A DNA stretch of 64,000 nucleotides from an uncultured Syntrophobacterales bacterium (GTDB lineage: Bacteria; Desulfobacterota; Binatia; UBA9968; JAJDTQ01), in contig CAYTMJ010000001.1 of the NCBI GenBank assembly GCA_964438895.1, positions 223,746 through 287,745 on the forward strand, given 5' to 3'. The notes under the pieces were generated by a model. The model was not told the origin of the DNA, ran no database searches, and saw nothing but the letters and a program-made list of their open reading frames with translations. The translations under genes were made by a program, and so were the position numbers. Positions within the stretch are counted from its first letter, which is position 1; each line of letters opens with the position of its first letter. Shown in pieces: positions 1 through 64,000 of the stretch.

Positions 1-558
1 GAAGTGGACAACGCCATCGACCGAGTGATGACGTGTCGACCGGACTATCTCATAATGGGCATGTCTTCCGAGACCTTCTGGGACGGTGCCGAAGGGAGCC
101 GACGGCTGCTGGAGGCAGTGGAGCAGCGGGCGGGGGTGCGAGTCGCTATGGGCTCCTATGCCTGCAAGGCAGCACTTGAGGCCTACGGCGGCATCAGGCG
201 CATCGGGGTGATCACGCCGTACATGCCCGTTGGCGACGCCCAGGTAGTGCAGTTCTTCACCGACTGCGGGTATGAGGTAGCGCGCCTCAAGGGGCTCAAG
301 TGCCAGAGTCCGGTATTGATTGCACACGTGCAACCGGACGCGCTGAAAGCTGCGATTCGGGAGGTAGACGGCAACGACATAGATGCGGTGGTCCAGGTGG
401 GCACAAACTTGGCGATGGCGCGCTTGGCAGGTGGCGCGGAACGCCAACTGCAGAAGCCCGTCATCGCCATCAACACGGCCATCTACTGGTACGCATTGCG
501 GCAGAACGGGTTGTCGGACAGGCGCGATGGTTACGGCGCTTTGCTGTCGCAATTTTAA
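1..558 (+). CDS. Asp/Glu/hydantoin racemase-superfamily protein (maleate isomerase / arylmalonate decarboxylase-like), 5' partial
   Basis: The ORF runs in frame from base 1 and the listed GTG at 4 is probably internal. Similarity to the racemase/isomerase superfamily is judged by eye. Confidence 0.5.
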   Translation, partial: EVDNAIDRVMTCRPDYLIMGMSSETFWDGAEGSRRLLEAVEQRAGVRVAMGSYACKAALEAYGGIRRIGVITPYMPVGDAQVVQFFTDCGYEVARLKGLKCQSPVLIAHVQPDALKAAIREVDGNDIDAVVQVGTNLAMARLAGGAERQLQKPVIAINTAIYWYALRQNGLSDRRDGYGALLSQF

Positions 559-606
559 CACCTACACCAGGAAACCAGCGACAGAACAATTTCCGAGGGA
601 TAACCT

Positions 607-1398
607 ATGAATCTAAAAGCTTATCGCGTTCCCGCCTGGGAAACGGAGTCCGAACTGAAACATGGATTTCTGGGCCGAGTTGGCGGTAACAGCCAAGGAG
701 CCTACGCAGGACTCAACGCTTCCTTCGCGGTGGGGGATGAGACCCGGGCCGTCAACGACAACTACTGCGACATGAAACGGGCCATGGGCATGGCCGGCAC
801 CCGGATGGTCACCATGCAACAAAAACACGGCGACAATATCATCGATGTTACCGAATCGTGTAAGAATGCCGGCGAGGGGGACGCCATGATCACCTCCACA
901 CCCGGGGTGTTCCTTGCCGTACTTACGGCGGATTGTCTGCCAATCATTTGCTGGGCGCGCACCCCTCGCGGGAACCTAGCGGCGGTAATACACGCAGGCT
1001 GGCGCGGCACCCTAAACGGCGTAGCCATAAAGACGGTCCAGCGCATCCATAGCGGCCATGGCACCAAAGCCCAGGATCTGCATTGCGCCCTCGGACCGGC
1101 CATCGGGCCCTGCTGTTACGAGATCGGCACAGACGTCTCCGACCCGCTGTTGCAAAAGTGGGGAGAGAAGGCCGAGCCTTCTCTCAAGGTTCAACGCGGT
1201 AGAACCTACCTCGACTTAAGAATGTTAAACGTGGCACTTCTGGCGGAAGCGGGCGTACCAGTGACACAAATCGCTTCGACCGGCCCCTGCACCGCGTGCA
1301 ATCCAACGGAGTTCTTTTCTTACCGGCGGGAATCTCAGAAGGGTAATATTGTCACAGGCCGACAGGCTAGTTTCATCGGCTGGACAGAAATGGTCTGA
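607..1398 (+). CDS. pgeF: YfiH/PgeF family laccase-domain protein (purine nucleoside phosphorylase / polyphenol oxidase, DUF152)
   Basis: 263 aa with the characteristic HAGWRG motif and conserved Cys/His residues of the YfiH family. Confidence 0.75.
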   Translation: MNLKAYRVPAWETESELKHGFLGRVGGNSQGAYAGLNASFAVGDETRAVNDNYCDMKRAMGMAGTRMVTMQQKHGDNIIDVTESCKNAGEGDAMITSTPGVFLAVLTADCLPIICWARTPRGNLAAVIHAGWRGTLNGVAIKTVQRIHSGHGTKAQDLHCALGPAIGPCCYEIGTDVSDPLLQKWGEKAEPSLKVQRGRTYLDLRMLNVALLAEAGVPVTQIASTGPCTACNPTEFFSYRRESQKGNIVTGRQASFIGWTEMV

Positions 1399-1420
1399 CC
1401 AAAAACAAAGCCCTGGCTGA

Positions 1421-1448
1421 CGCAGTGGACAGCCAGGGCTCGGTGCAC
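1421..1448. terminator. Inverted repeat between convergent genes (gccctggctg ... cagccagggc)
   Basis: A 10-bp perfect stem seen directly in the sequence, lying between the yfiH-like stop and the convergent HEAT-repeat gene. Confidence 0.4.
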
Positions 1449-1662
1449 TGTCGGAATTGACCAAGACCCTCAATCCCGAAAGGCTAGAGAGCCTAGGTCT
1501 CAGTCACCTCGCAGCTACATAAGTCATTCATATTTTGACCACCTCCTTTCCGTGCTGACCGGATCTTAGGGGAGCAAGGGGGTGTTTGTCAAACTTTTAC
1601 TCGATCTTGAGGGGCCAACGACGCACAGGTGGGATCGAAATGTGCCCCTATCATGGTCGTAT

Positions 1663-2265
1663 TTAAGCGTCCGCGAGGCGCTTCACAGCGAACGTAGCGG
1701 CATTACGTACCCGCACATCGGGATCTTCGGTGGCAGCTTTCCTGAGAGCGGCCAGCTCTTCTATACCAACCGCGAGAAATTTGGTTAGGCTTGTTACCGC
1801 CGCCACTCGGACCAATGGCTCAGAGTCCTCCATAGACCCGAGCAACAAGCCGGAAAGTCCAGCCGCCCCAATATCCCGCAGGCAGTAGACCGCCATTCGA
1901 CGTTGGGTGGGCGATCCATCGCGGACCAGCAACTTAAGACGTAGCATTACCTCCGGGTAGGAAGCACCGAGGTCCGCCAGCAACAATTGCGTCGCCCATC
2001 GGATATCTTGATCGCCACTCCCGAGCCCCTGAACGAGCACTTCGAGGCAAGGTGCGGATGGGCGGGCTATCTGGCCAAGCGTGTAGGCGATGGTCCAAAG
2101 TGGCGAAATGAGGAACTGAGCATCAAGCACCCGTTCAACGCCCGGCTCCTCAACAGCCAGAGCCACCAGGCCTTCTACTGCACGTCGGACTTTAGCCTTG
2201 TCGGCTCCCTGTAACGCATCCAACAATGGTGTCATGCGCCCGTGAAGTGTTACGTTCTGAGCCAT
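1663..2265 (-). CDS. HEAT/PBS-lyase-like repeat protein
   Basis: 200 aa with repeated helical Leu/Ala/Val-rich units and repeated 'RVRNAA/VRVAAV' motifs typical of HEAT repeats. Confidence 0.55.
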   Translation of the reverse strand: MAQNVTLHGRMTPLLDALQGADKAKVRRAVEGLVALAVEEPGVERVLDAQFLISPLWTIAYTLGQIARPSAPCLEVLVQGLGSGDQDIRWATQLLLADLGASYPEVMLRLKLLVRDGSPTQRRMAVYCLRDIGAAGLSGLLLGSMEDSEPLVRVAAVTSLTKFLAVGIEELAALRKAATEDPDVRVRNAATFAVKRLADA

Positions 2266-2279
2266 GAGAACTGTTTACA

Positions 2280-3107
2280 CTAACGTGTTACCGTTTCACG
2301 TATCACGTCCCGTAGACGCCCCGGGTGATCCGTAGTGATGCCGTCTACGCCCAGCGCCAACAGCTTCTTCATTTCGTCCACCTCGTTGACAGTCCAGACG
2401 TGAACCTCGACGCCGAGGTTATGAGCAGCCGCTACCGACACCGGTGTCACGAGCGTCATACCTTGGTAGAAGGGTGGAATCTGGACCACTTGACCGGTGT
2501 GCTCCCGCGAAACCCGCCTTCCAGACCACAGGGCGGTCATGAAAGCATGGATCTCGTCCATAGAAAATCCCGTAGCGACGGGAAGGCCCCGGTCACGAAT
2601 CATCATGCGCACTGTTGCCATGGTTGCGTCGTCCTGAGCTGCCACTAGTAACTGCGGCGCTCTTTCGAACTCTTCGACGAGATCGAACAACGTTTCGATG
2701 GCCAACACTGACAACTCTTTGATCTCTACCGTCGTCTTGGCCTCGGCAAACTCGGAAAAGAACTCACGCAGGGTCGGAACTCGAATACCCTGCCCCCGGA
2801 ATGGGTAGGTAGCGCCTGCGTCGGCCGTGAACTGGAAGCCCGCGTCGAGCCTGGTCAGGCTGACCAGGTCCATTTCCCGCACTGCTCCGGCGCCGTTGGT
2901 CGTTCGCTGGACGGTATCGTCGTGGATGATCACGATCTCACCGTCGCGGGTTGCGTGCACGTCAAGCTCGATGTAAGTGGCGCCTTCCTCCAGGGCGCGA
3001 CGGAAGGAAACTAGGGTGTTCTCGGGCATAGTCCCAGCAGCACCTCGATGCCCGCCGATTCTAGGTGGTGGTTCTGCGAAGAATGAGTGTGGGAGGATCC
3101 TGCTCAT
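2280..3107 (-). CDS. Glycerophosphodiester phosphodiesterase (GDPD family)
   Basis: N-terminal motif HRGAAG..PENT followed by the E/D..H catalytic signature. Confidence 0.8.
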   Translation of the reverse strand: MSRILPHSFFAEPPPRIGGHRGAAGTMPENTLVSFRRALEEGATYIELDVHATRDGEIVIIHDDTVQRTTNGAGAVREMDLVSLTRLDAGFQFTADAGATYPFRGQGIRVPTLREFFSEFAEAKTTVEIKELSVLAIETLFDLVEEFERAPQLLVAAQDDATMATVRMMIRDRGLPVATGFSMDEIHAFMTALWSGRRVSREHTGQVVQIPPFYQGMTLVTPVSVAAAHNLGVEVHVWTVNEVDEMKKLLALGVDGITTDHPGRLRDVIRETVTR

Positions 3108-3152
3108 AGCTTACATGACTAGAAAAAAGAGCTGTGTCCGAGGGAATCCTTG

Positions 3153-3181
3153 AGTTTTTGGTCTTTGGGACGTATAATCCG
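3153..3181 (+). promoter_or_regulatory. Sigma70-like promoter (TTGAGT - 17 bp - TATAAT) upstream of the carboxylase operon
   Basis: Near-consensus -35 and -10 hexamers with 17-bp spacing, read directly from the sequence about 130 bp upstream of the first operon gene. Confidence 0.45.
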
Positions 3182-3313
3182 AAAGGTTCTTTTATAGTCC
3201 AGGATTCATCAACATTGAATAACCGCGGCGATCGTCCCGGGTCAAGAGAGAAACCGTTCAGGCAGCCTGCGGATTATATCGCGGCACCGAAAGGCGGCAG
3301 GTAGGGGGCGTTG

Positions 3314-4864
3314 ATGGCTGTAGAGGATCGACTTCTTAGACTGAAGGAATTGAACCGCCGCGCAAACCTCGGCGGTGGTGAGACACGCATACGTCGCCAG
3401 CACAAAGAAGGTAAGCTGCTGGCGCGCGAGCGCATTGAGATACTCCTAGACCCGGGTAGCTTCGTTGAGCTGGACCGCCTGCGGACCCACGAGTGCAACG
3501 ACTTCGACATGCAGGATCAGAAGATCCCAGGCGATGCTGTGGTCACAGGGTCCGGGGTCATCGATGGGCGCAACGTTTTCGTATACGCTCAGGATTTCAC
3601 CGTATTCGGAGGCAGCCTGAGCGGAGTGGTAGCGGACAAGATCTGCAAGGTCCAGGAGATGGCCATGCAGAACGGTGCTCCTATATTGGGGATAAACGAC
3701 TCCGGGGGAGCACGCATCCAGGAGGGAGTCGTCAGCCTAGACGGTTACGCCCGAATCTTCGCCAACAACGTCATGGCTTCGGGCGTTGTCCCGCAGATTT
3801 CTGCCATCATGGGACCGTGCGCGGGCGGGGCCGTCTACTCGCCTGCGATTACTGACTTCATCTTCATGACCCGAAACACTGGGTACATGTTCATCACCGG
3901 GCCAGACGTGATCAAAACCGTTACCCACGAAGAGGTCACCAAGGAGGAGTTGGGCGGCGCTGAGACCCACACCCGTAAGAGCGGTGTCGCGCACTTCTCC
4001 GCGGATAACGACAAGGATTGCCTGCTCATGATGCGTGAACTCATGGGCTTTCTCCCGAGCAACAATCTGGAAGAGCCCCCGTTCCATCCCACGGAGGACG
4101 ACCCCAATCGGCGCGACCAACGTTTGCAACATGTAGTACCGGAGAATCCCAACCTTCCCTACGACATGCGGGACTTGATTGGGGCGGTAGTGGACGAGGG
4201 CTACTTATATGAAGTCCATAAAGAGTTCGCTCCCAACATGGTCGTGGCGTTCGGACGCCTGGGAGGCAAAACGGTTGGAATTGTCGCCAACCAACCGGCC
4301 CATCTAGCGGGATGTCTGGACATCAACGCCTCGGTGAAGGCCGCACGGTTCGTGCGATTCTGCGATTGCTTCAACATCCCGGTGATTACCTTCGTGGACG
4401 TTCCGGGCTTCCTTCCTGGAACCGATCAGGAGTACGACGGCATCATCCGCCACGGCGCGAAGTTACTGTTCGCGTACGCCGAGGCTACTGTACCGAAGAT
4501 CACGGTCATTACCCGAAAAGCGTACGGCGGCGGTTACATCGTCATGGCCAGTAAATTTCTACGTGGCGACGTCAACCTGGCGTATCCGGCTTCCGAGATC
4601 GCGGTAATGGGTCCAGAGGGAGCCATCAACATCGTTTTCCGCAACGAGCTCAAGGAGGCGAAAGACGAGAAGAAGACCCGACAGAAGCTGGTCGACGACT
4701 ACCGGCGAAAATTCGCCAACCCCTTTCGGTCGGCAGAGCTGGGCAACCTCGATGCCATCATCGTGCCGGAGGACACACGTCCCACACTCATTCGCACGCT
4801 AGAAATGCTTAAGAAGAAGCGCGACAATCATCACCCCAAAAAGCACGGCAACATCCCGCTTTAG
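3314..4864 (+). CDS. pccB: Acyl-CoA (propionyl-/acetyl-CoA) carboxylase carboxyltransferase subunit (PccB/AccD5-like)
   Basis: ~517 aa with the typical N-terminus RLKELNRRANLGGGE..RQHKEGKL. ATG at 3314 is taken as the start; the ORF track begins at TTG 3311. Confidence 0.9.
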   Translation: MAVEDRLLRLKELNRRANLGGGETRIRRQHKEGKLLARERIEILLDPGSFVELDRLRTHECNDFDMQDQKIPGDAVVTGSGVIDGRNVFVYAQDFTVFGGSLSGVVADKICKVQEMAMQNGAPILGINDSGGARIQEGVVSLDGYARIFANNVMASGVVPQISAIMGPCAGGAVYSPAITDFIFMTRNTGYMFITGPDVIKTVTHEEVTKEELGGAETHTRKSGVAHFSADNDKDCLLMMRELMGFLPSNNLEEPPFHPTEDDPNRRDQRLQHVVPENPNLPYDMRDLIGAVVDEGYLYEVHKEFAPNMVVAFGRLGGKTVGIVANQPAHLAGCLDINASVKAARFVRFCDCFNIPVITFVDVPGFLPGTDQEYDGIIRHGAKLLFAYAEATVPKITVITRKAYGGGYIVMASKFLRGDVNLAYPASEIAVMGPEGAINIVFRNELKEAKDEKKTRQKLVDDYRRKFANPFRSAELGNLDAIIVPEDTRPTLIRTLEMLKKKRDNHHPKKHGNIPL

Positions 4865-4881
4865 GAGCGGGACCTCCGAAG

Positions 4882-6411
4882 ATGTTCAAACGGATCCTAG
4901 TAGCCAACCGTGGCGAAATCGCCGTCCGCATTATTCGGGCGTGCCGTGAACTGGATATCGAGAGTGTTGCCGTCTACTCCGAGGCAGACCGAGAAGCCCT
5001 TCATGTCAAGTACGCCGACTACTCCTACCTCGTAGGGCCACCCCCGTCCACAGAGAGTTACCTCCGTATCGACCGAATCATCGACGTTGCCCAGAAGAGC
5101 CGTGCCGACGCTATACACCCCGGCTACGGTTTTCTCGCCGAGAACCCGGCGTTTGCCCAGGCCTCCGAAGAAGCCGGCGTGGTCTTTCTAGGGCCCTCCC
5201 CGGAGATCATCAAGCAGATGGGGGACAAGGTCAATGCCAGGGCGCTGATGAAGAAAGCGGGGCTACCGGTCATCCCAGGCTCCGAGGACATCCTCAACTC
5301 CGAGGAGGAGGTACTGGAGACTGCTGAGGCCATCGGCTATCCCTGCGTCCTAAAGGCGGTAGCAGGTGGCGGTGGCAAGGGGCTGCGGCGGGTAGAATCA
5401 AGCAACGAAGTGAGTTCGGCCTATCGCGCGGCTCGTTCCGAGGCGGCCTCATCCTTCGGTGACTCCCGACTCTACGTCGAGAAATACCTGGAACGTTGCC
5501 GCCACATCGAAGTCCAACTTTTGGCGGACATCTACGGGAAGGTTCTGCACCTGTTTACTCGGGAATGCTCCATTCAGCGCCGCCACCAGAAGATCATAGA
5601 GGAATGTCCCGCCCCGACCATCGAAACTCGGATGCAGCGAACCATGGGCAAAACTGCGGCTCAAGGCGCCCGCGCGCTCAACTACACAGGCGTCGGTACC
5701 ATGGAGTTTCTGGTTGATCGCCACAAGAACTTCTACTTTCTCGAGATGAACACTCGCCTGCAGGTGGAACACGCCATTACCGAAAGGGTGGTGGGGATAG
5801 ACCTGGTTAAAGCTCAGATCAGCGTGGCCGCAGGGACGCCGCTACCCTGGTCGCAGCGCCAGATCCGCACCACCGGCCACGCCATCGAATGCCGCATCTA
5901 TGCCGAGGATCCGGAAACCGACTTCATGCCGTGTCCTGGCAAGATTGAAGGATTGCGACTGCCTGAGGGGTTCGGTATCCGGAATGACTGCGGCGTCTAT
6001 GAGGGTGCGGAGATCCCTATTCATTACGACCCTCTAATCGCCAAGCTCATCGTTTGGGGCGAGGATCGCCCCGAAGCCATACGACGCCTCAAGCGGGCCC
6101 TGCGCGAATACCAGGTGCGTGGCGTCAAAACCAACATCCCTTTTCACCAATGGATACTACGCCACCCCCAGTTCATCGAGGGCGACCTCTACACCGGGTT
6201 CGTAGATGACCAGCGGGGCTACATGACCATGGATCAGGTCTATCCGGATCGGCACGTGGCACTGGCCTCAGCGGCTATCGTTGCACTCCACAGAGAGCAG
6301 GAACGGGCGCTCCAGATGGTAGAGAAGGAAGCAACAGAAACGTCCGAGTGGCGCGACGCCGGGCGAAGGGAGGCCCTTCAGCCGCACGCGAGCCCGACGC
6401 GCGGGTGGTGA
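4882..6411 (+). CDS. accC: Biotin carboxylase subunit of acyl-CoA carboxylase
   Basis: N-terminus KRILVANRGEIAVRIIRAC and ATP-grasp motifs, with a C-terminal extension beyond the usual length. Confidence 0.9.
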   Translation: MFKRILVANRGEIAVRIIRACRELDIESVAVYSEADREALHVKYADYSYLVGPPPSTESYLRIDRIIDVAQKSRADAIHPGYGFLAENPAFAQASEEAGVVFLGPSPEIIKQMGDKVNARALMKKAGLPVIPGSEDILNSEEEVLETAEAIGYPCVLKAVAGGGGKGLRRVESSNEVSSAYRAARSEAASSFGDSRLYVEKYLERCRHIEVQLLADIYGKVLHLFTRECSIQRRHQKIIEECPAPTIETRMQRTMGKTAAQGARALNYTGVGTMEFLVDRHKNFYFLEMNTRLQVEHAITERVVGIDLVKAQISVAAGTPLPWSQRQIRTTGHAIECRIYAEDPETDFMPCPGKIEGLRLPEGFGIRNDCGVYEGAEIPIHYDPLIAKLIVWGEDRPEAIRRLKRALREYQVRGVKTNIPFHQWILRHPQFIEGDLYTGFVDDQRGYMTMDQVYPDRHVALASAAIVALHREQERALQMVEKEATETSEWRDAGRREALQPHASPTRGW

Positions 6412-6415
6412 AACC

Positions 6416-6919
6416 ATGGCGTTCATCGCAAAACTCGGCGGCCAGACCTCCGTAGTTCGGATCACAGAGACCGAAAAATCCCTCTATACAGTGGTGGTGG
6501 ATGGGCACGAATTCACTGTGGACGGCAGAAGAACCGGCCTCAACAACTACTCGCTTTTGATAGACAACCGCTCCTTCGAGGTGGACGTGGACACCACCGA
6601 GGATGAATACCACGTACTGCTGGACGGCAGGACCTATCACATCAACATGTCCGACGAGCGGCAAAACCGAGTCGGCGGTCGCCAGTCCGGGATTGAGATA
6701 TCCGGCAGGCAGGAGGTCAAGATCCCCATGCCAGGGAAGGTGGTGACCGTGCTGGTAAACGAGGGCGACACTGTAGCCAAGGGACAAGGCCTGGTGATCG
6801 TCGAAGCCATGAAGATGGAGAACGAAGTTCGGGCCTCCGGGGACGGTGAGGTCAAGGAGATTCGTGTCAAGGCAGGAGAGTCGGTAGAATCCGGGCAAGT
6901 GCTCGCGATCGTCGAATAG
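6416..6919 (+). CDS. accB: Biotin carboxyl carrier protein (biotinyl domain)
   Basis: The EAMKMENEV biotinylation motif (AMKM) lies near the C-terminus. The gene starts 5 bp after accC ends. Confidence 0.8.
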   Translation: MAFIAKLGGQTSVVRITETEKSLYTVVVDGHEFTVDGRRTGLNNYSLLIDNRSFEVDVDTTEDEYHVLLDGRTYHINMSDERQNRVGGRQSGIEISGRQEVKIPMPGKVVTVLVNEGDTVAKGQGLVIVEAMKMENEVRASGDGEVKEIRVKAGESVESGQVLAIVE

Positions 6920-6968
6920 GCATCGCTGCTGCGCAGGACCGCGGGTTAGATGCCCCAGCAGGTCCCCG

Positions 6969-7751
6969 CTAATCGTCGTCCTTCCCTTCCCTTCCTCGAA
7001 TAAAGTACACTAATACAATGGTCAGACCATAGAGTGCCGTCAACGGCAACGCTAGCAGGACCTGCGAGATAACATCAGGTGGGGTAAGGATGGCGCCCAG
7101 CACGACCATGCCCAAAAAGGCGTAAGGGAATTGGCTCATCATCATACGGTGATCAATGAGCCCCACCCGGGCTAGGAAGACACCCACCACTGGCAATTCA
7201 AAAACGACACCGAAGGCTAGCATGAGTTTGGCTGAGAACGATAGGTACTCGCTGACGCGAATAGCGGGACGGATGTCGAGATGTCGGTACTGTTCCAGGA
7301 AGAAACGATACCCTATGTCAAAGATCACCAAATAACAGAAGGTCGCTCCCAGAAGAAAGAATACCGTGCCAAAAAACACGAAACCCTTGGTATAGCGTCG
7401 CTCATTGCGGTAGAGACCCGGTGCAACAAACTTCCACGCGTGCCACAGCAAGACCGGCAACGACAGAAAGATCGCCGCCACGAACGCTACCTTCAACTTC
7501 GCGAAGAAAGCCTCGGCCACACCAGTGCCAATAACGGAGAGACCGAAGACCTCGAGCCGGAGCAGAGGCGCCGTCATGAAAGCGACCAGGAAATTTGCAA
7601 CTAAGTAACATACGAAGAAGGCTAGCAGGACAGCCAAGGAACACCTGATCAATCGCGACCTAAGCTCCTCGAGATGCGCTGTCAGCGGCATACTGGCCTC
7701 ATCTGACAGCGGCACCCCTTTCTCCTCACGCACGTCTTCGTCCGCGTTCAC
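6969..7751 (-). CDS. tatC: Twin-arginine translocase subunit TatC
   Basis: 260 aa polytopic membrane protein with a TatC-like N-terminus ([10 protein letters not shown]). Confidence 0.9.
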
Positions 7752-8020
7752 TCTTTCTTGGCAGGGGTGTCCATTGGAGATTCGGTATTGGCGGATTCGC
7801 CTTCTCCGGACGGGTCGGTGTTTGTTTCATCGCTGCTCGGGGGCGCGTCGACTTCATCCGCTGCGGCCTGCATTTCACGCTTTACGTCGTCCGTGGTGCG
7901 ACGAAACTCGGCCAACCCCCGCCCTAGGGTACGCGCCATCTCCGGCAGTTTCTTGGGCCCGAGCACTATGAGGGCTACAGCCAAGATCAGGAGCAACTCT
8001 GGCATACCTATTCCAAACAT
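7748..8020 (-). CDS. tatA: Twin-arginine translocase subunit TatA/E
   Basis: The N-terminus [27 protein letters not shown] is a canonical TatA sequence. The gene overlaps tatC by 4 bp. Confidence 0.85.
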
Positions 8021-8176
8021 TTAAACTCCTAACAAACAGGCTAAGGCATTTGCGAGAGCGAGTCAAAGAGTGCTGGCGATCTACCAAACCTGACCTTTGT
8101 TGGTGACCTAATCCAAATTCATCGAGATGGTCGATCTTTGACTGCCTGTCCTGGATGGTGATATCCTAGATCAAGT

Positions 8177-9202
8177 ATGCTCCGTTCCGCCATCGTAACT
8201 GACTCGGTGTTTCTGAAGCACCAAACCGGGCCTAACCACCCCGAGAGCCCCCAGCGCCTCGAGGTCCTCCTCGCTCTCACTGACGAGATCATACGTGACA
8301 ACGCCAACTACGAGCTTCTCCCACTTCGCGCGGCAGTCCAGGCGGAGTTGGAGATGTGCCACGATTCAGGTTACATCGACCTGGTCCGCTCCTCCTCCGA
8401 GCACAACCAGTTCGCGTTAGATGGAGACACCATCACCTGCCGGGATTCCTTTGGCGTAGCCCTAATGGCGGTAGGCGGATTTCTAGAACTGTTGGATGCC
8501 GTAGCAGCGTCTGAATTCGCCAACGGCTTCACCATGGTACGACCACCAGGCCATCACGCACTGAGAGATCGAGGCATGGGCTTCTGCCTGTTTAACACCG
8601 TAGCCATCGGCGCCCGGTATCTTCAACAGGAACACGGCGCTCAACGGGTCGCCATCATAGACTGGGATGTTCATCACGGAAACGGCTCGCAGGACAGCTT
8701 CTACGAGGACCCCTCGGTGCTCTTCCTCTCCGCACACCAATATCCCTACTATCCTGGAACCGGCGCGGCAGACGAGGTTGGACATGGCAAGGGTGTAGGC
8801 TACACAGTAAACGTCCCGCTACCAGCAGGCTGCGGCGATGCCGATTATCTGGCGGTCTTCAGGGAGATCATCGCGCCGACCATCGAGCGCTACCAGCCTG
8901 ACTGGCTACTCGTATCGGCGGGCTTCGATTCGCACCGCGACGATCCCCTGGCGGCAATGAATGTTTCCGAGAAGGGCTTTGGAATCATGGCCGATATGAT
9001 GCTGGAGTTAGCGCGCACATTTTGCGGCGGCAAAATCGTGTTCCTGCTGGAGGGCGGCTACAACCTGCCCGCATTACGCAACTCCGTAGCAACCGTGCTA
9101 GATCGCATGCAATCCGAGGAACCTGCTCCCCCAACTCTCGGTGGAGAACGTATCAATGCGCGTATTCGGGAAGTTCTACAAATCCAGGAGAAGTATTGGT
9201 AA
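8177..9202 (+). CDS. Histone deacetylase-family amidohydrolase (AcuC / acetylpolyamine deacetylase-like)
   Basis: HDAC motifs HHGNG and DxH are present. Confidence 0.8.
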   Translation: MLRSAIVTDSVFLKHQTGPNHPESPQRLEVLLALTDEIIRDNANYELLPLRAAVQAELEMCHDSGYIDLVRSSSEHNQFALDGDTITCRDSFGVALMAVGGFLELLDAVAASEFANGFTMVRPPGHHALRDRGMGFCLFNTVAIGARYLQQEHGAQRVAIIDWDVHHGNGSQDSFYEDPSVLFLSAHQYPYYPGTGAADEVGHGKGVGYTVNVPLPAGCGDADYLAVFREIIAPTIERYQPDWLLVSAGFDSHRDDPLAAMNVSEKGFGIMADMMLELARTFCGGKIVFLLEGGYNLPALRNSVATVLDRMQSEEPAPPTLGGERINARIREVLQIQEKYW

Positions 9203-9248
9203 AGCCCCTTGAAACAAAAAACAACGGCTCATTCTAACACACACGATC

Positions 9249-10502
9249 ATGGAAAATACTGACGGGCGTAGAGTTGTTATTACTGGGATGGGGATGGTAA
9301 CTCCCCTGGGCATCGGAGTAGACGCCAACTGGGAAGCAATTCAGGCTGGGCGCTCGGGCATCGGCCCCATCACCGGATTCGAAGACATCGAATTGTTCCC
9401 CAGCCGCATCGCCGGGCAGATCGACAACTTCAATCCCCAGGACTTCATCGACGCACGCGAAGTCAAAAAGATGGACCTGTTCATCCAATATGCCCTTGCA
9501 GCGGCCCAACTGGCCGTCGAGGATAGCGGATTTTCGGTTGACAGCGACGAGGCCTTTCGGGCCGGAGCTATTGTGGGCGTGGGCTTCTGTGGCATCGCTA
9601 CAATCGAGCAATACCATGAAGTGTACATGAAACAGGGTCCGCGCAAGATCTCCCCCTTCTTCATCCCCAAGGTCATCTCCAACCTGGCGCCGGCCCAGAT
9701 CGCAATCCGTTACGGCCTCAAGGGGGTCAACTGGACCCCCACCTCTGCATGTGCGTCCGGAAACAACGCAATTGGAGAAGCATTTCACTTGATTCGAGAG
9801 GGCCGGCAGGACGCTGTCATCGCGGGCGGGGCCGAAGCAGCCACGACCCCGCTTGGACTGGGCGGGTTCGCTGCCATGAAGGCGTTGTCCACGCGTAACG
9901 ACGATCCAAAGAGGGCAAGCCGGCCATTCGATAAAGAACGGGACGGATTCGTCATGTCGGAGGGCTCGGGCATGCTTGTACTGGAGGAACGCGAGCGCGC
10001 AATTCGCCGCGGCGCCACGGTCTACGGTGAGTTGATTGGGTACGCGACCAACGGCGATGCCTATCACATCACCTCCCCTTCGCCAGGCGGCGAAGGGGCC
10101 GCTCGCTGCATGGCGTTGACCCTCGAAGATGCTGGAATCAAAGCGGCGGAAGTCGACTACATCAACGCCCACGGGACCTCAACACCGTACAACGATGCGA
10201 ACGAGACCGCAGCCATTAAGGCGGTCTTCGGTGACCACGCCCGTAATATCGCGGTGAGCTCCACTAAATCCATGACAGGCCATCTCCTTGGCGCAGCCGG
10301 CGCAGTAGAGGCCATCTTCGGCACACTGGCACTCCACCAGGGCATATTGCCGCCGACCATCAACTACCAGATCCCGGACCCTGACTGCGATCTTGACTAC
10401 GTGCCCAACGAACCGCGGCAGGCGGACATCGAAGTCGCTCTTTCCAATTCCTTCGGTTTCGGTGGCACTAATGCATGCATCCTGCTCAGAAAGGCAATAT
10501 GA
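9249..10502 (+). CDS. fabF: 3-oxoacyl-ACP synthase II
   Basis: N-terminus [14 protein letters not shown], an active-site Cys and a C-terminal GFGGTNA motif. Confidence 0.9.
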
Positions 10503-11494
10503 CACAAACGACGCCCCGAACCGTCATTCTGGGAACGGGCTCCGCCGTCCCCTCCACAGTGGTCACTAACGACGAACTCGCCAAGTTCGTCGACACCAAC
10601 GACGAGTGGATAACCACCCGCACAGGCATAAAGGAACGGCGGGTGCTAGAAAAAACTCAGGCCGCCTCGGACCTGGCCCTACGCGCTTCGGAACAGGCTT
10701 TGGAGGACGCTGGCCTGGCAGCCGAAGACCTGAATGCCATCATCGTTGGCACCTGCACCGCCGATTACCAGATCCCCAGCCTAGCCTGCGTCCTGGAAGC
10801 CAAGTTGGGGGCGAAGGGCGTGTTCTCGTTCGACGTCAACGCTGCCTGCTCAGGATTCCTAAACGCCCTTTCCGTGACCGACATGTTTATTCGGTCGGGG
10901 CAGATCCGTAACGCCTTAGTAGTTGGCACCGATGTCTTGAGCCGCTTCCTTGACTGGCAGGACCGCGGCACCTGTATTCTGTTCGGCGACGGTGCCGGCG
11001 CTGCAGTCGTCGGCGCTAGCGATGACGAGGACCGAGGCATCCTATCCTCTCGACTTCAGACCGACGGTTCCTACGCTGAGACGCTCTACATCCGGGCCGG
11101 CGGTTCCAAGAAACCCGCAACACAGGAAACTGTGGAGAATCGTGAGCACACGCTCTTCATGAACGGCAAAGAAGTCTTCAAGGTAGCGGTACGATCGATG
11201 GAGGAGATCAGCCGCCAGGTCCTGGACGAAGCCAACCTTTGCGTGGATGACGTTTCCCTCGTCGTTCCCCATCAGGCCAACAAGAGGATCATCGACGCCC
11301 TGGCTTCGCGACTCAACATCCCGATGGAGAAGGTCGTCGTTACCGTACACAAGTACGGCAACACCTCGGCCGCGTCCATACCCGTGGCGCTGGACGAGGT
11401 TCGGAGGGAAGGGCGTATCGCAGCGGGCGATATTGTTCTTCTGAACGCCTTTGGCGCTGGCTTTGCCTGGGGCGCTTCGGTCATCCGATTCTGA
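10499..11494 (+). CDS. fabH: 3-oxoacyl-ACP synthase III
   Basis: FabH N-terminus (GTGSAVP) with a C-terminal [10 protein letters not shown] motif. The start is placed at ATG 10499, overlapping the fabF stop in an ATGA arrangement. Confidence 0.9.
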
Positions 11495-11524
11495 CGCTTC
11501 TTCTCACCAAATCGTGGCTTTCAC

Positions 11525-12391
11525 GTGATCCCGGCTGAAGCTTTTGCCCTCGCATGCGGGTTCTTCACCGCCATTAACCTGCTCCTTCTTAGGAAAGGGA
11601 TGGCGTACGGCAACGCCATCACCGCTACTCTTATCTCCCTGGCCATTAACGTTCTGTCGTTTTGGAGCTTCATCCTGGTCGCGCTTCCGTGGGACCAGAT
11701 TCTGCGTCCGGAGCTGTTGATCTTCGTATTGGTAGGGTTGATCCAGCCCGGTGGTACCCGCTTCCTCGCCTACGTGAGCGTCGAAAAGGTCGGGGTAACT
11801 GTGACGGCACCCATCCGCGCCACCACGCCGTTGTTTTCATCACTACTTGCCATCATGGTTCTAGGGGAACACTTCACACCTGCGGTAGGTGCGGGTACGC
11901 TGTTGGTGGTCATGGGTATCATCCTGCTCAGCGCACATGAGAAGCAAGGCGGCAAGTGGCTAAATGTCCTGGTTGCATTGCCGTTGTTGAGTGCGTTCTT
12001 GGCCGGTTCCACCCAGGTCATCCGTAAGATCGGCCTAGGACAGATTCACATGCCAATCCTGGGAGCTGGGGTCACCACTGGCACCTCCTGCCTCGTCGTG
12101 GCCCTCTCGTTGGCCGTCTCCCGAAAATGGTCGGCCCTCGACTTCAACCGGAAGTCCTTGGGCTACTTCATCGTCGCCGGCTGCGTTATGACCCTAGGCG
12201 TTGCCAGCGTATACATGTCCCTGTACCTGTCGGACGTGGTCATCGTTGCGCCGTTGGCGAGCCTTAGCCCCCTCTACAGTCTCGTGCTCTCCGCGATCTT
12301 CCTACGCGAGGTCGAGGTCATCACCACTCGGCGGGTAGTGGCAGCCGCCTTAATCGTGCTAGGTGTCGTGCTGATCACTGCCATTCGGTAA
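11525..12391 (+). CDS. EamA/DMT-family membrane transporter
   Basis: About 10 predicted TM helices arranged as a duplicated EamA-like unit. Confidence 0.6.
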   Translation: MIPAEAFALACGFFTAINLLLLRKGMAYGNAITATLISLAINVLSFWSFILVALPWDQILRPELLIFVLVGLIQPGGTRFLAYVSVEKVGVTVTAPIRATTPLFSSLLAIMVLGEHFTPAVGAGTLLVVMGIILLSAHEKQGGKWLNVLVALPLLSAFLAGSTQVIRKIGLGQIHMPILGAGVTTGTSCLVVALSLAVSRKWSALDFNRKSLGYFIVAGCVMTLGVASVYMSLYLSDVVIVAPLASLSPLYSLVLSAIFLREVEVITTRRVVAAALIVLGVVLITAIR

Positions 12392-12490
12392 GGGACAATA
12401 GGCCCTACTGCAGAGCCACCCAACAGAAGTCGTAACGGGCTTGGAGTCTCGCACGCAGCAGCTCACAATTTCGCCACCAAGGAGGCGCCC

Positions 12491-13123
12491 ATGAAAAAGA
12501 TATTCAGCGAACACGTAGCTGCCAACAGCGGTTGGTCCGGAGACCTCAAGAAAGGCCAAGTCATTCGCATCATCGCAATGTCCACAGTGGACTTCCTGGT
12601 ACTGGACCGACACAACCTTCGGGAACGGTTCGATCAGGCCCGCACCAAAGTCTACAACGGGAAGATCTTCCTCAGTACCGGCGACAAGCTAATGTCACGG
12701 GACAACCAGCATTTCATGACGATCGTAGCCGACTCCTTCGAGCAAGGGACCCACGATCTACAAAAGGGCATGTGTAGCGGTCGCCGCTTCCAACTAGCCA
12801 AGGAAGAGGGGCGCTTGCAGGAATATTACCACCGGGACTACAGGGACGATGAGATCCCAGACCACGGCTGCTGGGAGAACCTCTCCGGGGCACTAGAACC
12901 CCACGGGATTGCTCCCGAGGACATCCCGAGCCCGTTCAACATCTTCCAGCACATGATCATCGACGGGAACACCGGCCTCATGCAGCACACTACCGTACGG
13001 CCCAAGACGCCCACCCATGTCGATATGCTCGCCGAGCGGGACCTCTTGGCTGCCTTCAGTGCGTGCCCGGACATGCCAGTAGGCGGCAAGCCAGTGGACG
13101 TGGAGATTCTTGAGGAGGATTAG
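12491..13123 (+). CDS. DUF1989 protein (urea-carboxylase-associated / carboxyguanidine deiminase CgdA/B-like), copy 1
   Basis: Conserved segments ERFDQARTK, TIVADSF..G.HDLQKGMCS, HGC.ENLS and DIPSPFNIF. It is a paralog of the gene at 20755-21408. Confidence 0.7.
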   Translation: MKKIFSEHVAANSGWSGDLKKGQVIRIIAMSTVDFLVLDRHNLRERFDQARTKVYNGKIFLSTGDKLMSRDNQHFMTIVADSFEQGTHDLQKGMCSGRRFQLAKEEGRLQEYYHRDYRDDEIPDHGCWENLSGALEPHGIAPEDIPSPFNIFQHMIIDGNTGLMQHTTVRPKTPTHVDMLAERDLLAAFSACPDMPVGGKPVDVEILEED

Positions 13124-13189
13124 GAAGGTTCTACCAACACCCCTCCCTACAAATTATTCCAATTTGGGACGGCACAATGGGTACTAGTG

Positions 13190-13858
13190 TTATTCAAACC
13201 CCATGCGACGGCCCCAGTTGGAGGGATCTTTGAGGAAATCGACGAGCTGGTTCCTGCCATCCTCCGAAAAAAATTGCATCTCCTCGCCGACATTCAGAAC
13301 GTCGTCCCAGTTAGACAAGGTGTGGAGGCTGATCTCATGATCTGCCAGGTTCTTGCTTCCCTCATGCTGGTCAAGCTCGTCGGAGCTATACTCAAAAACG
13401 CAGAGACAGTGGGAAATCCGCGCCTTCTGCGCTCGAACACCAATGTTGAAGCGGAGTTTACTGAAACCATCAGTCACCAAATCCTCAACCAGCATAACGC
13501 GTTGTCCTTCCCCAAGAACGCCCTCGATCTGGTTGGTCTGTCCGTAACCCTTTGGGTTCTTGCGGATATAAATCATGGGTTTCCGGAGGTAGTGCGACAC
13601 GAAGGCAGCATAGGGAATCCCCGCAGTCTCACCACCGGCCACCACGTCGATTTTGTCGAGGCCGATGTCACGACGGGCGATTTGGGCCAACGCCTCGAGG
13701 ATCTCGTCCCGGGCATCTGGAAAAGACAGCACCCGTCGGCAGTCAATATAGACCGGTGAGACTCTGCCTGAGACGAATACGAACGGTCGCTCGCGGTACA
13801 CCTGAATCGATTGCGTGCTCAACAACAACTCGGCAATTCTTTTTCCAATATCGGACAT
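13190..13858 (-). CDS. pyrE: Orotate phosphoribosyltransferase
   Basis: PRPP-binding motif VMLVEDLVTDG and the AGGETAGIPYA segment. The start is placed at the internal Met (MSDIGKR), not the ORF-track start. Confidence 0.8.
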   Translation of the reverse strand: MSDIGKRIAELLLSTQSIQVYRERPFVFVSGRVSPVYIDCRRVLSFPDARDEILEALAQIARRDIGLDKIDVVAGGETAGIPYAAFVSHYLRKPMIYIRKNPKGYGQTNQIEGVLGEGQRVMLVEDLVTDGFSKLRFNIGVRAQKARISHCLCVFEYSSDELDQHEGSKNLADHEISLHTLSNWDDVLNVGEEMQFFSEDGRNQLVDFLKDPSNWGRRMGFE

Positions 13859-14025
13859 GGGCTGGTCCCTCACGTTTTTAGGACTACCATCCGGCGGCAG
13901 CCAGGCAGCCAAATAGCTCGCGGCGGTGGTGTCCTCTAACACGACCGAGCGTATTGTGCCACCCGTTTGACCGACCGCACTTTTTTGTTACCATTCAAGT
14001 CTTTCTGATCTCATCGAGTTGTCGG

Positions 14026-15285
14026 ATGGAAGTCCCGAAAATCAATCAAGAAAGACTGTTACGCGATCTCAACACTGTCTCGCGAATCGGGTTGGGTGAG
14101 GGAGGCTCGGTCACTCGACTTGTGTTTTCGGTGCCCGAGCTTCGCGCTCGTCAGCTGCTGGTTCATCTAATGAACCAAAGCGGACTCGACGTACGCGTAG
14201 ACCCTGTCGGCAACATCTTCGGACGGTTACCAACACCACCGAAAGGACCCGCAGTGCTTGCTGGATCGCACCTCGATTCCGTCATCCAAGGAGGTCGGTA
14301 TGACGGCCCGGTAGGGGTGATCGGGGCCCTCGAAGCGGTTCGGACTATCAAGGAAAGCGGCATGAACCTGCCGGCTCCGCTGGAGAGCGTCTGTTTCGTA
14401 GGCGAAGAATCGAGCCGGTTCGGGTTCGCGACCCTGGGCAGTAGCCTGGTAGCGGGAGACGTTACCATGGATGACTTCGCCAACGCGGTAGACGCCAGCG
14501 GCATCCGACTCGAGGACGTACTTTCAAGCATGGGAATCCATCAGGACAATCTTGTTTCCCTCAAACGCGATCCAAAAACTATCAAAGCTTACCTTGAACT
14601 CCACATTGAACAGGGGCCGATACTTGAATCCAAGAAAAAGAAAGTCGGCGTGGTCACCGCCATCGCCGCCCCAAGCCGATTCAGGGTAGTTTTCCGTGGG
14701 CAGGCGGATCACAGTGGCACCACACCCATGGAAATGCGCCGGGACGCCCTTGTCGCCGCCGGGCACCTAATAACCTATATCGATGAGGTGTGCCGAGAAC
14801 ACTCTTCCGCCAAGAGGGGCCGGGTAGTAGGTACGGTGGGTGCCATAAAGGTCGAGCCGGGGGTCATCAACGCCATCCCGGGGCGAACCGAACTCCAGGT
14901 CGATGTGCGCAGCATCACGCTCGGGTCCAAACGGAAGGTGGCTGCGCTCATCAAGAAACGGACTCGGGAGATCGCGCGAGAGCGGAGGGTGGAGGCCGAC
15001 ATTCTTACCATCAGAGATGAGGAGCCAGTTACCCTACACCCACGAGTGATCTCGCTCATCCGCACCGCTTGTCAGGAAAGACAACTTGCCTTCGAAGTCA
15101 TGCCATCAGGTGCAGGTCACGACGCTATGCAAATGGCCAAGATAACACCCACCGGCATGATCTTCATCCCCAGCGTTAAGGGAGTCAGCCACAACCCCAC
15201 GGAATGGACCGACCCCAAGGACATCTGCCTCGGGACGCAACTTCTAGTGGAAACCCTCCTCCGAGCCGCTTATGCAAAGATCTAA
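14026..15285 (+). CDS. M20-family Zn amidohydrolase (allantoate amidohydrolase / N-carbamoyl-amino-acid hydrolase / beta-ureidopropionase type)
   Basis: AllC/AmaB-like metal-binding motifs GSHLDSV and GxxD, plus a dimerisation domain. The start is placed at MEVPKI. Confidence 0.8.
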   Translation: MEVPKINQERLLRDLNTVSRIGLGEGGSVTRLVFSVPELRARQLLVHLMNQSGLDVRVDPVGNIFGRLPTPPKGPAVLAGSHLDSVIQGGRYDGPVGVIGALEAVRTIKESGMNLPAPLESVCFVGEESSRFGFATLGSSLVAGDVTMDDFANAVDASGIRLEDVLSSMGIHQDNLVSLKRDPKTIKAYLELHIEQGPILESKKKKVGVVTAIAAPSRFRVVFRGQADHSGTTPMEMRRDALVAAGHLITYIDEVCREHSSAKRGRVVGTVGAIKVEPGVINAIPGRTELQVDVRSITLGSKRKVAALIKKRTREIARERRVEADILTIRDEEPVTLHPRVISLIRTACQERQLAFEVMPSGAGHDAMQMAKITPTGMIFIPSVKGVSHNPTEWTDPKDICLGTQLLVETLLRAAYAKI

Positions 15286-15817
15286 GACAAACAAAACGAC
15301 CCCATTGCTTAGCGCAAGCCAGATAGCGAGGACCCTCGCTGGCTTTGCCCGCCTGATTTCTCGTGAACACCACACCTCCAACTCGTTGGCGTTCATCGGT
15401 GTCCACACCCGGGGACCAACCTTAGCCCGACGAGTGGCGAAGGTTTTGAGGGAGAAACACGACCTGTCAGTTCCCGTCGGCGAAATCGACCCCACGCTTT
15501 ACCGAGACGACCTCAACGCCCTACTGCCGGAGGGGTGCATCGACACCACCCACATAACTTTCCAAATCACAGACAAGACCCTAATCCTGTTCGATGACGT
15601 GCTCCACACGGGCCGCACAGTGCGAGCTGCCGTGGACCATCTGATGGCCCTCGGTAGACCCAAGGCCGTTTTCCTCGCCGTTCTGGTAGATCGCGGCGGG
15701 CGAGAGCTTCCCATAGAGGCCCGTTTCATCGGCAAGCAGCTCGAAGTACCTAACGGCACAAACGTGCACGTCAGGCTCACGGAAATCGATAAGGTAGACG
15801 AGGTCGTAGCGTACTAA
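15272..15817 (+). CDS. pyrR: Pyrimidine operon regulator / uracil phosphoribosyltransferase PyrR
   Basis: PRTase motif ILFDDVLHTGRT and the YRDD motif, with PyrR-like length and N-terminus. Confidence 0.85.
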   Translation: MQRSKTNKTTPLLSASQIARTLAGFARLISREHHTSNSLAFIGVHTRGPTLARRVAKVLREKHDLSVPVGEIDPTLYRDDLNALLPEGCIDTTHITFQITDKTLILFDDVLHTGRTVRAAVDHLMALGRPKAVFLAVLVDRGGRELPIEARFIGKQLEVPNGTNVHVRLTEIDKVDEVVAY

Positions 15818-15905
15818 CGACAAACCGCTTGACAACGTGGGTTGATAAGGGCTATGTGGCAGTCCTTGGCGCACACGGACCCTAAATTTACGCCCATCTA
15901 AGTTC

Positions 15906-16736
15906 ATGAGTAAGAACCAACAATTGCCTACAGATCCGCCGCAGGACCCGTCGTTCAAGTCGTCCCTGAAAGGCTTCTACAACCGTCACCGAATGGGTTC
16001 AAATTTCCTTGTTTCCATGTTGCTGATGCTGGCACTCTGGGAACTTGCCGACCGCATCCTCAACGACCCAGATTTCTTTGCCGGCCCCATCCTCGTGTTT
16101 ATCGAATATGGCGTGCTTCTCCAGGAGCCCCGCTTCTGGGAGCACGTGAGTTACAGCGGCACCGAGCTCGTCTACGGATTTGCCTTAGCCGTATCCCTGG
16201 GGGTCATCATTGGAGCGGGAGTGGCGTTCAGCCGGACTCTGGATGAGATGTTCTCACCCATTCTCGTGGGCCTCTACGCGACACCGCGCTCGGTGGCAGC
16301 CCCCCTATTTATCATATGGTTGGGACTTGGCATCGCTTCCAAGGTTGGGGTGATAACCCTCGCCTCGGTTTTTCCTGTGATCATCAACACCCAAGCCGGC
16401 ATCAAAAATGTACAGGGTGAGTACCGCATGCTGGGAAGGGCTTTCAACATCTCGTGGTGGTCGATGTTGGTGAAAATCATCATTCCGGGGTCCGTGCCGT
16501 TCCTGATCGCAGGCCTGAGACTAGGATACTCGCGGTCCGTGGTCACCATAATGGTGGCTGAGCTTTTCGGAGCCGAGGCGGGCATCGGCTATATGATAGA
16601 CCACGCCGCTCAGACATTCCATGTGGCGGAGATGATGGTGGGTATTACACTGTTAACCATGCTGGGAGTCGTAGGAAATGAGCTCCTGAAATTTCTCGAA
16701 CGCTGGGCCACCCCCTATAAGGAGACTCTGGTCTAG
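15906..16736 (+). CDS. ABC transporter permease (NitT/TauT family)
   Basis: Six TM helices and an EAA-like loop; it is the first of two tandem permease genes. Confidence 0.85.
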   Translation: MSKNQQLPTDPPQDPSFKSSLKGFYNRHRMGSNFLVSMLLMLALWELADRILNDPDFFAGPILVFIEYGVLLQEPRFWEHVSYSGTELVYGFALAVSLGVIIGAGVAFSRTLDEMFSPILVGLYATPRSVAAPLFIIWLGLGIASKVGVITLASVFPVIINTQAGIKNVQGEYRMLGRAFNISWWSMLVKIIIPGSVPFLIAGLRLGYSRSVVTIMVAELFGAEAGIGYMIDHAAQTFHVAEMMVGITLLTMLGVVGNELLKFLERWATPYKETLV

Positions 16737-16751
16737 GTCGATGGGAAACTC

Positions 16752-17537
16752 ATGGACGCCCTGAGAAACATATATCAGACACAGCGCAAACTACTGAATG
16801 CGATCCTAGGTTTCGCCGTTGTGTTCATTGTCTGGGGGGTTGCCGACCAGCAGGTAGGGAGCGAACTGTTCTTCGTTGGGCCGTGGCGGGTCGCCACCTA
16901 CACGTACGAGCTCTTTGCCAGCGGGGCGATCCTTGATGATCTCCAAATCAGTGGCATCGAATTTTTCTGGGGTTACGGTACCGCTGCGGTGGTGGGCGTC
17001 AGCTTGGGAATGATCTTCGGCATCAGCCGGGTCTTTCGGGAGTTCTTCGATCCTTGGCTCAGCGCACTCTATGCCACGCCTTCCGTGGCTCTGGCACCCT
17101 TAATCATCGTTTGGTTTGGCATAGATCTCACCGCCAAGATCGTCGTCGTCCTTATCAGTGCCGTAGTACCCATCATCCTGAACACCTACACAGGCGTGCT
17201 AAGCGTCGGTAAGGAATTTCAGATGCTGGCCGCATCCTTCTGCACCCCCAAGAATCAGGTCCTCTACAAGATCCTCATTCCGGGTTCACTCCCATACATT
17301 GTTACGGGTCTGCGCCTGGGGATCTCCCGGGGGATCGTGGGGGTCGTGGTGGGAGAATATTTCGGCGCCTATGCGGGACTGGGCTACCAATTGTTTTATG
17401 GGCTAGACACGTACAACATGCCGCTGATGATGTCCTGTGCCGCCATGCTGGCCGGCACCGGCGTCCTTTTCAATCACGTTATCCTCGTCATAGAACGACG
17501 TATGGCGCCGTGGCGTGATTCCACATTGCAGGAGTAG
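16752..17537 (+). CDS. ABC transporter permease (NitT/TauT family)
   Basis: Paralogous to the upstream permease. Confidence 0.85.
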   Translation: MDALRNIYQTQRKLLNAILGFAVVFIVWGVADQQVGSELFFVGPWRVATYTYELFASGAILDDLQISGIEFFWGYGTAAVVGVSLGMIFGISRVFREFFDPWLSALYATPSVALAPLIIVWFGIDLTAKIVVVLISAVVPIILNTYTGVLSVGKEFQMLAASFCTPKNQVLYKILIPGSLPYIVTGLRLGISRGIVGVVVGEYFGAYAGLGYQLFYGLDTYNMPLMMSCAAMLAGTGVLFNHVILVIERRMAPWRDSTLQE

Positions 17538-17540
17538 TTC

Positions 17541-18332
17541 GTGGCATCATCCATACAAGTAGACCAAATCCACAAGACCTTCATCAAACCCACCGGAGAA
17601 ACCGTACATGCAGTGGGTGGTATTACCATGGATCTGCAGCCGGGGACGTTCTATTCGTTCGTCGGACCCAGCGGATGTGGCAAGACCACCTTGCTGCATA
17701 TGATCCACGGGCTGCTGCCCCCCACCACGGGCCGGGTGCTTCTCGATGGGGAAGAGGTGACAGGCCCGACACCCAACAAGGCCGTAGTGTTCCAACAGGC
17801 GTTGCTGCTGCCTTGGCGTACCGTGACGGAAAACATCAAGTTCGGGATTGAGAACGACCGCGACAAGACCGCCGCTGACAAGCAGGAGATCTGCGATAAA
17901 TATACTCAAATTGTCGGGCTGCGCGGCTTCGAAGGGCATTATCCTCACGAGCTTTCGGGCGGTATGCAGCAAAGAGTGAACCTCGCCCGAGCGCTAGCAG
18001 TGGATCCTGAAATCCTCTTGATGGACGAGCCCTTTGCATCGCTTGACGCCCAGACTCGCCTGCTCATGCAGGAGGAACTCCAGCGCATGGTGGACTGGAA
18101 GAACTCCGGCAAGATCGTTATCTTCGTCACCCACGACATCGAAGAGGCCGTCTTTCTTTCGGACGTCGTGTTCTGCTTCAGTTTCAGGCCAGGAACAATC
18201 ATGAAGCAGATTTCGGTACCCTTCCCCACCCCGCGGACGTTGCGGGTCAAAGAGGAGCCCGAATTTTTGCAGATCAAGCACGATATATGGGAGTTGCTGT
18301 CGGATGAAGCCCGTAAGGCCATGGAGGAGTAG
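17541..18332 (+). CDS. ABC transporter ATP-binding protein
   Basis: Walker A motif GPSGCGKTT, ABC signature LSGGMQQR and Walker B motif LLMDEP. Confidence 0.9.
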   Translation: MASSIQVDQIHKTFIKPTGETVHAVGGITMDLQPGTFYSFVGPSGCGKTTLLHMIHGLLPPTTGRVLLDGEEVTGPTPNKAVVFQQALLLPWRTVTENIKFGIENDRDKTAADKQEICDKYTQIVGLRGFEGHYPHELSGGMQQRVNLARALAVDPEILLMDEPFASLDAQTRLLMQEELQRMVDWKNSGKIVIFVTHDIEEAVFLSDVVFCFSFRPGTIMKQISVPFPTPRTLRVKEEPEFLQIKHDIWELLSDEARKAMEE

Positions 18333-18461
18333 GGCGGGAAGACTAGGCCACAGATTCTCATAGAGAAACGTCAAATGGAGTCAAATGCCGGAAGGCCGGC
18401 GCTCAACTGACCGAAAGCAAAAGGGAACTAGGAATTCATTCCAAAAAGAAGGAGGGTAGAA

Positions 18462-19481
18462 ATGGAACTTAAGCGCATTTCAAAAGGAATCGCCGCAATC
18501 GTCCTGGGCGTTGGCTTGCTCTGGGGTGGCCAGTCGCTCGCACTGGATGATCTCCGTATCCCGGTTGCGATGACCAGCACCACCACAGCCTTGGTGGAGC
18601 AGACGGCCATCTATAAGGGCTTCTTTAAGGAGATCGGCTACAACGCCAAGGTCTACTCGGTATCGGGTGGCGAGCAGGCCGCCGTCCTCGCTTTGGAACG
18701 GGGCCAACTCCCTTTCTTTGGCACAGATGACAACATCCCTCTCGCGCTCCGACCTGGCAGCAATATCCGAGTCGTCGGTAGCGAGATGAACACCCTGCCA
18801 TACTGGTTAGTGGGTGGAAAAAACTTCAAGTCCTACAAGGACTTGCCGCGGCCCGTTAAGGTCGGAATAAGCTCTCCTACCTCGGGCAACGTCTACGTGT
18901 CCCTCAAGCTGCTCGAAACTGCCGGCATCCCGCAGAAAGACACACGCTTGATCAAAGTCGGCGGATCGTCGGGACGGCTTGCGGCCGTCAAAGCGGGTAA
19001 GGTCGATGTAGGCTCACTCACTTTCGGCGTGATGCTTCGAGCCAAGGAAGCGAACCTGTCGATCCTTGGCGCCGCAAACCAGTTCGTCAAGGAATACGCG
19101 TTCCTTCAACTGGCCATGAACAAGAACTACATAAAGAACAAGCCGGAAAAAGCCACAGCCATGCTTGGCACTCTCATTCGCGCTTGTGCTTTCGTGAACG
19201 ACCCCAAGAACCGCGACGAGGTACTGCATGTCATTACCAAAGTCATGCGCAACAAGCCGAACATCGGTAAAGAAATGTACGAGACCGAGGTCATTGAGCA
19301 AGGCGCCATACCGAACCGGTGTCAGGTAACGAAGGCGGGAATCAAGTCGTACATCGATTCCGCTATCTGGAGCAAATCCCTGGACGCAAAGTACGCGAAC
19401 GCATCGACGGACGACATCATGCTCCCCAAGTTCTACAACAAGGCCTTGGCCTGGTTTAACAACAAGGGGTGGAAGAAGTAG
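18462..19481 (+). CDS. ABC substrate-binding protein (NMT1/THI5 / SsuA-TauA-like) with signal peptide
   Basis: An N-terminal signal peptide plus periplasmic binding protein architecture, located in the same operon as the permeases and ATPase. Confidence 0.8.
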   Translation: MELKRISKGIAAIVLGVGLLWGGQSLALDDLRIPVAMTSTTTALVEQTAIYKGFFKEIGYNAKVYSVSGGEQAAVLALERGQLPFFGTDDNIPLALRPGSNIRVVGSEMNTLPYWLVGGKNFKSYKDLPRPVKVGISSPTSGNVYVSLKLLETAGIPQKDTRLIKVGGSSGRLAAVKAGKVDVGSLTFGVMLRAKEANLSILGAANQFVKEYAFLQLAMNKNYIKNKPEKATAMLGTLIRACAFVNDPKNRDEVLHVITKVMRNKPNIGKEMYETEVIEQGAIPNRCQVTKAGIKSYIDSAIWSKSLDAKYANASTDDIMLPKFYNKALAWFNNKGWKK

Positions 19482-19508
19482 GACAGAGATTCCAGGAGTT
19501 GAAGTGTA

Positions 19509-19556
19509 GAAAAGGGACCTTTCCGACGTTACGTGCGCCGGAGGGTCCCTTTTTAT
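19509..19556. terminator. Bidirectional hairpin terminator between convergent genes
   Basis: The stem aaaagggacc...ggtccctttt has an inner tccg/cgga extension and a T-run on the + strand and an A-run on the - strand. It overlaps the stop of the minus-strand M20 gene. Confidence 0.5.
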
Positions 19557-20758
19557 TCCACCAACAGTTGAAGGGCAGCCGCAGCATAGATCCTAGCTGC
19601 CTGGCGTACCTGTTCCAGCGGGACTATTTCGGCATCGGTGTGCGCGAAGGCGAGATCTCCCGGACCGAACATAACGGTTTCGATAGCCTTCTCGTTCAAG
19701 TACCCCGCATCAAGCGCTGCCGGGAACCAGATCGGCGATCCCTTCTCCCCGGCGATTTCACGCGCCGCACCCAGAGCCGCGGCCACCTGGCTGCCTTCTG
19801 ACACCTCAGACGGATACATGAAATTGCCCTGACTAACTTCCACCTGCCAGGGCGTGATGTCCGCCAATGCCCGGGAAATAGCGGCCAACGCCTCCTGAGG
19901 CTCCTCACCCGGCAAGAGACGGCGGTCCAGCATTAACCGACAATGGTCCTGAATGGTGTGCAGAATGTCAGGGCCGCTCTCGATATGAGTGGCCACCAGG
20001 CTCGCCTCACCGAGTCCCGGGTGGACAAAGCCACCTACCAGGCCGTCGAGGCGCTCTAACACCGCTCGCGCCCCGTCCACCGCATTAACCCCAGCCCATG
20101 GCGTGCTGCTGTGGCATGACTTACCCCGCACCACAACGTCCACATCGATCCTACCCTTATTGCCCAGGCAGACGTGATTAGTAGTGCCCAGGCCGACAAT
20201 ACCGTAACGGGCCAAAAGCCCGCCTTCCTCCAGCATATATCGAGCCGCATCGTGCCGCCCGGTCTCACCGGCCGTGCTCACGGCCAGCAACAGCGGCCGC
20301 GCCAACTCTCGCCCCGACCGTCGCACGACGGCCGCTGCCTCCAGCATGGCGGCCAGCGCAGCCTTTTGCTCACAACCTCCCCGGCCCCACGCGCACGGCC
20401 CCTGAAGCCCGTAGGGCTCCCCGGGCACAATCCTTCCCGAGAACGGCTCCGGCATCGAAGCCGCCGGGAACGTCATCGCGTAGCCCATGAAGAGCAGGCC
20501 TTGCGCCAATGCCGCTCCCACGCCCCCGAACTGCCAGAGCAGATTTCCCATTCCGTCGGCGACAGGTGCCACCCCAGTGAGATCTTCGATTCTCGCCGCC
20601 ACCACCTCCGCCACGAAGGCCTTAAGGGCCGGATCGGCTTCCATGAGCTCCGTGTGGACGGACGGGACCCGCAGCAACTCCGTGAACAGCGCGTCCAGCT
20701 CCGGATCGGAGACGTGAAGGTCTGCGATCTGAACGGCTTCCCTAGCATCCATCGTCAC
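19553..20758 (-). CDS. M20-family peptidase (ArgE/DapE/acetylornithine deacetylase-like)
   Basis: 401 aa with the M20 metal-binding pattern. It is translationally coupled by a 4-bp overlap to the DUF1989 copy upstream of it. Confidence 0.75.
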   Translation of the reverse strand: MTMDAREAVQIADLHVSDPELDALFTELLRVPSVHTELMEADPALKAFVAEVVAARIEDLTGVAPVADGMGNLLWQFGGVGAALAQGLLFMGYAMTFPAASMPEPFSGRIVPGEPYGLQGPCAWGRGGCEQKAALAAMLEAAAVVRRSGRELARPLLLAVSTAGETGRHDAARYMLEEGGLLARYGIVGLGTTNHVCLGNKGRIDVDVVVRGKSCHSSTPWAGVNAVDGARAVLERLDGLVGGFVHPGLGEASLVATHIESGPDILHTIQDHCRLMLDRRLLPGEEPQEALAAISRALADITPWQVEVSQGNFMYPSEVSEGSQVAAALGAAREIAGEKGSPIWFPAALDAGYLNEKAIETVMFGPGDLAFAHTDAEIVPLEQVRQAARIYAAAALQLLVE

Positions 20759-21408
20759 GATTCCTCCCGCTCGAACAACTCAACCCGGATCTCCCGCCCC
20801 CGGCCAGACTCCGGACACGCACTAACAGCCACCAGGCACGCCATCTCGGCGTGAAAGTCGACACGAGCCTCTTCCCGAGGACGGACGAATGTATCGAACA
20901 TTGCGCCGGTTTCCGAGTCAATTCGCATGGTTTGAAAGATGTTAAATGGGCTCGGAATGTCCACCGGCGAAATACTCCACGGGCGTAGGGCCTCCGACAG
21001 GTTCTCGTAGCACCCGTGGGTGGGGATGTCCTCCAACTTTTTGGGATTGGGGTCGATACCCTCTATAAAGTTCCGCTGAGCTAGTCCCGCAGCCACCAGC
21101 TCGAATCGTTTCCGGCTACACATGCCCTTCTGCAGGTCGTGCCGCCCTTCGCGAAAGCTATCCGCCACAATAGTCAGCAACGGATTATTGAGCTTCGACA
21201 GGAGCTGGTCCCCGGTGCTCATAAAGACCTTCGCCTGATTGGTCTTGGTCCTAGCCTGATCGAACCGCTCGGTGAGTTCGTGTAGGTTGAAGGCAACGAA
21301 ATCCACAACTGATCGGCCGGCCACCCGAATATACTGCCCCTTCTCTACAGAAACTGCGCGGCCCGTGTTCTTAGGCACCACCACACTGCTGAGCACATTG
21401 TCTGCCAT
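20755..21408 (-). CDS. DUF1989 protein (CgdA/B-like), copy 2
   Basis: About 55-60% identical by eye to copy 1, with the same conserved blocks. Confidence 0.7.
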   Translation of the reverse strand: MADNVLSSVVVPKNTGRAVSVEKGQYIRVAGRSVVDFVAFNLHELTERFDQARTKTNQAKVFMSTGDQLLSKLNNPLLTIVADSFREGRHDLQKGMCSRKRFELVAAGLAQRNFIEGIDPNPKKLEDIPTHGCYENLSEALRPWSISPVDIPSPFNIFQTMRIDSETGAMFDTFVRPREEARVDFHAEMACLVAVSACPESGRGREIRVELFEREES

Positions 21409-21556
21409 GTCTCCACCTACTCTATCCGTGAATTCGTACGCCTTTCAGTTTATGGCGCGACCATCCCCGAGTAAAGGCCTATCCCGGATGAGCTTGCGCA
21501 AAACAAACACTTTTGCTAACCCCAAATGGTTCGGAATCTCAACAAGGAGCATCATC

Positions 21557-22273
21557 ATGTTTACCGACAAAGTCGAACTCAAAGACTTCGAAAAGATGGA
21601 CCCGGAGTACCAGGAGCTGCTGAAGCGGGTCCTCGAGATTCAGTGTGACTGCGAGATCGGGGGCCCACATCTTTACATAGAAGATATGCTTCCCAACGCC
21701 CCGTCAAAGTTGGACCGACTCGTTGTAGCCCGTACTGCAGCCGAAGAGATGGACCACTACCGAAAAATGGCGCGCCTAGCCGGGGACATCGGAGAAGACG
21801 TGTCCCATGTTTTGAGTTCACCGAACCAGAAGCGGTATGTAGAGGCCTTCCGCGGCAAGATCACCACCTGGGAAGACTTCGCCGTCTTTGGTTTTTTGAT
21901 CGACCGGGTGGGCCAGTTCCAGCTCCACGAGTTTGAGGACTGCAGCTATCTCCCGCTTGCAGAGATCCTTCCGTCCATGGAGCAGGAGGAGATCGGACAC
22001 ATCTCCTATGGTACCAATCTGACTCGTGAGATGGCGGACAAGGGAGGCGAATCAAAACAACGGGTCCAGAAGTCCATCGACTATTGGTACGTCAAGGGCC
22101 TGGATATGTTTGGTCGGAACGAGTCGAAGCGCTCCGAGCGGTACCGCTACTGGGGGCTCAAGAGACGAACCAACGCTCAGCAGCGCGAGGAGTACACCAA
22201 CGAAATTAACGCCTTGATCGAGAGCATGGATCTTGAAATCCCCGATCCCAGCGTAGGTCGACTCTACACCTGA
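21557..22273 (+). CDS. Ferritin-like diiron-carboxylate protein (PaaA/PaaC-type oxygenase subunit-like)
   Basis: Two ExxH motifs (EEMDH, EEIGH) plus additional Glu ligands. The start is placed at ATG 21557, which has an AAGGAG RBS; the upstream part of the ORF-track entry overlaps the neighbouring gene and was rejected. Confidence 0.55.
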   Translation: MFTDKVELKDFEKMDPEYQELLKRVLEIQCDCEIGGPHLYIEDMLPNAPSKLDRLVVARTAAEEMDHYRKMARLAGDIGEDVSHVLSSPNQKRYVEAFRGKITTWEDFAVFGFLIDRVGQFQLHEFEDCSYLPLAEILPSMEQEEIGHISYGTNLTREMADKGGESKQRVQKSIDYWYVKGLDMFGRNESKRSERYRYWGLKRRTNAQQREEYTNEINALIESMDLEIPDPSVGRLYT

Positions 22274-22285
22274 GAATCCATCGAA

Positions 22286-22474
22286 ATGCCACAGACACCA
22301 AAACACGTAGAACTAGATGAGCACCTAAAGGAGTGCATCACTGCGCTCAAAGGGGCTGCCAATCAAGGTATTGTGAACATAAAGGACGAAGAGACCGTAG
22401 AACAGGCCCTCCAAGACTGCCAGGAGGTCATGGACATGGTGATGGAGGGAAAAGTTTCCGAGTGGCTGAAGTGA
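22286..22474 (+). CDS. Small acidic hypothetical protein (62 aa) in the diiron/ETF operon
   Basis: The ORF lies tightly between the diiron gene and etfB on the same strand. No recognisable family. Confidence 0.35.
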   Translation: MPQTPKHVELDEHLKECITALKGAANQGIVNIKDEETVEQALQDCQEVMDMVMEGKVSEWLK

Positions 22475-22570
22475 CCAGCTCGGAATCCCATCCCTCTCTC
22501 ACCACCATTTTCGAGTTCGCGGCCTAGCCCGCACATCGAGTTCCCACTACCGCACCGGAGGTTTGTAACG

Positions 22571-23350
22571 TTGGACATTGTCGTCTGCGGCAAGATCATA
22601 CCTGCCAGCACCGTTACCACCGAGATTGACCCCGCCACCAAGCGAATGATCCGCAAGGGCGTCGCCCACGAGCTAGATCCGGCTGCGGCCAGCGCCGTAG
22701 AAGAGGGTTTGCGCCTGATGGAAAAGGTGGATGGGTCGGTCACTCTAGTAACCATGGGTTTCAACGAAATCACCATCGGCATCAGGACAGCGCTGGCCAT
22801 GGGAGCAACTTCCGCAATTCACATCTTTGACGACGCCCTGGCGGGGTCCGACGCCTTATCTACCGCCAAGGCCCTGGCCGCAGCAATCCGAAAGAAACCC
22901 TTCGACCTCATCATCTGCGGTACGGAGAGTAGCGACAGCTATTCCGGCATCGTCCCCGGCCAGCTCGCGCGACTACTGGGGGTCCCGCCGGTCACTTTCG
23001 CCAACGAGATGATCATTGAGGGAACGACGCTTACCATCAAACGCCAAAGCGAGGCAGGCTATGACGTGGTGGAGGCGGACCTGCCTGCGCTAGTAACGGT
23101 CACCAGCGGAATCAACGAACCCCGCTACCCACAGCTCAAGGGCATAATGTCAGCCAAGAAGAAGGAGATCCTGCAATTGTCCGTCGAGGATCTCGGGCTG
23201 ACGCCGGACGACGTGGGTGAGCCGGGTGCTAGAGAGAAGGTTCTGGAGATCGGCCGACCACCCACGCGAGATATCGGTGACGTGGTAGAGGACGACGGAG
23301 ACGGGGGTAAACGAATCGCCGAATTCCTAACTGAGGCCAAGGTCATATGA
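22571..23350 (+). CDS. etfB: Electron transfer flavoprotein beta subunit
   Basis: N-terminus MDIVVCGK plus ETF-beta fold motifs. Confidence 0.9.
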   Translation: MDIVVCGKIIPASTVTTEIDPATKRMIRKGVAHELDPAAASAVEEGLRLMEKVDGSVTLVTMGFNEITIGIRTALAMGATSAIHIFDDALAGSDALSTAKALAAAIRKKPFDLIICGTESSDSYSGIVPGQLARLLGVPPVTFANEMIIEGTTLTIKRQSEAGYDVVEADLPALVTVTSGINEPRYPQLKGIMSAKKKEILQLSVEDLGLTPDDVGEPGAREKVLEIGRPPTRDIGDVVEDDGDGGKRIAEFLTEAKVI

Positions 23351-24312
23351 TGTCTGATATCATTTGGGTCTACGGCGAGGTGGTGGATGATTCCGTCACC
23401 TCCACCACACTGGAGATGGTGACCAAGGCCACCGAAGTAGGTACCGCCGAGGTGATCCTGTTAGGTCCGGCACCCGATGACTCCGTGGAGTTGTTGGGTC
23501 GGTACGGCGCTAGCAAAGTCTACCGTTCAATGGACCCGGTCTTCCGCGAGTACCTGACGCTACCGGCAGTGGTGGTAGTGGAATCTCTCATCCGTAAACA
23601 CGAACCTTCGGTAGTCCTCTTCGCATCCAGCTACAACGGCCGCGACGTGGCAGCGGCCCTAAGCGCTAGCCTCGACTGCGGTGCCATTACCGACGTAGCG
23701 GACTTCACCCTTACGAACGGTACGCTAGAGGCCAAGATTCCGGCCCTGGGAGCAAGCTACTGGAACACATCCACCCTGGTGCACGACGACGTCAAATTGC
23801 TGCTGGTAAGACCCAAGGCGTTCGAGGCTACTGAGAGTCCCAAGAACCCGGAAGTGGAGGAGATAACACCCGCCGATGACGCTGACCTTCGCAAGATTCG
23901 GGTCAAGGAAAGGGTCGCAGCCAAGGCCGAAGGGCCCCAGTTGGAGGGCGCCAAAGTCATTGTAGCCGGCGGACGCGGCTTGGCCGGACCCGAACACTTC
24001 GACATGCTTCGGGAGTTGTCCGAATTGTTAGGAGGTGCCGTGGGGGCCACTCGCGCCGTCGTCGACTCGGGCTGGGTGCCCTACTCACTCCAGATCGGAC
24101 AGACTGGAAAGACTGTGAAACCCGACCTCTACATTGCCTGTGGCATCTCTGGAGCCGTGCAGCACCTGGCTGGCATGAAAGACTCAAAGCTGATCGTTGC
24201 CGTCAACAAGGATGCCGACGCCCCGATCTTCCAAATGTGCGACTTAGGAATCGTGGGCGACGTGTTCAAGGTCATCCCTCAGTTAATCGAAGAGATTAAA
24301 TCACGCAGGTGA
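23347..24312 (+). CDS. etfA: Electron transfer flavoprotein alpha subunit
   Basis: C-terminal FAD-binding region [12 protein letters not shown]. The gene overlaps etfB by 4 bp. Confidence 0.9.
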
Positions 24313-24581
24313 AGCGCCGCAAACAAAACCCCAAGTTCCTGCAAAGTTCCCTGTTCCGCTAGAGGACAAATCTCCCCTTGGGATTGAGTCGTAAACGACC
24401 GGGGGGTTCGTCCATCCGTACCCTTCAAAATAGGACTACCCTCGTTACGTGCCTAATAACACGGCACAAATCGTCGACGAGAACGGCGCTGATCGACGTT
24501 TCCGTCGACGCGCCATCCAGAGCCTCCTGAGAAAACACGTTATTTCAGTACCTTAGATTTGTGGAGTGTCTGGCATGAGTT

Positions 24582-24854
24582 TTGCTTAACTTAAGTAGTA
24601 AATCTCATTTGGACAAGGAACCATCAATGAAATCACTCGTGCTTCTCGATGTTATCAAAGCGGTAGGCGAACACGCGGAGACTTCCAATGAACTAAAGGT
24701 CGTTGTGGCCCACCTCATCAACAGCGGGAAGGTCAAACTAAACGGCGACCTCGCTGGTTGCAAGGTCGACTGTCGCCCGAATGCGGATCGGCAGGCCGTC
24801 GTTGTTGGGTTTCAAACCACACTGCCCCAACAGAAACTGGACGAAGCGGGCTAA
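24582..24854 (+). CDS. Hypothetical small protein
   Basis: An ORF at the left edge of the low-GC segment with no family recognised. The true start may be the internal Met (MKSLVLL). Confidence 0.3.
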   Translation: MLNLSSKSHLDKEPSMKSLVLLDVIKAVGEHAETSNELKVVVAHLINSGKVKLNGDLAGCKVDCRPNADRQAVVVGFQTTLPQQKLDEAG

Positions 24855-25098
24855 CAAGGGTCGGCAGGCCCCCTTTTTCCTGCGCGAAGGTGAGGTGCGA
24901 TTCCTTCTGTATGCACCAACCGCATTGATAACTATTCAGAATCAATAGAAGGTCCAAAAGGGTGATTGTGAATCAGAGTTGCTACGGTAGATACTCTACA
25001 GTTATAAGTGGAACTACTGGCATGCTTTCGAGATCGATCAACATATAGAACAAGATCTTTTCAACAATGGTAGCCATTAGGAAGCTGACGGTTTTTCC

Positions 25099-26049
25099 AT
25101 GAAAACGGTAAGTTTTTTGGCTTTAGGGGCTTTTTCTTATCAGTTGGAGCCTGTTATTTCACTGCTACGGTCAGATTATCGTCACCAGGTCGAGTTTATA
25201 CCGCAAAGCGACCTCAACGAATCTTTGGATCGTTTTTCTCTAAATACAGACCTCATTGTAACGGTGCATTCAATAGGTGATGGGCTTTCTGAGTTTCTAA
25301 ATATGGCAAGGAATTCGGGGATCCTATCTCTTACTATCCAAGATGGAATTATTGAACATTGTCACGCTTGGCTGAAGCCCCGTTCACGCAACTTCTATCG
25401 ACCAATCCTCACAGATAAGATTGCTGTTATGGGATCGTTTTCCCGGGATATTCTAATTGCGTGGGGTGCAGAACCTAATTCTATTGCAATCACCGGCTTG
25501 CCAAGAATGGATTATTTGCCCGAAATACCTGCTCCTTTTGGAGATAGTTTGCTTTTGACATGTGCAAATACCCCTTTTTATGATGACGATACCAAAATGC
25601 ACTTTAAGCAGTTTATGATGCATTTGATTAATGAATTTGAAACTCGTCACATAGACTATGTAGCCCGCCTACCTAAGTCGGTATATGAACTTCTCGAATA
25701 TAGAATTCCAAAAGAATCATACTCAGATTCGTCTGATAGGAGATCCCTCAGAGAGGATTTAGGTAGATCGAGTGCAGTACTTACGACTATGAGTACTGTC
25801 GCCCTCGAGGCGATGGCATGCCATCGCCCCACAGCGATAATCAACCCAGAAAATATGACCCAGTATTTTCATACGCCGTGGACCATAAGCTCAACAGACC
25901 AAGCCTCCAAAGTGATTTCTGAATTATTATCGGCTCCCGCTGAAAAGATGATATTTCAAAATTATGTGTTGAGCCAACATCTAAGGATCGACAACTCTTC
26001 AACCGATCGCGTATGTCAACTCATTAACACCATGCTCCTGGAATCGTAA
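25099..26049 (+). CDS. Putative surface-polysaccharide biosynthesis protein (GT-B-like glycosyl/glycerophosphotransferase-like)
   Basis: Low GC and a Rossmann-like C-terminal half resembling capsule or teichoic-acid-type transferases. The assignment is tentative. Confidence 0.4.
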   Translation: MKTVSFLALGAFSYQLEPVISLLRSDYRHQVEFIPQSDLNESLDRFSLNTDLIVTVHSIGDGLSEFLNMARNSGILSLTIQDGIIEHCHAWLKPRSRNFYRPILTDKIAVMGSFSRDILIAWGAEPNSIAITGLPRMDYLPEIPAPFGDSLLLTCANTPFYDDDTKMHFKQFMMHLINEFETRHIDYVARLPKSVYELLEYRIPKESYSDSSDRRSLREDLGRSSAVLTTMSTVALEAMACHRPTAIINPENMTQYFHTPWTISSTDQASKVISELLSAPAEKMIFQNYVLSQHLRIDNSSTDRVCQLINTMLLES

Positions 26050-26761
26050 AGAGGGCTTGTTTATTGTTTATCCCCGCGCAATACACCCAGTCTGCTGCCA
26101 TCCGGCCTGTTTGTGGTCTTTTGGTCTAACCTAGCCATATTGGGGTAGCCGTGGCCCAGTCGCGCCTAACACATCAAGAACCTCGAGGAGCCGGTTCGAA
26201 AAACGGTGTCATAGCCGGTCACATTTACCTTAGCGATCCATCATTGGGCCTGCGATTACCCGGGTGGGTTAGGCGGCTCAGATCAGGGTGTGCTTGGCGA
26301 ATTCCGCCCCCCTATCGAAGATGAGGGAGCGTCAGAAGGCCGCGGCAGGCAGCGCTCTGACGGTCCAGACCTTTGATCCGGATTTCGATGCTGGCGATGC
26401 GTTCGTCAAGGTAGTCGGCTGCTTTTGTCTCAGCACTACCATTCAGCTGGAATTGACTCTCCTACGCTCCTCTGCCGCAAGGACATAAGCACAGCGACAC
26501 CAAAAACAGGTTTTGTCTTTGAGCAAATAATCTAGAGTAACCACTCAGAACATAAGCTGGTATGATTTCTACTGGGTCGTGGAGCCTTCCTACCGGTCGA
26601 ATCGCCGCAATGTAGATCGTACAATACCGGCAAAACGACAAGATTGCCTTTCACAGCACGTGGCGGCAGGTTAAGCGATCGCAAACAGCGCTGCCACATA
26701 AATATTGGTTGTTTTTTGCAGTAAAGAACGGAAAGATCTAATTGGGGATTCGAGATTAGAT

Positions 26762-28627
26762 ATGTGTGGAATATTTGCGGTAATCCAGAAGTCGACGCCT
26801 ATTTGCCGAGAAAGGCTGACGGCATGCGTCGAACTCCTCAATCACCGCGGGCCAGACTTTCAGAATATTTCGATAAGCGAGGAGGAAGTTGCTACACCGG
26901 CCGGGCCGATGAAACTACATATCGGCATGGCACATACGCGCCTCTCGATCATTGACATAGATGCCAGGTCGAATCAGCCCTACCTCGGGGAAGATGGTTC
27001 TAGCTTAGTATATAATGGCGAGATCTATAATTTTCGCGAAGTCAAAAGAAGGATGCGCCCACACACGGATTTTTCAACTCAAGGAGATACAGAACTACTG
27101 TTCCACTCCCTACGTTCCACTGGAGGGGAAAGCCTGAAAGAACTCAATGGGATGTGGGCTTTTGCATTCTGGAATGCCAAAGGCAAGCACCTTTTGGCCG
27201 GCCGGGACCGTTATGGAGAAAAGCCAATATTCTATTTCGTTGATGACACGGTGGTTTGCCTGTCTTCCGAAATCAAACCTATCCTCCACTACCTAAGCCG
27301 ACCGGCTCGTTTCTCCCGAGACGCTATTACCTCTTACCTTTGCCACGGTATCGCTTTTCCTCCCGCCGATGGATCCACCCACGTTCCTGGTATTCGCCAG
27401 GTTCGCCCATCCCATTACCTGGTATTTAATCCGCGCGAATGGTCAATCAACGAAACCTCGTACTTCGACGCGGGGAGTGAAATCGTGGACGACGCGGACG
27501 TCACCACAGACGACTTAGCTACTGCATTGGAAGAGGCTGTGTTGTCCCGATTGCTTTCCGATCGCCCAGTCAGTTTACTTTTATCCGGTGGTATTGACAG
27601 TACGCTCATACTCTCAGTGCTCGTTTCCAGCGGCCTGCAAGACCGCGTTCAATGTTTCATCGGAGAGACGGGAGTTTCCGATGATGCCATTTATGCGCGT
27701 GAATGCGTTACCCTATTCGGGATCACAGCTCGTACAATTCACCTGGACTATGGACAAACGTCCTTTTCTCGCTTCCTTGACATCTGCTCTCATCAAGAAA
27801 AGCCATTCTCTCTAAACGGCAATGCCATTGCCATGCCTGAGATGTACGAAGCGATTAGTCAAAATAACGTGCCTGTGGTCCTAGACGGTAGTGGTGGGGA
27901 CGAAGTATTTGGCGGTTACTGGGATCGGTATACCAATTTCTTGGTGCGTGATGCTGTCAGGCAAAATGACCTTTCCACCTTGAGTGCTCTATACGAAGCC
28001 AATCGAGACACTCCTGAAGTTATTAAATTTTTAGATCGCGCATTCGCAAAAGCGACAGCACATGGTGACCCGACCCCGGCCCCGCCGCCGCGGCTTGCCC
28101 GCGACTATTTATATCCAGACAGTCTCGTTGAAACTTCACCAGACCCCCTCGCCACCCACGCTGGCTCTTTTACTGAAGCTTTGACCAAAGATGCTTTCTC
28201 CGGCCGATTAGGGGAATGGCTTTGGCAAAACGATCGCAACGCCATGATGAATGGTGTTGAAAACAGAAGCCCGTTTTTGGATCACCGTCTGGTTCGTTTT
28301 TTGGGCACAGGTAGCAAACGTAAATTTGTCGCGGGATGGAACAAACATGAGCTGCGTCTCGCCTACGACAAACTGACCCCGATGCCAACCCAATGGCGGC
28401 GCCAGAAGCAGGGATTCCGGTGGCAAAGCTCATGGTTTATTCGGGAAAATAAAGCGAAAACCATGGAAATAATTGCCAATTCGCAGTTGCTCCAGGCCCA
28501 TGTGGATGTTGATGCGTTTCTAAGTAACATTAAGTCAGGACGCCTAAACATCGAAAACCAGCTTACTCCTCGTCTCCTATGCGTTGGGGCGTTAGAACAT
28601 GTGATGAGCGTCTCAGCGGAACACTAG
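26762..28627 (+). CDS. Asparagine synthase (glutamine-hydrolysing) family amidotransferase, AsnB/WbpS-like
   Basis: MCGI N-terminal nucleophile of class-II glutamine amidotransferases, followed by an asparagine-synthase domain with SGGIDS. The start is placed at ATG 26762. Confidence 0.85.
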   Translation: MCGIFAVIQKSTPICRERLTACVELLNHRGPDFQNISISEEEVATPAGPMKLHIGMAHTRLSIIDIDARSNQPYLGEDGSSLVYNGEIYNFREVKRRMRPHTDFSTQGDTELLFHSLRSTGGESLKELNGMWAFAFWNAKGKHLLAGRDRYGEKPIFYFVDDTVVCLSSEIKPILHYLSRPARFSRDAITSYLCHGIAFPPADGSTHVPGIRQVRPSHYLVFNPREWSINETSYFDAGSEIVDDADVTTDDLATALEEAVLSRLLSDRPVSLLLSGGIDSTLILSVLVSSGLQDRVQCFIGETGVSDDAIYARECVTLFGITARTIHLDYGQTSFSRFLDICSHQEKPFSLNGNAIAMPEMYEAISQNNVPVVLDGSGGDEVFGGYWDRYTNFLVRDAVRQNDLSTLSALYEANRDTPEVIKFLDRAFAKATAHGDPTPAPPPRLARDYLYPDSLVETSPDPLATHAGSFTEALTKDAFSGRLGEWLWQNDRNAMMNGVENRSPFLDHRLVRFLGTGSKRKFVAGWNKHELRLAYDKLTPMPTQWRRQKQGFRWQSSWFIRENKAKTMEIIANSQLLQAHVDVDAFLSNIKSGRLNIENQLTPRLLCVGALEHVMSVSAEH

Positions 28628-28884
28628 CTGTTTAGTCCCGAAGAGTATGTGCCCTGTGCCCTAAAATTCACCCCTTATCCCAGATAGACTCCCTCGACGA
28701 ACGCGGGGCTTCCCGGAGCGAATGGTCAATCCTTCCACAAAACGCGGATTATAATCACCCGACCTCATATGAGTAGTAGCGAACAACCCCAGAATCTGGT
28801 TCGAACACAGCAAGGGTAGCTTGTCAGTGCGGGCGATTCTTGCTAGGACGGGTCATGGATAGCATAACGATGCTGGTATGATTG

Positions 28885-28916
28885 AAAAGCCCAGGCGGAA
28901 GCCTGGGCTTTTTTTG
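28885..28916 (+). terminator. Rho-independent terminator (aaaagcccaggc-ggaa-gcctgggcttttttt)
   Basis: A perfect 11-bp GC-rich stem with a tetraloop and a T7 run, and an A-run on the other side. Confidence 0.7.
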
Positions 28917-28949
28917 TAACGTTTAGAGGGGTTCGCCTCGAGGTGAAGG

Positions 28950-30416
28950 ATGCTCGATCAGGAAGTCTTGCCCATTGGGCTCACATTCGACGACGTACTG
29001 CTGGTGCCCGCGGAATCGTCGATTTCGCCAACTGACGCCGATGTTTCTACGCGGTTGACTGAACACATTCAGCTCAATATTCCGCTACTCAGCGCGGCCA
29101 TGGACACCGTTACCGAGGCCCGGACGGCCATTGCCATGGCCCAGGAAGGCGGCATGGGTTTCATCCACCGCAACATGTCTGTCGAGGCGCAGGCCAAAGA
29201 GGTGGAAAAAGTCAAAAAATTCGAGAGCGGCATGATCTCGGACCCGGTTACCGTAAGCCCCCATCAGAAAATAGCTGAAGCCCGAGGGCTGATGGAAGAG
29301 CACGGGATATCAGGCCTCCCCGTAACGCAAAAAGGCCGCCTGGTGGGAATCTTAACCAACCGGGACCTCCGCTTCGAGAAGAATCTAAATCGTTGCGTCG
29401 ACGAGTTGATGACCAAGGACAATCTCATCACGGTGCGGGATGGCGTCGACCTCGACGAGGCGCAGGAACTCTTGCACTTACACCGAATCGAAAAGCTTCT
29501 GGTAGTAGACGGCGACTACAGACTGAAAGGCCTGATTACCGTCAAGGACATTGAGAAGAAGACACGCCATCCGATGGCCTGCAAGGACGACCACGGCCAT
29601 CTCCGGGTGGGCGCTGCGGTAGGCGTGGGATTCGACCGGGAAGAGCGGGTGGCGACGTTGGTACGGTCTGGGGTCGATGTAATTACGGTGGATACGGCCC
29701 ACGGTCACTCTGTCAAGGTGCTGGAAGCAGTAGCCCAGATTCGACGCGACCACCCGGATCTCGAACTCATTGGGGGCAACGTAGCCACGGCACAGGGTGC
29801 GCAGGCTCTCATCAATGCCGGGGTCAACGGCGTCAAGGTGGGTGTTGGGCCCGGTTCCATCTGCACCACCCGGGTGATATCAGGAGTCGGCGTCCCTCAG
29901 CTGAGTGCCATTGCCGACTGCGCTCGGACGGCCGCGCGGTCCGGGATCCCCCTAGTGTCCGACGGAGGCATCAAATATTCCGGGGACGTCACCAAAGCGT
30001 TGGCGGCGGGCGCCAATTCGGTGATGATCGGTACCCTATTCGGGGGCTGCGAGGAAAGCCCTGGAGAAACCGTACTGTACCAGGGCCGCACCTACAAAGT
30101 GTATCGCGGCATGGGTTCCCTAGGCGCCATGCGGGAGGGTAGTAAGGACCGCTACGCACAGGAGAACGTCGAAGACGATGCGAAGCTAGTACCAGAAGGC
30201 GTCGAAGGCCAGGTACCTTATCGCGGCACCCTGGCAGTAAACGTCCTTCAGTTGATCGGAGGGGTTCGCGCCGGTATGGGCTATGTTGGCTGCGCCACCA
30301 TCGAGGAGCTACAAACCACGGCACGGTTCATGCAGGTCACCGCGGCTGGTCTTACTGAAGGCCACGTTCACGACGTATTCATTACGAATGAAGCGCCCAA
30401 CTACCGAAGAGAATGA
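28950..30416 (+). CDS. guaB: IMP dehydrogenase
   Basis: IMPDH N-terminus, a tandem CBS pair, and catalytic [10 protein letters not shown]. Confidence 0.95.
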
Positions 30417-31945
30417 TTGTCATTCTGGACTTCGGATCGCAGTACACTCAGCTAATCGCTCGCCGAATACGTGAGGCGCACGTCTACTGCGAAATACTCC
30501 CCTTCGATACCCCCGTGGAGCGGCTGGCACAGCTCGAGCCGACTGGAGTCATCCTGTCCGGTGGTCCGGCAAGCGTCTACAGCAATGACGCACCCACCGT
30601 AGAGCGAGAACTGTTCCAGCTGTCGGTACCCTTCCTGGGAATTTGCTACGGCATGGGAATCATCAATCAGGCCATGGGGGGTAGCGTAGCCGAAGCTACA
30701 GAGCGTGAATTCGGGCTCGCCGACCTCACCATCGATGACTCTTCGGATCTGTTCGCCGGGCTCAACTCAGACAGCGTCGAAAGCGTGTGGATGAGCCACG
30801 GCGACCAGATGACGTCCCTTCCGGACGACTGGTCGGTGATCGCGCACACGGCCAATTCCCCCATCGCGGGCTTCGCCGACGATCGGCGACGGATCTACGG
30901 GCTCCAGTTTCATCCTGAGGTAGCGCATACCCGAAACGGACGGACCATACTGGAAAACTATCTATTCCGGGTCTGCCAGTGCGCCGCCGATTGGGACATG
31001 GAACACTTCGCCACCGCCGCCATAGAGCGGATTTCTCAACAGGTGGGTGAAGCACGCGTGCTGTGCGGGCTGAGCGGAGGGGTCGACTCATCGGTGGCTG
31101 CCACCCTGGTACACCGTGCCATCGGTGATCGACTCGTCTGCGTCTTCGTCAATAACGGGCTGTTGCGACAAGGGGAGGCCGAAGCGGTGTCCGAGGTCAT
31201 GGGGCAACGTTTCGGGGAAGGGTTCCGCTACGTGGACGCGTCCCGGCGGTTCCTGGACGTCCTGGAGGGCGTGACGGATCCTGAAGAGAAGCGCAAGCGG
31301 ATCGGCAACCTTTTCATTCAGGTCTTTGAAGACGAGACTCGTAAGCTCGGCGAATTTCCCTTCCTGTGCCAAGGGACCCTATACCCCGACGTCATCGAGT
31401 CAATCCCCCACGCTGGCCCGTCGGCACTCATCAAGAGCCATCACAACGGCGGAGGGTTACCGAAAAACATGAAATTCAAACTGGTGGAACCCCTCCGTGA
31501 GCTCTTCAAGGACGAGGTCCGTGAATTGGGCCGGGAGCTGGGGCTACCGGATCGGTGGATAAACAGACAGCCGTTCCCGGGGCCCGGTCTCGCCATCCGA
31601 ATCCTCGGCGACGTAACCGAAGAGCGCCTCCAGGTACTACGGGCCGCAGACGCCATCGTGGTAGAGGAGGTCCGTAATGCGGGCCTATACGACCGCATCT
31701 GGCAGGCCTTCGCAATCCTACTACCTATCAGGACTGTCGGCGTCATGGGCGACGAGCGGACCTACGAGAACGTTGCAGCCGTGAGAGCGGTAGAGAGCCA
31801 GGACGGCATGACCGCAGACTGGGTCCCATTACCCCCCGAGCTCCTTGGCCGTATTTCTAACCGTATCATCAACGAGGTGCGCGGAATCAACCGGGTAGTC
31901 TACGACATCTCCTCCAAACCCCCCGCCACTATTGAGTGGGAATAA
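30413..31945 (+). CDS. guaA: GMP synthase (glutamine-hydrolysing)
   Basis: A GATase1 domain followed by an ATP-pyrophosphatase SGGVDSS motif, ending in the typical C-terminus IEWE. Confidence 0.95.
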
Positions 31946-31976
31946 CAAATAGACTCTAACTTGTTGAACTCTTTTG

Positions 31977-32639
31977 TTATTCCTTCACCCTTTCCAGTGA
32001 AGCCTTTCGTAAATAAGGCAAAATTGTCTCAAATTTTCCATATTTGGCTGTCGCTGCCTCGTCGCTTACAGATGTGGGGATGATAATTTCATCCCCTACT
32101 TTCCAATTCACCGGAGTCGCAACTGTGTGTTTAGTAGAAGTTTGTAAAGCATCGAGTGCACGAAGGACTTCCGCAAAATTCCTTCCTACCGTCATCGGAT
32201 AGGTAAGTGATAATTTAAGCGTTTTATCTGGTCCGATAATGAACACGGAACGCACGGTCGCACTGTCATTTGGCGTTCTCCCATCTGGGAGATACGCCTC
32301 GGCAGGCAGCATGTCGAACGCTTTCGACACAATCAAATCGTCGTCAGCGATGATCGGGAATTCGGGTCTACTACCCCCTACTCTCTCAATGTCCTTCTTC
32401 CAGAGCTTATGATCTTCGGCGCTGTCAACAGATACGCCTATTACTTTAGTATGACGCACCTTCCACTCTTCTGCTAATTTTGCTACTTCGCCGAATTCGG
32501 TCGTACAAACGGGCGTAAAATCCTTGGGGTGAGAAAACAGGATCGCCCAATCTTCGCCAATCCAGTCATGGAGTGAAAATGTCCCCTCATCCGTATTAAC
32601 AACCAAGTTTGGTATTGTATCATTGATTCGAATAGCCAT
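31977..32639 (-). CDS. 1-Cys peroxiredoxin (Prx6-type)
   Basis: PVCTTE peroxidatic-Cys motif and 220 aa length. Local GC is noticeably lower. Confidence 0.9.
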   Translation of the reverse strand: MAIRINDTIPNLVVNTDEGTFSLHDWIGEDWAILFSHPKDFTPVCTTEFGEVAKLAEEWKVRHTKVIGVSVDSAEDHKLWKKDIERVGGSRPEFPIIADDDLIVSKAFDMLPAEAYLPDGRTPNDSATVRSVFIIGPDKTLKLSLTYPMTVGRNFAEVLRALDALQTSTKHTVATPVNWKVGDEIIIPTSVSDEAATAKYGKFETILPYLRKASLERVKE

Positions 32640-32784
32640 TGATATCTCCCTCTAGTGTGATTTGAACGTTATACTCAGGGCAAACGCTGAAGTTCAATCC
32701 TCGATCCGCATGGTGGATCAGACAACAAACCCGTTTTTATTGACCTTACGTGCAAAGGCTTGAGCAAATTTGGTCATGCCGTAA

Positions 32785-33192
32785 AACTCCCTTCTCCCAC
32801 TTCGACAAAGTATATTAAACTTAAGTAATCTACTATATCAGGTATTACAAACCAAGCAAGAGCAGCGGCACAAACTGCAAGCTTGGCGCTTTGGAAACGT
32901 TTTTGCTGTTAAGCCGCTTCAGCTAACGGGAACAATTGTTAAGAGCGAGCGCGGTGGAGCTGCAATTTCAGCGCAAAGCGTCACAAATGTCTTCTTCGCG
33001 CTATATCAGCGTTTAGGTTATGCGGGATGCGCGTCACATTCGGGACGAAGGACAGCGATCACACGTTGGAGCAGGAAAATCAGTTCAGTTGGTGGTAGTC
33101 TGCGGGATGTACAATCTCTAGCTCGTCATTCGAGCTTACAGATGACACAGAAATATATTGAGGTGTCAGAAGATGCCTGCAGGAGAGTAGTT
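32785..33192 (+). pseudogene. Tyrosine recombinase (phage integrase) C-terminal fragment with no start codon
   Basis: In-frame translation gives ...GCASHSGRRTAITRW...LRDVQSLARHSSLQMTQKYIEV..., matching the integrase box II/III region (HxLRH..AT, LGHSS..MT..Y) with the catalytic Tyr. There is no Met or N-terminal domain upstream, since a stop codon sits at 32782. Confidence 0.6.
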
Positions 33193-33604
33193 GGGTAGTA
33201 GCTTCGCAGTGAGAAGCGAAAAGTACAGGAATAGCGGTTTTCATAGCTGAAACTCTATAATTACGCGGCAGAGCTTAGCCACCTGGAATAAGACATAACA
33301 AGCCAAGCTCCGTCGCCGCGCCTCCGGAACACGACACGATGGCCGTCCCACGGACGTCGCCATGGGTAATCGCTCCCCTGGTCCCCAGAGGACCCTGGCG
33401 CTCCGCTAATACGGAAGGTTCGCCAGGCGCACTAACCCATGCAGAAGAAACGCACCCATTATAGAACTAGATAGCCTGGAAACCCTAAACTTCACTCAGC
33501 AGGATATCGATTCTTTACGGAAAATTTACGACGATTAGCGGAACGACGACGGTACGTGCGCGAAGCCTGCGGGGTGGCCAGGATGATTACAGATAGTCAC
33601 CCGA

Positions 33605-35062
33605 CTATGAAGTTGCTTCATGGGTTCCATTTTGGCAACAACTGGATGTGATGAACAGGGAGTCTTCCTCCTCCAACGAATCCGGCAGCTGCTCCAACTT
33701 ACTTCGCTCCCACCACTGCTTGGCTAGGTTATAATGGGACAACACTATAAGACGCGTAGCGATTAAAAGCCGCGCTGCGGCAGCACTACTCAATCCGCCC
33801 TGGGAGTCGGCGTGTGCTACTGCAGAATGCGCAAGATCGAAAAACGCCTTTTCTGACATCTGGTTGGCACTTTTAACGGCAGCGAACACAGACCGCCCCC
33901 AGCCATCACCTTTCGGCTGCATTAGAGAGGAACTTTCAGGACGTTCCCACAGGGATGGCAGGGTAAAACGTGACCGAACCAGCTTGACCGCATTTTGATA
34001 TTTGGGCTTCATAATGCGCGAATTAAATAAGAGGCTTGCTCCGATCTCCGCCTTTCCGGCACGCATAAAGTACTCGCCTGCCCTAGCCAGTATCTCAGCC
34101 TTCTCCTGAGTCGCGTCAACAAGTTGGTTGGCGTGCGACTGAAAATGACCGCCAGCCTTTTCATAGTCTCCTCTTGCAACCGCCATAATTGCCTTTGTGC
34201 GCTCATCAAAAACGGGGGGGGTCTTGATACTTGTGGGGCGGGGAGGCGGGGTACTACTAAGCAAATCGGGCCATACTTGCTGCTCTTCCATCCAGTTAAA
34301 TAACTGATCAAAAAGAGGGCGGTTACTTTCAGCCCACGATATCAGACGTGGAAGTTCTGGAAGCTTCATGCAGATTGGTATGGGCGTCCGGGCACTTTCC
34401 AACAAGTCAGAAAATTTATGAGAATTGCCCCGCACTGGTATGAATGGTGTCCGCGCTCGGCAGGAAGCATACATGCCGTGATGACGACCGCTAATCAGAA
34501 GGCCGGCCGTGCGTAACGTTTTTACAAGAGATGACCATGTCATTTCCCGCATGTCGATATGACCCCACTCGTCACTCTTAGGCCCGGAAAGCCATACAAA
34601 ACCGAAATCATCTGAGAAAATATCTGTAATAACGACGGCGCCGCCCAAGTCCGAATACGGTGCAGTTTCATCTACTGGGGCGAAATACGACAAGTCGAGC
34701 ATAGCGTGAACATCAATCCCGTGGTTCTTGGCCAGGTCAGATTTGCTGGAATAACCCCGTACAGTAAACCCGTCGAGTTTCACAAGAACGGAGTCGTAAG
34801 TGTTCGGATTGCTGTCCCACAAACTATTTATCAAAAACGTTTTTTTTCCATCGGCTTGAGCTTCTGCAAGTAGTCTCATTTTTACGTGAAACGCCGAAGA
34901 CGAATGATGCATAGACCCCTCGCCATTTACAACCAAGGCATCATAGTCATCCCCTTCGTTGACAATTTCGCCAATTCGTAAAAGCCGACTACGGATCACC
35001 TCACTAACCGCGTGAGAACCGCAATGATAATTTGCATGATCTCCAGCAAACTTAAATCTCAC
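33605..35062 (-). CDS. Polysaccharide pyruvyl transferase-family protein (CsaB/WcaK-like) with a C-terminal helical extension
   Basis: The N-terminal ~250 aa align by eye to the PS_pyruv_trans pattern (FAGDHANYHCGSHAV; DALVVNGEGS). Local GC is lower. Confidence 0.5.
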   Translation of the reverse strand: MRFKFAGDHANYHCGSHAVSEVIRSRLLRIGEIVNEGDDYDALVVNGEGSMHHSSSAFHVKMRLLAEAQADGKKTFLINSLWDSNPNTYDSVLVKLDGFTVRGYSSKSDLAKNHGIDVHAMLDLSYFAPVDETAPYSDLGGAVVITDIFSDDFGFVWLSGPKSDEWGHIDMREMTWSSLVKTLRTAGLLISGRHHGMYASCRARTPFIPVRGNSHKFSDLLESARTPIPICMKLPELPRLISWAESNRPLFDQLFNWMEEQQVWPDLLSSTPPPRPTSIKTPPVFDERTKAIMAVARGDYEKAGGHFQSHANQLVDATQEKAEILARAGEYFMRAGKAEIGASLLFNSRIMKPKYQNAVKLVRSRFTLPSLWERPESSSLMQPKGDGWGRSVFAAVKSANQMSEKAFFDLAHSAVAHADSQGGLSSAAAARLLIATRLIVLSHYNLAKQWWERSKLEQLPDSLEEEDSLFITSSCCQNGTHEATS

Positions 35063-37161
35063 CTTATGCTTTCCTCCTTATAAAGCCACTTCCTGAGCAA
35101 GTCGGAGGATGCTTTTACTGATCCAGAAAAACCATCCTCCGGGGCGCCGGACACAACCCGACATGAAGGGGCCCAAATCTGGGTTGTTGAATCCCGACGA
35201 CGCGATTGTGCTAGCGCATGAAATGGATGGACTGCCATAATCGTCGGTGTGCCCACAGCTCCCGCCAAATGACCCGTGGTGGAGGGAACTGAGATGACAA
35301 AATCGAGCTCTAACAGTAGGGCGGCTAATGCTTCGAAATTGTTCATCATGTCAATGCCATCAAATCGACACAGGTTCTGTGAACCCGGAACGTTGGAGCG
35401 GTCCAACTCAGCTTCCTTGCCAAATTGAAGGTCCACGATCACAGCGGGGAGTCCCGCCAAACAACTAATCCAATCCGATAGCGACGAGATCCGTTTTAGT
35501 CGACGTACGCCGCCAAGATGCGTGCGCCAGAAGAGTCCAACTTTCGGTTGTCCCCCGAGTTTGGCGAGGCGACCCTTCATCTCGCGCCTTAACCCGGAAC
35601 TGGGAATTACCACCCTTTGCCGGGTAGGGAGATCCGCCTCTGATTTCGTAACAATGCTTTCCAAATCCCGTAAGCACAAAACAATATCGAACTTTGGCAT
35701 CTGCAAATAAAGACTTTCGTCAACGAATGGCCTTAAAACAGGTGGTACCAAGCCTCCATTGTCGCTGCCTGACTTCGCAACGCCCACGACCGAATATTTC
35801 CGACCGCGGGACACAAGACGTTGCATCCGTTTATCAACGGCAAGTGTCATAGATTTACAACCAGAAATATCATTTAAACGATCCGCAAAATCGAGCAGCC
35901 GCACCTCGTCACCCGCTTCCGTAAATCCAACCACCAAAAGAGTGCGCCCTCGCAGCGAATCTAGGGCGATAGTTGGGCTGGCTAAGTTTGGTAATTCCTC
36001 ACGCCAAAAGCGTCGACTGACAGAGGTCGCGCGCCACTGAAACGATAAGCCACCCCGGAACCATCCGGTAGCCAGCCATGCTAAATTTTGAATATCAGAG
36101 TCAACGCCGCCAATCAGATTCTTCTTGACCAGCCGACGCAGAGCCAAAGACACGCCCGTTCGGTTTTTGAGGGCAAGCTCGTAAGGTAATCGCATTAAGA
36201 TTGCCTTGCTCTCGTTTCTCTCACACTCCAGGAGGAAACTCATTGCTGCAATGTGCCCCAGATAATGTGCTGCCTCCGACAACGGCGCTATCCATGATTG
36301 ATGCCCCCGTTCGGCGAAAATAGTTGGCAAATTATTCAGAAGTATCTCAACCTCACTTTTATCGCCAAGCTTAAGCAAGGCCAAAGCCCAATTGCCTAAA
36401 TGTTCTGAGTCTCCCTTCTTCACCAACCGTTTTAACTTCCCGATATTACGCACAATCTGTTGCGTGGAAAAGTCTTTCGTAATTGCAGCCAATCTATTGA
36501 CTGCCGTCACAAAATACCCACTACACGATTCCATCTGGTCAGAAATTATTGAATTATATTCAGCGGCCGCTTTCCCAATTTGTCCTGTATTTTGAAAGCA
36601 CAACGCGATATTAACCTTACGTTTTGTAGTGAGGTCGACTTGTTTGAATAGTAAATAGGTGGCTAGAGCCGAGGAAAAATTTCGTTTGCGTAGAAACGCG
36701 TTCCCTAAGATATCCAAGTCGGTAGCCTTGGGAGGATCGTCATCTACCCTACGTGCCCCATCGATCATTGACTGCGCAACAGCGCGTAAGCAGAGGGTCA
36801 TGCCTTGACGAAAGACAACGGCTTCCAAGCGCTCAGCTGGAACAGCTTCAAATAACTGGTTGAATTGCTGCGACTTTTGGATAGTATCGATAATAGCAGC
36901 AGCGTCTGATTCCCCGCCCTGTAAACCAGCAATTCGTTCTCCAGCCTCGATAGCTATATGAAGCTTCTTGGCGTCGATCGCATATGTCGCGAGCCGCTTC
37001 CAGTTGGCAATTGAATTGGGATTTTCGTTACAAATAGCCCCCTGAAGTTGGCAGGCGTGGGAAAAATGCCGAGCTAAATAGAAGTTCTCGGCGCGCTTGG
37101 CGCGGAGCCAGGCCATTCCTAAAAAAGGAATATGTCTATAAAATGAAAAAGCACGATGCAT
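35059..37161 (-). CDS. TPR-like N-terminal domain fused to a glycosyltransferase family 9 (heptosyltransferase-like) domain
   Basis: The C-terminal ~330 aa carry a GT9 signature (FDGIDMMNNFEALAALLLELDFVISVPSTTGHLAGAVGTPTIMAV). The N-terminal half is repetitive and helical. The gene overlaps its upstream neighbour by 4 bp. Confidence 0.65.
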   Translation of the reverse strand: MHRAFSFYRHIPFLGMAWLRAKRAENFYLARHFSHACQLQGAICNENPNSIANWKRLATYAIDAKKLHIAIEAGERIAGLQGGESDAAAIIDTIQKSQQFNQLFEAVPAERLEAVVFRQGMTLCLRAVAQSMIDGARRVDDDPPKATDLDILGNAFLRKRNFSSALATYLLFKQVDLTTKRKVNIALCFQNTGQIGKAAAEYNSIISDQMESCSGYFVTAVNRLAAITKDFSTQQIVRNIGKLKRLVKKGDSEHLGNWALALLKLGDKSEVEILLNNLPTIFAERGHQSWIAPLSEAAHYLGHIAAMSFLLECERNESKAILMRLPYELALKNRTGVSLALRRLVKKNLIGGVDSDIQNLAWLATGWFRGGLSFQWRATSVSRRFWREELPNLASPTIALDSLRGRTLLVVGFTEAGDEVRLLDFADRLNDISGCKSMTLAVDKRMQRLVSRGRKYSVVGVAKSGSDNGGLVPPVLRPFVDESLYLQMPKFDIVLCLRDLESIVTKSEADLPTRQRVVIPSSGLRREMKGRLAKLGGQPKVGLFWRTHLGGVRRLKRISSLSDWISCLAGLPAVIVDLQFGKEAELDRSNVPGSQNLCRFDGIDMMNNFEALAALLLELDFVISVPSTTGHLAGAVGTPTIMAVHPFHALAQSRRRDSTTQIWAPSCRVVSGAPEDGFSGSVKASSDLLRKWLYKEESIR

Positions 37162-37237
37162 TCAAGGGAACCTCTGATAATACACGTTTTCTCTGATCCC
37201 GCACTTCTACCCCGCGGTCTATCGCATCGCTTGCTCC

Positions 37238-37528
37238 CTATTCAATCAGCTTGGCATCCGTAATATCCAAGATTGTTTCAAACCCTTCTTCCCAACCCCA
37301 AAACTCTGCCCCACTAACACCCTCCAGTTCCCCAGACAAGCCAACAAGCCTGGCTCCATCACCGTTCTCATACATCTCCTCAAGCCACTCCTCAGCTTCC
37401 GCCGCACTACCCATATCATCAGGTGATGCTTGTTCGCCCTTGAGGGTTACTGCTTCGTGGATACGGTCATCAGTCATTGGCTCAAACGTGATTTCGAAGA
37501 AAATCCTATATGCGGTCATAATCAGCAA
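37238..37528 (-). CDS. Small highly acidic protein (96 aa), paralog family member A1
   Basis: Conserved N-terminus (AYRxFFxITFEP) and C-terminus (FWGWEEGFETILDITDAKLIE) shared with two other copies. About 27 Asp/Glu versus 5 Lys/Arg. Confidence 0.6.
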   Translation of the reverse strand: MLIMTAYRIFFEITFEPMTDDRIHEAVTLKGEQASPDDMGSAAEAEEWLEEMYENGDGARLVGLSGELEGVSGAEFWGWEEGFETILDITDAKLIE

Positions 37529-37565
37529 CTCCGCGCTGTTTAGTTAGATCGTTGTTAGAGAACTC

Positions 37566-38366
37566 CTATTTATCCAGGTAGTTTGTAGCACTGCCCAAGA
37601 ACCTCCCATATTCGCACCCTGCCGGATGGTCGGGGCAAACCGAGGTTTCGAGAGTTTCCTTAATATCGAAGAGAACGTTCTCCACCCACTCGACATTTCC
37701 TTCATAGGGTAAAATGGTGGTGTTGAATTTCATCCACGCAACACCAGGGTCATCAGCACTGATCATGCCTTCAATGCCGATATGTTGCCCATCCACATAA
37801 ACAAAATATCCAACATCACTAACGACAAAATCTTTCTGTCTCATGATCCATTGATACATATCCATTTGTCGCTTGAAACTGCCCTTCCATTCCCCATTGA
37901 GGGTAACAGGCGAAGGATTGTTGCCCAATTGAGCGGTGCTCTTATAGTCCACGATGTGGAGTAGTTGTTTTTGCTGATCGATCCAAACATCATCCACGCC
38001 GCCCCCAAAGCGAATGTTTGTTTTCTTATGCACAAAGCTGAAGTACTCGTCGGACACTCCAAAGTGAAGAGCATTCATCCATTTTTCAATATTGTCGTGC
38101 TGAAACGGTATAAGGTGGGACAGGTTGTTTTGGACCATTAGGGGGTGTGGTTTTTCTCCTCTGCAACTGTCGAAATCGCGCTTGAGGAGGGTGTCGGTGT
38201 TGGTATTTAGGTTGAAGCCCGGCATTGATGGGAATTGAATCCCTGCCACCCGGTCCAACCAAAAACAAGCCGGACAACGTACATACATTTCAACTTTGCT
38301 TCGAGATAGCTCGTAGGGTTCAGTTTTGGAAGGATCGTATCGTCCTCTATTTCGGGGCATTTTCAC
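37566..38366 (-). CDS. Cas4-like PD-(D/E)XK nuclease (RecB-family nuclease domain with a 4-Cys cluster)
   Basis: N-terminal YVRCPACFWL (matching the Cas4 YxxCPRxxW motif), motif II GGVDDVWID, motif III LHIVDYKST, a QxxxY motif (RQMDMYQ) and a C-terminal Cys pair (CPDHPAGC). Confidence 0.6.
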   Translation of the reverse strand: MKMPRNRGRYDPSKTEPYELSRSKVEMYVRCPACFWLDRVAGIQFPSMPGFNLNTNTDTLLKRDFDSCRGEKPHPLMVQNNLSHLIPFQHDNIEKWMNALHFGVSDEYFSFVHKKTNIRFGGGVDDVWIDQQKQLLHIVDYKSTAQLGNNPSPVTLNGEWKGSFKRQMDMYQWIMRQKDFVVSDVGYFVYVDGQHIGIEGMISADDPGVAWMKFNTTILPYEGNVEWVENVLFDIKETLETSVCPDHPAGCEYGRFLGSATNYLDK

Positions 38367-38506
38367 ACCTCAAATCAAATCTAGCCTGTTGAAATAATGA
38401 GACTGTTATTCTTCACACTTTTGCGCTCTACGAAGAATCGTAAGCATGTTCGATGAACCGCATACATAATATAGCGAGTTCATTCGCTTGCTCTACCACC
38501 GCTATC

Positions 38507-38800
38507 TCCCTATTCAATCAGCTTGGCATCCGTAATATCCAAGATTGTTTCAAACCCTTCTTCCCAACCCCAAAATTCTGCCCCACCAACGCCTTCCAGT
38601 TCCCCAGACAAGCCAACAAGCTTTGTTGCGTCTCCGTTCATAAACATCTTTTCAAGCCACTCTCCAGCATCGTCCGCACCATCCATATCATCAGGCGAGC
38701 TTTGTTCGCCCTTGAGGGTGATTGCCGCGTGGGTACCGTCATCTCCCAACGGCTCAAATGTGATGGTGAAAAAAACCCTATATGCAGGCATAGGCAGCAA
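38507..38800. repeat. Gene-length direct repeat (~85% nt identity) with 37235-37528
   Basis: The two small acidic genes are near-identical at the DNA level and flank the nuclease gene, while the flanking sequence has diverged. Confidence 0.7.
38510..38800 (-). CDS. Small highly acidic protein (96 aa), paralog A2
   Basis: About 80% aa identity to A1. Confidence 0.6.
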   Translation of the reverse strand: MLPMPAYRVFFTITFEPLGDDGTHAAITLKGEQSSPDDMDGADDAGEWLEKMFMNGDATKLVGLSGELEGVGGAEFWGWEEGFETILDITDAKLIE

Positions 38801-38964
38801 TACTCCAATCCGTACAATAAATAGGCCAGTCTGGAAGGACGGCTACGATTGATGTTGAGCAGATGAAGAAACTCACAGACAGGGGGATCGGTGCACCGTT
38901 GACTGATCACGGAGTGAAATCGACAGAACAAGCGTCTACCGAGTTCTCGGCAACTAGGTTGAGA

Positions 38965-39465
38965 TCAGTCGGAAATCTTATCCCCATTCTTGTACGTTCC
39001 GGTCCAATTCTCATTCACAGTACCGTCTCTATAGTAATCGACCCAAGCGCCTTCTCGCTTACCGTTCTTGTAGATTCCTTTCATCCATAACTGACCGTTT
39101 CCGTGGTACCCCACCCAAGGGCCGCTCGTCGTTTCGTCTAACTCTGCGCCAAGTTTTCCATCGGGTTTGTAAGAAACCCACGGACCCTCTTCCTTACCGT
39201 TCTTATAGGTTCCTTTCATCCATAACTGACCGCTTTCGTAGTAGTGAGCCCACGGACCGTGCTGTTTCCCGTCCTTGAACGACCCCTGAATTCTCCCCGT
39301 CACCTTCCCTGTGAAGGGCACATCGGCCGACTTCTCATAATAGAGACCGTCCCATTTCACCAAGTCTTGGTAGTTCACGACCGTCCCCTCGCTGCGAAAG
39401 TGGGGAACAAGAAAACCATAAACGCCAGTGCTGTGAAGATGTGATTCACGCGGGAATTCTCTCAC
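38965..39465 (-). CDS. MORN-repeat variant protein (YwqK-like, MORN_2)
   Basis: Repeated 'G.W..Y..NG.L...G.YKNGK.EG.W' units. Confidence 0.7.
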   Translation of the reverse strand: MREFPRESHLHSTGVYGFLVPHFRSEGTVVNYQDLVKWDGLYYEKSADVPFTGKVTGRIQGSFKDGKQHGPWAHYYESGQLWMKGTYKNGKEEGPWVSYKPDGKLGAELDETTSGPWVGYHGNGQLWMKGIYKNGKREGAWVDYYRDGTVNENWTGTYKNGDKISD

Positions 39466-39610
39466 AAACTGGAGGTAAATTGGAAGTTCGGCGAACTCAA
39501 AGCGGAAGCTGTTTTATTTGTAATTATTAGTAAACTCCCGTGCACAAACACAACAGGCTACTGGCATTTACGACAACCGATCCGGGTGGCTGTCGGTTAC
39601 TCGCCTCGTG

Positions 39611-40348
39611 TCATTGGTCGCCCTTCATGATTGTTTCTACTCTCGCAATGTCCTCATGATTGTTGACTTCCCAAAATTCGCGACCATGAGCATTTACCTC
39701 GACACAGAGGACCCGGAACTCGTTTTCGAGAAAACGAGCTTGCTCAAGTCCTTCGGCCTGCTCCAGGCGCCCTTCGGGCCATGTCCCGTACGCAATTAAG
39801 GCTTCGGGGCGATATGCGTATATGCCCACATGATGGAAGATATCGGCGTGGCCAAATGGTAGAATTTCTTTTGAGCAATAAAGAGCCTGCTTCTTTTCAC
39901 CAAAAACCACAGTGGTCGCTCCAACGCGACCACTTCGACGATCTTCAATCAGTCGCTCGCGTGTTGCATCGTCGCAAAGCAACACGCGAGTAGCCACCGC
40001 AAAACTCGGATCTTGTTCCAGCGCATTGACAAGGTCCTCAACAAACCATGGAGGGGTGAGTGGCGCATCGCCTTGAAGATTTACGACTATCGACGGCGAG
40101 GCATCTAGTCCTGAGATAGCCTCTACACAACGCTCCGTACCATTCCTGCATGTCGAACTAGTCATAATCACGTGTGCGCCGAAACTTCGGGCATGTTCCG
40201 CGATCCGGGTGTCATCAGTAGCAACAAAAACAGCATCGATGCCTGTCACATTTTTGGCGGCAAGCCATGTATGCTCAATGAGAGCCCGTTGGATCCCATC
40301 GGCGCCCTTAATGGTCACCAGGGGTGCCTGGAAATCGTGACGATGCAT
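39611..40348 (-). CDS. kdsB: 3-deoxy-manno-octulosonate cytidylyltransferase (CMP-Kdo synthetase)
   Basis: VATDD, GTERC and VNLQGDAP motifs. The N-terminus is about 8 aa shorter than canonical, because an in-frame stop lies 9 codons upstream. Confidence 0.8.
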   Translation of the reverse strand: MHRHDFQAPLVTIKGADGIQRALIEHTWLAAKNVTGIDAVFVATDDTRIAEHARSFGAHVIMTSSTCRNGTERCVEAISGLDASPSIVVNLQGDAPLTPPWFVEDLVNALEQDPSFAVATRVLLCDDATRERLIEDRRSGRVGATTVVFGEKKQALYCSKEILPFGHADIFHHVGIYAYRPEALIAYGTWPEGRLEQAEGLEQARFLENEFRVLCVEVNAHGREFWEVNNHEDIARVETIMKGDQ

Positions 40349-41019
40349 ATCGGGCGGGAATAACGATGGTTCTTCTCAAGAATCCGCTCCTGCACTCGAG
40401 CAATCACGCAAATCTAGAAAACCAATTAGCACACTACGATTATCTGTGTGGACAGGGGAGGCTATACGTCGACCCCTCATACCTTCCGGCGCCTGGGTGC
40501 CGGATTGTCCCTAGCCGACAGCGTACATACGCCGCGAGCCGGGCCTTTCGCCGTAGATTGGCACGGACACCCGGCATTGTGACATATATTGCCGCCGGTT
40601 AAGAGCCCTCCCGAACTTTACCCCTATACCTTTGATCCTGCCTGCGCTTCCAAGACATGGCGACAACAGTGTGGTCATAATTTGTGGAATTCGTGTGCAT
40701 CAGCGGTCGCCAGCTAACCTAGTTCCGAAGGACGCGCTTCGAATCGATTTGCGAGAACGGGAGCGTCGCGGCCGGCAAAGTCTAATTGATACGCAAGCGG
40801 CAGCGTATCAATTGTATCGGAGCTTTCCTGGCGGGCCTGAACAGAAATGCCGAATTCGGTTCCGCCCTCATATCGTTGAGTTTTCCAGACTCCTCCAAGA
40901 GATCCGACAGGGCTGTGCGGGCATTCGTCAGTCGGATTGCGCGCGGTAACCTGGTGCAGTACTCTGTTGCAAACTAGTAAGTTTGACGCGACCCTCGTAA
41001 CTGGCGGTCCCCGCCAGCG

Positions 41020-41910
41020 ATGAGTCGCACTTCCGGTTTAAGGGAGCAGGCCATTTCCACCTTATCAACGACATTCAGCGGACTCCGGAGCACCGGAGAG
41101 CTGCTTCAGGAAGGCGACTCGGTCATATTGTTTGACCGGAAGGACCGAGAATACCTGAAAACACTCCGGGCCGGGGAAATGATCTCCATCAGGGGTGGGA
41201 CCATCGCTGCGAATGACCTTTTGGGAAAGCCGGATGGTGTTAGTATCCGTTCGTCACTCAAGGAGCGCTTCGTGGTACTGCGGCCCACTCTGGAACGCTT
41301 GATCCCGAACCTACCACGAAAAGCTCAGGTCATTTACCCCAAAGACTTGGGGCTTATTCTGATGTGGGGGGATGTCTATCCGGGGGCCACGGTAATAGAG
41401 GCCGGTGTGGGGCCGGGCGCACTCACACTCGCGCTACTACGGGCTGTGGGACCAGAAGGGCGGGTCATTTCTTTCGAGATTCGGGAGGAGTTTGCCCGGG
41501 CTGCGGAACGGAACGTGGCTCGCTACTATGGCGCGGCGCCCCAGTGGACCCTGGAGATAGGTGACGTTTCCGACGGCCTTCAAGACTGTACTGCAGATCG
41601 TATTTTTCTCGATCTTCCGGAGCCTTGGCGACAGACAGATCATGCGTGGCGGGCGCTGCGACCCGGCGGTGTGTTTCTGTCTTACGTCCCTACCGTCCTG
41701 CAAATTAAGGGATTCGTTGACTCCCTGAAAGAGCACGGCGGTTTCGCATGTATTGATACTACAGAGACACTGGTTCGCCATTGGCACCTTAAGGAGATGA
41801 GCGTGAGGCCACAACATCGAATGGTAGCTCACACTGGGTTTGTCACCACAGCCCGACGGATCGAAAAAGAGTATTCAGGGCCACCAGATTCGAAGGAAAC
41901 AGGGGAGTAG
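41020..41910 (+). CDS. trmI: tRNA (adenine-N1)-methyltransferase TrmI/GCD14 family
   Basis: SAM-binding motif VIEAGVGPGALTLALLRAVGPEGRVISFE and the overall TrmI architecture. Confidence 0.8.
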   Translation: MSRTSGLREQAISTLSTTFSGLRSTGELLQEGDSVILFDRKDREYLKTLRAGEMISIRGGTIAANDLLGKPDGVSIRSSLKERFVVLRPTLERLIPNLPRKAQVIYPKDLGLILMWGDVYPGATVIEAGVGPGALTLALLRAVGPEGRVISFEIREEFARAAERNVARYYGAAPQWTLEIGDVSDGLQDCTADRIFLDLPEPWRQTDHAWRALRPGGVFLSYVPTVLQIKGFVDSLKEHGGFACIDTTETLVRHWHLKEMSVRPQHRMVAHTGFVTTARRIEKEYSGPPDSKETGE

Positions 41911-41989
41911 GGGACCCTGGTTGGGGGGTGGGGGCTGTCGGTAAGCACTTTCATTTCGACAGTTAAGATCCGAGGAAAAGAGCCGGCGG

Positions 41990-42832
41990 ATGAAAACACT
42001 ACTCATGGCACTGGTGATGGTTGTCCCCATTGAGGCGACGGGCATTGTGGGTACGCAGGATTTTGAGAAAGCGACGAGGGCATACGACGCTGGCGACTAC
42101 ACAAATGCCGCGAGGATTTTAAAGGTGCTTGCCGACCAAGGAGATGCGGAAGCGCAGCACAAACTTGGTGTGGCATACGAAAAAGGACAAGGGGTCGCTC
42201 AGGATTATAAGGAAGCGGTGAAGTGGTACAGACTTTCAGCTGAGCAGGGGGTCGCGGAGGCGCAGCACAAACTTGGCGCGATGTACATGCTGGGACAAGG
42301 CGTTGGAAAGGATGTTGAACTAGCAGCGAAGTGGCATTGTAAAGCAGCGAAACGTGGCGCCAAGAGCCACATAGCGCAGTGCTTGAAACTGGCTGGGCGC
42401 GGGTCAGCAGAAACGCAGTTCAGACTTGGCAAGTTGTTTCAACAAGGTCAAGGCGTAGCACAAGACGAAGGCATGGCGGCTCGTTGGATTTGTGGTGCAG
42501 CAGAAATGGGCTTCTCGGCAGCGATACAGAGTTGTCACACAATGGCGTCATTAGGAAATGCTACAGCGCAATATCGCTTGGGTCTTTTGCTTGGAACGGG
42601 AAAGGGTGTTTTGCAGGACCTTGGAAGTGCGCATATGTGGTTGAACATTGCGGCTGCGAATGGCGCTTCAGATGGTTTCAGGCAAATGGACAAATTGGCA
42701 AGGAAACTAACTGCAGAGGAGCTTGAAAATACTCCTGTGCGGACAAGGCGCTGCATGGAGTCAAACTATAGCGACTGCGGAGTAAAGGCAAAGCCGTGGT
42801 GGAAAAAGGCAATTGAACGCCTCTTTCGCTAA
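41990..42832 (+). CDS. Secreted Sel1-repeat protein
   Basis: A signal peptide followed by about 6 Sel1-like repeats (AQHKLG..Y..GQGV.QD...A.KWY). Confidence 0.85.
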   Translation: MKTLLMALVMVVPIEATGIVGTQDFEKATRAYDAGDYTNAARILKVLADQGDAEAQHKLGVAYEKGQGVAQDYKEAVKWYRLSAEQGVAEAQHKLGAMYMLGQGVGKDVELAAKWHCKAAKRGAKSHIAQCLKLAGRGSAETQFRLGKLFQQGQGVAQDEGMAARWICGAAEMGFSAAIQSCHTMASLGNATAQYRLGLLLGTGKGVLQDLGSAHMWLNIAAANGASDGFRQMDKLARKLTAEELENTPVRTRRCMESNYSDCGVKAKPWWKKAIERLFR

Positions 42833-42883
42833 GCAGTGATCTCCCAGCGGGAAAGCACTGCGACTGACGAGAAGGATCATCGG

Positions 42884-43375
42884 ATGAGAAATCTACTCAT
42901 AGTACTGGCGATGGTTGTCTCAATTGGTGTGACCGAGGTCGTGTATTTAGAGTACGGACATAGGGTCTCAATTGCACAGTGGGGCTATGGTCGTACATAC
43001 GATCTGGGAGACCGCGCTGTCCCACAGAATGATGAGAAAGCAGCGAAGTGGTACCGCAAGGCGGCTGAACGGGGACATGCGGGTGCGCAGCACGATCTGG
43101 GCGTCCTGTTCGAGAAAGGGCGCGGCGTGCCTCAGGACACAATGGCTGCCCTTATGTGGTTAACCATTTCTCTTATGAACGCTGATGCGGAAGCAACACC
43201 TAATGCACGGACAATGGAGAGCAAGGCCAGGATTGTTGCCACGCTCGCTCCCTCGCACAGGATGTTTCCACCTGAATTCGATGAATTAATTGCGAAGCGG
43301 GTGCAAATGGATGTTGTGGAGGCGGAGTTGATGGCAATTCGCTGTGTGCTGTCACTTTATAACAACTGTGGCTGA
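42884..43375 (+). CDS. Sel1-repeat protein with N-terminal signal/anchor
   Basis: Sel1 repeats (AAKWYRKAAERGHAGAQHDLGVLFEKGRGVPQD). The start is placed at MRNLL. Confidence 0.75.
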   Translation: MRNLLIVLAMVVSIGVTEVVYLEYGHRVSIAQWGYGRTYDLGDRAVPQNDEKAAKWYRKAAERGHAGAQHDLGVLFEKGRGVPQDTMAALMWLTISLMNADAEATPNARTMESKARIVATLAPSHRMFPPEFDELIAKRVQMDVVEAELMAIRCVLSLYNNCG

Positions 43376-43604
43376 AGGCGCGTCGAATTGCAGATCAGCT
43401 TCTCGATGATATCTGTGTCCGTAGGTTTAGTTGACGTTCTTACTGTTGTTTAATGTCTACCCTATTGAGGCAAGGGCTCCATACATCCCGGAGCGTGGGA
43501 CCACTCTTTAATTTAGTACAAGTTTCTGATGAACTATCGGCAAGTAAGCATTTTACACCTTTCTAACATAGTCTATTTCCAATGCGAGTTGGAGAACGGC
43601 GCCT

Positions 43605-43898
43605 ATGCCCGCATATAAGGTTTTCTTCACAATCACATTTTCTCCAGTAGACGATAAAATCAAGCAGGAGCCAATCACCCATAAGGGGGATTTAACTTCA
43701 CCTATTGATATGCGCAGTGGGGAGGATGCTGAAAAATGGCTGAAGGGTCTGTTCATGGATGGGCCTTCTGGCTGCAGTGGGCACGAATCCAAATTAGTGG
43801 ATAGCGCTAATCACCCGCACGCGCAGGCTACCTTTTGGGATTGGAACGATGGGTTTGACACCACCTTGGACATTACGGCTACCCAGCTCATTGAATAG
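43605..43898 (+). CDS. Small acidic protein, paralog A3 (diverged)
   Basis: Same length as A1/A2 and the same terminal motifs (MPAYKVFFTITF...DITATQLIE), at about 40% identity. Confidence 0.55.
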   Translation: MPAYKVFFTITFSPVDDKIKQEPITHKGDLTSPIDMRSGEDAEKWLKGLFMDGPSGCSGHESKLVDSANHPHAQATFWDWNDGFDTTLDITATQLIE

Positions 43899-44548
43899 GG
43901 ACAACGCAATGGCACCGCGAAGTCCATCATGGGGCATGCAAGATTAAGCCCCTCACCTCAAAGAAGCCCATCTCGCCCGCTTCAAATGCTCCCTGCTAGG
44001 GGTATCTCAATTCGAACCAAAAAAAACGCGCTGGAGAAATATGTCCTCACTCACTTCTCACTTCGTTGTAGTTCTTGACGTTTTTAGCTCTCGAATCTAG
44101 ATTCGCACGGTTTTCTATGCCCAGCTTTCTATACACTGTTGGCGCTTATGAAGAATCGTAAGATGTTATGATGAAACGAATGCGTGAAACGGCGCCCTCA
44201 TGCACACGCTATGGAACACCAAGCCCTGGTTATCAATGCAATGGTAAGTGCTGTAATCGCATTTAACACCTACGATACGGGCAGCATGGAATATCTGCCG
44301 GAGGGGATTCTTGGAACGTATTATTTTCTGGTTTTTTCATGATGCTCTCTAGGTCGCCTTCGCGGTGGGCGCTAATTGTCGTCTATGTATCCCTGGTTGC
44401 CGATGGAGTTTCTCGTTGGTCGTCCCGTGATCCGAGGGGATTACGTTGCGCGTTACCTTTGGAAACAGACAATCGGGCATGTAACTGCCGTTTAACGTCT
44501 GCCGCAACCCGCTACGGTTTAGTTTTCAGTTAACAGGAGACTATTGCA

Positions 44549-45472
44549 ATGATTATCGACACCCATGTCCACGTGTATGGTTTTCCGTCGCTTCAACAAT
44601 TAGAAACGCAAATAAAAAAAATGGAGGACGCTATCGCGTTTCGAACACGGCACCCCGACCTATACGCTAAAACTTTAACTGACGACCCCGTAGATATCTC
44701 CGACGACCTAATCCAGCACATGGATCTTCATAACATCGACAAGGCATTAGTCCAGGCACGTGCAGGCAACGTCAACAACGACCAAGTTGCAAAAGTAGTC
44801 AATAAGTATCCAGACCGGTTTACAGGCCTGCTTCGAATCGGACATGATCAGGAAGCTAGTTATGAGTACGTAGAAGATCCGACACCCGTGCGAGAGAGGG
44901 CGCCCGATCACATAAGCTACTGTATCGAAGATTTGGGAATGAAGGGAATGGGAGAAACTTTTGTCCGAGCTTTCACGACTTCCGTAAACCCCGAAAAGAT
45001 AGAAAAGGATTTGCGACCGATCATGGATACCCTCGATCGGTACAAGGCGCCTATCCAGTTTCCCACCGCTTGGTCACAATTTCCTGGTGGGCTTTTTTAT
45101 GGAAACCCCATATGGGTGGACGAAGTTGCCGGACATTACCCTGACGTCCCCATCATCTTAACTAAAATGGGACGCAGTCTTGAAACCTACTTTGAACCTT
45201 CCCTGACTGTCGCGATGCGTAATAGCAACGTGTATTTTGATGTTGTCGGAACGAACCCAAAACATCTCCGAGTAGCAATAGATGCTATTGGGTCTGACCG
45301 TATCATGTTTGGGTCTGATTGGTCCGCAACTTGGCGGTGGCTTTCGGACCCGGCACCCCTTTATACGATTCGTAAAAATGTTCTAAACGCAGCCAATCTT
45401 ACGGAGGAAGAACAAGACAACATTTTGTGGAAAACTGCTGACAACGTTTTTAAATTAGATACTAGCAACTAA
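44549..45472 (+). CDS. Amidohydrolase-2 family metal-dependent hydrolase (TIM barrel, ACMSD-like)
   Basis: N-terminal IIDTHVHVY and C-terminal MFGSDW motifs. Confidence 0.75.
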   Translation: MIIDTHVHVYGFPSLQQLETQIKKMEDAIAFRTRHPDLYAKTLTDDPVDISDDLIQHMDLHNIDKALVQARAGNVNNDQVAKVVNKYPDRFTGLLRIGHDQEASYEYVEDPTPVRERAPDHISYCIEDLGMKGMGETFVRAFTTSVNPEKIEKDLRPIMDTLDRYKAPIQFPTAWSQFPGGLFYGNPIWVDEVAGHYPDVPIILTKMGRSLETYFEPSLTVAMRNSNVYFDVVGTNPKHLRVAIDAIGSDRIMFGSDWSATWRWLSDPAPLYTIRKNVLNAANLTEEEQDNILWKTADNVFKLDTSN

Positions 45473-45798
45473 ACCGATCCGGGACGCGAGCAGTATTACT
45501 GCTACATACCCTGAATGATGTGCGCAACGTTTACACGCTTCTCAACGATTGCAAACCTCACAGAAGTCACGAACACTTATGCCCGGCGGTGGGACCCCAT
45601 TTACCAGTAACATTGCAATTACATTTCGTATAGGCTCCGGCCGAATTAGACCTGCATGGTCTCAAGCTCGGTCTGTAGTTTCCCGTACCAAATCTCTACC
45701 TGAGCCATCCAGGTGTTTGTTGTGTTTGTGATTTCATCTGACCTGTCACCGAATCCAGACGGCGTAGATTCTATGCGGAGTACTGCAATGCTGACTGG

Positions 45799-46233
45799 TT
45801 ACATAGGTTCAGCAATAAACACAGGGATTGTACGGGATGTTTTTGCTTGATAATCACTATAGGGTCGATATATTTTTACACTGATATTCCACAATCCCTC
45901 ACGTTCTTGGTCGCAGATAACTTCGCGGACTCGCATTTTTAATACTTCAGTTTTATCGCGTATTTCCACGTCGTGATTTACTCTAAGATTGTACACCCAC
46001 CCGGGATTTTTAGGACTTCCACCCTTAGAACCAATCAACACATAACTGTCCCCCGCCTTTACCCGCATCAGTGGGGTTTTTCGCAATGCGCCAGTTTTAC
46101 TACCCACATGTGTGACGATGATGCATGGCAATCCCGTGTCCCTCAAAGTGGTGCCATCGGTACCACCACTACTTTCATATAACTCTACTTGCTCACGTAC
46201 CCAATCTGTAGTGGGAGGAATGTAAACCGTCAT
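45799..46233 (-). CDS. Deazaflavin (F420)-dependent nitroreductase-family protein (DUF385/PF04075)
   Basis: Conserved G.S.GG.P..P.W..NL pattern. 144 aa. Confidence 0.7.
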   Translation of the reverse strand: MTVYIPPTTDWVREQVELYESSGGTDGTTLRDTGLPCIIVTHVGSKTGALRKTPLMRVKAGDSYVLIGSKGGSPKNPGWVYNLRVNHDVEIRDKTEVLKMRVREVICDQEREGLWNISVKIYRPYSDYQAKTSRTIPVFIAEPM

Positions 46234-46488
46234 TTGATTAACCTACCAACCTGGAAGTTTCTAAAGCAACCCTGTCACGACAACCCGTGCAGAGGATATC
46301 CGTGGACTTCTTGCAATAGAACCTGCGCATTACCGCCAGGTTGTTGGTTTCCCCCCACTGCGTGCATAGGAAACGGCAAGTGCGCAAGCGCCGGTGTTGT
46401 AAAATGTATCCCACACAGAAATTCTCTCACGAATTAGGGGCAAATTGGGGGTTTCCGGATTAGTTTGGGGGACTTATACCTCTCCGTG

Positions 46489-47310
46489 TCATCGCTCCTT
46501 CGGCATACCCTGTCCGAGGTCGATCTTAATACCTTTGATCACTTCCTTGACGGACCCGCAAAGTGGAAGGCTTATTCGCGCTTCGTCTGCCTCCCTTAAG
46601 ACGATAGACATATCTTTCTCCGCCCACGGCATATCCCATTTCTCCGCACGGACTTCCATCGCCCAGTTTTGTGCACTGGAATCCAGCAGCGCATCGCGGA
46701 GCGCTTCCGTATCCACGGCAAGGGCTTTTGCTAAAGTCATTCCCTCAACGTTCGCTGAGATACATGACCACAAGATTAAATTATTGACCATTTTACCCAC
46801 TTGGCCCGCACCGAGATCGCCAAGGTGATAGATATCCTTCGCGAATGTCTCAAATGCAGGTCTGCACGCATCAAATGAGTCCCGTTCACCGCCGCCTAGG
46901 AGAAGTAGATTGCCGTCAATTGCGGCTTGTTCGCCGCGCGTCATTGGAATGTCAAGAAATACTACATTCTCGCTGCCTGACCGAGCCGCGATGTCTTTCA
47001 TAGTCTGAGGTGCAATTGTTGAAGCAACAGCTATTACTTTTTTGCTGGTTGCGCCCGCCAACAAACCGGTATCGCCAAAAATCACTTCCTCAACCTCAGA
47101 ATCGAAGCCCACGCTAACTATCACTAAGTCGCATCGCTCTGCTACGTCGGAACAAGATTTTGCACTCGAAATTCCAAACTCCTCCAGGCCTGACGTCGCC
47201 GCGGCAACGACATCATAACCCATTACCTCGTATCCGCCACTAACCAAATGTCTCGCAAGTGGTCCGCCCATCTTTCCCAACCCGATCACACCCACTGTTT
47301 GGATTCTCAT
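46489..47310 (-). CDS. NAD(P)-dependent 3-hydroxyisobutyrate / 6-phosphogluconate dehydrogenase-like oxidoreductase
   Basis: N-terminal GVIGLGKMGGPLA Rossmann motif and the HIBADH family pattern. Confidence 0.8.
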   Translation of the reverse strand: MRIQTVGVIGLGKMGGPLARHLVSGGYEVMGYDVVAAATSGLEEFGISSAKSCSDVAERCDLVIVSVGFDSEVEEVIFGDTGLLAGATSKKVIAVASTIAPQTMKDIAARSGSENVVFLDIPMTRGEQAAIDGNLLLLGGGERDSFDACRPAFETFAKDIYHLGDLGAGQVGKMVNNLILWSCISANVEGMTLAKALAVDTEALRDALLDSSAQNWAMEVRAEKWDMPWAEKDMSIVLREADEARISLPLCGSVKEVIKGIKIDLGQGMPKER

Positions 47311-47898
47311 AAGCTAACTCACTTTCTACCAGATAGATTTCGTTATCCTGAATCATCTTGACGTGTCTGCACGAGGCTGGCCATCGAACCAGAATCCTTA
47401 GGCACTTGGAACAAATCCAAGAGGACATGTGGAAACTTCCCCATGATATTGAACTTGATCCAATCCCAAATGACGATTAAGGGAGTGGGCGATTGTGTTA
47501 TCTCAAACGGGACACCGTTTCCACTCAGTTTCTACAATATGACGTTAACACCAGAATTTGTACGCTGTTTTACTGCAAGCCCCGTCACGGCATAGTCGCA
47601 CAGTCTCTCCAGCATCTCTACAGAAGTTCCCATCTGCCGTGCAAGCAGATACAGGCCTATTTCCTCAAGTAACCCCTGGGTGCAATAGCAATAGTGAAAA
47701 CTTTTGAGACTGCCCAGCTTATAGCGAAAGACGCATTGCCATCGCTCGCTGGACTAGAACATACAGTTCAGTCGGTGGTAGCCTGCGGCTGTTCCATCAC
47801 TGGCGAAACCCACGAGGCGATGGATGGCGCGACCCGTTCGATGAAGGCTTGGGTGGCCCTTCTAAGGAATATGGACGTTCTCAAATAATACCACGGTC

Positions 47899-48735
47899 AT
47901 GAAGTACAAACACTTCCATTCTTGCATCTTCACCCTCGTAGCCTGTTGCATTTCCCTGATCCCGGCCAGCGTTTCGGCGCAACAGACTTTGTTGTTGAGC
48001 GGGACCGGCTCGCGAAACGCCTATGCCGCGATTAACGACAAGCTCGCGGGTCATGGCAACGTGATCGAGGTTTCGGATTGCAGTCATCCGCAGTTTGGGT
48101 CGCACATCACGCAGGCATTTGACGAAACCCTTAAGAAACATGTGTTTCGTTTCCATATCCATCGGGATCACGACACCGATAGATGTAAAAAGTTCGATCG
48201 CCAAAGAACCGAGATCAAAGTATACGACAAGTCGCCCGACTGGTTGAAGGGGGTCCAAAACAGTAATTTTATATACAAATGGAAGTTCAGGTTAGATCAT
48301 AAGTTTCAGCCTTCTCGGCACTTCACGCATTTGTTTCAAATGAAGGCTGTGGGCGGCCCCTACTCCAACCACCCAATGATAACGTTTACTGCCCGGAAGC
48401 GAAGCAACGAGCGATCCGATAGGTTCGAGCTTCGATATGGTACTCAGCACAACAGCAGCACGCTTCTGGAGGCAACTTTGCTACCCTTTCTCGGCCGGTG
48501 GCTGCAGGTGATTGTTAACGCAACATTTGGCGAGAAGGGGGCACTCGCGATACGGATAACTTCTATAAATACTGGCGCCCAGTTGTTGCACTACGAAGAT
48601 GACTCCATAACGCTGTGGAAAGACGGCGCTGACTTCTTGAGGCCAAAGTGGGGCATTTATCGAAGCTTGCAACACAAGGGTGCGTTAAGAGATGAAGTTG
48701 TGGACTTTGCCGATATTGAGATTCAGGCGAACTAG
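47899..48735 (+). CDS. Secreted protein, possibly a concanavalin-like / polysaccharide-lyase-like fold
   Basis: A signal peptide is present. The RQRTE and QMK..G motifs loosely recall PL7-type lyases; the assignment is weak. Confidence 0.35.
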   Translation: MKYKHFHSCIFTLVACCISLIPASVSAQQTLLLSGTGSRNAYAAINDKLAGHGNVIEVSDCSHPQFGSHITQAFDETLKKHVFRFHIHRDHDTDRCKKFDRQRTEIKVYDKSPDWLKGVQNSNFIYKWKFRLDHKFQPSRHFTHLFQMKAVGGPYSNHPMITFTARKRSNERSDRFELRYGTQHNSSTLLEATLLPFLGRWLQVIVNATFGEKGALAIRITSINTGAQLLHYEDDSITLWKDGADFLRPKWGIYRSLQHKGALRDEVVDFADIEIQAN

Positions 48736-48996
48736 AACGCTCAACCCCCTCGTGAGAACACCCAGGCTGTAGAAGCGTGTCTCGCAGGGATAATTTCTCA
48801 CGGACCGAGGAGGAGTTAAAAGTTTGGTGAAATGCATTTCTGGGCTGGCTCCTTGGGCCACTTCAACCAAAGGGGCAACCGTCACAGCTGGACACAGTGG
48901 TTCTCCGTGATGTCATAAAGAAAGCCGCTAAACGGGAGCTGGTTGGATAGTCGCGCCGCTTGATTTTGCATTAGGCGCGGCCTCATAGTGGCAAGA

Positions 48997-49128
48997 ATGG
49001 AAGTTCTTACTCTCGTCGGCATTATTTTCATCTTTTTCATCTTGTTATATTGCTGGGTCACAAGAGCTCATCGAAAAAAGGCCCTTGAGGCATTGGACAA
49101 AATTCGAGAGGAAAATAGCAATGGGTGA
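48997..49128 (+). CDS. Possible small single-TM protein (43 aa)
   Basis: A short ORF, MEVLTLVGIIFIFFILLYCWV + charged tail, lying in an 800-bp gap otherwise free of ORFs. Confidence 0.2.
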   Translation: MEVLTLVGIIFIFFILLYCWVTRAHRKKALEALDKIREENSNG

Positions 49129-49536
49129 CGTCCATAGTGAGGAGGAACGCAATTACCCTGCTTCAAGCGGGCAATTGCGTTCCTCCAGGTTCTACGGTTC
49201 TCTATAAGTTTTGGTTTTTTGTAGTTTGCTTCGCCGCAAGCCTTGCTACGGACTACCCGACAAGATCTCCCCATCATCTCGACAAATGCTGCCGTCTTCC
49301 ATTCCGATAGAAGCAAGCCTACCTCATGCTTCAATCTTTGCGTCACATAGAGACGACCCACGCTGTAGAAGGTGTTCATCTCGAGGTGGAGGTCCGACGC
49401 TATCGCTCGTCGGAATGGACCAAAGCGTTTAGTCGGTGGTGGCTTGCAAGCTGGTCAGCACATGGCGGAGGACGCGAGCTGCAGGTAACGCAACGCCACA
49501 TCGCAGTCAGCAAAACGCGATTCGGAAGGTCGTTGT

Positions 49537-50220
49537 ATGAGAAAGCTACTAACGGCGCTGGTCGGACTGCTCTGTTTGTGGATTCCCATCCTCATTGTAA
49601 CAGCAGAGCAGATTGTCGGTCAGGCCTCAGTTATTGACGGCGACACAATCGAAATTCACGGCACCCGAATTCGTTTTCATGGGATTGATGCTCCCGAAAG
49701 CGGCCAGGTTTGCATGGTACACGAGAGACGACTCCGCTGTGGGAAGTTGGCAGGCCAGGCCCTCGCAAAGAAAATTGGTAGCGATACTGTCACCTGCATT
49801 CCAACGGACCAAGATCGTTACGGCCGTGTTGTCGCAATTTGCAGTGTTACGGGCGAGGATCTAAATGCCTGGATGGTCCGAGAAGGCTGGGCTCTAGCGT
49901 ACCGCCAGTACTCTCTAGACTACATCAACGAAGAAAACTCGGCCTCTGCATCGGGACGACGGCTCTGGAATACGGAGTTTACCCCGCCGTGGGAGTGGCG
50001 ACGTCGAAAACATGCTTCGGTGTCTCAGCAGAGTTCAGGTCCCTCACCTCAATCGGGCTGTAACATCAAGGGAAACATCAACAGAAAAGGCGAACGCATC
50101 TACCATATTCCTGGTGGACACTACTACGACGGGACAGTTATAACAGCTTCGAAAAGCGAGCGCTGGTTTTGCAGTGAAATGGAAGCAAAGACTGCTGGCT
50201 GGAGGCGATCGAAACAATAG
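49537..50220 (+). CDS. Secreted staphylococcal-nuclease-like thermonuclease with an extra Cys-containing C-terminal domain
   Basis: A signal peptide, then the SNase core (VIDGDTIEIHG...GIDAPE), then a C-terminal ~60 aa (CNIKGNINRKGERIYHIPGGHYY...). Confidence 0.7.
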   Translation: MRKLLTALVGLLCLWIPILIVTAEQIVGQASVIDGDTIEIHGTRIRFHGIDAPESGQVCMVHERRLRCGKLAGQALAKKIGSDTVTCIPTDQDRYGRVVAICSVTGEDLNAWMVREGWALAYRQYSLDYINEENSASASGRRLWNTEFTPPWEWRRRKHASVSQQSSGPSPQSGCNIKGNINRKGERIYHIPGGHYYDGTVITASKSERWFCSEMEAKTAGWRRSKQ

Positions 50221-50475
50221 GACGCTCAACAAACCGTCAATTAAGTGCTCTGCAGCAACCGGTAATCGCCACTGCGTACACTACCCTCTAACGTATCTAA
50301 AGAATTCGAAGGGCAACACCACCACAATTCACACTCACCAATAAGCATGTAACATGAGGCAGCGTTCAAGAACTTTCCGGAGGATCGACACGGCATTGGC
50401 GACCATTATTAGCTCTTGTTCAATGTGGTGGGGTTAGAGACGACTTTGGACGATTAACTTCATAAAGGAGCAACC

Positions 50476-50961
50476 ATGCCAAAGAAGCAATCCGCGATTA
50501 AATCTAAGTTTCTCTCTCACGGTACACTCGGATCAAAAGACCTTGCTGAGAGCCGACGTTTTTATGAAGACTTTTTGGGCTTGGAAGTTACACAAACAAG
50601 CAAGATGTCCCTAATGATCAGGCTTGGGGGCGACCATATTTATGCGGTTGTACAAAACAAGAATAGTCCTGAAATGCCGAGAATCAATCACAATGGCATC
50701 GACGTCGAATCCGACGAAGAAGTCGATGCAGCCTACGACGCGGTAACAAGTGGACAAGAACAATGGGGTCTATACAACATATCAATACCTGTGGAACAGC
50801 ACGGTACATATAGTTTTCATTTTTCAGATCGAGATCAAAATGCTTGGGAGATATTAAGTAATCCGAAAGGCGGATATAGGTGGATCTTCGATATGGGAGA
50901 CCTAGGGGGAAAGGGGCACTGGGACCCAGAGCTTAGAAAATCGCGTTTAAACTCAAGTTAA
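50476..50961 (+). CDS. VOC/glyoxalase-family protein
   Basis: Beta-alpha-beta-beta-beta module pattern (HGTLGSKDLAESRRFYEDFLGLEV). Confidence 0.6.
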   Translation: MPKKQSAIKSKFLSHGTLGSKDLAESRRFYEDFLGLEVTQTSKMSLMIRLGGDHIYAVVQNKNSPEMPRINHNGIDVESDEEVDAAYDAVTSGQEQWGLYNISIPVEQHGTYSFHFSDRDQNAWEILSNPKGGYRWIFDMGDLGGKGHWDPELRKSRLNSS

Positions 50962-51116
50962 AGCCGAACCGCGTGTAGAATATACGCGCCTACCATAAAC
51001 CCCCTGCTCGTCAGTGGCATCCTGCAAGATGCCGAATCACTGGAGAGATTCGCGAGCTGCCAGATGACGCAACACTACATCGAAGTCCGTGGAAGTGCGA
51101 TGAGGAAAGTTGCTGC

Positions 51117-51512
51117 TTGGATGTCACCATGAATACAACATCAACACAGAAACGATGGTTGAAGCGCGTCGGAAAACAGTTGCAAGCCATGGAAGGCGTT
51201 GAAACTTCGACTGAAATCAAATCACGCATCACCCTCCTGATCAAATTCAACGGCAAACGTAGAAAGGTGTTTGTAGATGGTTCGCCGAGCGATCCACATG
51301 TACAAAAACTTCAATATCGTCGAATTCGGAAGACACTGACGGAGCTTGGAATCAGGGAGCAGCCGGCATTCGCGGCGCCGAAGGTTTCAAGCGCGTCTGG
51401 CGCCGGACGACAGGCGGAGCTTCGGGCTTGGCAGGAAGTCTGGCGTATTATCAGAAAAGCCGAAAAGTCGCTTGATAGGTGGAATCATTCTGCAATGCTG
51501 TTTCATGGATAG
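51117..51512 (+). CDS. Hypothetical basic protein
   Basis: ORF only; Lys/Arg-rich; no family recognised. Confidence 0.3.
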   Translation: MDVTMNTTSTQKRWLKRVGKQLQAMEGVETSTEIKSRITLLIKFNGKRRKVFVDGSPSDPHVQKLQYRRIRKTLTELGIREQPAFAAPKVSSASGAGRQAELRAWQEVWRIIRKAEKSLDRWNHSAMLFHG

Positions 51513-51749
51513 CCTGATTGCGAGATACAATGGTTGTATTGTCTGTAAGAGCTCTTCCGGAAACCACCGTATTTGAATTGTGCTGCTGGCAACGGTAGTT
51601 CAACATGGGCCTAAGGGGCTTGCACGTTATTCACAAGTGGTTGATTCTATTACGCTATTTTCTGTGTTAGAGTTGCTGCAATCTAACTCTCGTTCCTGAG
51701 TGATTAGCAGACCGCAATGAACCGTCAGCGGCCTGCAGACGTTGGCAAA

Positions 51750-52283
51750 ATGACAATAACAAAAGAACTCTCACAACACTGGCAAGATCGGTACATTACC
51801 CTGATTCTGGACAACGAGGTGACGGTCGGAAACTTTGTCGCAGAGCCCCCATTGCCATGGGCCCGCATGGTACAGTCGTCGGATGACTACTGCGTCCAGG
51901 AAGGTTATCCGACGGTACTCGATACCGGTCAAGCGAAGCGTGAAATGAAGAATTGGGACCAGGTTAACCTGGAACGGATTGGCAGCGCCCTTAGGCAAGG
52001 TGGTAAGGCAGTGGATTGTTTCGTCGTCGGAAACAACGCCGGACAGGGGTTACCTATAGCCTCGGTGCTGGATGAAATCCGGCGGGCAAACGATACCATC
52101 GTCATCTACGGTACGAGCCTACCCGAACAAGATCGCTACGAGGCGCTTGGATTCCAATCGTTCTGTATGCGTAGCAATCTTTTACAACCGTTAGCCCAAC
52201 GCGCGGAGGCAGCCGGTCGCAGCCTGGTCCTCGCGTTCATCAACTCCATACAGCACAACGAATTAAACTATCATGATCCCTAG
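51750..52283 (+). CDS. Hypothetical protein
   Basis: ORF with no family recognised. The start is placed at MTITKE. Confidence 0.35.
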   Translation: MTITKELSQHWQDRYITLILDNEVTVGNFVAEPPLPWARMVQSSDDYCVQEGYPTVLDTGQAKREMKNWDQVNLERIGSALRQGGKAVDCFVVGNNAGQGLPIASVLDEIRRANDTIVIYGTSLPEQDRYEALGFQSFCMRSNLLQPLAQRAEAAGRSLVLAFINSIQHNELNYHDP

Positions 52284-52693
52284 GGCTGAAAAGGACTGCC
52301 CATCCTCGCCACGGCCCAGCTGGGCGGGCCAGTTGCGTTGCCAGTCGCTGAGCGCCCGCCGGGAGCTTCGTTCCCTCGGATAAACCCCACAAGGACGACC
52401 ATGTTGAGCGTCCTTGTATTTCTTGATTCGATTGGCCTCCACGGTCTATTTTCCTGGGGGTAGAACATTGTTTGTGCGGTCTGTTTGACGCGCTGTTCGA
52501 AATGACCTAGGTCCGCACACACTTGAACCCCCGAACGTCCTGGGAAGGGGCCGATGAGAAGTCCGGAACGCTGTGAGGGCGGAGGGGTACGGATTCACAG
52601 AAGGCCCCCTTCGAGTGAGCCTTCTGGCGGTCTACGATCCAACAATTCGCGACCCTTGATTCTGTGGGCCGGTGAACAAAATAAGGAGCCAAC

Positions 52694-54484
52694 GTGAGTG
52701 GTTTGCAAGAAAACGGAAGCATTAGGAATATTGCGATCATTGCCCATGTTGACCACGGGAAGACGACCCTTGTTGACCACATGCTACGCCAGAGTGGAAT
52801 CTTCCGCGCCGGACAGGTTGTTGATGAGCGCATCATGGACAACTTGGATCTTGAGCGCGAGCGGGGAATTACCATCGCGGCAAAAAACTGTGCGGTGTAC
52901 TTTAACGACATTAAGATAAACATCATCGATACACCCGGGCACGCGGATTTCGGTGGTGAGGTTGAAAGAGCTCTCAAAATGGTGGACGGAGCGGTGCTAC
53001 TCGTGGATGCCTCGGAAGGACCATTGCCACAAACGCGCTTCGTGTTGACAAAAGCATTGGAGCAGCGCCTCCGCATAATCGTGGTGGTTAACAAAATCGA
53101 CCGCCAAGACGCGCGGCCTCAGGAAGTCTTGAACGAGATCTACGACCTCTTTATCGATCTCGACGCTACGGATGATCAGATCGAGTTTCCGGTTCTCTAT
53201 GCGATTGGCCGCGACGGTGTAGCACAGAGATCCCTGGACGGACTTGGCGCCGACCTCGAAGCACTCTTTGGCACGATTGTGAAGGAGATCCCAGGCCCAA
53301 GTTATGACCCTCAAAAAGCCCTCCAACTCCTCATCACAAACGTTGCGTACTCCGATTATCTCGGGAGGTTAGCCATTGGGAAGATCTTTCATGGTTCAGT
53401 GAAGCGGCGTGATACCCTGGTCTGCTTAGGTGCCCATGGAGAGGCCCGCCCTGTAAAAATTTCGCAACTACAAGTCTACGACGGACTGAAACTTCGATCG
53501 GTGGATTCCGCAGACTCGGGCGATATCGTTGTGCTTGCGGGGGTAGATGAAGTCGAGATTGGCGATACAATTTGTACGTCGATGGCTCCAGAAGCTCTCA
53601 AGCGAATAAGCGTGGATGAGCCCACGGTCGCAATGAAATTCACAATCAACAGTTCGCCGTTCGCAGGGCTGGAGGGGGCCCTGGTCCAATCGCGTAGGAT
53701 TGCGGAACGTTTGCAGAAAGAAGCGTTACACAACGTTGCGTTGAAGGTTACAGACGGTACGATCGCCGAGAGTTTTATTGTCAAAGGTCGGGGTGAGTTT
53801 CAGATGGCGATATTGATCGAAACAATGCGCCGCGAGGGTTTCGAGCTCAGCGTCGGCCGTCCTCAAATTATCTATAAAGAGGAGAACAACGTTCTCCTCG
53901 AGCCCATCGAGCACGTGTTCATCGACTGCGACGAAGAGTTCACTGGCATCGTCACCGAAAAGGTGTCCCTCAGGAAAGGGCGAATGAAGAATCTAGTCAA
54001 TCATGGTTCCGGGCGTGTGCGGCTTGAATTCTCCGTTCCCTCGCGTGGGCTCATTGGCTTCCGCGGTGAGTTTCTCACGGATACCAAGGGGACAGGCATT
54101 CTCAACTCCTATCTGGAGGGTTACGAGCGCCATCGAGGGGAATTTCCTTCTCGAACGAGTGGCTCAATCGTCTCTGACAGGCAAGGGGCGGCTAATGCCT
54201 ACGGATTATTTCACCTGGAGCCTCGCGGGACCCTATTCGTGAAACCCGGGGACAAGGTGTACCGCGGGATGATCGTCGGAGAGCACAATCGGGAAACCGA
54301 CCTTTACGTTAATCCATGTAAGGAAAAGAAGCTGACCAATATGAGAGCTTCGGGTAAGGACGATAACATTCTACTCACCCCGGTAAGCCCAACAACGCTC
54401 GAACATTCCCTCGAGTTCATTCGAGATGACGAGATGGTCGAGGTCACCCCCAAGAGCATCCGGCTAAGAAAGGATGCGCTATGA
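52694..54484 (+). CDS. typA: Translational GTPase TypA/BipA
   Basis: G1-G4 motifs (AHVDHGKTT, DTPGH, NKID), EF-G-like domains, 596 aa. Confidence 0.95.
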   Translation: MSGLQENGSIRNIAIIAHVDHGKTTLVDHMLRQSGIFRAGQVVDERIMDNLDLERERGITIAAKNCAVYFNDIKINIIDTPGHADFGGEVERALKMVDGAVLLVDASEGPLPQTRFVLTKALEQRLRIIVVVNKIDRQDARPQEVLNEIYDLFIDLDATDDQIEFPVLYAIGRDGVAQRSLDGLGADLEALFGTIVKEIPGPSYDPQKALQLLITNVAYSDYLGRLAIGKIFHGSVKRRDTLVCLGAHGEARPVKISQLQVYDGLKLRSVDSADSGDIVVLAGVDEVEIGDTICTSMAPEALKRISVDEPTVAMKFTINSSPFAGLEGALVQSRRIAERLQKEALHNVALKVTDGTIAESFIVKGRGEFQMAILIETMRREGFELSVGRPQIIYKEENNVLLEPIEHVFIDCDEEFTGIVTEKVSLRKGRMKNLVNHGSGRVRLEFSVPSRGLIGFRGEFLTDTKGTGILNSYLEGYERHRGEFPSRTSGSIVSDRQGAANAYGLFHLEPRGTLFVKPGDKVYRGMIVGEHNRETDLYVNPCKEKKLTNMRASGKDDNILLTPVSPTTLEHSLEFIRDDEMVEVTPKSIRLRKDAL

Positions 54485-54683
54485 GGAGAATGCCCTCTGC
54501 CTGCGGTGACCAAATGTCTCGCGACGTCGGCTGGGGCCTTAAGGGGACGAGCGCGAGGCTAAGGGTACAATTGATACTGTGGAGGTTAAGCCACTAAGAG
54601 ACAGTGGTATGGGAGCTTCCGCAATAGCAAGGGGATTAGATATAGGCCGCGCTTCGATTTACCGCGTACTCGTATGACGCTGG

Positions 54684-55460
54684 TTACGCTCGTTCAGTGG
54701 GTGCAATCAACTCTCCCCATTCCTCTGGAATTACTCCCGCCTCCAAGCCGCGGCTCAAATAATAACGCCACAGTTTTACTGAGTGGTTTCCTCGTTTGAA
54801 ATTGGCTGCAAACTCAGTGGATTCCTCGTTTGTAAGGGGCTTCACTGTCCCTAGTCGTGAAGCATCGTACAAAGCCCTTGCATTTTCATCAAAATGAACA
54901 GCGTCCACCATTAGAGAAGGGATGTTCTCAGATACGATTACGGCTCCATGCGCCCGTAACAAAACAGCATAGTGATCGCCCAAGCTCTTAACCATAGCGA
55001 GACCGCGACCTTGTGTGTCGATGTGCCATGATTCTGGATGCACTGGAATCCCGCTTGCCCACCGATAAGCATGATTTTTCATAGGGACAAGGTCTATGCC
55101 CTCCACAAGCGTAAACAACGTGGCAATTTCTGGGTGCCAATGGAGCACTGCGTTTACATCGGAGCGTGCCCGTAGAATTTCAGAATGGATCTCAAGTTCG
55201 TTAACCGGTCTTGCGTCCGGCTTTCCATCTAAAACGTTGCCATCCAGGTCAACGATGTATAATTCCTCCGGAGCTAAATCATTCCGACTGGCATCGAACG
55301 ACTGGATGAGCATGGTTTCTCCATCTGGAAGACGCAAGCCCACATGGCCGCTATACCCGAGAATCCCTTCGTAGTTTAACAGACGTGTACAGGCCGCTAC
55401 TTCGATTTTGGCTTTCTGTACCTCTGGATTTGAAAATCTATCCATTGTTTGTTTCTCCAA
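54684..55460 (-). CDS. Class II aldolase/adducin-family protein
   Basis: Zn-ligand His pattern (HWHP, H..G) and the family fold. Confidence 0.8.
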   Translation of the reverse strand: MEKQTMDRFSNPEVQKAKIEVAACTRLLNYEGILGYSGHVGLRLPDGETMLIQSFDASRNDLAPEELYIVDLDGNVLDGKPDARPVNELEIHSEILRARSDVNAVLHWHPEIATLFTLVEGIDLVPMKNHAYRWASGIPVHPESWHIDTQGRGLAMVKSLGDHYAVLLRAHGAVIVSENIPSLMVDAVHFDENARALYDASRLGTVKPLTNEESTEFAANFKRGNHSVKLWRYYLSRGLEAGVIPEEWGELIAPTERA

Positions 55461-55793
55461 AAAACTGGCGAAGTCCTTTCATACCCTGTTTTCGGGTGGG
55501 GAAGCAACACGGCTTATAGTTGACCACAACGTCGTAAAGCTCTGGGGGAATGGGGATGGAGCAGACATCGCCCGACCCCACTTGCCCTAGCCACCCGGCA
55601 TGCTCATCCCATAGTGGAAGACGCACAGGAACCACGCGCTGAAGTGGAAAACTGAGCCCCGTTGGTAGTAACTTGTGAGATACTTTGTGGCTTGTGAGGC
55701 ATACAGTTCATGGGCGAGCGAGCATCTAATTTGCGCAAAACGGTTGGATAACACGCTATTCAAGCTACCACGCGCAAACTATTTTGACCTGTC

Positions 55794-56273
55794 CTATTTA
55801 CAATTCTTAATTTTGGTTGTCCCAGCAGGCATTTTTGTTCTACAGAAGGTCGCCGTGTCATCCTGATCGAGGTAATCCGTCAATTTCGCATTACTTAAGT
55901 CCGCATCAGTCAAATCTGCACGCGTTAGATTCGCGCGGGTCAGGTTTGCGCCCGTTAGGTTCGCGCGGGTCAGGTTTGTGCCACGGAAGTCAGCGCGACT
56001 AAGATCCGCATCGCGAAGGTCTGCACCACTAAGGTCCTCACCGCTCAAATCTGCCTCACCGAGATCGCACTTCACGCAGCTTTTTGAAGACTTCAAAGTG
56101 TTCACGTTCTTCGTCACGATATCCTCTCCGCCGCAACTTTGGAGGAAGAGAATAACCGATACCGAAAATAACATTCCAAGTAGCCGATTAGCCGTCATTG
56201 CTAGACCTCCGCTAAACAGTCGATGAGCCGTACATTTCCCGTATTGCCAGATTTCAATCTCATACAGCCCCAC
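55794..56273 (-). CDS. Secreted pentapeptide-repeat protein
   Basis: A signal peptide followed by about 14 A(D/N)L(S/T)xx repeats, which also show as DNA-level periodicity at 55900-56050. Confidence 0.8.
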
Positions 56274-56573
56274 TCGTTGTCAATTCCGAAGAAGCGCCTG
56301 ATGTCGTGGCTCAATGTTCGCGTCGCCAACAAAACTGACCTGTGCGGAGATTATTCTACCAAGGCCTCAACGCGCCCATCGGTCTAACCCAGAAACGACG
56401 CGCATTGCATTCCCCTACCGTAAGCCAGGGGCAGAGGAGGAACGCAGGCACTATCGAGGTAGGAATGCTCCCATCTCAACGAGTTTGAGTAGTCGTTTAC
56501 CCTTTCCATCTGGTATCCAACGGTTATTGAGCACCGGACTGTCCAGGGGGATTTTAAAAGGGTCCACACCGGT

Positions 56574-57482
56574 ATGATACGCAAAACTTCATTGTTAGCG
56601 CGCTCCCAAGCCAAATGGTTGAACCTCCCGGGGAATGTACGTGGAATCGCGTGGATCACGCTGGGTACGATCGCGTTTGCCCTCAATGATGTCCTCGTAA
56701 AGTTGTTAGGTACGAAATTTGGGCCAATGGAATTAGCTTTCTGCCGATATTTCATAGGAGTTCTTTTATTCTCACCGATTTTCATAAAGATGGGCGTTGA
56801 AGGATTAAAAACCGATCGCATTGGAATTCATCTGTTTCGATTGGCAATCGCCTGCATCGGCCAACTCGGCGTTTTCTACTCAGTCATCCATCTTTATCTA
56901 GCTGATGCCACGGCCATTGCCTTCTCTCGCCCCCTGTTCACAACGATTATAGCCGTAGTTGTACTTTCAGAGCTTGTTTCCACCCGGCGTTGGGCCGCAA
57001 CCATTGTAGGTTTTGTTGGGGTCCTCATCATGATACGCCCTGGACACGCTGGCTTCGACCCGGTTGCTGTAGTGGCTCTCGTGAGCGCTTTTATTTTCGC
57101 AGTTGGGAACGTTTTGATACGGCTAATGGCAACCACAGAACCTCCTAACCGCATTCTTTTTTACTACCACACGGGCGGGGCAATCATTTTTTCAGCGCCA
57201 ATCATAATTCTATGGCAGACGCCTGTCGGAATTGAGTGGTTTTTGCTGGCTGGAATCGGTGTAATGACGACTATTGGAATGACTGGCTTCATTCGAGCAT
57301 TTTCGGTTGGCGAAATTAACGCTGTCGGGCCGATGGAATACACCAGGGTTGTCTATGCTGGCCTTCTGGGCTACTCAATTTTTGGTGAGACTCCTAATTT
57401 CTCGACACTTGTAGGGGCAGCAATTATCATACTCGCCACGGTCTATATCGCTCGCGAAGAAGCACGCAGAAACGGAACGTGA
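56574..57482 (+). CDS. EamA/DMT-family transporter
   Basis: About 10 TM helices with duplicated EamA domains. Confidence 0.75.
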   Translation: MIRKTSLLARSQAKWLNLPGNVRGIAWITLGTIAFALNDVLVKLLGTKFGPMELAFCRYFIGVLLFSPIFIKMGVEGLKTDRIGIHLFRLAIACIGQLGVFYSVIHLYLADATAIAFSRPLFTTIIAVVVLSELVSTRRWAATIVGFVGVLIMIRPGHAGFDPVAVVALVSAFIFAVGNVLIRLMATTEPPNRILFYYHTGGAIIFSAPIIILWQTPVGIEWFLLAGIGVMTTIGMTGFIRAFSVGEINAVGPMEYTRVVYAGLLGYSIFGETPNFSTLVGAAIIILATVYIAREEARRNGT

Positions 57483-57665
57483 CTAATCGATAGGAATACT
57501 TACCGACCCTCTGTATTCCCGGGCTCAACCATATTCATCACGTGTCTCAATTGTTCGATCACTACGCCGGAAATCCCACTGCGCGTACACCGACCATGGA
57601 GCCCTCCACGTTTCACGCAAAGGCCTCACGTGCGAAATACGCACGGGACCAGGAGCAGAAGTACG

Positions 57666-58364
57666 ATGATACAAATACGTAAAAGCGACGAGCGAGGCGC
57701 TACGCGACTAGACTGGTTAAACAGCAAGCACACGTTCTCCTTTGCCGATTATCACGACCCCGACCATATCGGGTTTGGGCCCGTGCGGGTGATCAACGAG
57801 GATCGCGTACTCCCCCATGGGAGCTTCCCAACACATTCACACAAGGATATGGAGATTGTGTCCTACCCACTTAGTGGTCAACTCGAACATCAAGACAGCA
57901 TGGGAAACAGTTCCATCATTCGGCGCGGCGACGTTCAGAAAATGAGCGCCGGCACCGGTGTTCAACATTCCGAGTCCAACCCATCCGACAACCAGAGCAA
58001 CCATTTTTTCCAGATTTGGATCGTCCCGGATACTATCGGCCTTGAACCATCCTATGAACAAATAGACGTGCCAGATCCGGACGAGGGGGGTGGTTTGACC
58101 TGCATCGGCTCGAAAGGCGGCGCCAAGGGCGGGGTCACCATCCACCAAGATGTTGACTTGTATCTCATTCGCCTGGCCAGTGAGGCAAGCAACCGCTATA
58201 GGCTCATCCCGGGTCGCCGGGCCTGGGTACAGGTAGCGTGGGGCATGCTCACATGTAACTACGAACCCCTTACAGCGGGCGATGGTGCGGCGCTGGAGGA
58301 CGAAGCATCCGTGTGGTTTACGGCAAAAACAGATACCGAAGCGTTGTTGTTTGACGTAGGATAG
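57666..58364 (+). CDS. Pirin-family protein
   Basis: Cupin His ligands (HSHKDMEIVSY...E) and an N-terminus typical of pirins. The start is placed at MIQIRK. Confidence 0.85.
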   Translation: MIQIRKSDERGATRLDWLNSKHTFSFADYHDPDHIGFGPVRVINEDRVLPHGSFPTHSHKDMEIVSYPLSGQLEHQDSMGNSSIIRRGDVQKMSAGTGVQHSESNPSDNQSNHFFQIWIVPDTIGLEPSYEQIDVPDPDEGGGLTCIGSKGGAKGGVTIHQDVDLYLIRLASEASNRYRLIPGRRAWVQVAWGMLTCNYEPLTAGDGAALEDEASVWFTAKTDTEALLFDVG

Positions 58365-58487
58365 GGGCCTAAGCAGCAAAAGCACGGAACGACGCCGCAG
58401 ATAACGGCCTAGAAACGTTTAACCGCTATCCCCCTGTAAAAGGGGGGCTCCGCGTCCGAGGGCTAGGGGACTCCAAAAGAACTGACT

Positions 58488-59312
58488 ATGAAACACTTGC
58501 CGCGAACAATCACTTTAGGACTATTCGTATTCTTGTTTACCTTTGCCACCTTTATTCAAGCGTCGGACCACTTCAAAACTATCAACGACCACGAAGCTGC
58601 TACAACCATCCCAACGCGAGATGGCACAACCATCTCTTTTGTTGCTTCATCACCAAAACAAACACCGAAGGCGGCAGCGATACTTTTCGTCGGGGGGCAC
58701 GGGAAAATCAAACTCTGGAAACGACCTCAAAGACTTAGGAGTAGAAATTTCCTAGCTCGATCGAGGCAACATTTCGTGGATCGTGGTGTATTCACGGTGA
58801 CAGTGGATGTGCCGTCCGATCGAAAGGATGAGGGGCTGTATGGTTTTCGGCAAACCGAAGAACATAAAGCCGATATAACGGCTGTTGTGGAATGGGTTCG
58901 AACAAAAACCCGGGCTCCTGTGTGGTTGATTGGTACGAGCTATGGAACAGTATCTGTCTCATTTCTCGCAGGCACCTTGCCGATCGACGGTGTAATTTTC
59001 ACCGCCTCTAGTACGAAGCCCGGTAAGGAGCGATATACTACGCTGGACGGAGATCTCGATGAGATAAAGGCTCCCACCTTAATTGTTCATCATAGGGAAG
59101 ACGGGTGTAGGACTTGCCCGGTGGAAAATTTAGAAGTTTTAGCCGGGAGGTTAGCGAACGCGAAAAAGGTCGAGATCCTCCTCTTTGAAGGAGGCCTTCC
59201 CGCAACATCAAAAGCCTGCGGTTCCCAATCTCCGCATGGCTTCCTGGGTATCGAACAAAAAGTGGTCGAAACAACCGTGGATTGGATGTACCAACATGCC
59301 CCAGCAGGATGA
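58488..59312 (+). CDS. Secreted alpha/beta hydrolase (dienelactone-hydrolase-like)
   Basis: A signal peptide, a GTSYG nucleophile elbow and a downstream His. Confidence 0.7.
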   Translation: MKHLPRTITLGLFVFLFTFATFIQASDHFKTINDHEAATTIPTRDGTTISFVASSPKQTPKAAAILFVGGHGKIKLWKRPQRLRSRNFLARSRQHFVDRGVFTVTVDVPSDRKDEGLYGFRQTEEHKADITAVVEWVRTKTRAPVWLIGTSYGTVSVSFLAGTLPIDGVIFTASSTKPGKERYTTLDGDLDEIKAPTLIVHHREDGCRTCPVENLEVLAGRLANAKKVEILLFEGGLPATSKACGSQSPHGFLGIEQKVVETTVDWMYQHAPAG

Positions 59313-59708
59313 CCAGTTGGCTAAAATGCTCCAGAAAGGTTTGCCCTACGGACAGAGTGGTCGGAGATTCTGCGAAGAACTCGATAGAACGACACAGACA
59401 CGATGGCAAGGGCGGTGCCATCGCGATTGACGACACCACCCATTCCATTCGCGCCACGGAGCCAAAGGTACGGGCCTCACACACTTCGCCGACGACGAAT
59501 AAGCTACCCCGAAAGTTTCACAAGAAGTTTCTGCTGGATATCTCCATTGAGGATTTAACAGAACTTGAGGCAGCCGTTGAACTGATTGATGCGTATTACT
59601 TGGAACAGTTAGGGGATGTTCCGCGGTTCTCAAACCGCTCAGGTGAATACCGCGGATTCACCGATTTAGGTTCTGTGATGTGCTCTGTGTTTAGTAAGGC
59701 TTTAGAGA

Positions 59709-60989
59709 TTATCGGCGACGAGGCGCAGTGGACGGATCGTTGGCCGTCGCGCCCGGCGCGCGGGCCCGGCCGGGCTTGCGCGGGGGCTTGTTGCGCGGTT
59801 TCTTCGCGGGAGACTCCTCTGCGGCGGCGATCGCCGCCGGTCCGTCACCGATGACGGTGAGCCGGCGCCGAAGGAGGCGCTCGATACCAAGAAGGTAGGG
59901 CCGTTCCGCCGGATCGCAGAACGAGTACGCCACCCCCGATGCGCCAGCGCGCGCGGTGCGTCCGATGCGGTGGACGTAACTTTCTGGATCGTTTGGCAGC
60001 TCATAGTTGACGACGTGAGTCACCCCGTCGACGTCGATCCCACGCGCCGCGATATCGGTCGCCACAAGCACCCGGGCATCGCCGGCGCGAAAACGCTTGA
60101 GAGCGCGCAGACGCGCACCTTGAGACTTGTTTCCATGGATGGCTTCGACCTCAACCCCGGACTTGGCGAGATGTTCCGCAACCCGATTGGCCCGGTGCTT
60201 GGTGCGCGCGAAGACGATCACACGCGACAGCGCCGGATTATCGAGGATTGTGGCCAACAGCGCGGTCTTGGCCTTGGCCGGGACGTGGTAAATGGCCTGT
60301 TCGATGCGTTCGACCGGGGTCGCCTGCGGGGTCGCCTCGATCCGCACCGGATCGGTCAGGATGTCGCCGCACAGACGGGTGATCTCGTCTGGCATGGTGG
60401 CGGAAAATAGCATTGATTGGCGGGCAGCCGGCAGGGCGGCGACGATCTTGCGGACGTCGCGGATGAATCCCATGTCGAGCATCCGGTCGCCCTCGTCCAG
60501 GACGAAGAATTCCACCGCGCCGAGCCTTAGCCACTTCTGGTTCATCAGGTCGAGCAATCGCCCGGGGGTCGCGATCACTATGTCGACGCCGATGTTCAAG
60601 GTGTTGACCTGGGATTTCTGGTTGACACCACCATAGATCACGGTCTGGCGCAGGTTCAGGTGCCGGCTATAGGCGCGAAACTCCTCGCCGATCTGGATCG
60701 CAAGCTCGCGCGTGGGCGCCAGAATCAGGGCGCGCGGGCTGCGGTGTCCGTTGCCGGTCTGGACCTGTGAAATTTTTTCTAGAATGGGCAACGCGAAGGC
60801 CGCGGTCTTACCGGTGCCGGTCTGAGCGATGCCGAGCATGTCCTTACCGTTTAGCAAGGCCGGGATGGCCAGCGCCTGGATCGGTGTCGGGATCTCATGG
60901 TTTCTGGAACTCAAAGCACGTTGGATCGGCTCGGCAAGGCCGAACTCCGAGAACTGACTAATTGTCACGTGTGGGTCCTTATGCGCCAA
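59709..60989 (-). CDS. rhlE: DEAD-box ATP-dependent RNA helicase (RhlE-like) with an Arg/Pro-rich C-terminal tail
   Basis: Q-motif, AQTGTGKT, DEGD (a DEAD variant), SAT and HRIGRTAR motifs. Confidence 0.9.
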   Translation of the reverse strand: MAHKDPHVTISQFSEFGLAEPIQRALSSRNHEIPTPIQALAIPALLNGKDMLGIAQTGTGKTAAFALPILEKISQVQTGNGHRSPRALILAPTRELAIQIGEEFRAYSRHLNLRQTVIYGGVNQKSQVNTLNIGVDIVIATPGRLLDLMNQKWLRLGAVEFFVLDEGDRMLDMGFIRDVRKIVAALPAARQSMLFSATMPDEITRLCGDILTDPVRIEATPQATPVERIEQAIYHVPAKAKTALLATILDNPALSRVIVFARTKHRANRVAEHLAKSGVEVEAIHGNKSQGARLRALKRFRAGDARVLVATDIAARGIDVDGVTHVVNYELPNDPESYVHRIGRTARAGASGVAYSFCDPAERPYLLGIERLLRRRLTVIGDGPAAIAAAEESPAKKPRNKPPRKPGRARAPGATANDPSTAPRRR

Positions 60990-61148
60990 TCGTTCGTCCC
61001 GCCGATTGCGGCCCGGGCTGCCGGTTCCTCCTGCCCGGGCGCGGCCGGGACTGGAGATTATTTGGAGTATTGTACCCGGGACGTTGTGCCGCCGTTCGGC
61101 AGGACTTCGCGCAATCGCGAGACAACTTGCTAGACAAGAGGGCGCGAA

Positions 61149-61556
61149 TTATTTCCACTCCCAAATCTCCCAGGTTGCCGCGCCATTGACATCCACGTCC
61201 CACTCATAAACCCCACATTTGTCGTTTAAGCCTGCTAGCGATGGCGCGGAAGCTTGAAAATACACCGACCCCACAAAATGCACTCCACCTTCTGCATTGA
61301 AGGTCCCCAGCCCGTTAGCTCTGAATGTAGCTACGCCATCTTGAGCCATAACGACACCCGAATTAGGACACTCTCCATACAGGGTGCCACCGGCCCTCAT
61401 ATCCGAACCATAAGTAGCCATAAACTGGACTTGAACACCCCCCAGTGTTCCGCTTCCTTGAGCCGTTGTTTCAAAACTAGGAAGAGAACCGTCATGACTG
61501 GGTAACGCCTTATTTGTGGCAGTAGCCGTAACCGAACCGATTTTTTCGCCCAACAT
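61149..61556 (-). CDS. Hypothetical Gly-rich protein (135 aa)
   Basis: An ORF with an AAGGAGG RBS and no family recognised. Confidence 0.4.
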   Translation of the reverse strand: MLGEKIGSVTATATNKALPSHDGSLPSFETTAQGSGTLGGVQVQFMATYGSDMRAGGTLYGECPNSGVVMAQDGVATFRANGLGTFNAEGGVHFVGSVYFQASAPSLAGLNDKCGVYEWDVDVNGAATWEIWEWK

Positions 61557-61612
61557 ACTTGGCCTCCTTAAGCTAGTTATTTCCTTTTACTAAACACCGA
61601 ATGGACTAGCTA

Positions 61613-61762
61613 TGGCAATGAATCACCATAAAGATTGACATCCAGACCCTCAATTTCCATGTCCTCGTCGACCCGCAATCCGACGATCAAATCAACAACT
61701 TTGATTAAAGCTAAATGCGTGCCGTCTTTCGGACTATCCCCTAACGTCTCGATAAACCGTGA
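61613..61762 (-). pseudogene. Ammonium transporter (Amt) C-terminal tail remnant
   Basis: Minus-strand translation gives ...LALIKVVDLIVGLRVDEDMEIEGLDVNLYGDSLP*, matching the conserved Amt cytoplasmic tail (GLRV.EE.E.EGLD...HGE). A stop codon lies 3 codons upstream of the similarity, so no transmembrane body is present. Confidence 0.4.
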
Positions 61763-62199
61763 TTAAATTGAATCGACGAATATTTTAGCGATTTTTTGGA
61801 AAGCAAGACTGCCCAAGTTTTAATCAAAAATCTTGGCGTGCCAAAAACAAGGACACAACGGTTTAGGGGTCTGGGAGGCGTATTGTGATTTCAAAGAGAT
61901 CGAAAATAGGTACAATGGGATCTAGTGTTCATGCTACAGACCAAGTTCTACTTGGCAGATTCTAACGCGTTATTTTGGTGACAAATTTTTCCACACACCA
62001 CAGGTTGTGGCAAAACTGGCTTAATTACAATTACTTATAGAAACGGCGAGCAGAGTAGGAGCGATGTGCCCTCAGAGAGGCACTCCGTCCCCTTCCAATA
62101 GTTCGTGACTTTCGGTGTTGTTACTTATATTGTGTTTCCGAATGGTGTCAGCGAATAAAGCTGGGGTCACAGAAAGAAGTCTAGAAAAGGAGTACAACG

Positions 62200-62391
62200 G
62201 TGGAATTAGTTCTAATTTTAGGGGGCGTCTGGTTTCTTAGTTATGCTTATCAACGTAGCAGGCAAGCGCAGAAGGACTACGTGGACACAAAGATTCAAGA
62301 ACTGCACGACACAATCATGGAAGAAGTGCGGGCAATTGTAAACGGGGAGGTAGCAAACGAGGAGGTAACAAACGAGGAGGTAACAAAGTAG
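62200..62391 (+). CDS. Small single-TM protein with an (NEEVT) tandem-repeat tail
   Basis: An N-terminal TM helix (LVLILGGVWFLSYAY). The 3' end contains a 15-bp tandem repeat (aacgaggaggtaaca, about 2.5 copies). Confidence 0.3.
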   Translation: MELVLILGGVWFLSYAYQRSRQAQKDYVDTKIQELHDTIMEEVRAIVNGEVANEEVTNEEVTK

Positions 62392-62635
62392 TTGAGGAAG
62401 ACACCACGGACGATGGTGGCGGTTCAACGCAGTTCAACAAGCAGCGTGCCAATATGACAATGGGGAGAAAGTGTTTCGATAACAATAGCCTGCGAGTTTC
62501 AAGTACCGGCCCCTCGGCCTCTACCGCACATAACCCCTGTCGGAGCTTCAACCCGCTGTATCCAAGGAGCACTGACCGACCGTTGACAATCCGAACAGGC
62601 CGCACGGCCCTTGCCTAATCGAGGATGTAGTTCAT

Positions 62636-64000
62636 ATGAGCAACCACAACTTCGTACACCTCCACTGCCATACCCAGTATAGCCTTCTCGACGGGGCTAA
62701 CAAGATCGACCTCCTCATTGAGCGGGCAAAAAGCCTGGGGCAACCGGCCATCGCCATGACCGACCACGGCAACATGTTCGGCGCTGTGGATTTCTACCGA
62801 AAGGCAGTGGCGGCCGGCATCAAGCCAATCTTAGGGTGCGAAGTCTACGTGGCTCCAGGTAGCCGCTACGAGCGTCAGGGGGTCGATCGTGGAAACAGAG
62901 AACATAACCATCACCTAATCCTGCTTGCCATGAACAACGAGGGTTATCGCAACCTCTGCAAGCTTGTCACTTTGGGTTTCACCCAGGGATTCTACTACAA
63001 GCCTCGGATCGACAAGGAGCTGCTGCAAGAGCATAACGCCGGGATCATTGCCCTAAGCGGTTGCCTGAGTGGCGAGATGGCCAAAGCGCTGACAATGGGC
63101 TCGATGGACCAGGCTAGAATAGTGGCCGAAAATTACCGAGCCATCTTCGACGACCGTTATTACCTCGAGGCCCAGGACAACAAGCTGCCACTACAGGAAA
63201 AGGTCAACACCGGCATACTTGAGCTCAGCAAAGAGCTGTCCCTCCCCGTTGTGGCCACAAACGACTGCCACTACCTGGATTCTGACGACGCCGAAGCCCA
63301 CGACATCCTACTATGCATCCAGACAGGCAAGGGGCACAACGACCCCAACCGGATGAAGATGGAAACCGAGGAGCTCTTCGTCAAGTCTACCGATCAGATG
63401 CTGGCCGGATTCGCGCACCTACCTGATGCCGTTGACCAGACCGTTGCCGTCGCAGAACGTTGCGACTTGGAAATCGAGTTTGGCAAATACCACTTTCCCC
63501 GATACGAAGCGCCAGACTCCCAAACCCTCGACGACTACCTCGACTCATCTGCGCTCAAGGGGCTCGAAGAGCGGCTCGAAAACGCTGGCGAAGTCGATCT
63601 GGACGTCTATCGTGCCAGACTCGACTACGAACTAGACGTTATCAAGAGCATGCAGTTTCCGGGCTATTTCCTCATAGTGGCAGACTTCATCAACTACGCG
63701 AAGGACAAGGGCATCCCGGTAGGTCCGGGGCGCGGCTCTGCCGCCGGCAGCCTAGTGGCCTACGCCCTTCGTATCACCGATCTCGATCCAATACGGCACA
63801 ATCTCTTGTTCGAGCGTTTTCTCAATCCGGAACGGCGCTCCATGCCAGATATTGACGTAGACTTCTGCATCCGTGGCCGGGACCAAATCATCCAATATGT
63901 GAAGGATAAGTACGGCGCCGACAAGGTGGCCCAGATTACCACTTTCGGAACTCTCAAGGCCAAGGCCGCTATTCGTGACGTAGGACGAGCTTTGGGGCTA
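62636..64000 (+). CDS. dnaE: DNA polymerase III alpha subunit (PHP domain N-terminus), 3' partial
   Basis: [21 protein letters not shown]...[12 protein letters not shown] is a canonical DnaE PHP start, and the frame stays open to the window end. Confidence 0.9.

Follow-up and report, generated by a model that had tools for sequence, protein, structure and literature searches.

The question raised by this locus, which lies at 12491-21408 of the window (the whole 64-kb stretch of DNA that was analysed, from an uncultured Candidatus Binatia bacterium), is what two DUF1989 proteins do when no guanidine carboxylase is encoded beside them. The pair had been read from the sequence alone as CgdA/CgdB-like, that is, related to the two subunits of carboxyguanidine deiminase, and as bracketing a single pathway. 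The data presented here show that the pair is an unstudied branch of the protein family of CgdAB; its chemistry may not depend on carboxylation.

Gene content of the locus

The features of the locus are as follows.

12440-12490, + strand: putative promoter and leader of A (consensus and conservation)
12491-13123, + strand: DUF1989 paralogue A, 210 aa (Pfam DUF1989, 110 bits against a cut-off of 27)
13190-13942, - strand: pyrE, orotate phosphoribosyltransferase (NCBIfam TIGR00336 and NF001729)
13954-15285, + strand: AllC/N-carbamoyl-amino-acid amidohydrolase-type M20 (NCBIfam TIGR01879 and NF006771)
15272-15817, + strand: pyrR, PyrR/uracil phosphoribosyltransferase (NF003549)
15906-16736, + strand: NitT/TauT importer permease 1 (Pfam BPD_transp_1)
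16752-17537, + strand: NitT/TauT importer permease 2 (Pfam BPD_transp_1)
17541-18332, + strand: NitT/TauT importer ATPase (Pfam ABC_tran)
18462-19481, + strand: NMT1/THI5-like periplasmic substrate-binding protein (Pfam NMT1 and NMT1_2)
19553-20758, - strand: non-canonical ArgE/DapE-type M20, here M20* (Pfam M20 and M20_dimer)
20755-21408, - strand: DUF1989 paralogue B, 217 aa (Pfam DUF1989, 116 bits against a cut-off of 27)
21409-21480, - strand: putative promoter and leader of B (consensus and conservation)

Every gene named in the sequence-only reading was present where that reading had placed it, and the open reading frames, Pfam and NCBIfam all supported its gene content, including the AllC/AmaB-type M20, pyrR and a complete NitT/TauT importer. 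A and B form a convergent pair 7.6 kb apart. The pyrE gene had been described as convergent, which holds with respect to A, but it is divergent from the AllC-type M20 gene.

The genes from the AllC-type M20 to the importer are referred to below as the cassette. The M20 at 13954-15285 is classed as a canonical AllC/carbamoylase-type enzyme by its profile scores (TIGR01879, 400.6 versus a cut-off of 204; NF006771, 457.3 versus 399) and by the H/D/EE/H/H motifs present in the alignment; it scored below the cut-off for ErtE (415 versus 520). Its closest solved relative is the N-carbamoyl-L-amino acid hydrolase 3n5f (E=8e-87), and its true start is probably near 14026. The start of pyrR (NF003549, 176.7 versus 138) overlaps the stop of this gene by 14 nt, and the order M20-pyrR-permease is kept in all loci of the clade. 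The best NCBIfam matches of the permeases (SaoP/SsuC/TauC/NtrB) and of the ATPase (SaoA/NtrCD/TauB) all fall below the equivalog cut-offs, and the importer is assigned by these matches to the NitT/TauT family. Its NMT1-type binding protein, which occurs in 1-4 tandem copies in relatives, has a lone solved relative (3qsl, E=3e-5) and is not similar to its counterpart in the Pantoea guanidine/urea operon. Upstream of the cassette, pyrE scored 112.5 versus 106.8 for TIGR00336 and 243.4 versus 245 for NF001729; its translation probably begins about 28 codons into the open reading frame, and the annotation of locus L001 gives it 222 aa.

Neither a carboxylase nor a riboswitch accompanies the pair

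No open reading frame longer than 700 aa was found in the 64-kb window, and profile searches of it detected no urea/guanidine carboxylase or allophanate hydrolase domains. The sole biotin enzyme in the window is encoded at 3311-6919 (Carboxyl_trans, biotin carboxylase and BCCP). This agrees with the earlier statements that a guanidine or urea carboxylase is missing and that the only biotin enzyme is of the acyl-CoA carboxylase type. Among more than 100 related loci examined, a urea carboxylase adjoined A or B in none. The Rfam covariance scan gave 0 matches at gathering score across the window and just two chance matches, both to eukaryotic families, at E<=10 over 11400-22700; it detected no guanidine riboswitch, no PyrR RNA element and no match in the leaders of A or B, so that the failure to recognise a riboswitch by eye was confirmed.

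The leaders themselves are short. A predicted sigma-70-like promoter of A (TTGGAG, a 17 nt spacer and CACAAT) is followed by a leader of about 20 nt that contains the ribosome-binding site AAGGAGG and is too short to hold a riboswitch, and a TTGAAA...CACATT element stands at the same position upstream of A in 8 orthologous loci. The predicted sigma-70-like promoter of B (TTTACT ... CATAAACT) lies on the minus strand at about 21447-21475 and leaves about 38 nt of leader; the window and loci L006, L008, L010 and L027 all have the element CCTTTACTCG...CGCCATAAACTG. A and B thus appear to have a promoter each, and B would be the first gene of a unit co-transcribed with M20*.

A and B form a separate DUF1989 subfamily

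A and B are 49% identical to each other, less than the 55-60% that had been estimated. UAAP2 (CgdB) is the best NCBIfam model for both, with 79 bits for A and 73 bits for B against a cut-off of 285; the UAAP1 (CgdA) scores are 59 and 51 bits against a cut-off of 206. Genuine UAAP1 and UAAP2 proteins (TIGR03425/TIGR03424), drawn from canonical importer-UAAP1-UAAP2-uca(-atzF) operons of Pantoea and Rhizobium, are 22-31% identical to A and B. In the tree, the A-type and B-type proteins are sister clades that both lie outside the UAAP1+UAAP2 clade, a placement by which the A/B duplication is independent of the CgdA/CgdB duplication. The two systems have in common PF09347 and its fold, two paralogous genes per locus, a NitT/TauT-like ABC importer nearby and plausibly a chemistry in which a carbonyl-substituted guanidine or amidine loses NH3 by hydrolysis. 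However, the CgdAB genes are adjacent and co-transcribed whereas A and B are convergent and far apart. The CgdA/CgdB-like label therefore fails, and a CgdAB identity of the pair was rejected because the equivalog cut-offs were missed widely and the pair falls outside the Cgd clade.

Orthologues of A share 84-91% identity with it in about 24 related Binatia genomes; in more distant ones the figure is 65-73%. B is 79-84% identical among species-level genomes (71-84% among orthologues overall), and the orthologues of each protein are still about 70% identical across distant Binatia and other phyla. On these alignments, the two proteins are under purifying selection and constitute a previously undescribed, strongly conserved PF09347 subfamily that is split into A-type and B-type orthologue groups. 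The AF2 model of A (mean pLDDT 79) matched only DUF1989 structures, namely 3DI4 (SPO0365) and 3ORU/3SIY (TM1040_0329). No solved structure matched better, in fold or in sequence, than these single-domain proteins of similar size, with a Foldseek E of about 1e-11 to 1e-12 and a profile E of about 1e-11, but they are 20-25% identical and uninformative on substrate.

In the alignment the presumed active-site residues D34, H88-D89, C95, H125, C127 and C192 are kept in A, in B and in all orthologues. UAAP2 has the same Asp, His-Asp and 3-Cys residues, whereas UAAP1 is without the Asp and Cys residues of the zinc site, so that the zinc site is present in both A and B and in only one Cgd subunit. The zinc and Asp residues in the core domain of TMAO demethylase (TDM; PDB 9Q59/9Q5L/9Q5A) align with D34, C95, C127 and C192. 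In TDM the substrate is bound at the 3Cys:Zn site, D220 is essential, and the authors of the structure see a likeness between the 3Cys:Zn centre and the one in cytidine deaminases (PMC13619132). Because the active-site residues of the DUF1989 core of TDM are kept, A and B are read as active zinc-dependent enzymes that would cleave C-N or C=N bonds, presumably with no need for a biotin carboxylase. By analogy with the conversion of carboxyguanidine to allophanate, an amidine or guanidine group with an N-acyl or N-carbonyl substituent would most likely be deiminated or deaminated by hydrolysis, with ammonia and a ureido (N-carbamoyl) compound as predicted products.

M20* is a remodelled M20-family protein

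The second DUF1989 gene had been described as translationally coupled to an ArgE/DapE-type M20, and indeed the start of the M20* open reading frame overlaps the B stop by 4 nt. The linkage is tight in 19 genomes and invariant wherever both genes occur; M20* is also found near A in L128. M20* resembles ArgE (PDB 7RSF) and DapE (7UOI/3TX8) in its catalytic and dimerisation domains, its length and its last metal-binding His (H373). However, three independent alignments to DapE/ArgE structures gave the substitutions H to Y93, D to E130, EE to G164/E165 and E to L190, which replace zinc-1 ligands and the general base. These substitutions are invariant in 19 orthologues and in the 61%-identical relative from L128. 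C122, C129 and H169-D170 are new invariant residues, and M20* scores far under every equivalog cut-off. By these alignments the dinuclear metal site is remodelled, and M20* may be inactive. Of the two M20 amidohydrolases proposed earlier, then, the AllC-type is canonical and the other is without most canonical catalytic and metal residues.

Proposed function and its alternatives

A tentative reading, favoured here though held with less than even confidence, is that A and B are zinc enzymes that hydrolyse C-N bonds without the help of a carboxylase, as deiminases or deaminases, and that possibly feed the canonical carbamoylase. The importer would take up a nitrogen-rich ureide, guanidino or N-heterocyclic compound, A and/or B would deiminate it, possibly with M20* as partner, and the carbamoylase would split the ureido product into an amine, CO2 and NH3. 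An A-B complex, a B-M20* complex and a link to the cassette may be supposed. A carboxylase-independent C-N hydrolytic role is reasonable because a paralogue pair is present without carboxylase and without riboswitch. A similar arrangement also occurs on Klebsiella plasmids (L089; WP_032432505/WP_032432506), where a DUF1989 gene overlaps that of a canonical hydantoinase/carbamoylase-family M20, with an amino-acid ABC importer and a cupin-type regulator beside them and no carboxylase. The M20 of L089 is 31% identical to the AllC-type M20 of the window (E=6e-67), but its lone DUF1989 comes from another clade (25-26% identity) and its importer is of the polar-amino-acid type. To this extent the variant C-N hydrolytic pathway without carboxylation that had been proposed is a reasonable inference, although the bracketing of one pathway by the pair is weakened. 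Some observations count against the favoured reading: convergent and separately transcribed genes are unusual for an obligate heteromer, TDM has the same fold and performs non-hydrolytic C-N chemistry, not every A/B pair is accompanied by the cassette, and M20* is possibly inactive.

A second, somewhat less probable explanation is that these genes are neighbours by descent only, A and B having a function of their own that has nothing to do with the intervening genes. The cassette and pyrE would then be a separate pyrimidine/ureide salvage or nitrogen-scavenging unit, which arose when one Binatia lineage gained the cassette by insertion between pyrE and B. The whole arrangement is kept in about 25 related genomes, and the conservation that the sequence-only reading had proposed to look for is thus real. 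However, the housekeeping flanks (accBC, tatC, fabFH and ETF) are equally syntenic in the same clade, and the conservation is therefore weak evidence of function. In other Binatia the stretch between the convergent genes measures 33 nt to 9 kb, and its contents are unrelated; L179 has no gene between A and B, and no M20 or ABC genes were found between them in the more distant Binatia, where the interval instead encodes a double-VOC protein, alpha/beta hydrolases, Ldh_2, cupins and PuuE-like deacetylases. Loci L098-L100 have the same backbone (PaaAC/ETF ... fabH/fabF/HDAC/tatC) but have only pncB-B-pyrE; A, M20 and importer genes are all absent within 10 kb. L028 and L029 retain A, the cassette and M20* and have lost B. 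The cassette between A and B is lineage-specific. A, B and the cassette also differ in promoters and orientations. On the other side, the B-M20* coupling never varies, the full arrangement persists to 71-77% identity (L101), and the combination of DUF1989, carbamoylase-type M20 and importer recurs independently on the Klebsiella plasmids.

It is improbable that A and/or B are nucleobase-type deaminases that act on an amino-pyrimidine or -pyridine (a cytosine/isocytosine-like acyl-amidine or a carboxylated analogue), with the product salvaged by PyrE, by PyrR as UPRTase or elsewhere by PncB. The comparison of the 3Cys:Zn centre to cytidine deaminases (PMC13619132) is consistent with this, as are the adjacency of A and pyrE in about 25 genomes, pyrR inside the bracket, and the co-directional pncB-B-pyrE genes of L098-L100, with gaps of 48 nt and 8 nt. 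However, phosphoribosyltransferase adjacency is restricted to lineages with one common syntenic backbone and none is seen near A or B in distant Binatia loci or sister clades. Moreover, pyrE has a housekeeping role, nicotinamide is not an amidine, and Rfam gave no PyrR RNA site.

Still less probable is a TDM-like C-N lyase or demethylase that would split an N-oxide or an N-methylated compound into an amine and an aldehyde with no amidine hydrolysis. The zinc and Asp residues are common to A, B and the TDM core, the pair has a weak match to the NCBIfam TDM model, and in L002 and L003 the genes gcvTHP and folD are found 7-10 kb away from A. However, these are two closely related contigs. TDM itself, at about 790 aa, carries a further DUF1989-like domain at its N terminus and a GcvT/THF domain at its C terminus, and its demethylation reaction yields dimethylamine (DMA) and formaldehyde, whereas no GcvT/THF domain is fused to or adjacent to A or B in the window; the TDM domains are about 24-28% identical and cluster far from A and B in the tree.

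The fallback of the sequence-only reading, a true carboxyguanidine deiminase with guanidine carboxylase and allophanate hydrolase encoded elsewhere or acting in trans, is disfavoured as very unlikely, since the shared Pfam family, the two paralogues and the NitT/TauT-like importer of canonical operons are outweighed by both failed equivalog models, the position outside the Cgd clades with UAAP2-like zinc sites in both subunits, the unrelated binding protein and the lack of a guanidine riboswitch or of a urea carboxylase in the loci described above.

In support of the favoured reading, carboxylase-free DUF1989 genes also occur in other settings, among them settings with C-N hydrolases. In Variovorax such a gene adjoins a PuuE-like deacetylase and an amidase, and in Palleronia three DUF1989 genes are found with an amino-acid ABC importer.

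Gene content of the locus

ORF mapping and Pfam/NCBIfam scans recovered every gene that the sequence-only reading had listed, each at the same coordinates. The genes of the locus are as follows, with bit scores given against model cut-offs where available.

12491-13123 (+): DUF1989 paralogue A (ORF map; Pfam, 110 bits vs 27)
13190-13942 (-): pyrE (ORF map; Pfam/NCBIfam scans)
13954-15285 (+): AllC/carbamoylase-type M20 (TIGR01879, 400.6 vs 204; NF006771, 457.3 vs 399)
15272-15817 (+): pyrR (NF003549, 176.7 vs 138), overlapping the AllC-type M20 stop by 14 nt
15906-19481: two permeases, ATPase and NMT1-type binding protein, best matches in the Ssu/Tau/Nrt (NitT/TauT) family
19553-20758 (-): ArgE/DapE-type M20, here called M20* (PF01546, 70.5 bits; dimerisation domain PF07687, 45.6 bits)
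20755-21408 (-): DUF1989 paralogue B (Pfam, 116 bits vs 27), its stop overlapping the M20* ORF start by 4 nt

The identity between A and B, previously put at 55-60%, was computed as 49%. The earlier statements about carboxylases held up: no urea/guanidine carboxylase or allophanate hydrolase domain was present in any ORF scanned in the 64-kb window, whose longest ORF is 700 aa, and the sole biotin enzyme in the window is an acyl-CoA-carboxylase-type set (Carboxyl_trans, biotin carboxylase and BCCP) at 3311-6919. The reported lack of a ykkC-type riboswitch was likewise borne out, since Rfam returned nothing for the whole window at gathering score and nothing relevant, with no guanidine families, for 11400-22700 at E<=10.

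The AllC-type M20 is canonical in that the metal motifs H..D, EE, H and H are all present in alignments. It scored below the specific equivalogs AllC (TIGR03176, 292 vs 598) and ErtE (415 vs 520), and its nearest solved relative is the N-carbamoyl-L-amino-acid hydrolase of Geobacillus (3N5F, E=8e-87), followed by ureidoglycolate hydrolase and allantoate amidohydrolase. The importer has the make-up of the NitT/TauT family, although all of its NCBIfam matches fell below equivalog cut-offs. Similarity between its binding protein and that of the Pantoea "putative urea ABC transporter" was undetectable, which ruled out the importer as an orthologue of the guanidine/urea importer, and the sole match of the binding protein among solved structures, 3qsl, carries only a generic name and is no functional guide. 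Despite a PyrR protein that scores above its cut-off and a pyrR gene embedded in the operon, Rfam found no PyrR-binding RNA element anywhere in the window.

A and B each have their own sigma-70-like putative promoter, with leaders of ~20-40 nt. The putative promoter of A was kept in all 8 related loci carrying both genes and that of B in 4 of the 8. A promoter and terminator scan gave counts not above those of shuffled sequence. Riboswitch or other RNA control of A and B was rejected because there was no relevant Rfam match and the leaders are too short, and a shared operator was rejected because no common 8-mer was conserved in both upstream sets. The divergent intergenic region between pyrE and the AllC-type M20 gene (window 13859-14025) varied in length from 19 to 330 nt among the relatives L001-L029 (L numbers denote related loci compared with the window), and the idea of a conserved regulatory element there was dropped for this reason.

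Family, zinc site and relationship to CgdA/CgdB

Both A and B belong to PF09347. An AlphaFold2 model of A (mean pLDDT 79) had 3di4, 3siy and 3oru as its top Foldseek matches (prob 1.00, TM 0.69-0.71). These uncharacterised DUF1989 structures (3DI4, 3ORU/3SIY) were the only ones matched by the model, and a profile search added those of the TMAO demethylase TDM, which has a DUF1989 core; solved structures were therefore set aside as a functional guide to A and B. Cryo-EM of TDM placed its 3Cys:Zn centre at C285/C301/C365 and its catalytic Asp at D220 (PMC13619132), and the zinc-binding Cys residues and the Asp were also defined in another study of the enzyme (PMC12560246). These positions align with C95, C127, C192 and D34 of A and B (A numbering), and D34, H88-D89, C95, H125, C127 and C192 are invariant in the alignment of A, B and all orthologues. 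From this alignment we infer that A and B bind zinc and catalyse C-N cleavage.

The subfamily formed by A and B is compact, strongly conserved and under strong purifying selection. Of 1.84 billion 50%-identity representatives, 22 matched A at E<=1e-30, a number that rose to 522 at E<=1e-3. Even in distant Binatia, and in a few MAGs placed in other phyla, A-type and B-type orthologues keep ~70% identity. All of the nearest genome loci come from MAGs of Candidatus Binatia, a number of which bear the label Deltaproteobacteria, Thermodesulfobacteriota or Syntrophobacterales. Within the literature collection searched, there was no paper on the A/B subfamily, nor on Binatia together with guanidine.

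The two genes had been described as a CgdA/CgdB-like pair, that is, as relatives of the carboxyguanidine deiminase proteins UAAP1 (TIGR03425) and UAAP2 (TIGR03424). Judged by sequence, A and B are not CgdA/CgdB. Against the UAAP1 and UAAP2 models, with equivalog cut-offs of 206 and 285 bits, A scored 59.1 and 78.9 bits and B scored 51.0 and 72.8 bits, and both proteins had the same best NCBIfam model, UAAP2. The reference proteins were taken from Pantoea and Rhizobium plasmid operons that encode a binding protein, permease, ATPase, UAAP1, UAAP2 and urea carboxylase, with or without allophanate hydrolase, and A and B were only 22-31% identical to these genuine UAAP1 and UAAP2 proteins. CgdA and CgdB are defined in PMC11410670 by monophyletic clades in a PF09347 tree. 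In our neighbour-joining trees, built from a small sample and without bootstrap, the A-type and the B-type clade were sister to each other, neither fell within the UAAP1+UAAP2 clade, and the TMAO-demethylase domains lay at a distance from both, which suggests that the A/B duplication was independent of the CgdA/CgdB duplication.

The active site and the gene context differ as well, taking the features of CgdAB from secondary citations and sequence. CgdAB combines one site-bearing subunit (UAAP2) with a degenerate one (UAAP1), the UAAP1 proteins of Pantoea and Rhizobium lacking the catalytic Asp and 2-3 of the Cys residues in the alignment, whereas A and B both read D-H-D-C-H-C-C at the site and so both look like the site-bearing partner. 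A carboxylase of about 1200 aa adjoins CgdAB, usually along with allophanate hydrolase, but there is none beside A and B in the window, and no urea/guanidine carboxylase was found near A/B genes in the related loci examined. A guanidine riboswitch is common with CgdAB, if not universal, and the A/B locus had no such Rfam match. We regard the A/B locus as a new variation on an established family, not as a system of a novel type. The broader proposal of a carboxylase-independent and probably variant C-N hydrolytic role stands, given that a carboxylase is absent nearby.

This has a bearing on annotation. PF09347 proteins are routinely annotated as "urea carboxylase-associated", and surveys take them as markers of guanidine/urea assimilation; the A/B-type proteins themselves are named "urea carboxylase-associated family protein" or "YcgI (DUF1989)" in databases. 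However, a large and highly conserved branch of PF09347, common in Binatia, which are abundant in soils and sediments, is not CgdAB and has no carboxylase alongside, and such annotations therefore over-call guanidine metabolism.

M20*, the protein coupled to B

B and M20* form one operon. M20* has the M20 and dimerisation Pfam domains and scored below every NCBIfam equivalog cut-off. ArgE/DapE M20 deacylases have the dinuclear ligands H, D, E, E and H and a general-base Glu, and M20* lacks this canonical set. We take the canonical ligands to be H80, D112, E144/E145, E169 and H355 in ArgE, and H67, D100, E134/E135, E163 and H349 in DapE. Alignments with three solved DapE/ArgE proteins agree that in M20* the first metal His is replaced by Tyr (Y93), the bridging Asp by Glu (E130), the Glu-Glu pair by Gly-Glu (G164-E165) and the second-site Glu by Leu (L190), with the last metal His alone retained (H373).

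The replaced residues are invariant in 19 orthologues (71-100% identity) and also in a 61%-identical homologue (L128:3619-4851(-)) encoded close to an A-type gene within a VOC-type locus, and C122, C129 and H169-D170 are newly invariant. Members of the subfamily, with the signature Y93, E130, G164-E165-T166, L190 and H373, include those at window 19553-20758(-), L128:3619-4851(-) and L101:1638-2831. The sequence suggests that M20* is a pseudo-enzyme acting as a partner, or else an enzyme whose metal site has been rebuilt, and because of the ligand replacements it should not be counted as a second carbamoyl-hydrolase.

Conservation of the neighbourhood in Binatia

The proteins of the window were used to search 85 related loci. 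In 24 species-level genomes (L006-L029; A identity 84-91%) the order is A, pyrE, AllC-type M20, pyrR, two permeases, ATPase, 1-4 tandem binding-protein genes, ArgE-type M20 and B, and this order is uniform save for L028 and L029 (OZ251459.1, OZ241979.1), in which B was cleanly lost while A, the cassette and M20* were kept. In these two, only ~130 nt lie between M20* and the PaaA/PaaC-like gene (L028:17062-18600; L029). The same order was seen in L001 as far as its 10-kb flank reaches, i.e. to four tandem binding-protein genes, and the more diverged contig L101 has the full arrangement as well (B 77%). However, the housekeeping flanks are equally conserved in this close clade, with accC/accB, tatC, a histone-deacetylase-family gene, fabF, fabH and EamA upstream and PaaA/PaaC-like and ETF genes downstream. 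The conservation within the close clade is therefore general synteny.

More distant Binatia (65-73%) differ in content. Of the 22 loci whose downstream flank reaches the full 10 kb, 10 again have A(+) and B(-) in convergent orientation, with 2.3-6.3 kb between them. The genes beside and within the pair encode a 407-aa double-VOC protein, alpha/beta hydrolases, Ldh_2, bicupins, PuuE-like deacetylases and orphan NMT1/NMT1_3 binding proteins; no M20 or ABC permease genes were found in these loci. A ureide-pathway reading of the distant loci was given up as a hint only, as the best matches of the Ldh_2, deacetylase and cupin proteins were AllD-/PuuE-type models at scores far below cut-offs. Two further arrangements were seen. 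In the metagenome contig L179 the convergent A and B genes are separated by only 33 nt. On the same chromosomal backbone as the window, another Binatia lineage (L098-L100) has the arrangement PaaAC< pncB> B> pyrE>, where pncB encodes nicotinate phosphoribosyltransferase, with gaps of 48 and 8 nt (L098:8576-11355); genes for A, an M20 and an importer are all missing within 10 kb.

The simplest reading is that the convergent A> <B pair is conserved and the genes it encloses vary. The window lineage has a cassette (AllC-type M20, pyrR and importer) between pyrE and B that is absent from the pncB-B-pyrE lineage, and the change was either an insertion or a loss. The single bracketed pathway with two M20 carbamoyl-hydrolases of the sequence-only reading fails on the replaced metal ligands of M20* and on the varying genes between A and B.

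Two smaller features of the region were recorded. A PaaA/PaaC-like ferritin-fold gene followed by ETF beta and alpha (window 21557-24312(+)) is divergent from B, and this trio is retained beside the B-type gene throughout the Binatia lineages with this backbone, the cassette-free L098-L100 among them. The binding-protein gene, single in the window, has 2-4 paralogues in tandem (68-80% identical) in the genomes of related Binatia (L001:16461-20633; L016; L009, L012-L014, L020, L021, L025 and L026), which suggests rapid diversification of the ligand range of the importer.

DUF1989 genes in other contexts

Carboxylase-free DUF1989 genes are common on plasmids. A Klebsiella operon has an amino-acid ABC importer, a carbamoylase-type M20 that overlaps the DUF1989 gene and a cupin-type regulator, and its M20 is 31% identical to the AllC-type M20 of the window (E=6e-67). 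In Variovorax, a DUF1989 gene with a PuuE-like deacetylase and an amidase lies beside a polyamine-type importer, and in Palleronia three DUF1989 genes are interleaved with an amino-acid importer. Plasmids of Skermanella (L087:7229-8591) and Chryseobacterium (L090:5320-6591) carry, directly upstream of DUF1989, a homologue of the guanitoxin N-hydroxylase GntA (a guanidine N-hydroxylase). The DUF1989 proteins associated with it are 30-33% identical to A and B, and were nearest the A/B clade in a first, smaller tree but apart from it in a larger one.

Within the wider A/B superclade, a mostly marine sister group has tandem triplets of DUF1989 (L105-L124, L141; e.g. L113:5287-7140) adjoining divergent genes for an acyl-CoA ligase, an enoyl-CoA hydratase and an FMN-reductase-like protein, as well as a small GNAT. 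One metagenome contig (L103:322-5917) has hutF / hutI-hutH, all above NCBIfam equivalog cut-offs, followed by a tandem DUF1989 pair; in one member of the pair, Ala replaces the catalytic Asp. A link to histidine utilisation was treated as a one-off, as hut genes were found in none of ~20 orthologous sister-clade loci. What recurs across these contexts is multi-paralogue sets and the company of C-N hydrolases and importers; a biotin carboxylase does not recur.

Possible function of A and B

Two precedents exist for the chemistry of the family. CgdAB converts carboxyguanidine to allophanate and NH3. TDM converts TMAO to dimethylamine and formaldehyde (PMC13619132). The presence of a canonical carbamoylase nearby, both here and in Klebsiella, leads us to prefer chemistry of the carboxyguanidine type over the TMAO type. 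By analogy, A and B would hydrolytically deiminate or deaminate an amidine or guanidine that bears a carbonyl substituent, giving a ureido product, which the AllC-type M20 could turn into amine, CO2 and NH3. We put this reading, with the carbamoylase downstream, forward tentatively.

Its main rival treats pair and cassette as neighbours without a functional connection. The general synteny of the close clade fits with this, the carbamoylase-type M20 that overlaps a DUF1989 gene in Klebsiella does not, and on balance we consider it somewhat unlikely. A role of A and B as a deaminase of nucleobase type, with the phosphoribosyltransferases next to them taking up its product, is improbable. Lyase chemistry like that of TDM would agree with the shared 3Cys and Asp positions and is more improbable still. 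True Cgd activity with the carboxylase in trans, given the scores and site differences described, has hardly any likelihood.

If the deiminase reading is true, it would mean ATP-independent nitrogen extraction from guanidino, ureido or N-heterocyclic compounds, and would add to CgdAB a second case of DUF1989 enzymes with multiple paralogues, here with an M20 with a rebuilt metal site as partner. A wider form of the deiminase reading, which we regard as doubtful, is that A and B, possibly with M20*, are a new carboxylase-independent zinc-Cys3 deiminase system that would release NH3 from an imported acyl-guanidine, amidine or N-heterocycle, with a conventional carbamoylase completing mineralisation. 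Such a system would parallel the guanidine carboxylase/CgdAB/allophanate hydrolase route without using ATP or biotin, and would be widespread among the uncultured Binatia of soils and sediments. Mis-annotation affects the family on a large scale, and members of the subfamily abound in a phylum that is uncultured. So few genes are involved that they can be tested directly; A, B, M20*, the carbamoylase and the binding protein make a short, defined list for expression and substrate screening.

Other features

A DUF3891 protein is encoded directly upstream of the A-type DUF1989 gene in L128 (97-915), and a DUF3891 gene (L090:12148-12588) is also found near the GntA-DUF1989 pair of the Chryseobacterium plasmid, which may be a coincidence. 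In the window itself, G+C drops from ~0.57-0.59 to 0.47-0.51 at 24000-28000, 32000-40000 and 44000-52000. These stretches carry an asparagine-synthase-like gene and genes for a polysaccharide pyruvyl transferase, a cytidylyltransferase and a PD-(D/E)XK protein, along with Pfam-less ORFs (25099-26049; 35059-37161, 700 aa), and may be acquired surface-polysaccharide islands.

Follow-up and report, generated by a model that had tools for sequence, protein, structure and literature searches.

Does a small, extremely acidic gene on either side of a nuclease gene mark a nuclease with its dedicated inhibitor, or have the genes simply come to lie together? The question is raised by three genes arranged head to tail on the minus strand of the window (the whole stretch of DNA analysed, 64,000 nucleotides): A2 (38510–38791), a stand-alone PD-(D/E)XK nuclease of 264 aa (37566–38360) and A1 (37238–37519), with gaps of 143 and 46 nt. 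A1 and A2 encode hyper-acidic paralogues of 93 aa, A2 being the upstream copy. An initial annotation gave the same order, which the ORF layout confirms, and proposed a toxin/immunity or nuclease/inhibitor module, or the remnant of a mobile element. Our analysis favours another answer: recombination in a flexible chromosomal region probably brought the unrelated A and nuclease genes side by side, and they are unlikely to be functional partners.

The ORFs (38510–38800, 37566–38366 and 37238–37528) stand as first annotated, their starts do not. The true start of A1 and A2 is an ATG three codons in (37519 and 38791), in agreement with A3, all homologues and database gene calls, and the nuclease begins at the ATG at 38360 (MPRN...), as do its homologues. 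The A genes form a direct repeat of 300 nt (37225–37524 and 38497–38796 by repeat comparison, 83% identical, spacing 1272), and their homology covers the GGAG ribosome-binding site, the CDS and ~13 nt past the stop, with nothing beyond. The first description, a gene-level direct repeat about 85% identical over the CDS only, thus needs small corrections: the identity is 83–84%, with 45 of 282 CDS nucleotides differing, and the ribosome-binding site and 13 nt belong to the repeat. All differences fall within the first 216 nt of the CDS, and the 3′ tract of 70 nt is identical between the copies (37234–37303 and 38506–38575), which suggests a gene-conversion tract between A1 and A2. Upstream, A2 retains the full conserved leader of ~35 nt, which in A1 is cut to ~15 nt. 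A diverged third copy reported at 43605–43898 was confirmed as A3, a plus-strand gene of 97 aa in an inverted-repeat relation to A1 and A2, with 44–52% protein identity to them depending on the alignment.

Other neighbours of the locus are MORN-repeat and KdsB-like genes and a minus-strand gene of 700 aa (35059–37161), which lies 76 nt downstream of A1 and whose product weakly matches GT9 in its C-terminal part. The same arrangement was present in contigs of at least three independent metagenome samples, and A2, the nuclease and A1 are all intact and conserved across the sampled population. One contig (L004/L096) seemingly without the 3′ part of the nuclease gene was taken as chimeric, given its 1× coverage and an abrupt switch to sequence foreign to the window. 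Promoter and terminator sites around the locus were no commoner than in shuffled sequence.

The A proteins are strongly acidic, as first described, with lower counts than the ~27 Asp/Glu against 5 Lys/Arg given then: 24/5 in A1 and 21/5 in A2 (both pI 4.05), and only 16/8 in A3 (pI 4.7). The net charge of A1 and A2, about −16 to −19 over 93 aa, is far more extreme than that of any other of the 67 ORFs called in the window. Opposite-strand ORFs overlap all three copies, longer than the gene over A1 and A2 and shorter over A3, hence the A ORFs could conceivably be chance ORFs or the antisense of overlapping plus-strand ORFs rich in Ser and Pro. Such a reading is extremely improbable and can be regarded as effectively refuted. 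Differences in the A frame show a third-position excess (14/9/35 by codon position between A3 and its counterpart in a relative, L098; 12/6/27 between A2 and L007), hence the A frame is the coding frame, and dN/dS between A1 and A2 is 0.36, consistent with copies under purifying selection. Furthermore, homologues only 32–66% identical share one hydrophobic pattern, the GGAG ribosome-binding site is conserved, and AF2 predicts a compact β-β-α-β fold at moderate confidence (pLDDT 72).

This predicted fold gave no match at E < 0.03 in Foldseek searches of PDB and BFVD, and appears to resemble no immunity protein or DNA mimic (Im9, barstar, Ocr, ArdA), the comparison that the initial annotation had proposed; with a pLDDT of only 72, the negative comparison is weak evidence. 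Sequence searches were equally empty: no PDB relative was found, and Pfam, PHROGs and PADLOC (for A1–A3 and the homologues P0125–P0127) and NCBIfam (for A1–A3) gave nothing better than E = 0.08.

The nuclease is a far better-defined protein. It matches PF12705 (PDDEXK_1; E = 3.5e-8, 34.1 bits against a cut-off of 22), and its catalytic residues (D123/D124, D138-x-K140, Q165...Y169) occur without exception in the 38 family members compared, so that the active site, whose integrity had been in question, has every family-invariant catalytic residue in place. AF2 models the protein with a pLDDT of 92.6, and every top fold match of the model is a PD-(D/E)XK nuclease, the best in PDB being Cas4 I-C, AddB, RecE, Exo5 and Dna2 (E ≥ 1.2e-3, TM 0.3–0.5). 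A PDB sequence search with the nuclease profile returned no relative, only spurious cellulase hits. The Cas4/RecB-type motifs and four Cys reported initially are present, and the window holds no CRISPR array, as claimed, nor any tandem array, Rfam hit or tRNA. The description as a solo Cas4-like protein is thus supported.

The layout of its metal site departs from that of canonical Cas4. The four Cys are spaced 2 + 2 (CxxC at 29/32, then C242 and C249), and the family-invariant set is C29, C32, H245 and C249, with C242 present in 32 of 38 members, giving a CxxC...C-x2-H-x3-C site. In Cas4 a single Cys is N-terminal and the other three are C-terminal; the nuclease differs in its 2 + 2 spacing, its invariant His and a CxxC...(C)-x2-H-x3-C arrangement in which one Cys is not fixed. 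Although the best structural match is Cas4, the TM is only 0.42–0.49, and the nuclease fails the Cas4 models (TIGR00372, 13.1 bits against a cut-off of 65; no PF01930 match at E ≤ 0.1), the best PADLOC Cas4 model giving E = 1.4e-5 and 23.7 bits. A Cas4 assignment calls for an Fe-S module of four conserved cysteines, and PF12705 is treated as a Cas4-related set without major CRISPR-associated branches (Hudaiberdiev et al. 2017, PMC5704561). Like the solo-Cas4/PF12705 proteins, the nuclease is a stand-alone RecB-like PD-(D/E)XK enzyme that is encoded away from CRISPR loci and has a metal site built on Cys, and its family shares their patchy spread in environmental bacteria.

With AddB/RecB domains, RecE/lambda-exonuclease-like proteins, Exo5 and Dna2 the nuclease shares the PD-(D/E)XK core with D, D-x-K and QxxxY, but it is a single-domain protein of 264 aa with no helicase partner nearby, and the fold matches to these proteins are weak (E ≥ 1e-3). 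Its likeness to Cas4, AddB, RecE and Exo5 suggests an enzyme that binds DNA ends and either degrades or nicks DNA, serving repair or defence. Relatives 36–43% identical on IMG/VR contigs lie in tight operons with the proteins of Gabija-like OLD-ATPase + UvrD, HerA-associated and TrlF-ATPase/trypsin systems, so that the wider family serves as a defence effector; the window nuclease differs from these subunits in having no adjacent ATPase or helicase.

The family comprises at least 921 clusters at 90% identity, mostly from marine Proteobacteria (Gamma- and Alphaproteobacteria), with carriers in marine bacterioplankton such as OM60/NOR5, Porticoccaceae, SAR116 and others. None was found in phage genomes, and plasmids gave one match, at 29% identity. 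The best non-self match of the window nuclease is only 63% identical (a Gammaproteobacteria MAG), despite relatives in the same database with 83–89% identical GuaA, and its GC content is 46.5% against 56–60% in flanking core genes. Together these features indicate that the gene was most likely acquired horizontally.

If the A proteins were inhibitors of this nuclease, related genes would be expected near its homologues elsewhere. Across 75 homologous loci, no A homologue occurred within ~6 kb of the nuclease homologue, and a small acidic ORF within 600 nt was found at just one, against ~1.2 expected, i.e. no enrichment, in a count of all ORFs including those under longer antisense ORFs. The loci show lineage-specific synteny among ordinary metabolic genes with no shared partner, and the subfamily 46–63% identical to the window nuclease stands alone among metabolic genes. 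Seen from the other side, A members outside this species adjoin other, unrelated genes, with a PD-(D/E)XK neighbour in none of three independent contexts. These three informative contexts are all on short contigs (~1–5 kb), hence the statement that A never adjoins a nuclease rests on few cases. Since A was not found with a PD-(D/E)XK nuclease in any other genome examined, the very outcome that the initial annotation had set against its own proposal, the toxin/immunity or nuclease/inhibitor module is not supported; the nuclease also has no delivery domain, and the A model no immunity or mimic fold. Nor did we find support for A3 as an orphan immunity copy for the nuclease.

A younger, lineage-specific pair would be compatible with this family-level absence of co-occurrence. 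After acquisition of the nuclease, a resident acidic protein may have been recruited and duplicated as a DNA mimic or active-site blocker, and several features of the locus speak for it: the unmatched acidity of A1 and A2, the placing of both copies beside the nuclease on one strand under purifying selection, and a striking arrangement with short gaps, fixed across several samples. A distant relative of the nuclease, on the viral contig L102, also has a hyper-acidic ORF of 51 aa, unrelated to A, 6 nt behind it. We nevertheless consider such a pair unlikely, as no such partner is present at any of the 75 other nuclease loci, relatives of A never adjoin a PD-(D/E)XK nuclease, and neither A3 nor the A gene of the close relative has a nuclease nearby. 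With 143 and 46 nt between them, the genes also do not show the overlap or coupling usual in such pairs, a coupling signal conserved behind the A genes is not used for the nuclease start, and the predicted A fold is unlike Im9, barstar, Ocr or ArdA. A bolder version, in which A is a new class of mobile-element-derived acidic inhibitor, duplicated and co-opted to gate a new Cas4-like nuclease while also providing homology for the capture of foreign genes, is about as improbable; if true, the locus would show a nuclease/anti-nuclease pair at the moment of its origin.

Known systems sharpen these differences. Colicin/pyocin DNase-immunity pairs (E9-Im9) and barnase-barstar likewise place a small, very acidic protein beside a nuclease, but the pairing in the window is not conserved across genomes, its genes neither overlap nor are coupled, the nuclease is PD-(D/E)XK rather than HNH with no translocation or receptor domain, and the modelled β-β-α-β fold of A would be neither a four-helix bundle nor barstar-like. 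The DNA mimics Ocr and ArdA, which are anti-restriction proteins, and small acidic inhibitors of phage origin such as T7 Gp2 are like A in size and extreme negative charge, and one distant A member has DNA methyltransferases around it in a phage-like stretch. A differs from them in having no significant fold or sequence similarity, and the window copies are chromosomal.

The relatives of A point instead to a different partner. The family is nearly an orphan one, with four real members in an exhaustive HMM search of 1.84e9 representatives and none in 50,697 phage genomes, IMG/VR or plasmid collections; a search including JGI metagenome contigs returned only self matches or the element carrying P0127, a distant member in phage-like DNA whose match is limited to two thirds of the profile (E = 8e-8). 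On one contig (L088) the A gene is followed after 8 nt by a protein of at least 257 aa, and on another (L090) after 9 nt by one of 308 aa, both without a family match; genes for a GIY-YIG homing endonuclease, a C5 DNA methylase and a phage CmoA-like methyltransferase lie around the latter unit. Neither of the two downstream proteins resembles the other, and neither matches the window, a toxin family or any library tried. A coupling signal, TAG-GGAG-N6-7-ATG, is conserved after every A stop, including all window copies. These two-gene units, together with the relic of the coupling signal, suggest that A was most likely the partner of another downstream protein, since lost. An ancestral two-gene A cassette is proposed tentatively, because the L088 and L090 partners are not detectably homologous and the P0127 match is partial.

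The A proteins would accordingly be small proteins that bind or neutralise a partner other than the nuclease, one now missing downstream, much as antitoxins, immunity proteins or anti-defence proteins do, a role that we infer as the most likely one from an arrangement that is itself observed. Type II toxin-antitoxin-like cassettes offer a likeness, with the small acidic gene first and the larger gene 8–9 nt after its stop in L088 and L090, and the window copies look like orphan antitoxins, solo remnants with the coupling signal kept. The likeness has limits: the downstream proteins match no toxin family, and A has no DNA-binding domain. In the window, A would persist as solo copies under purifying selection, and the nuclease would work without a dedicated inhibitor, as it appears to in every other genome examined.

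A more local role for A was also considered, as an accessory or regulatory subunit of the downstream envelope/polysaccharide operon (the GT9-like 700-aa gene and a pyruvyl-transferase-like gene of 485 aa), which would make the nuclease an irrelevant insertion. A1 and the 700-aa gene share a strand and a short gap, their adjacency is conserved in L098 together with the 76-nt intergenic region (79%), and Pfam finds a pyruvyl-transferase in the 485-aa protein and a weak GT9 match in the 700-aa one (E = 0.004, below cut-off). This role seems unlikely, because A3, A2, P0125 and P0127 are not beside such genes, the single confirmation comes from a close relative and may be plain shared ancestry, and the conserved coupling relic points to another ancestral partner.

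Comparison with that relative bears more directly on how the nuclease came to lie between two A genes. The L098 contig carries an F420H2 quinone reductase, an A3-like gene and the 700-aa gene, with no nuclease, and these match 46072–45799, 43590–43913 and 37303–36908 of the window, in that order. Its A gene (P0124) is the orthologue of A3 and lies directly upstream of the 700-aa gene, and the 3′ flank of A1 with the 700-aa gene is collinear with this single A locus. The A genes mark rearrangement breakpoints between the two genomes. The relative keeps a simpler arrangement, in which a single A gene precedes the 700-aa gene and the nuclease is absent. Direct A repeats on both sides of the nuclease gene would account for the sandwich: either the gene was inserted into a tandem duplicate of A, or Campbell-type or unequal recombination took place via A homology, with gene conversion between A1 and A2 probably continuing, as the 70-nt identical tract would suggest.

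The same features could describe a small mobile or excisable cassette, a 1272-bp unit of one A and the nuclease that moves in and out by homologous recombination with A as portable homology. The direct repeats enclose exactly one gene, the 70-nt identical tract suffices for RecA recombination, A genes lie at the breakpoints relative to L098, the nuclease looks foreign, and an integrase fragment lies 4 kb away. We regard this as improbable: this species yielded neither an empty-site nor a circular-junction contig, the sole deviating contig being the apparently chimeric one, elsewhere the nuclease is never accompanied by A, attC-like sites and a transposase are absent, and the repeats are 16% diverged, which makes the event old. 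An integron cassette was rejected, as no attC-like sites follow the ORFs; a scan of 32.6–46.5 kb gave one palindromic site (35925–35978, both strands, inside the 700-aa gene), against a mean of 2.1 in shuffled sequence.

The reading we prefer, recombination in a flexible chromosomal region, agrees with the wider setting. The guaA and dnaE genes are adjacent in two relatives and 30.7 kb apart in the window, and the block separating them (31946–62635) contains the whole locus. Its GC content is mostly lower (0.46–0.55), and its content is mixed accessory and core, including BipA, a DEAD-box helicase and TrmI, hence it is not a clean island. The integrase fragment first reported at 32785–33192 is real but weak, the C-terminal part of a plus-strand tyrosine recombinase (32785–33195; HxxR...Y, no start codon; PF00589 E = 7.3e-5). 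A mobile-element remnant, the other proposal of the initial annotation, is therefore upheld in part, by a lower-GC block with an integrase fragment splitting guaA and dnaE, and is weakened by the core-type genes inside and the absence of flanking att direct repeats around the block.

Should the genes have come together by history alone, the locus is chiefly a caution: finding a small acidic gene next to a nuclease does not suffice to identify an immunity pair, a reading that comparison with other genomes overturns in this case. A nearly orphan acidic family whose paralogues mark rearrangement breakpoints is a modestly useful by-product. The nuclease itself belongs to a widespread, uncharacterised family of stand-alone PD-(D/E)XK proteins with a Cys-Cys-His-Cys site, which may serve DNA-end processing or defence in abundant marine bacteria.

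The arrangement described in the initial annotation, in which a stand-alone PD-(D/E)XK nuclease gene lies between two copies of a small acidic gene (A2 and A1) with a third copy (A3) elsewhere in the window, is real. According to the ORF table, the minus strand carries, in order, a MORN-repeat gene (38965–39465), A2 (38510–38800 as listed), the nuclease (a 266-aa ORF, 37566–38366), A1 (37238–37528 as listed), a 700-aa gene (35059–37161) and a 485-aa gene (33605–35062), with A3 on the plus strand at 43605–43898. The true start of A1 and A2 is an ATG (MPAY.../MTAY...) three codons inside the listed TTG, giving a 93-aa product, and is backed by A3, all database homologues and database gene calls. 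The MORN-repeat gene upstream of A2 contains an internal 135-nt repeat unit (repeat 39034–39259) and has a shorter allele on one metagenome contig (L004 205–570; 121 aa versus 166 aa). This sequence (L004/L096, 1841 bp, coverage 1.0) matches the window through the MORN gene, A2 and the first ~100 nuclease codons, then changes abruptly to an unrelated gene, and is probably an assembly chimera, not a real variant.

A1 and A2 form a direct repeat (37225–37524 and 38497–38796; 300 nt, 83% identical, spacing 1272). This had been described as confined to the CDS, but three-way DNA alignment and comparison of the ends showed slightly wider limits, taking in the GGAG ribosome-binding site and ~13 nt beyond the stop. 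The two coding sequences differ at 45 of 282 nt. Of these differences, 44 lie in the 5′-most 216 nt, while the final 66 nt and the "GGAG" are identical, which points to recent gene conversion of the 3′ ends. The dN/dS of 0.36 between A1 and A2, together with the concentration of differences at third positions of the A frame in orthologous comparisons (14/9/35 for A3 against L098, a relative's contig; 12/6/27 for A2 against the single-gene contig L007), shows that the A frame is coding and that the overlapping antisense ORFs are artefacts. These S/P-rich ORFs occupy the strand opposite each A gene (37251–37547(+), 38453–38852(+) and 43553–43792(−)), are longer than the genes themselves over A1 and A2, and are a by-product of GAx-rich codons which can displace real genes in naive longest-ORF calling. 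The acidity of the products is real, although the ~27 Asp/Glu against 5 basic residues first counted was slightly overstated (D+E/K+R of 24/5, 21/5 and 16/8, and pI of 4.05, 4.05 and 4.72, for A1, A2 and A3, respectively).

The nuclease matched PF12705 (PDDEXK_1; 34 bits, cut-off 22) but did not reach the Cas4 equivalog TIGR00372 (13 bits, cut-off 65), and its best PADLOC Cas4 model was weak (E = 1.4e-5). An AF2 model was confident (pLDDT 92.6, pTM 0.89), and Foldseek against the PDB returned weak matches only, all to PD-(D/E)XK nucleases, including type I-C Cas4 (E = 1.2e-3, TM 0.42/0.49), AddB, RecE, phage exonucleases, Exo5 and Dna2; a sequence search of the PDB detected no relative. The earlier "Cas4-like" label stands as a distant likeness in fold, but not as membership of the equivalog. 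Solo-Cas4 genes have been described as enriched among environmental microbes with small genomes, and PF12705 as a related set without major CRISPR-associated branches (Hudaiberdiev et al. 2017, PMC5704561); the window nuclease fits this account. As the initial annotation had stated, the window contains no CRISPR array; tandem arrays, tRNAs and Rfam families were also not found there.

In an alignment of 38 sequences, C29, C32, D56, K60, D62, H111, D123, D124, D138, K140, Q165, Y169, Y188, D190, H245 and C249 were invariant. Every one of these residues is present in the window nuclease, indicating an intact active site. Of the four cysteines originally proposed as a site, C29, C32 and C249 stood, but C242 was cysteine in only 32 of 38 sequences, and H245 was invariant. 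The putative metal site is best written CxxC ... (C)-x2-H-x3-C, whereas canonical Cas4 has one cysteine towards the N terminus and three towards the C terminus.

Among 5.8 billion proteins, a word-indexed search found nuclease homologues in at least 921 cluster representatives (E ≤ 1e-3). Apart from self, the top matches were 51–63% identical over the full length, and those named included Gammaproteobacteria, Congregibacter litoralis, Planctomycetota and Betaproteobacteria. Scanning species-representative genomes gave 80 loci, most of which belong to marine Gammaproteobacteria (Halieaceae/NOR5, Porticoccaceae, OM182, Pseudomonadales MAGs) and Alphaproteobacteria (SAR116; MAGs labelled Pelagibacteraceae or Rhodobacteraceae). 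The nuclease ORF was callable in 75 of these, which were used for neighbourhood counts.

The initial annotation had proposed a toxin/immunity or nuclease/inhibitor module, which the distribution of the two families did not bear out. When an A-family HMM was run against all six-frame ORFs of every nuclease locus (~±6 kb), matches were limited to the window species' own contigs and L007 (carrying P0002), with no A homologue at the nuclease loci of other species. Clustering of neighbours revealed ordinary genes (FAD monooxygenase, P450, old-yellow-enzyme-like, YceI-like, SDR, quinone oxidoreductase and others) whose synteny was specific to each lineage, and no partner common to different lineages. 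Counting all ORFs, a small strongly acidic one lay within 600 nt at a single locus (L052, 157 aa, unrelated), against ~1.2 of 75 expected from a background density of 0.014 per kb. The nuclease family thus works without a dedicated acidic neighbour.

In IMG/VR, five contigs (L101–L105) encode nuclease relatives (36–43% identical) that lie in tight operons with defence-type proteins: an OLD-family ATPase and UvrD helicase (L105), HerA (L102), an SNF2 helicase (L101), or, on L103, a TrlF-family ATPase (500 bits, above cut-off) together with an Eco57I-like methylase and a trypsin-like peptidase. More broadly, the family thus serves as a defence nuclease, with the window subfamily standing alone. 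On L102, a 51-aa hyper-acidic helical ORF (2390–2545; D+E 20, K+R 3) begins 6 nt past the distant nuclease relative, a single anecdote that would favour a lineage-specific nuclease/inhibitor pairing. However, it has no sequence relation to the A family, and with A homologues in 0 of 75 nuclease loci, acidic ORFs at background and no PD-(D/E)XK nuclease beside A elsewhere, albeit in few and short independent contexts, we consider such a pairing quite improbable.

The A family itself is nearly orphan. A word-indexed search with A2 recovered only A2, A1 and one 80% identical variant, and when 1.84 billion cluster representatives were searched exhaustively with an HMM, four real members emerged: P0124 (A3-like, 97 aa), P0125 (86 aa), P0126 (103 aa) and P0127 (92 aa; E = 8e-8, the match covering two thirds of the profile). 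Other HMM matches were low-complexity and were rejected. All members are hyper-acidic (D+E 17–26, K+R 3–8). Searches of 50,697 phage genomes, of IMG/VR and of plasmids found nothing, and a JGI metagenome scan returned only further copies of known members.

Around P0125 (L088), the following ORF begins 8 nt past the A stop and encodes a protein of 257+ aa with no family match. The P0127 contigs (L090–L094 and L097) carry a CmoA-like phage methyltransferase (phrog_4752, E = 1.5e-55), A, a 308-aa protein of no known family beginning 9 nt past the A stop, and a C5 DNA methylase, with a GIY-YIG homing endonuclease upstream on the opposite strand; this DNA (L090 79–4748) is phage-like. The two downstream proteins resemble neither each other nor anything in the window, and no PD-(D/E)XK nuclease neighbours A in L088, the L090 group or L098.

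Directly after every A gene, starting with its stop codon, comes "TA(G/A) GGAG N6-7 ATG" (window 37225–37237, 38497–38509 and 43899–43915; L088 320–330; L090 2667–2677). In L088 and L090 this ATG is a genuine downstream start (8–9 nt spacing), whereas in the window copies and L007 it opens only 2–24 codons, and it may be what is left of a translational coupling between A and a partner lost from the window copies. An AF2 model from eight A sequences gave a β-β-α-β fold of moderate confidence (pLDDT 72, pTM 0.64; strands 3–14, 24–31 and 80–92, helix 39–51), with low confidence at the indel-prone residues 64–77, and the best BFVD match was an uncharacterised siphovirus protein (E = 0.035). Judging from its charge, its size and the two-gene coupling seen in other contigs, A could tentatively be a small protein that binds or neutralises another, in the manner of an antitoxin, an immunity protein or an anti-defence factor.

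The origin of the sandwich is illuminated by L098, a 984-bp contig on which an A3-type gene (P0124) is preceded by the 3′ end of an F420H2-dependent quinone reductase gene and followed by the 700-aa gene's 5′ end. Its segments align to window 46072–45799, 43590–43913 and 37303–36908 (79–81% identity), and the region between A and the 700-aa gene is conserved. In that relative a single A therefore occupies the A1 position, immediately ahead of the 700-aa gene and without a nuclease. Since pieces contiguous in L098 lie up to 9 kb apart in the window, the A paralogues mark rearrangement breakpoints. A2 keeps the full ~35-nt conserved 5′ leader (CTATTT...GGAG) common to A3, L007 and L088, whereas the nuclease stop codon, 46 nt before A1, limits the leader of A1 to ~15 nt; A1 keeps the ancestral 3′ flank. 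A unique 940 nt with the nuclease is thus bounded precisely by two A homology units. This would be the expected signature of insertion of the nuclease into a tandem A duplicate; alternatively, Campbell-type or unequal recombination through A homology, followed by 3′ gene conversion, could have produced it. The nuclease gene looks foreign, with a GC of 46.5% against 56–60% for guaA and dnaE, and the closest relative apart from self, a gammaproteobacterial protein, shares only 63% identity, although genomes carrying 83–89% identical GuaA are present in the database.

Two such relatives (L099 and L100, contigs of 446 kb and 3.65 Mb; GuaA 89% and 83% identical) have guaB-guaA followed directly by dnaE-hflX-thrS-infC-rpmI-rplT-pheST. 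In the window, 30.7 kb of mostly lower GC (31946–62635) separates the end of guaA (31945) from the start of dnaE (62636). The integrase fragment noted initially is a tyrosine-recombinase C-terminal piece (32785–33195; PF00589, E = 7.3e-5, HxxR...Y motif). The block also holds a peroxiredoxin, a pyruvyl-transferase-like gene, the weakly GT9-like 700-aa gene, the A-nuclease-A cluster, MORN and Sel1 repeat genes, a KdsB-like gene, TrmI, an amidohydrolase, SNase, pirin and others. The SNase is a second, unrelated nuclease (49537–50220; PF00565, E = 1.2e-13). A 30-nt unit occurs in two tandem copies at 55923–55997, and three copies of a 15-nt unit, AAACGAGGAGGTAAC, lie ~250 nt upstream of dnaE (62340–62387). 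A second synteny break against both relatives falls just upstream of guaB (24870–28920), with GC dropping to 0.42 at 25–26 kb; there L099 and L100 have a ComM/Mg-chelatase-like gene, with a ParD/ParE pair in L099 and an AAA-ATPase/PDDEXK_9 gene in L100.

The suggestion of a mobile-element remnant gains partial support from the lower-GC block and its recombinase fragment, but no flanking att repeats were found and core-type genes (BipA, DEAD-box helicase) lie inside. The block is a flexible, rearranged mosaic and not a clean island. We moderately favour the reading that a solo Cas4-like PD-(D/E)XK nuclease was acquired horizontally and became lodged between recombining, nearly orphan acidic paralogues in this flexible part of the chromosome.
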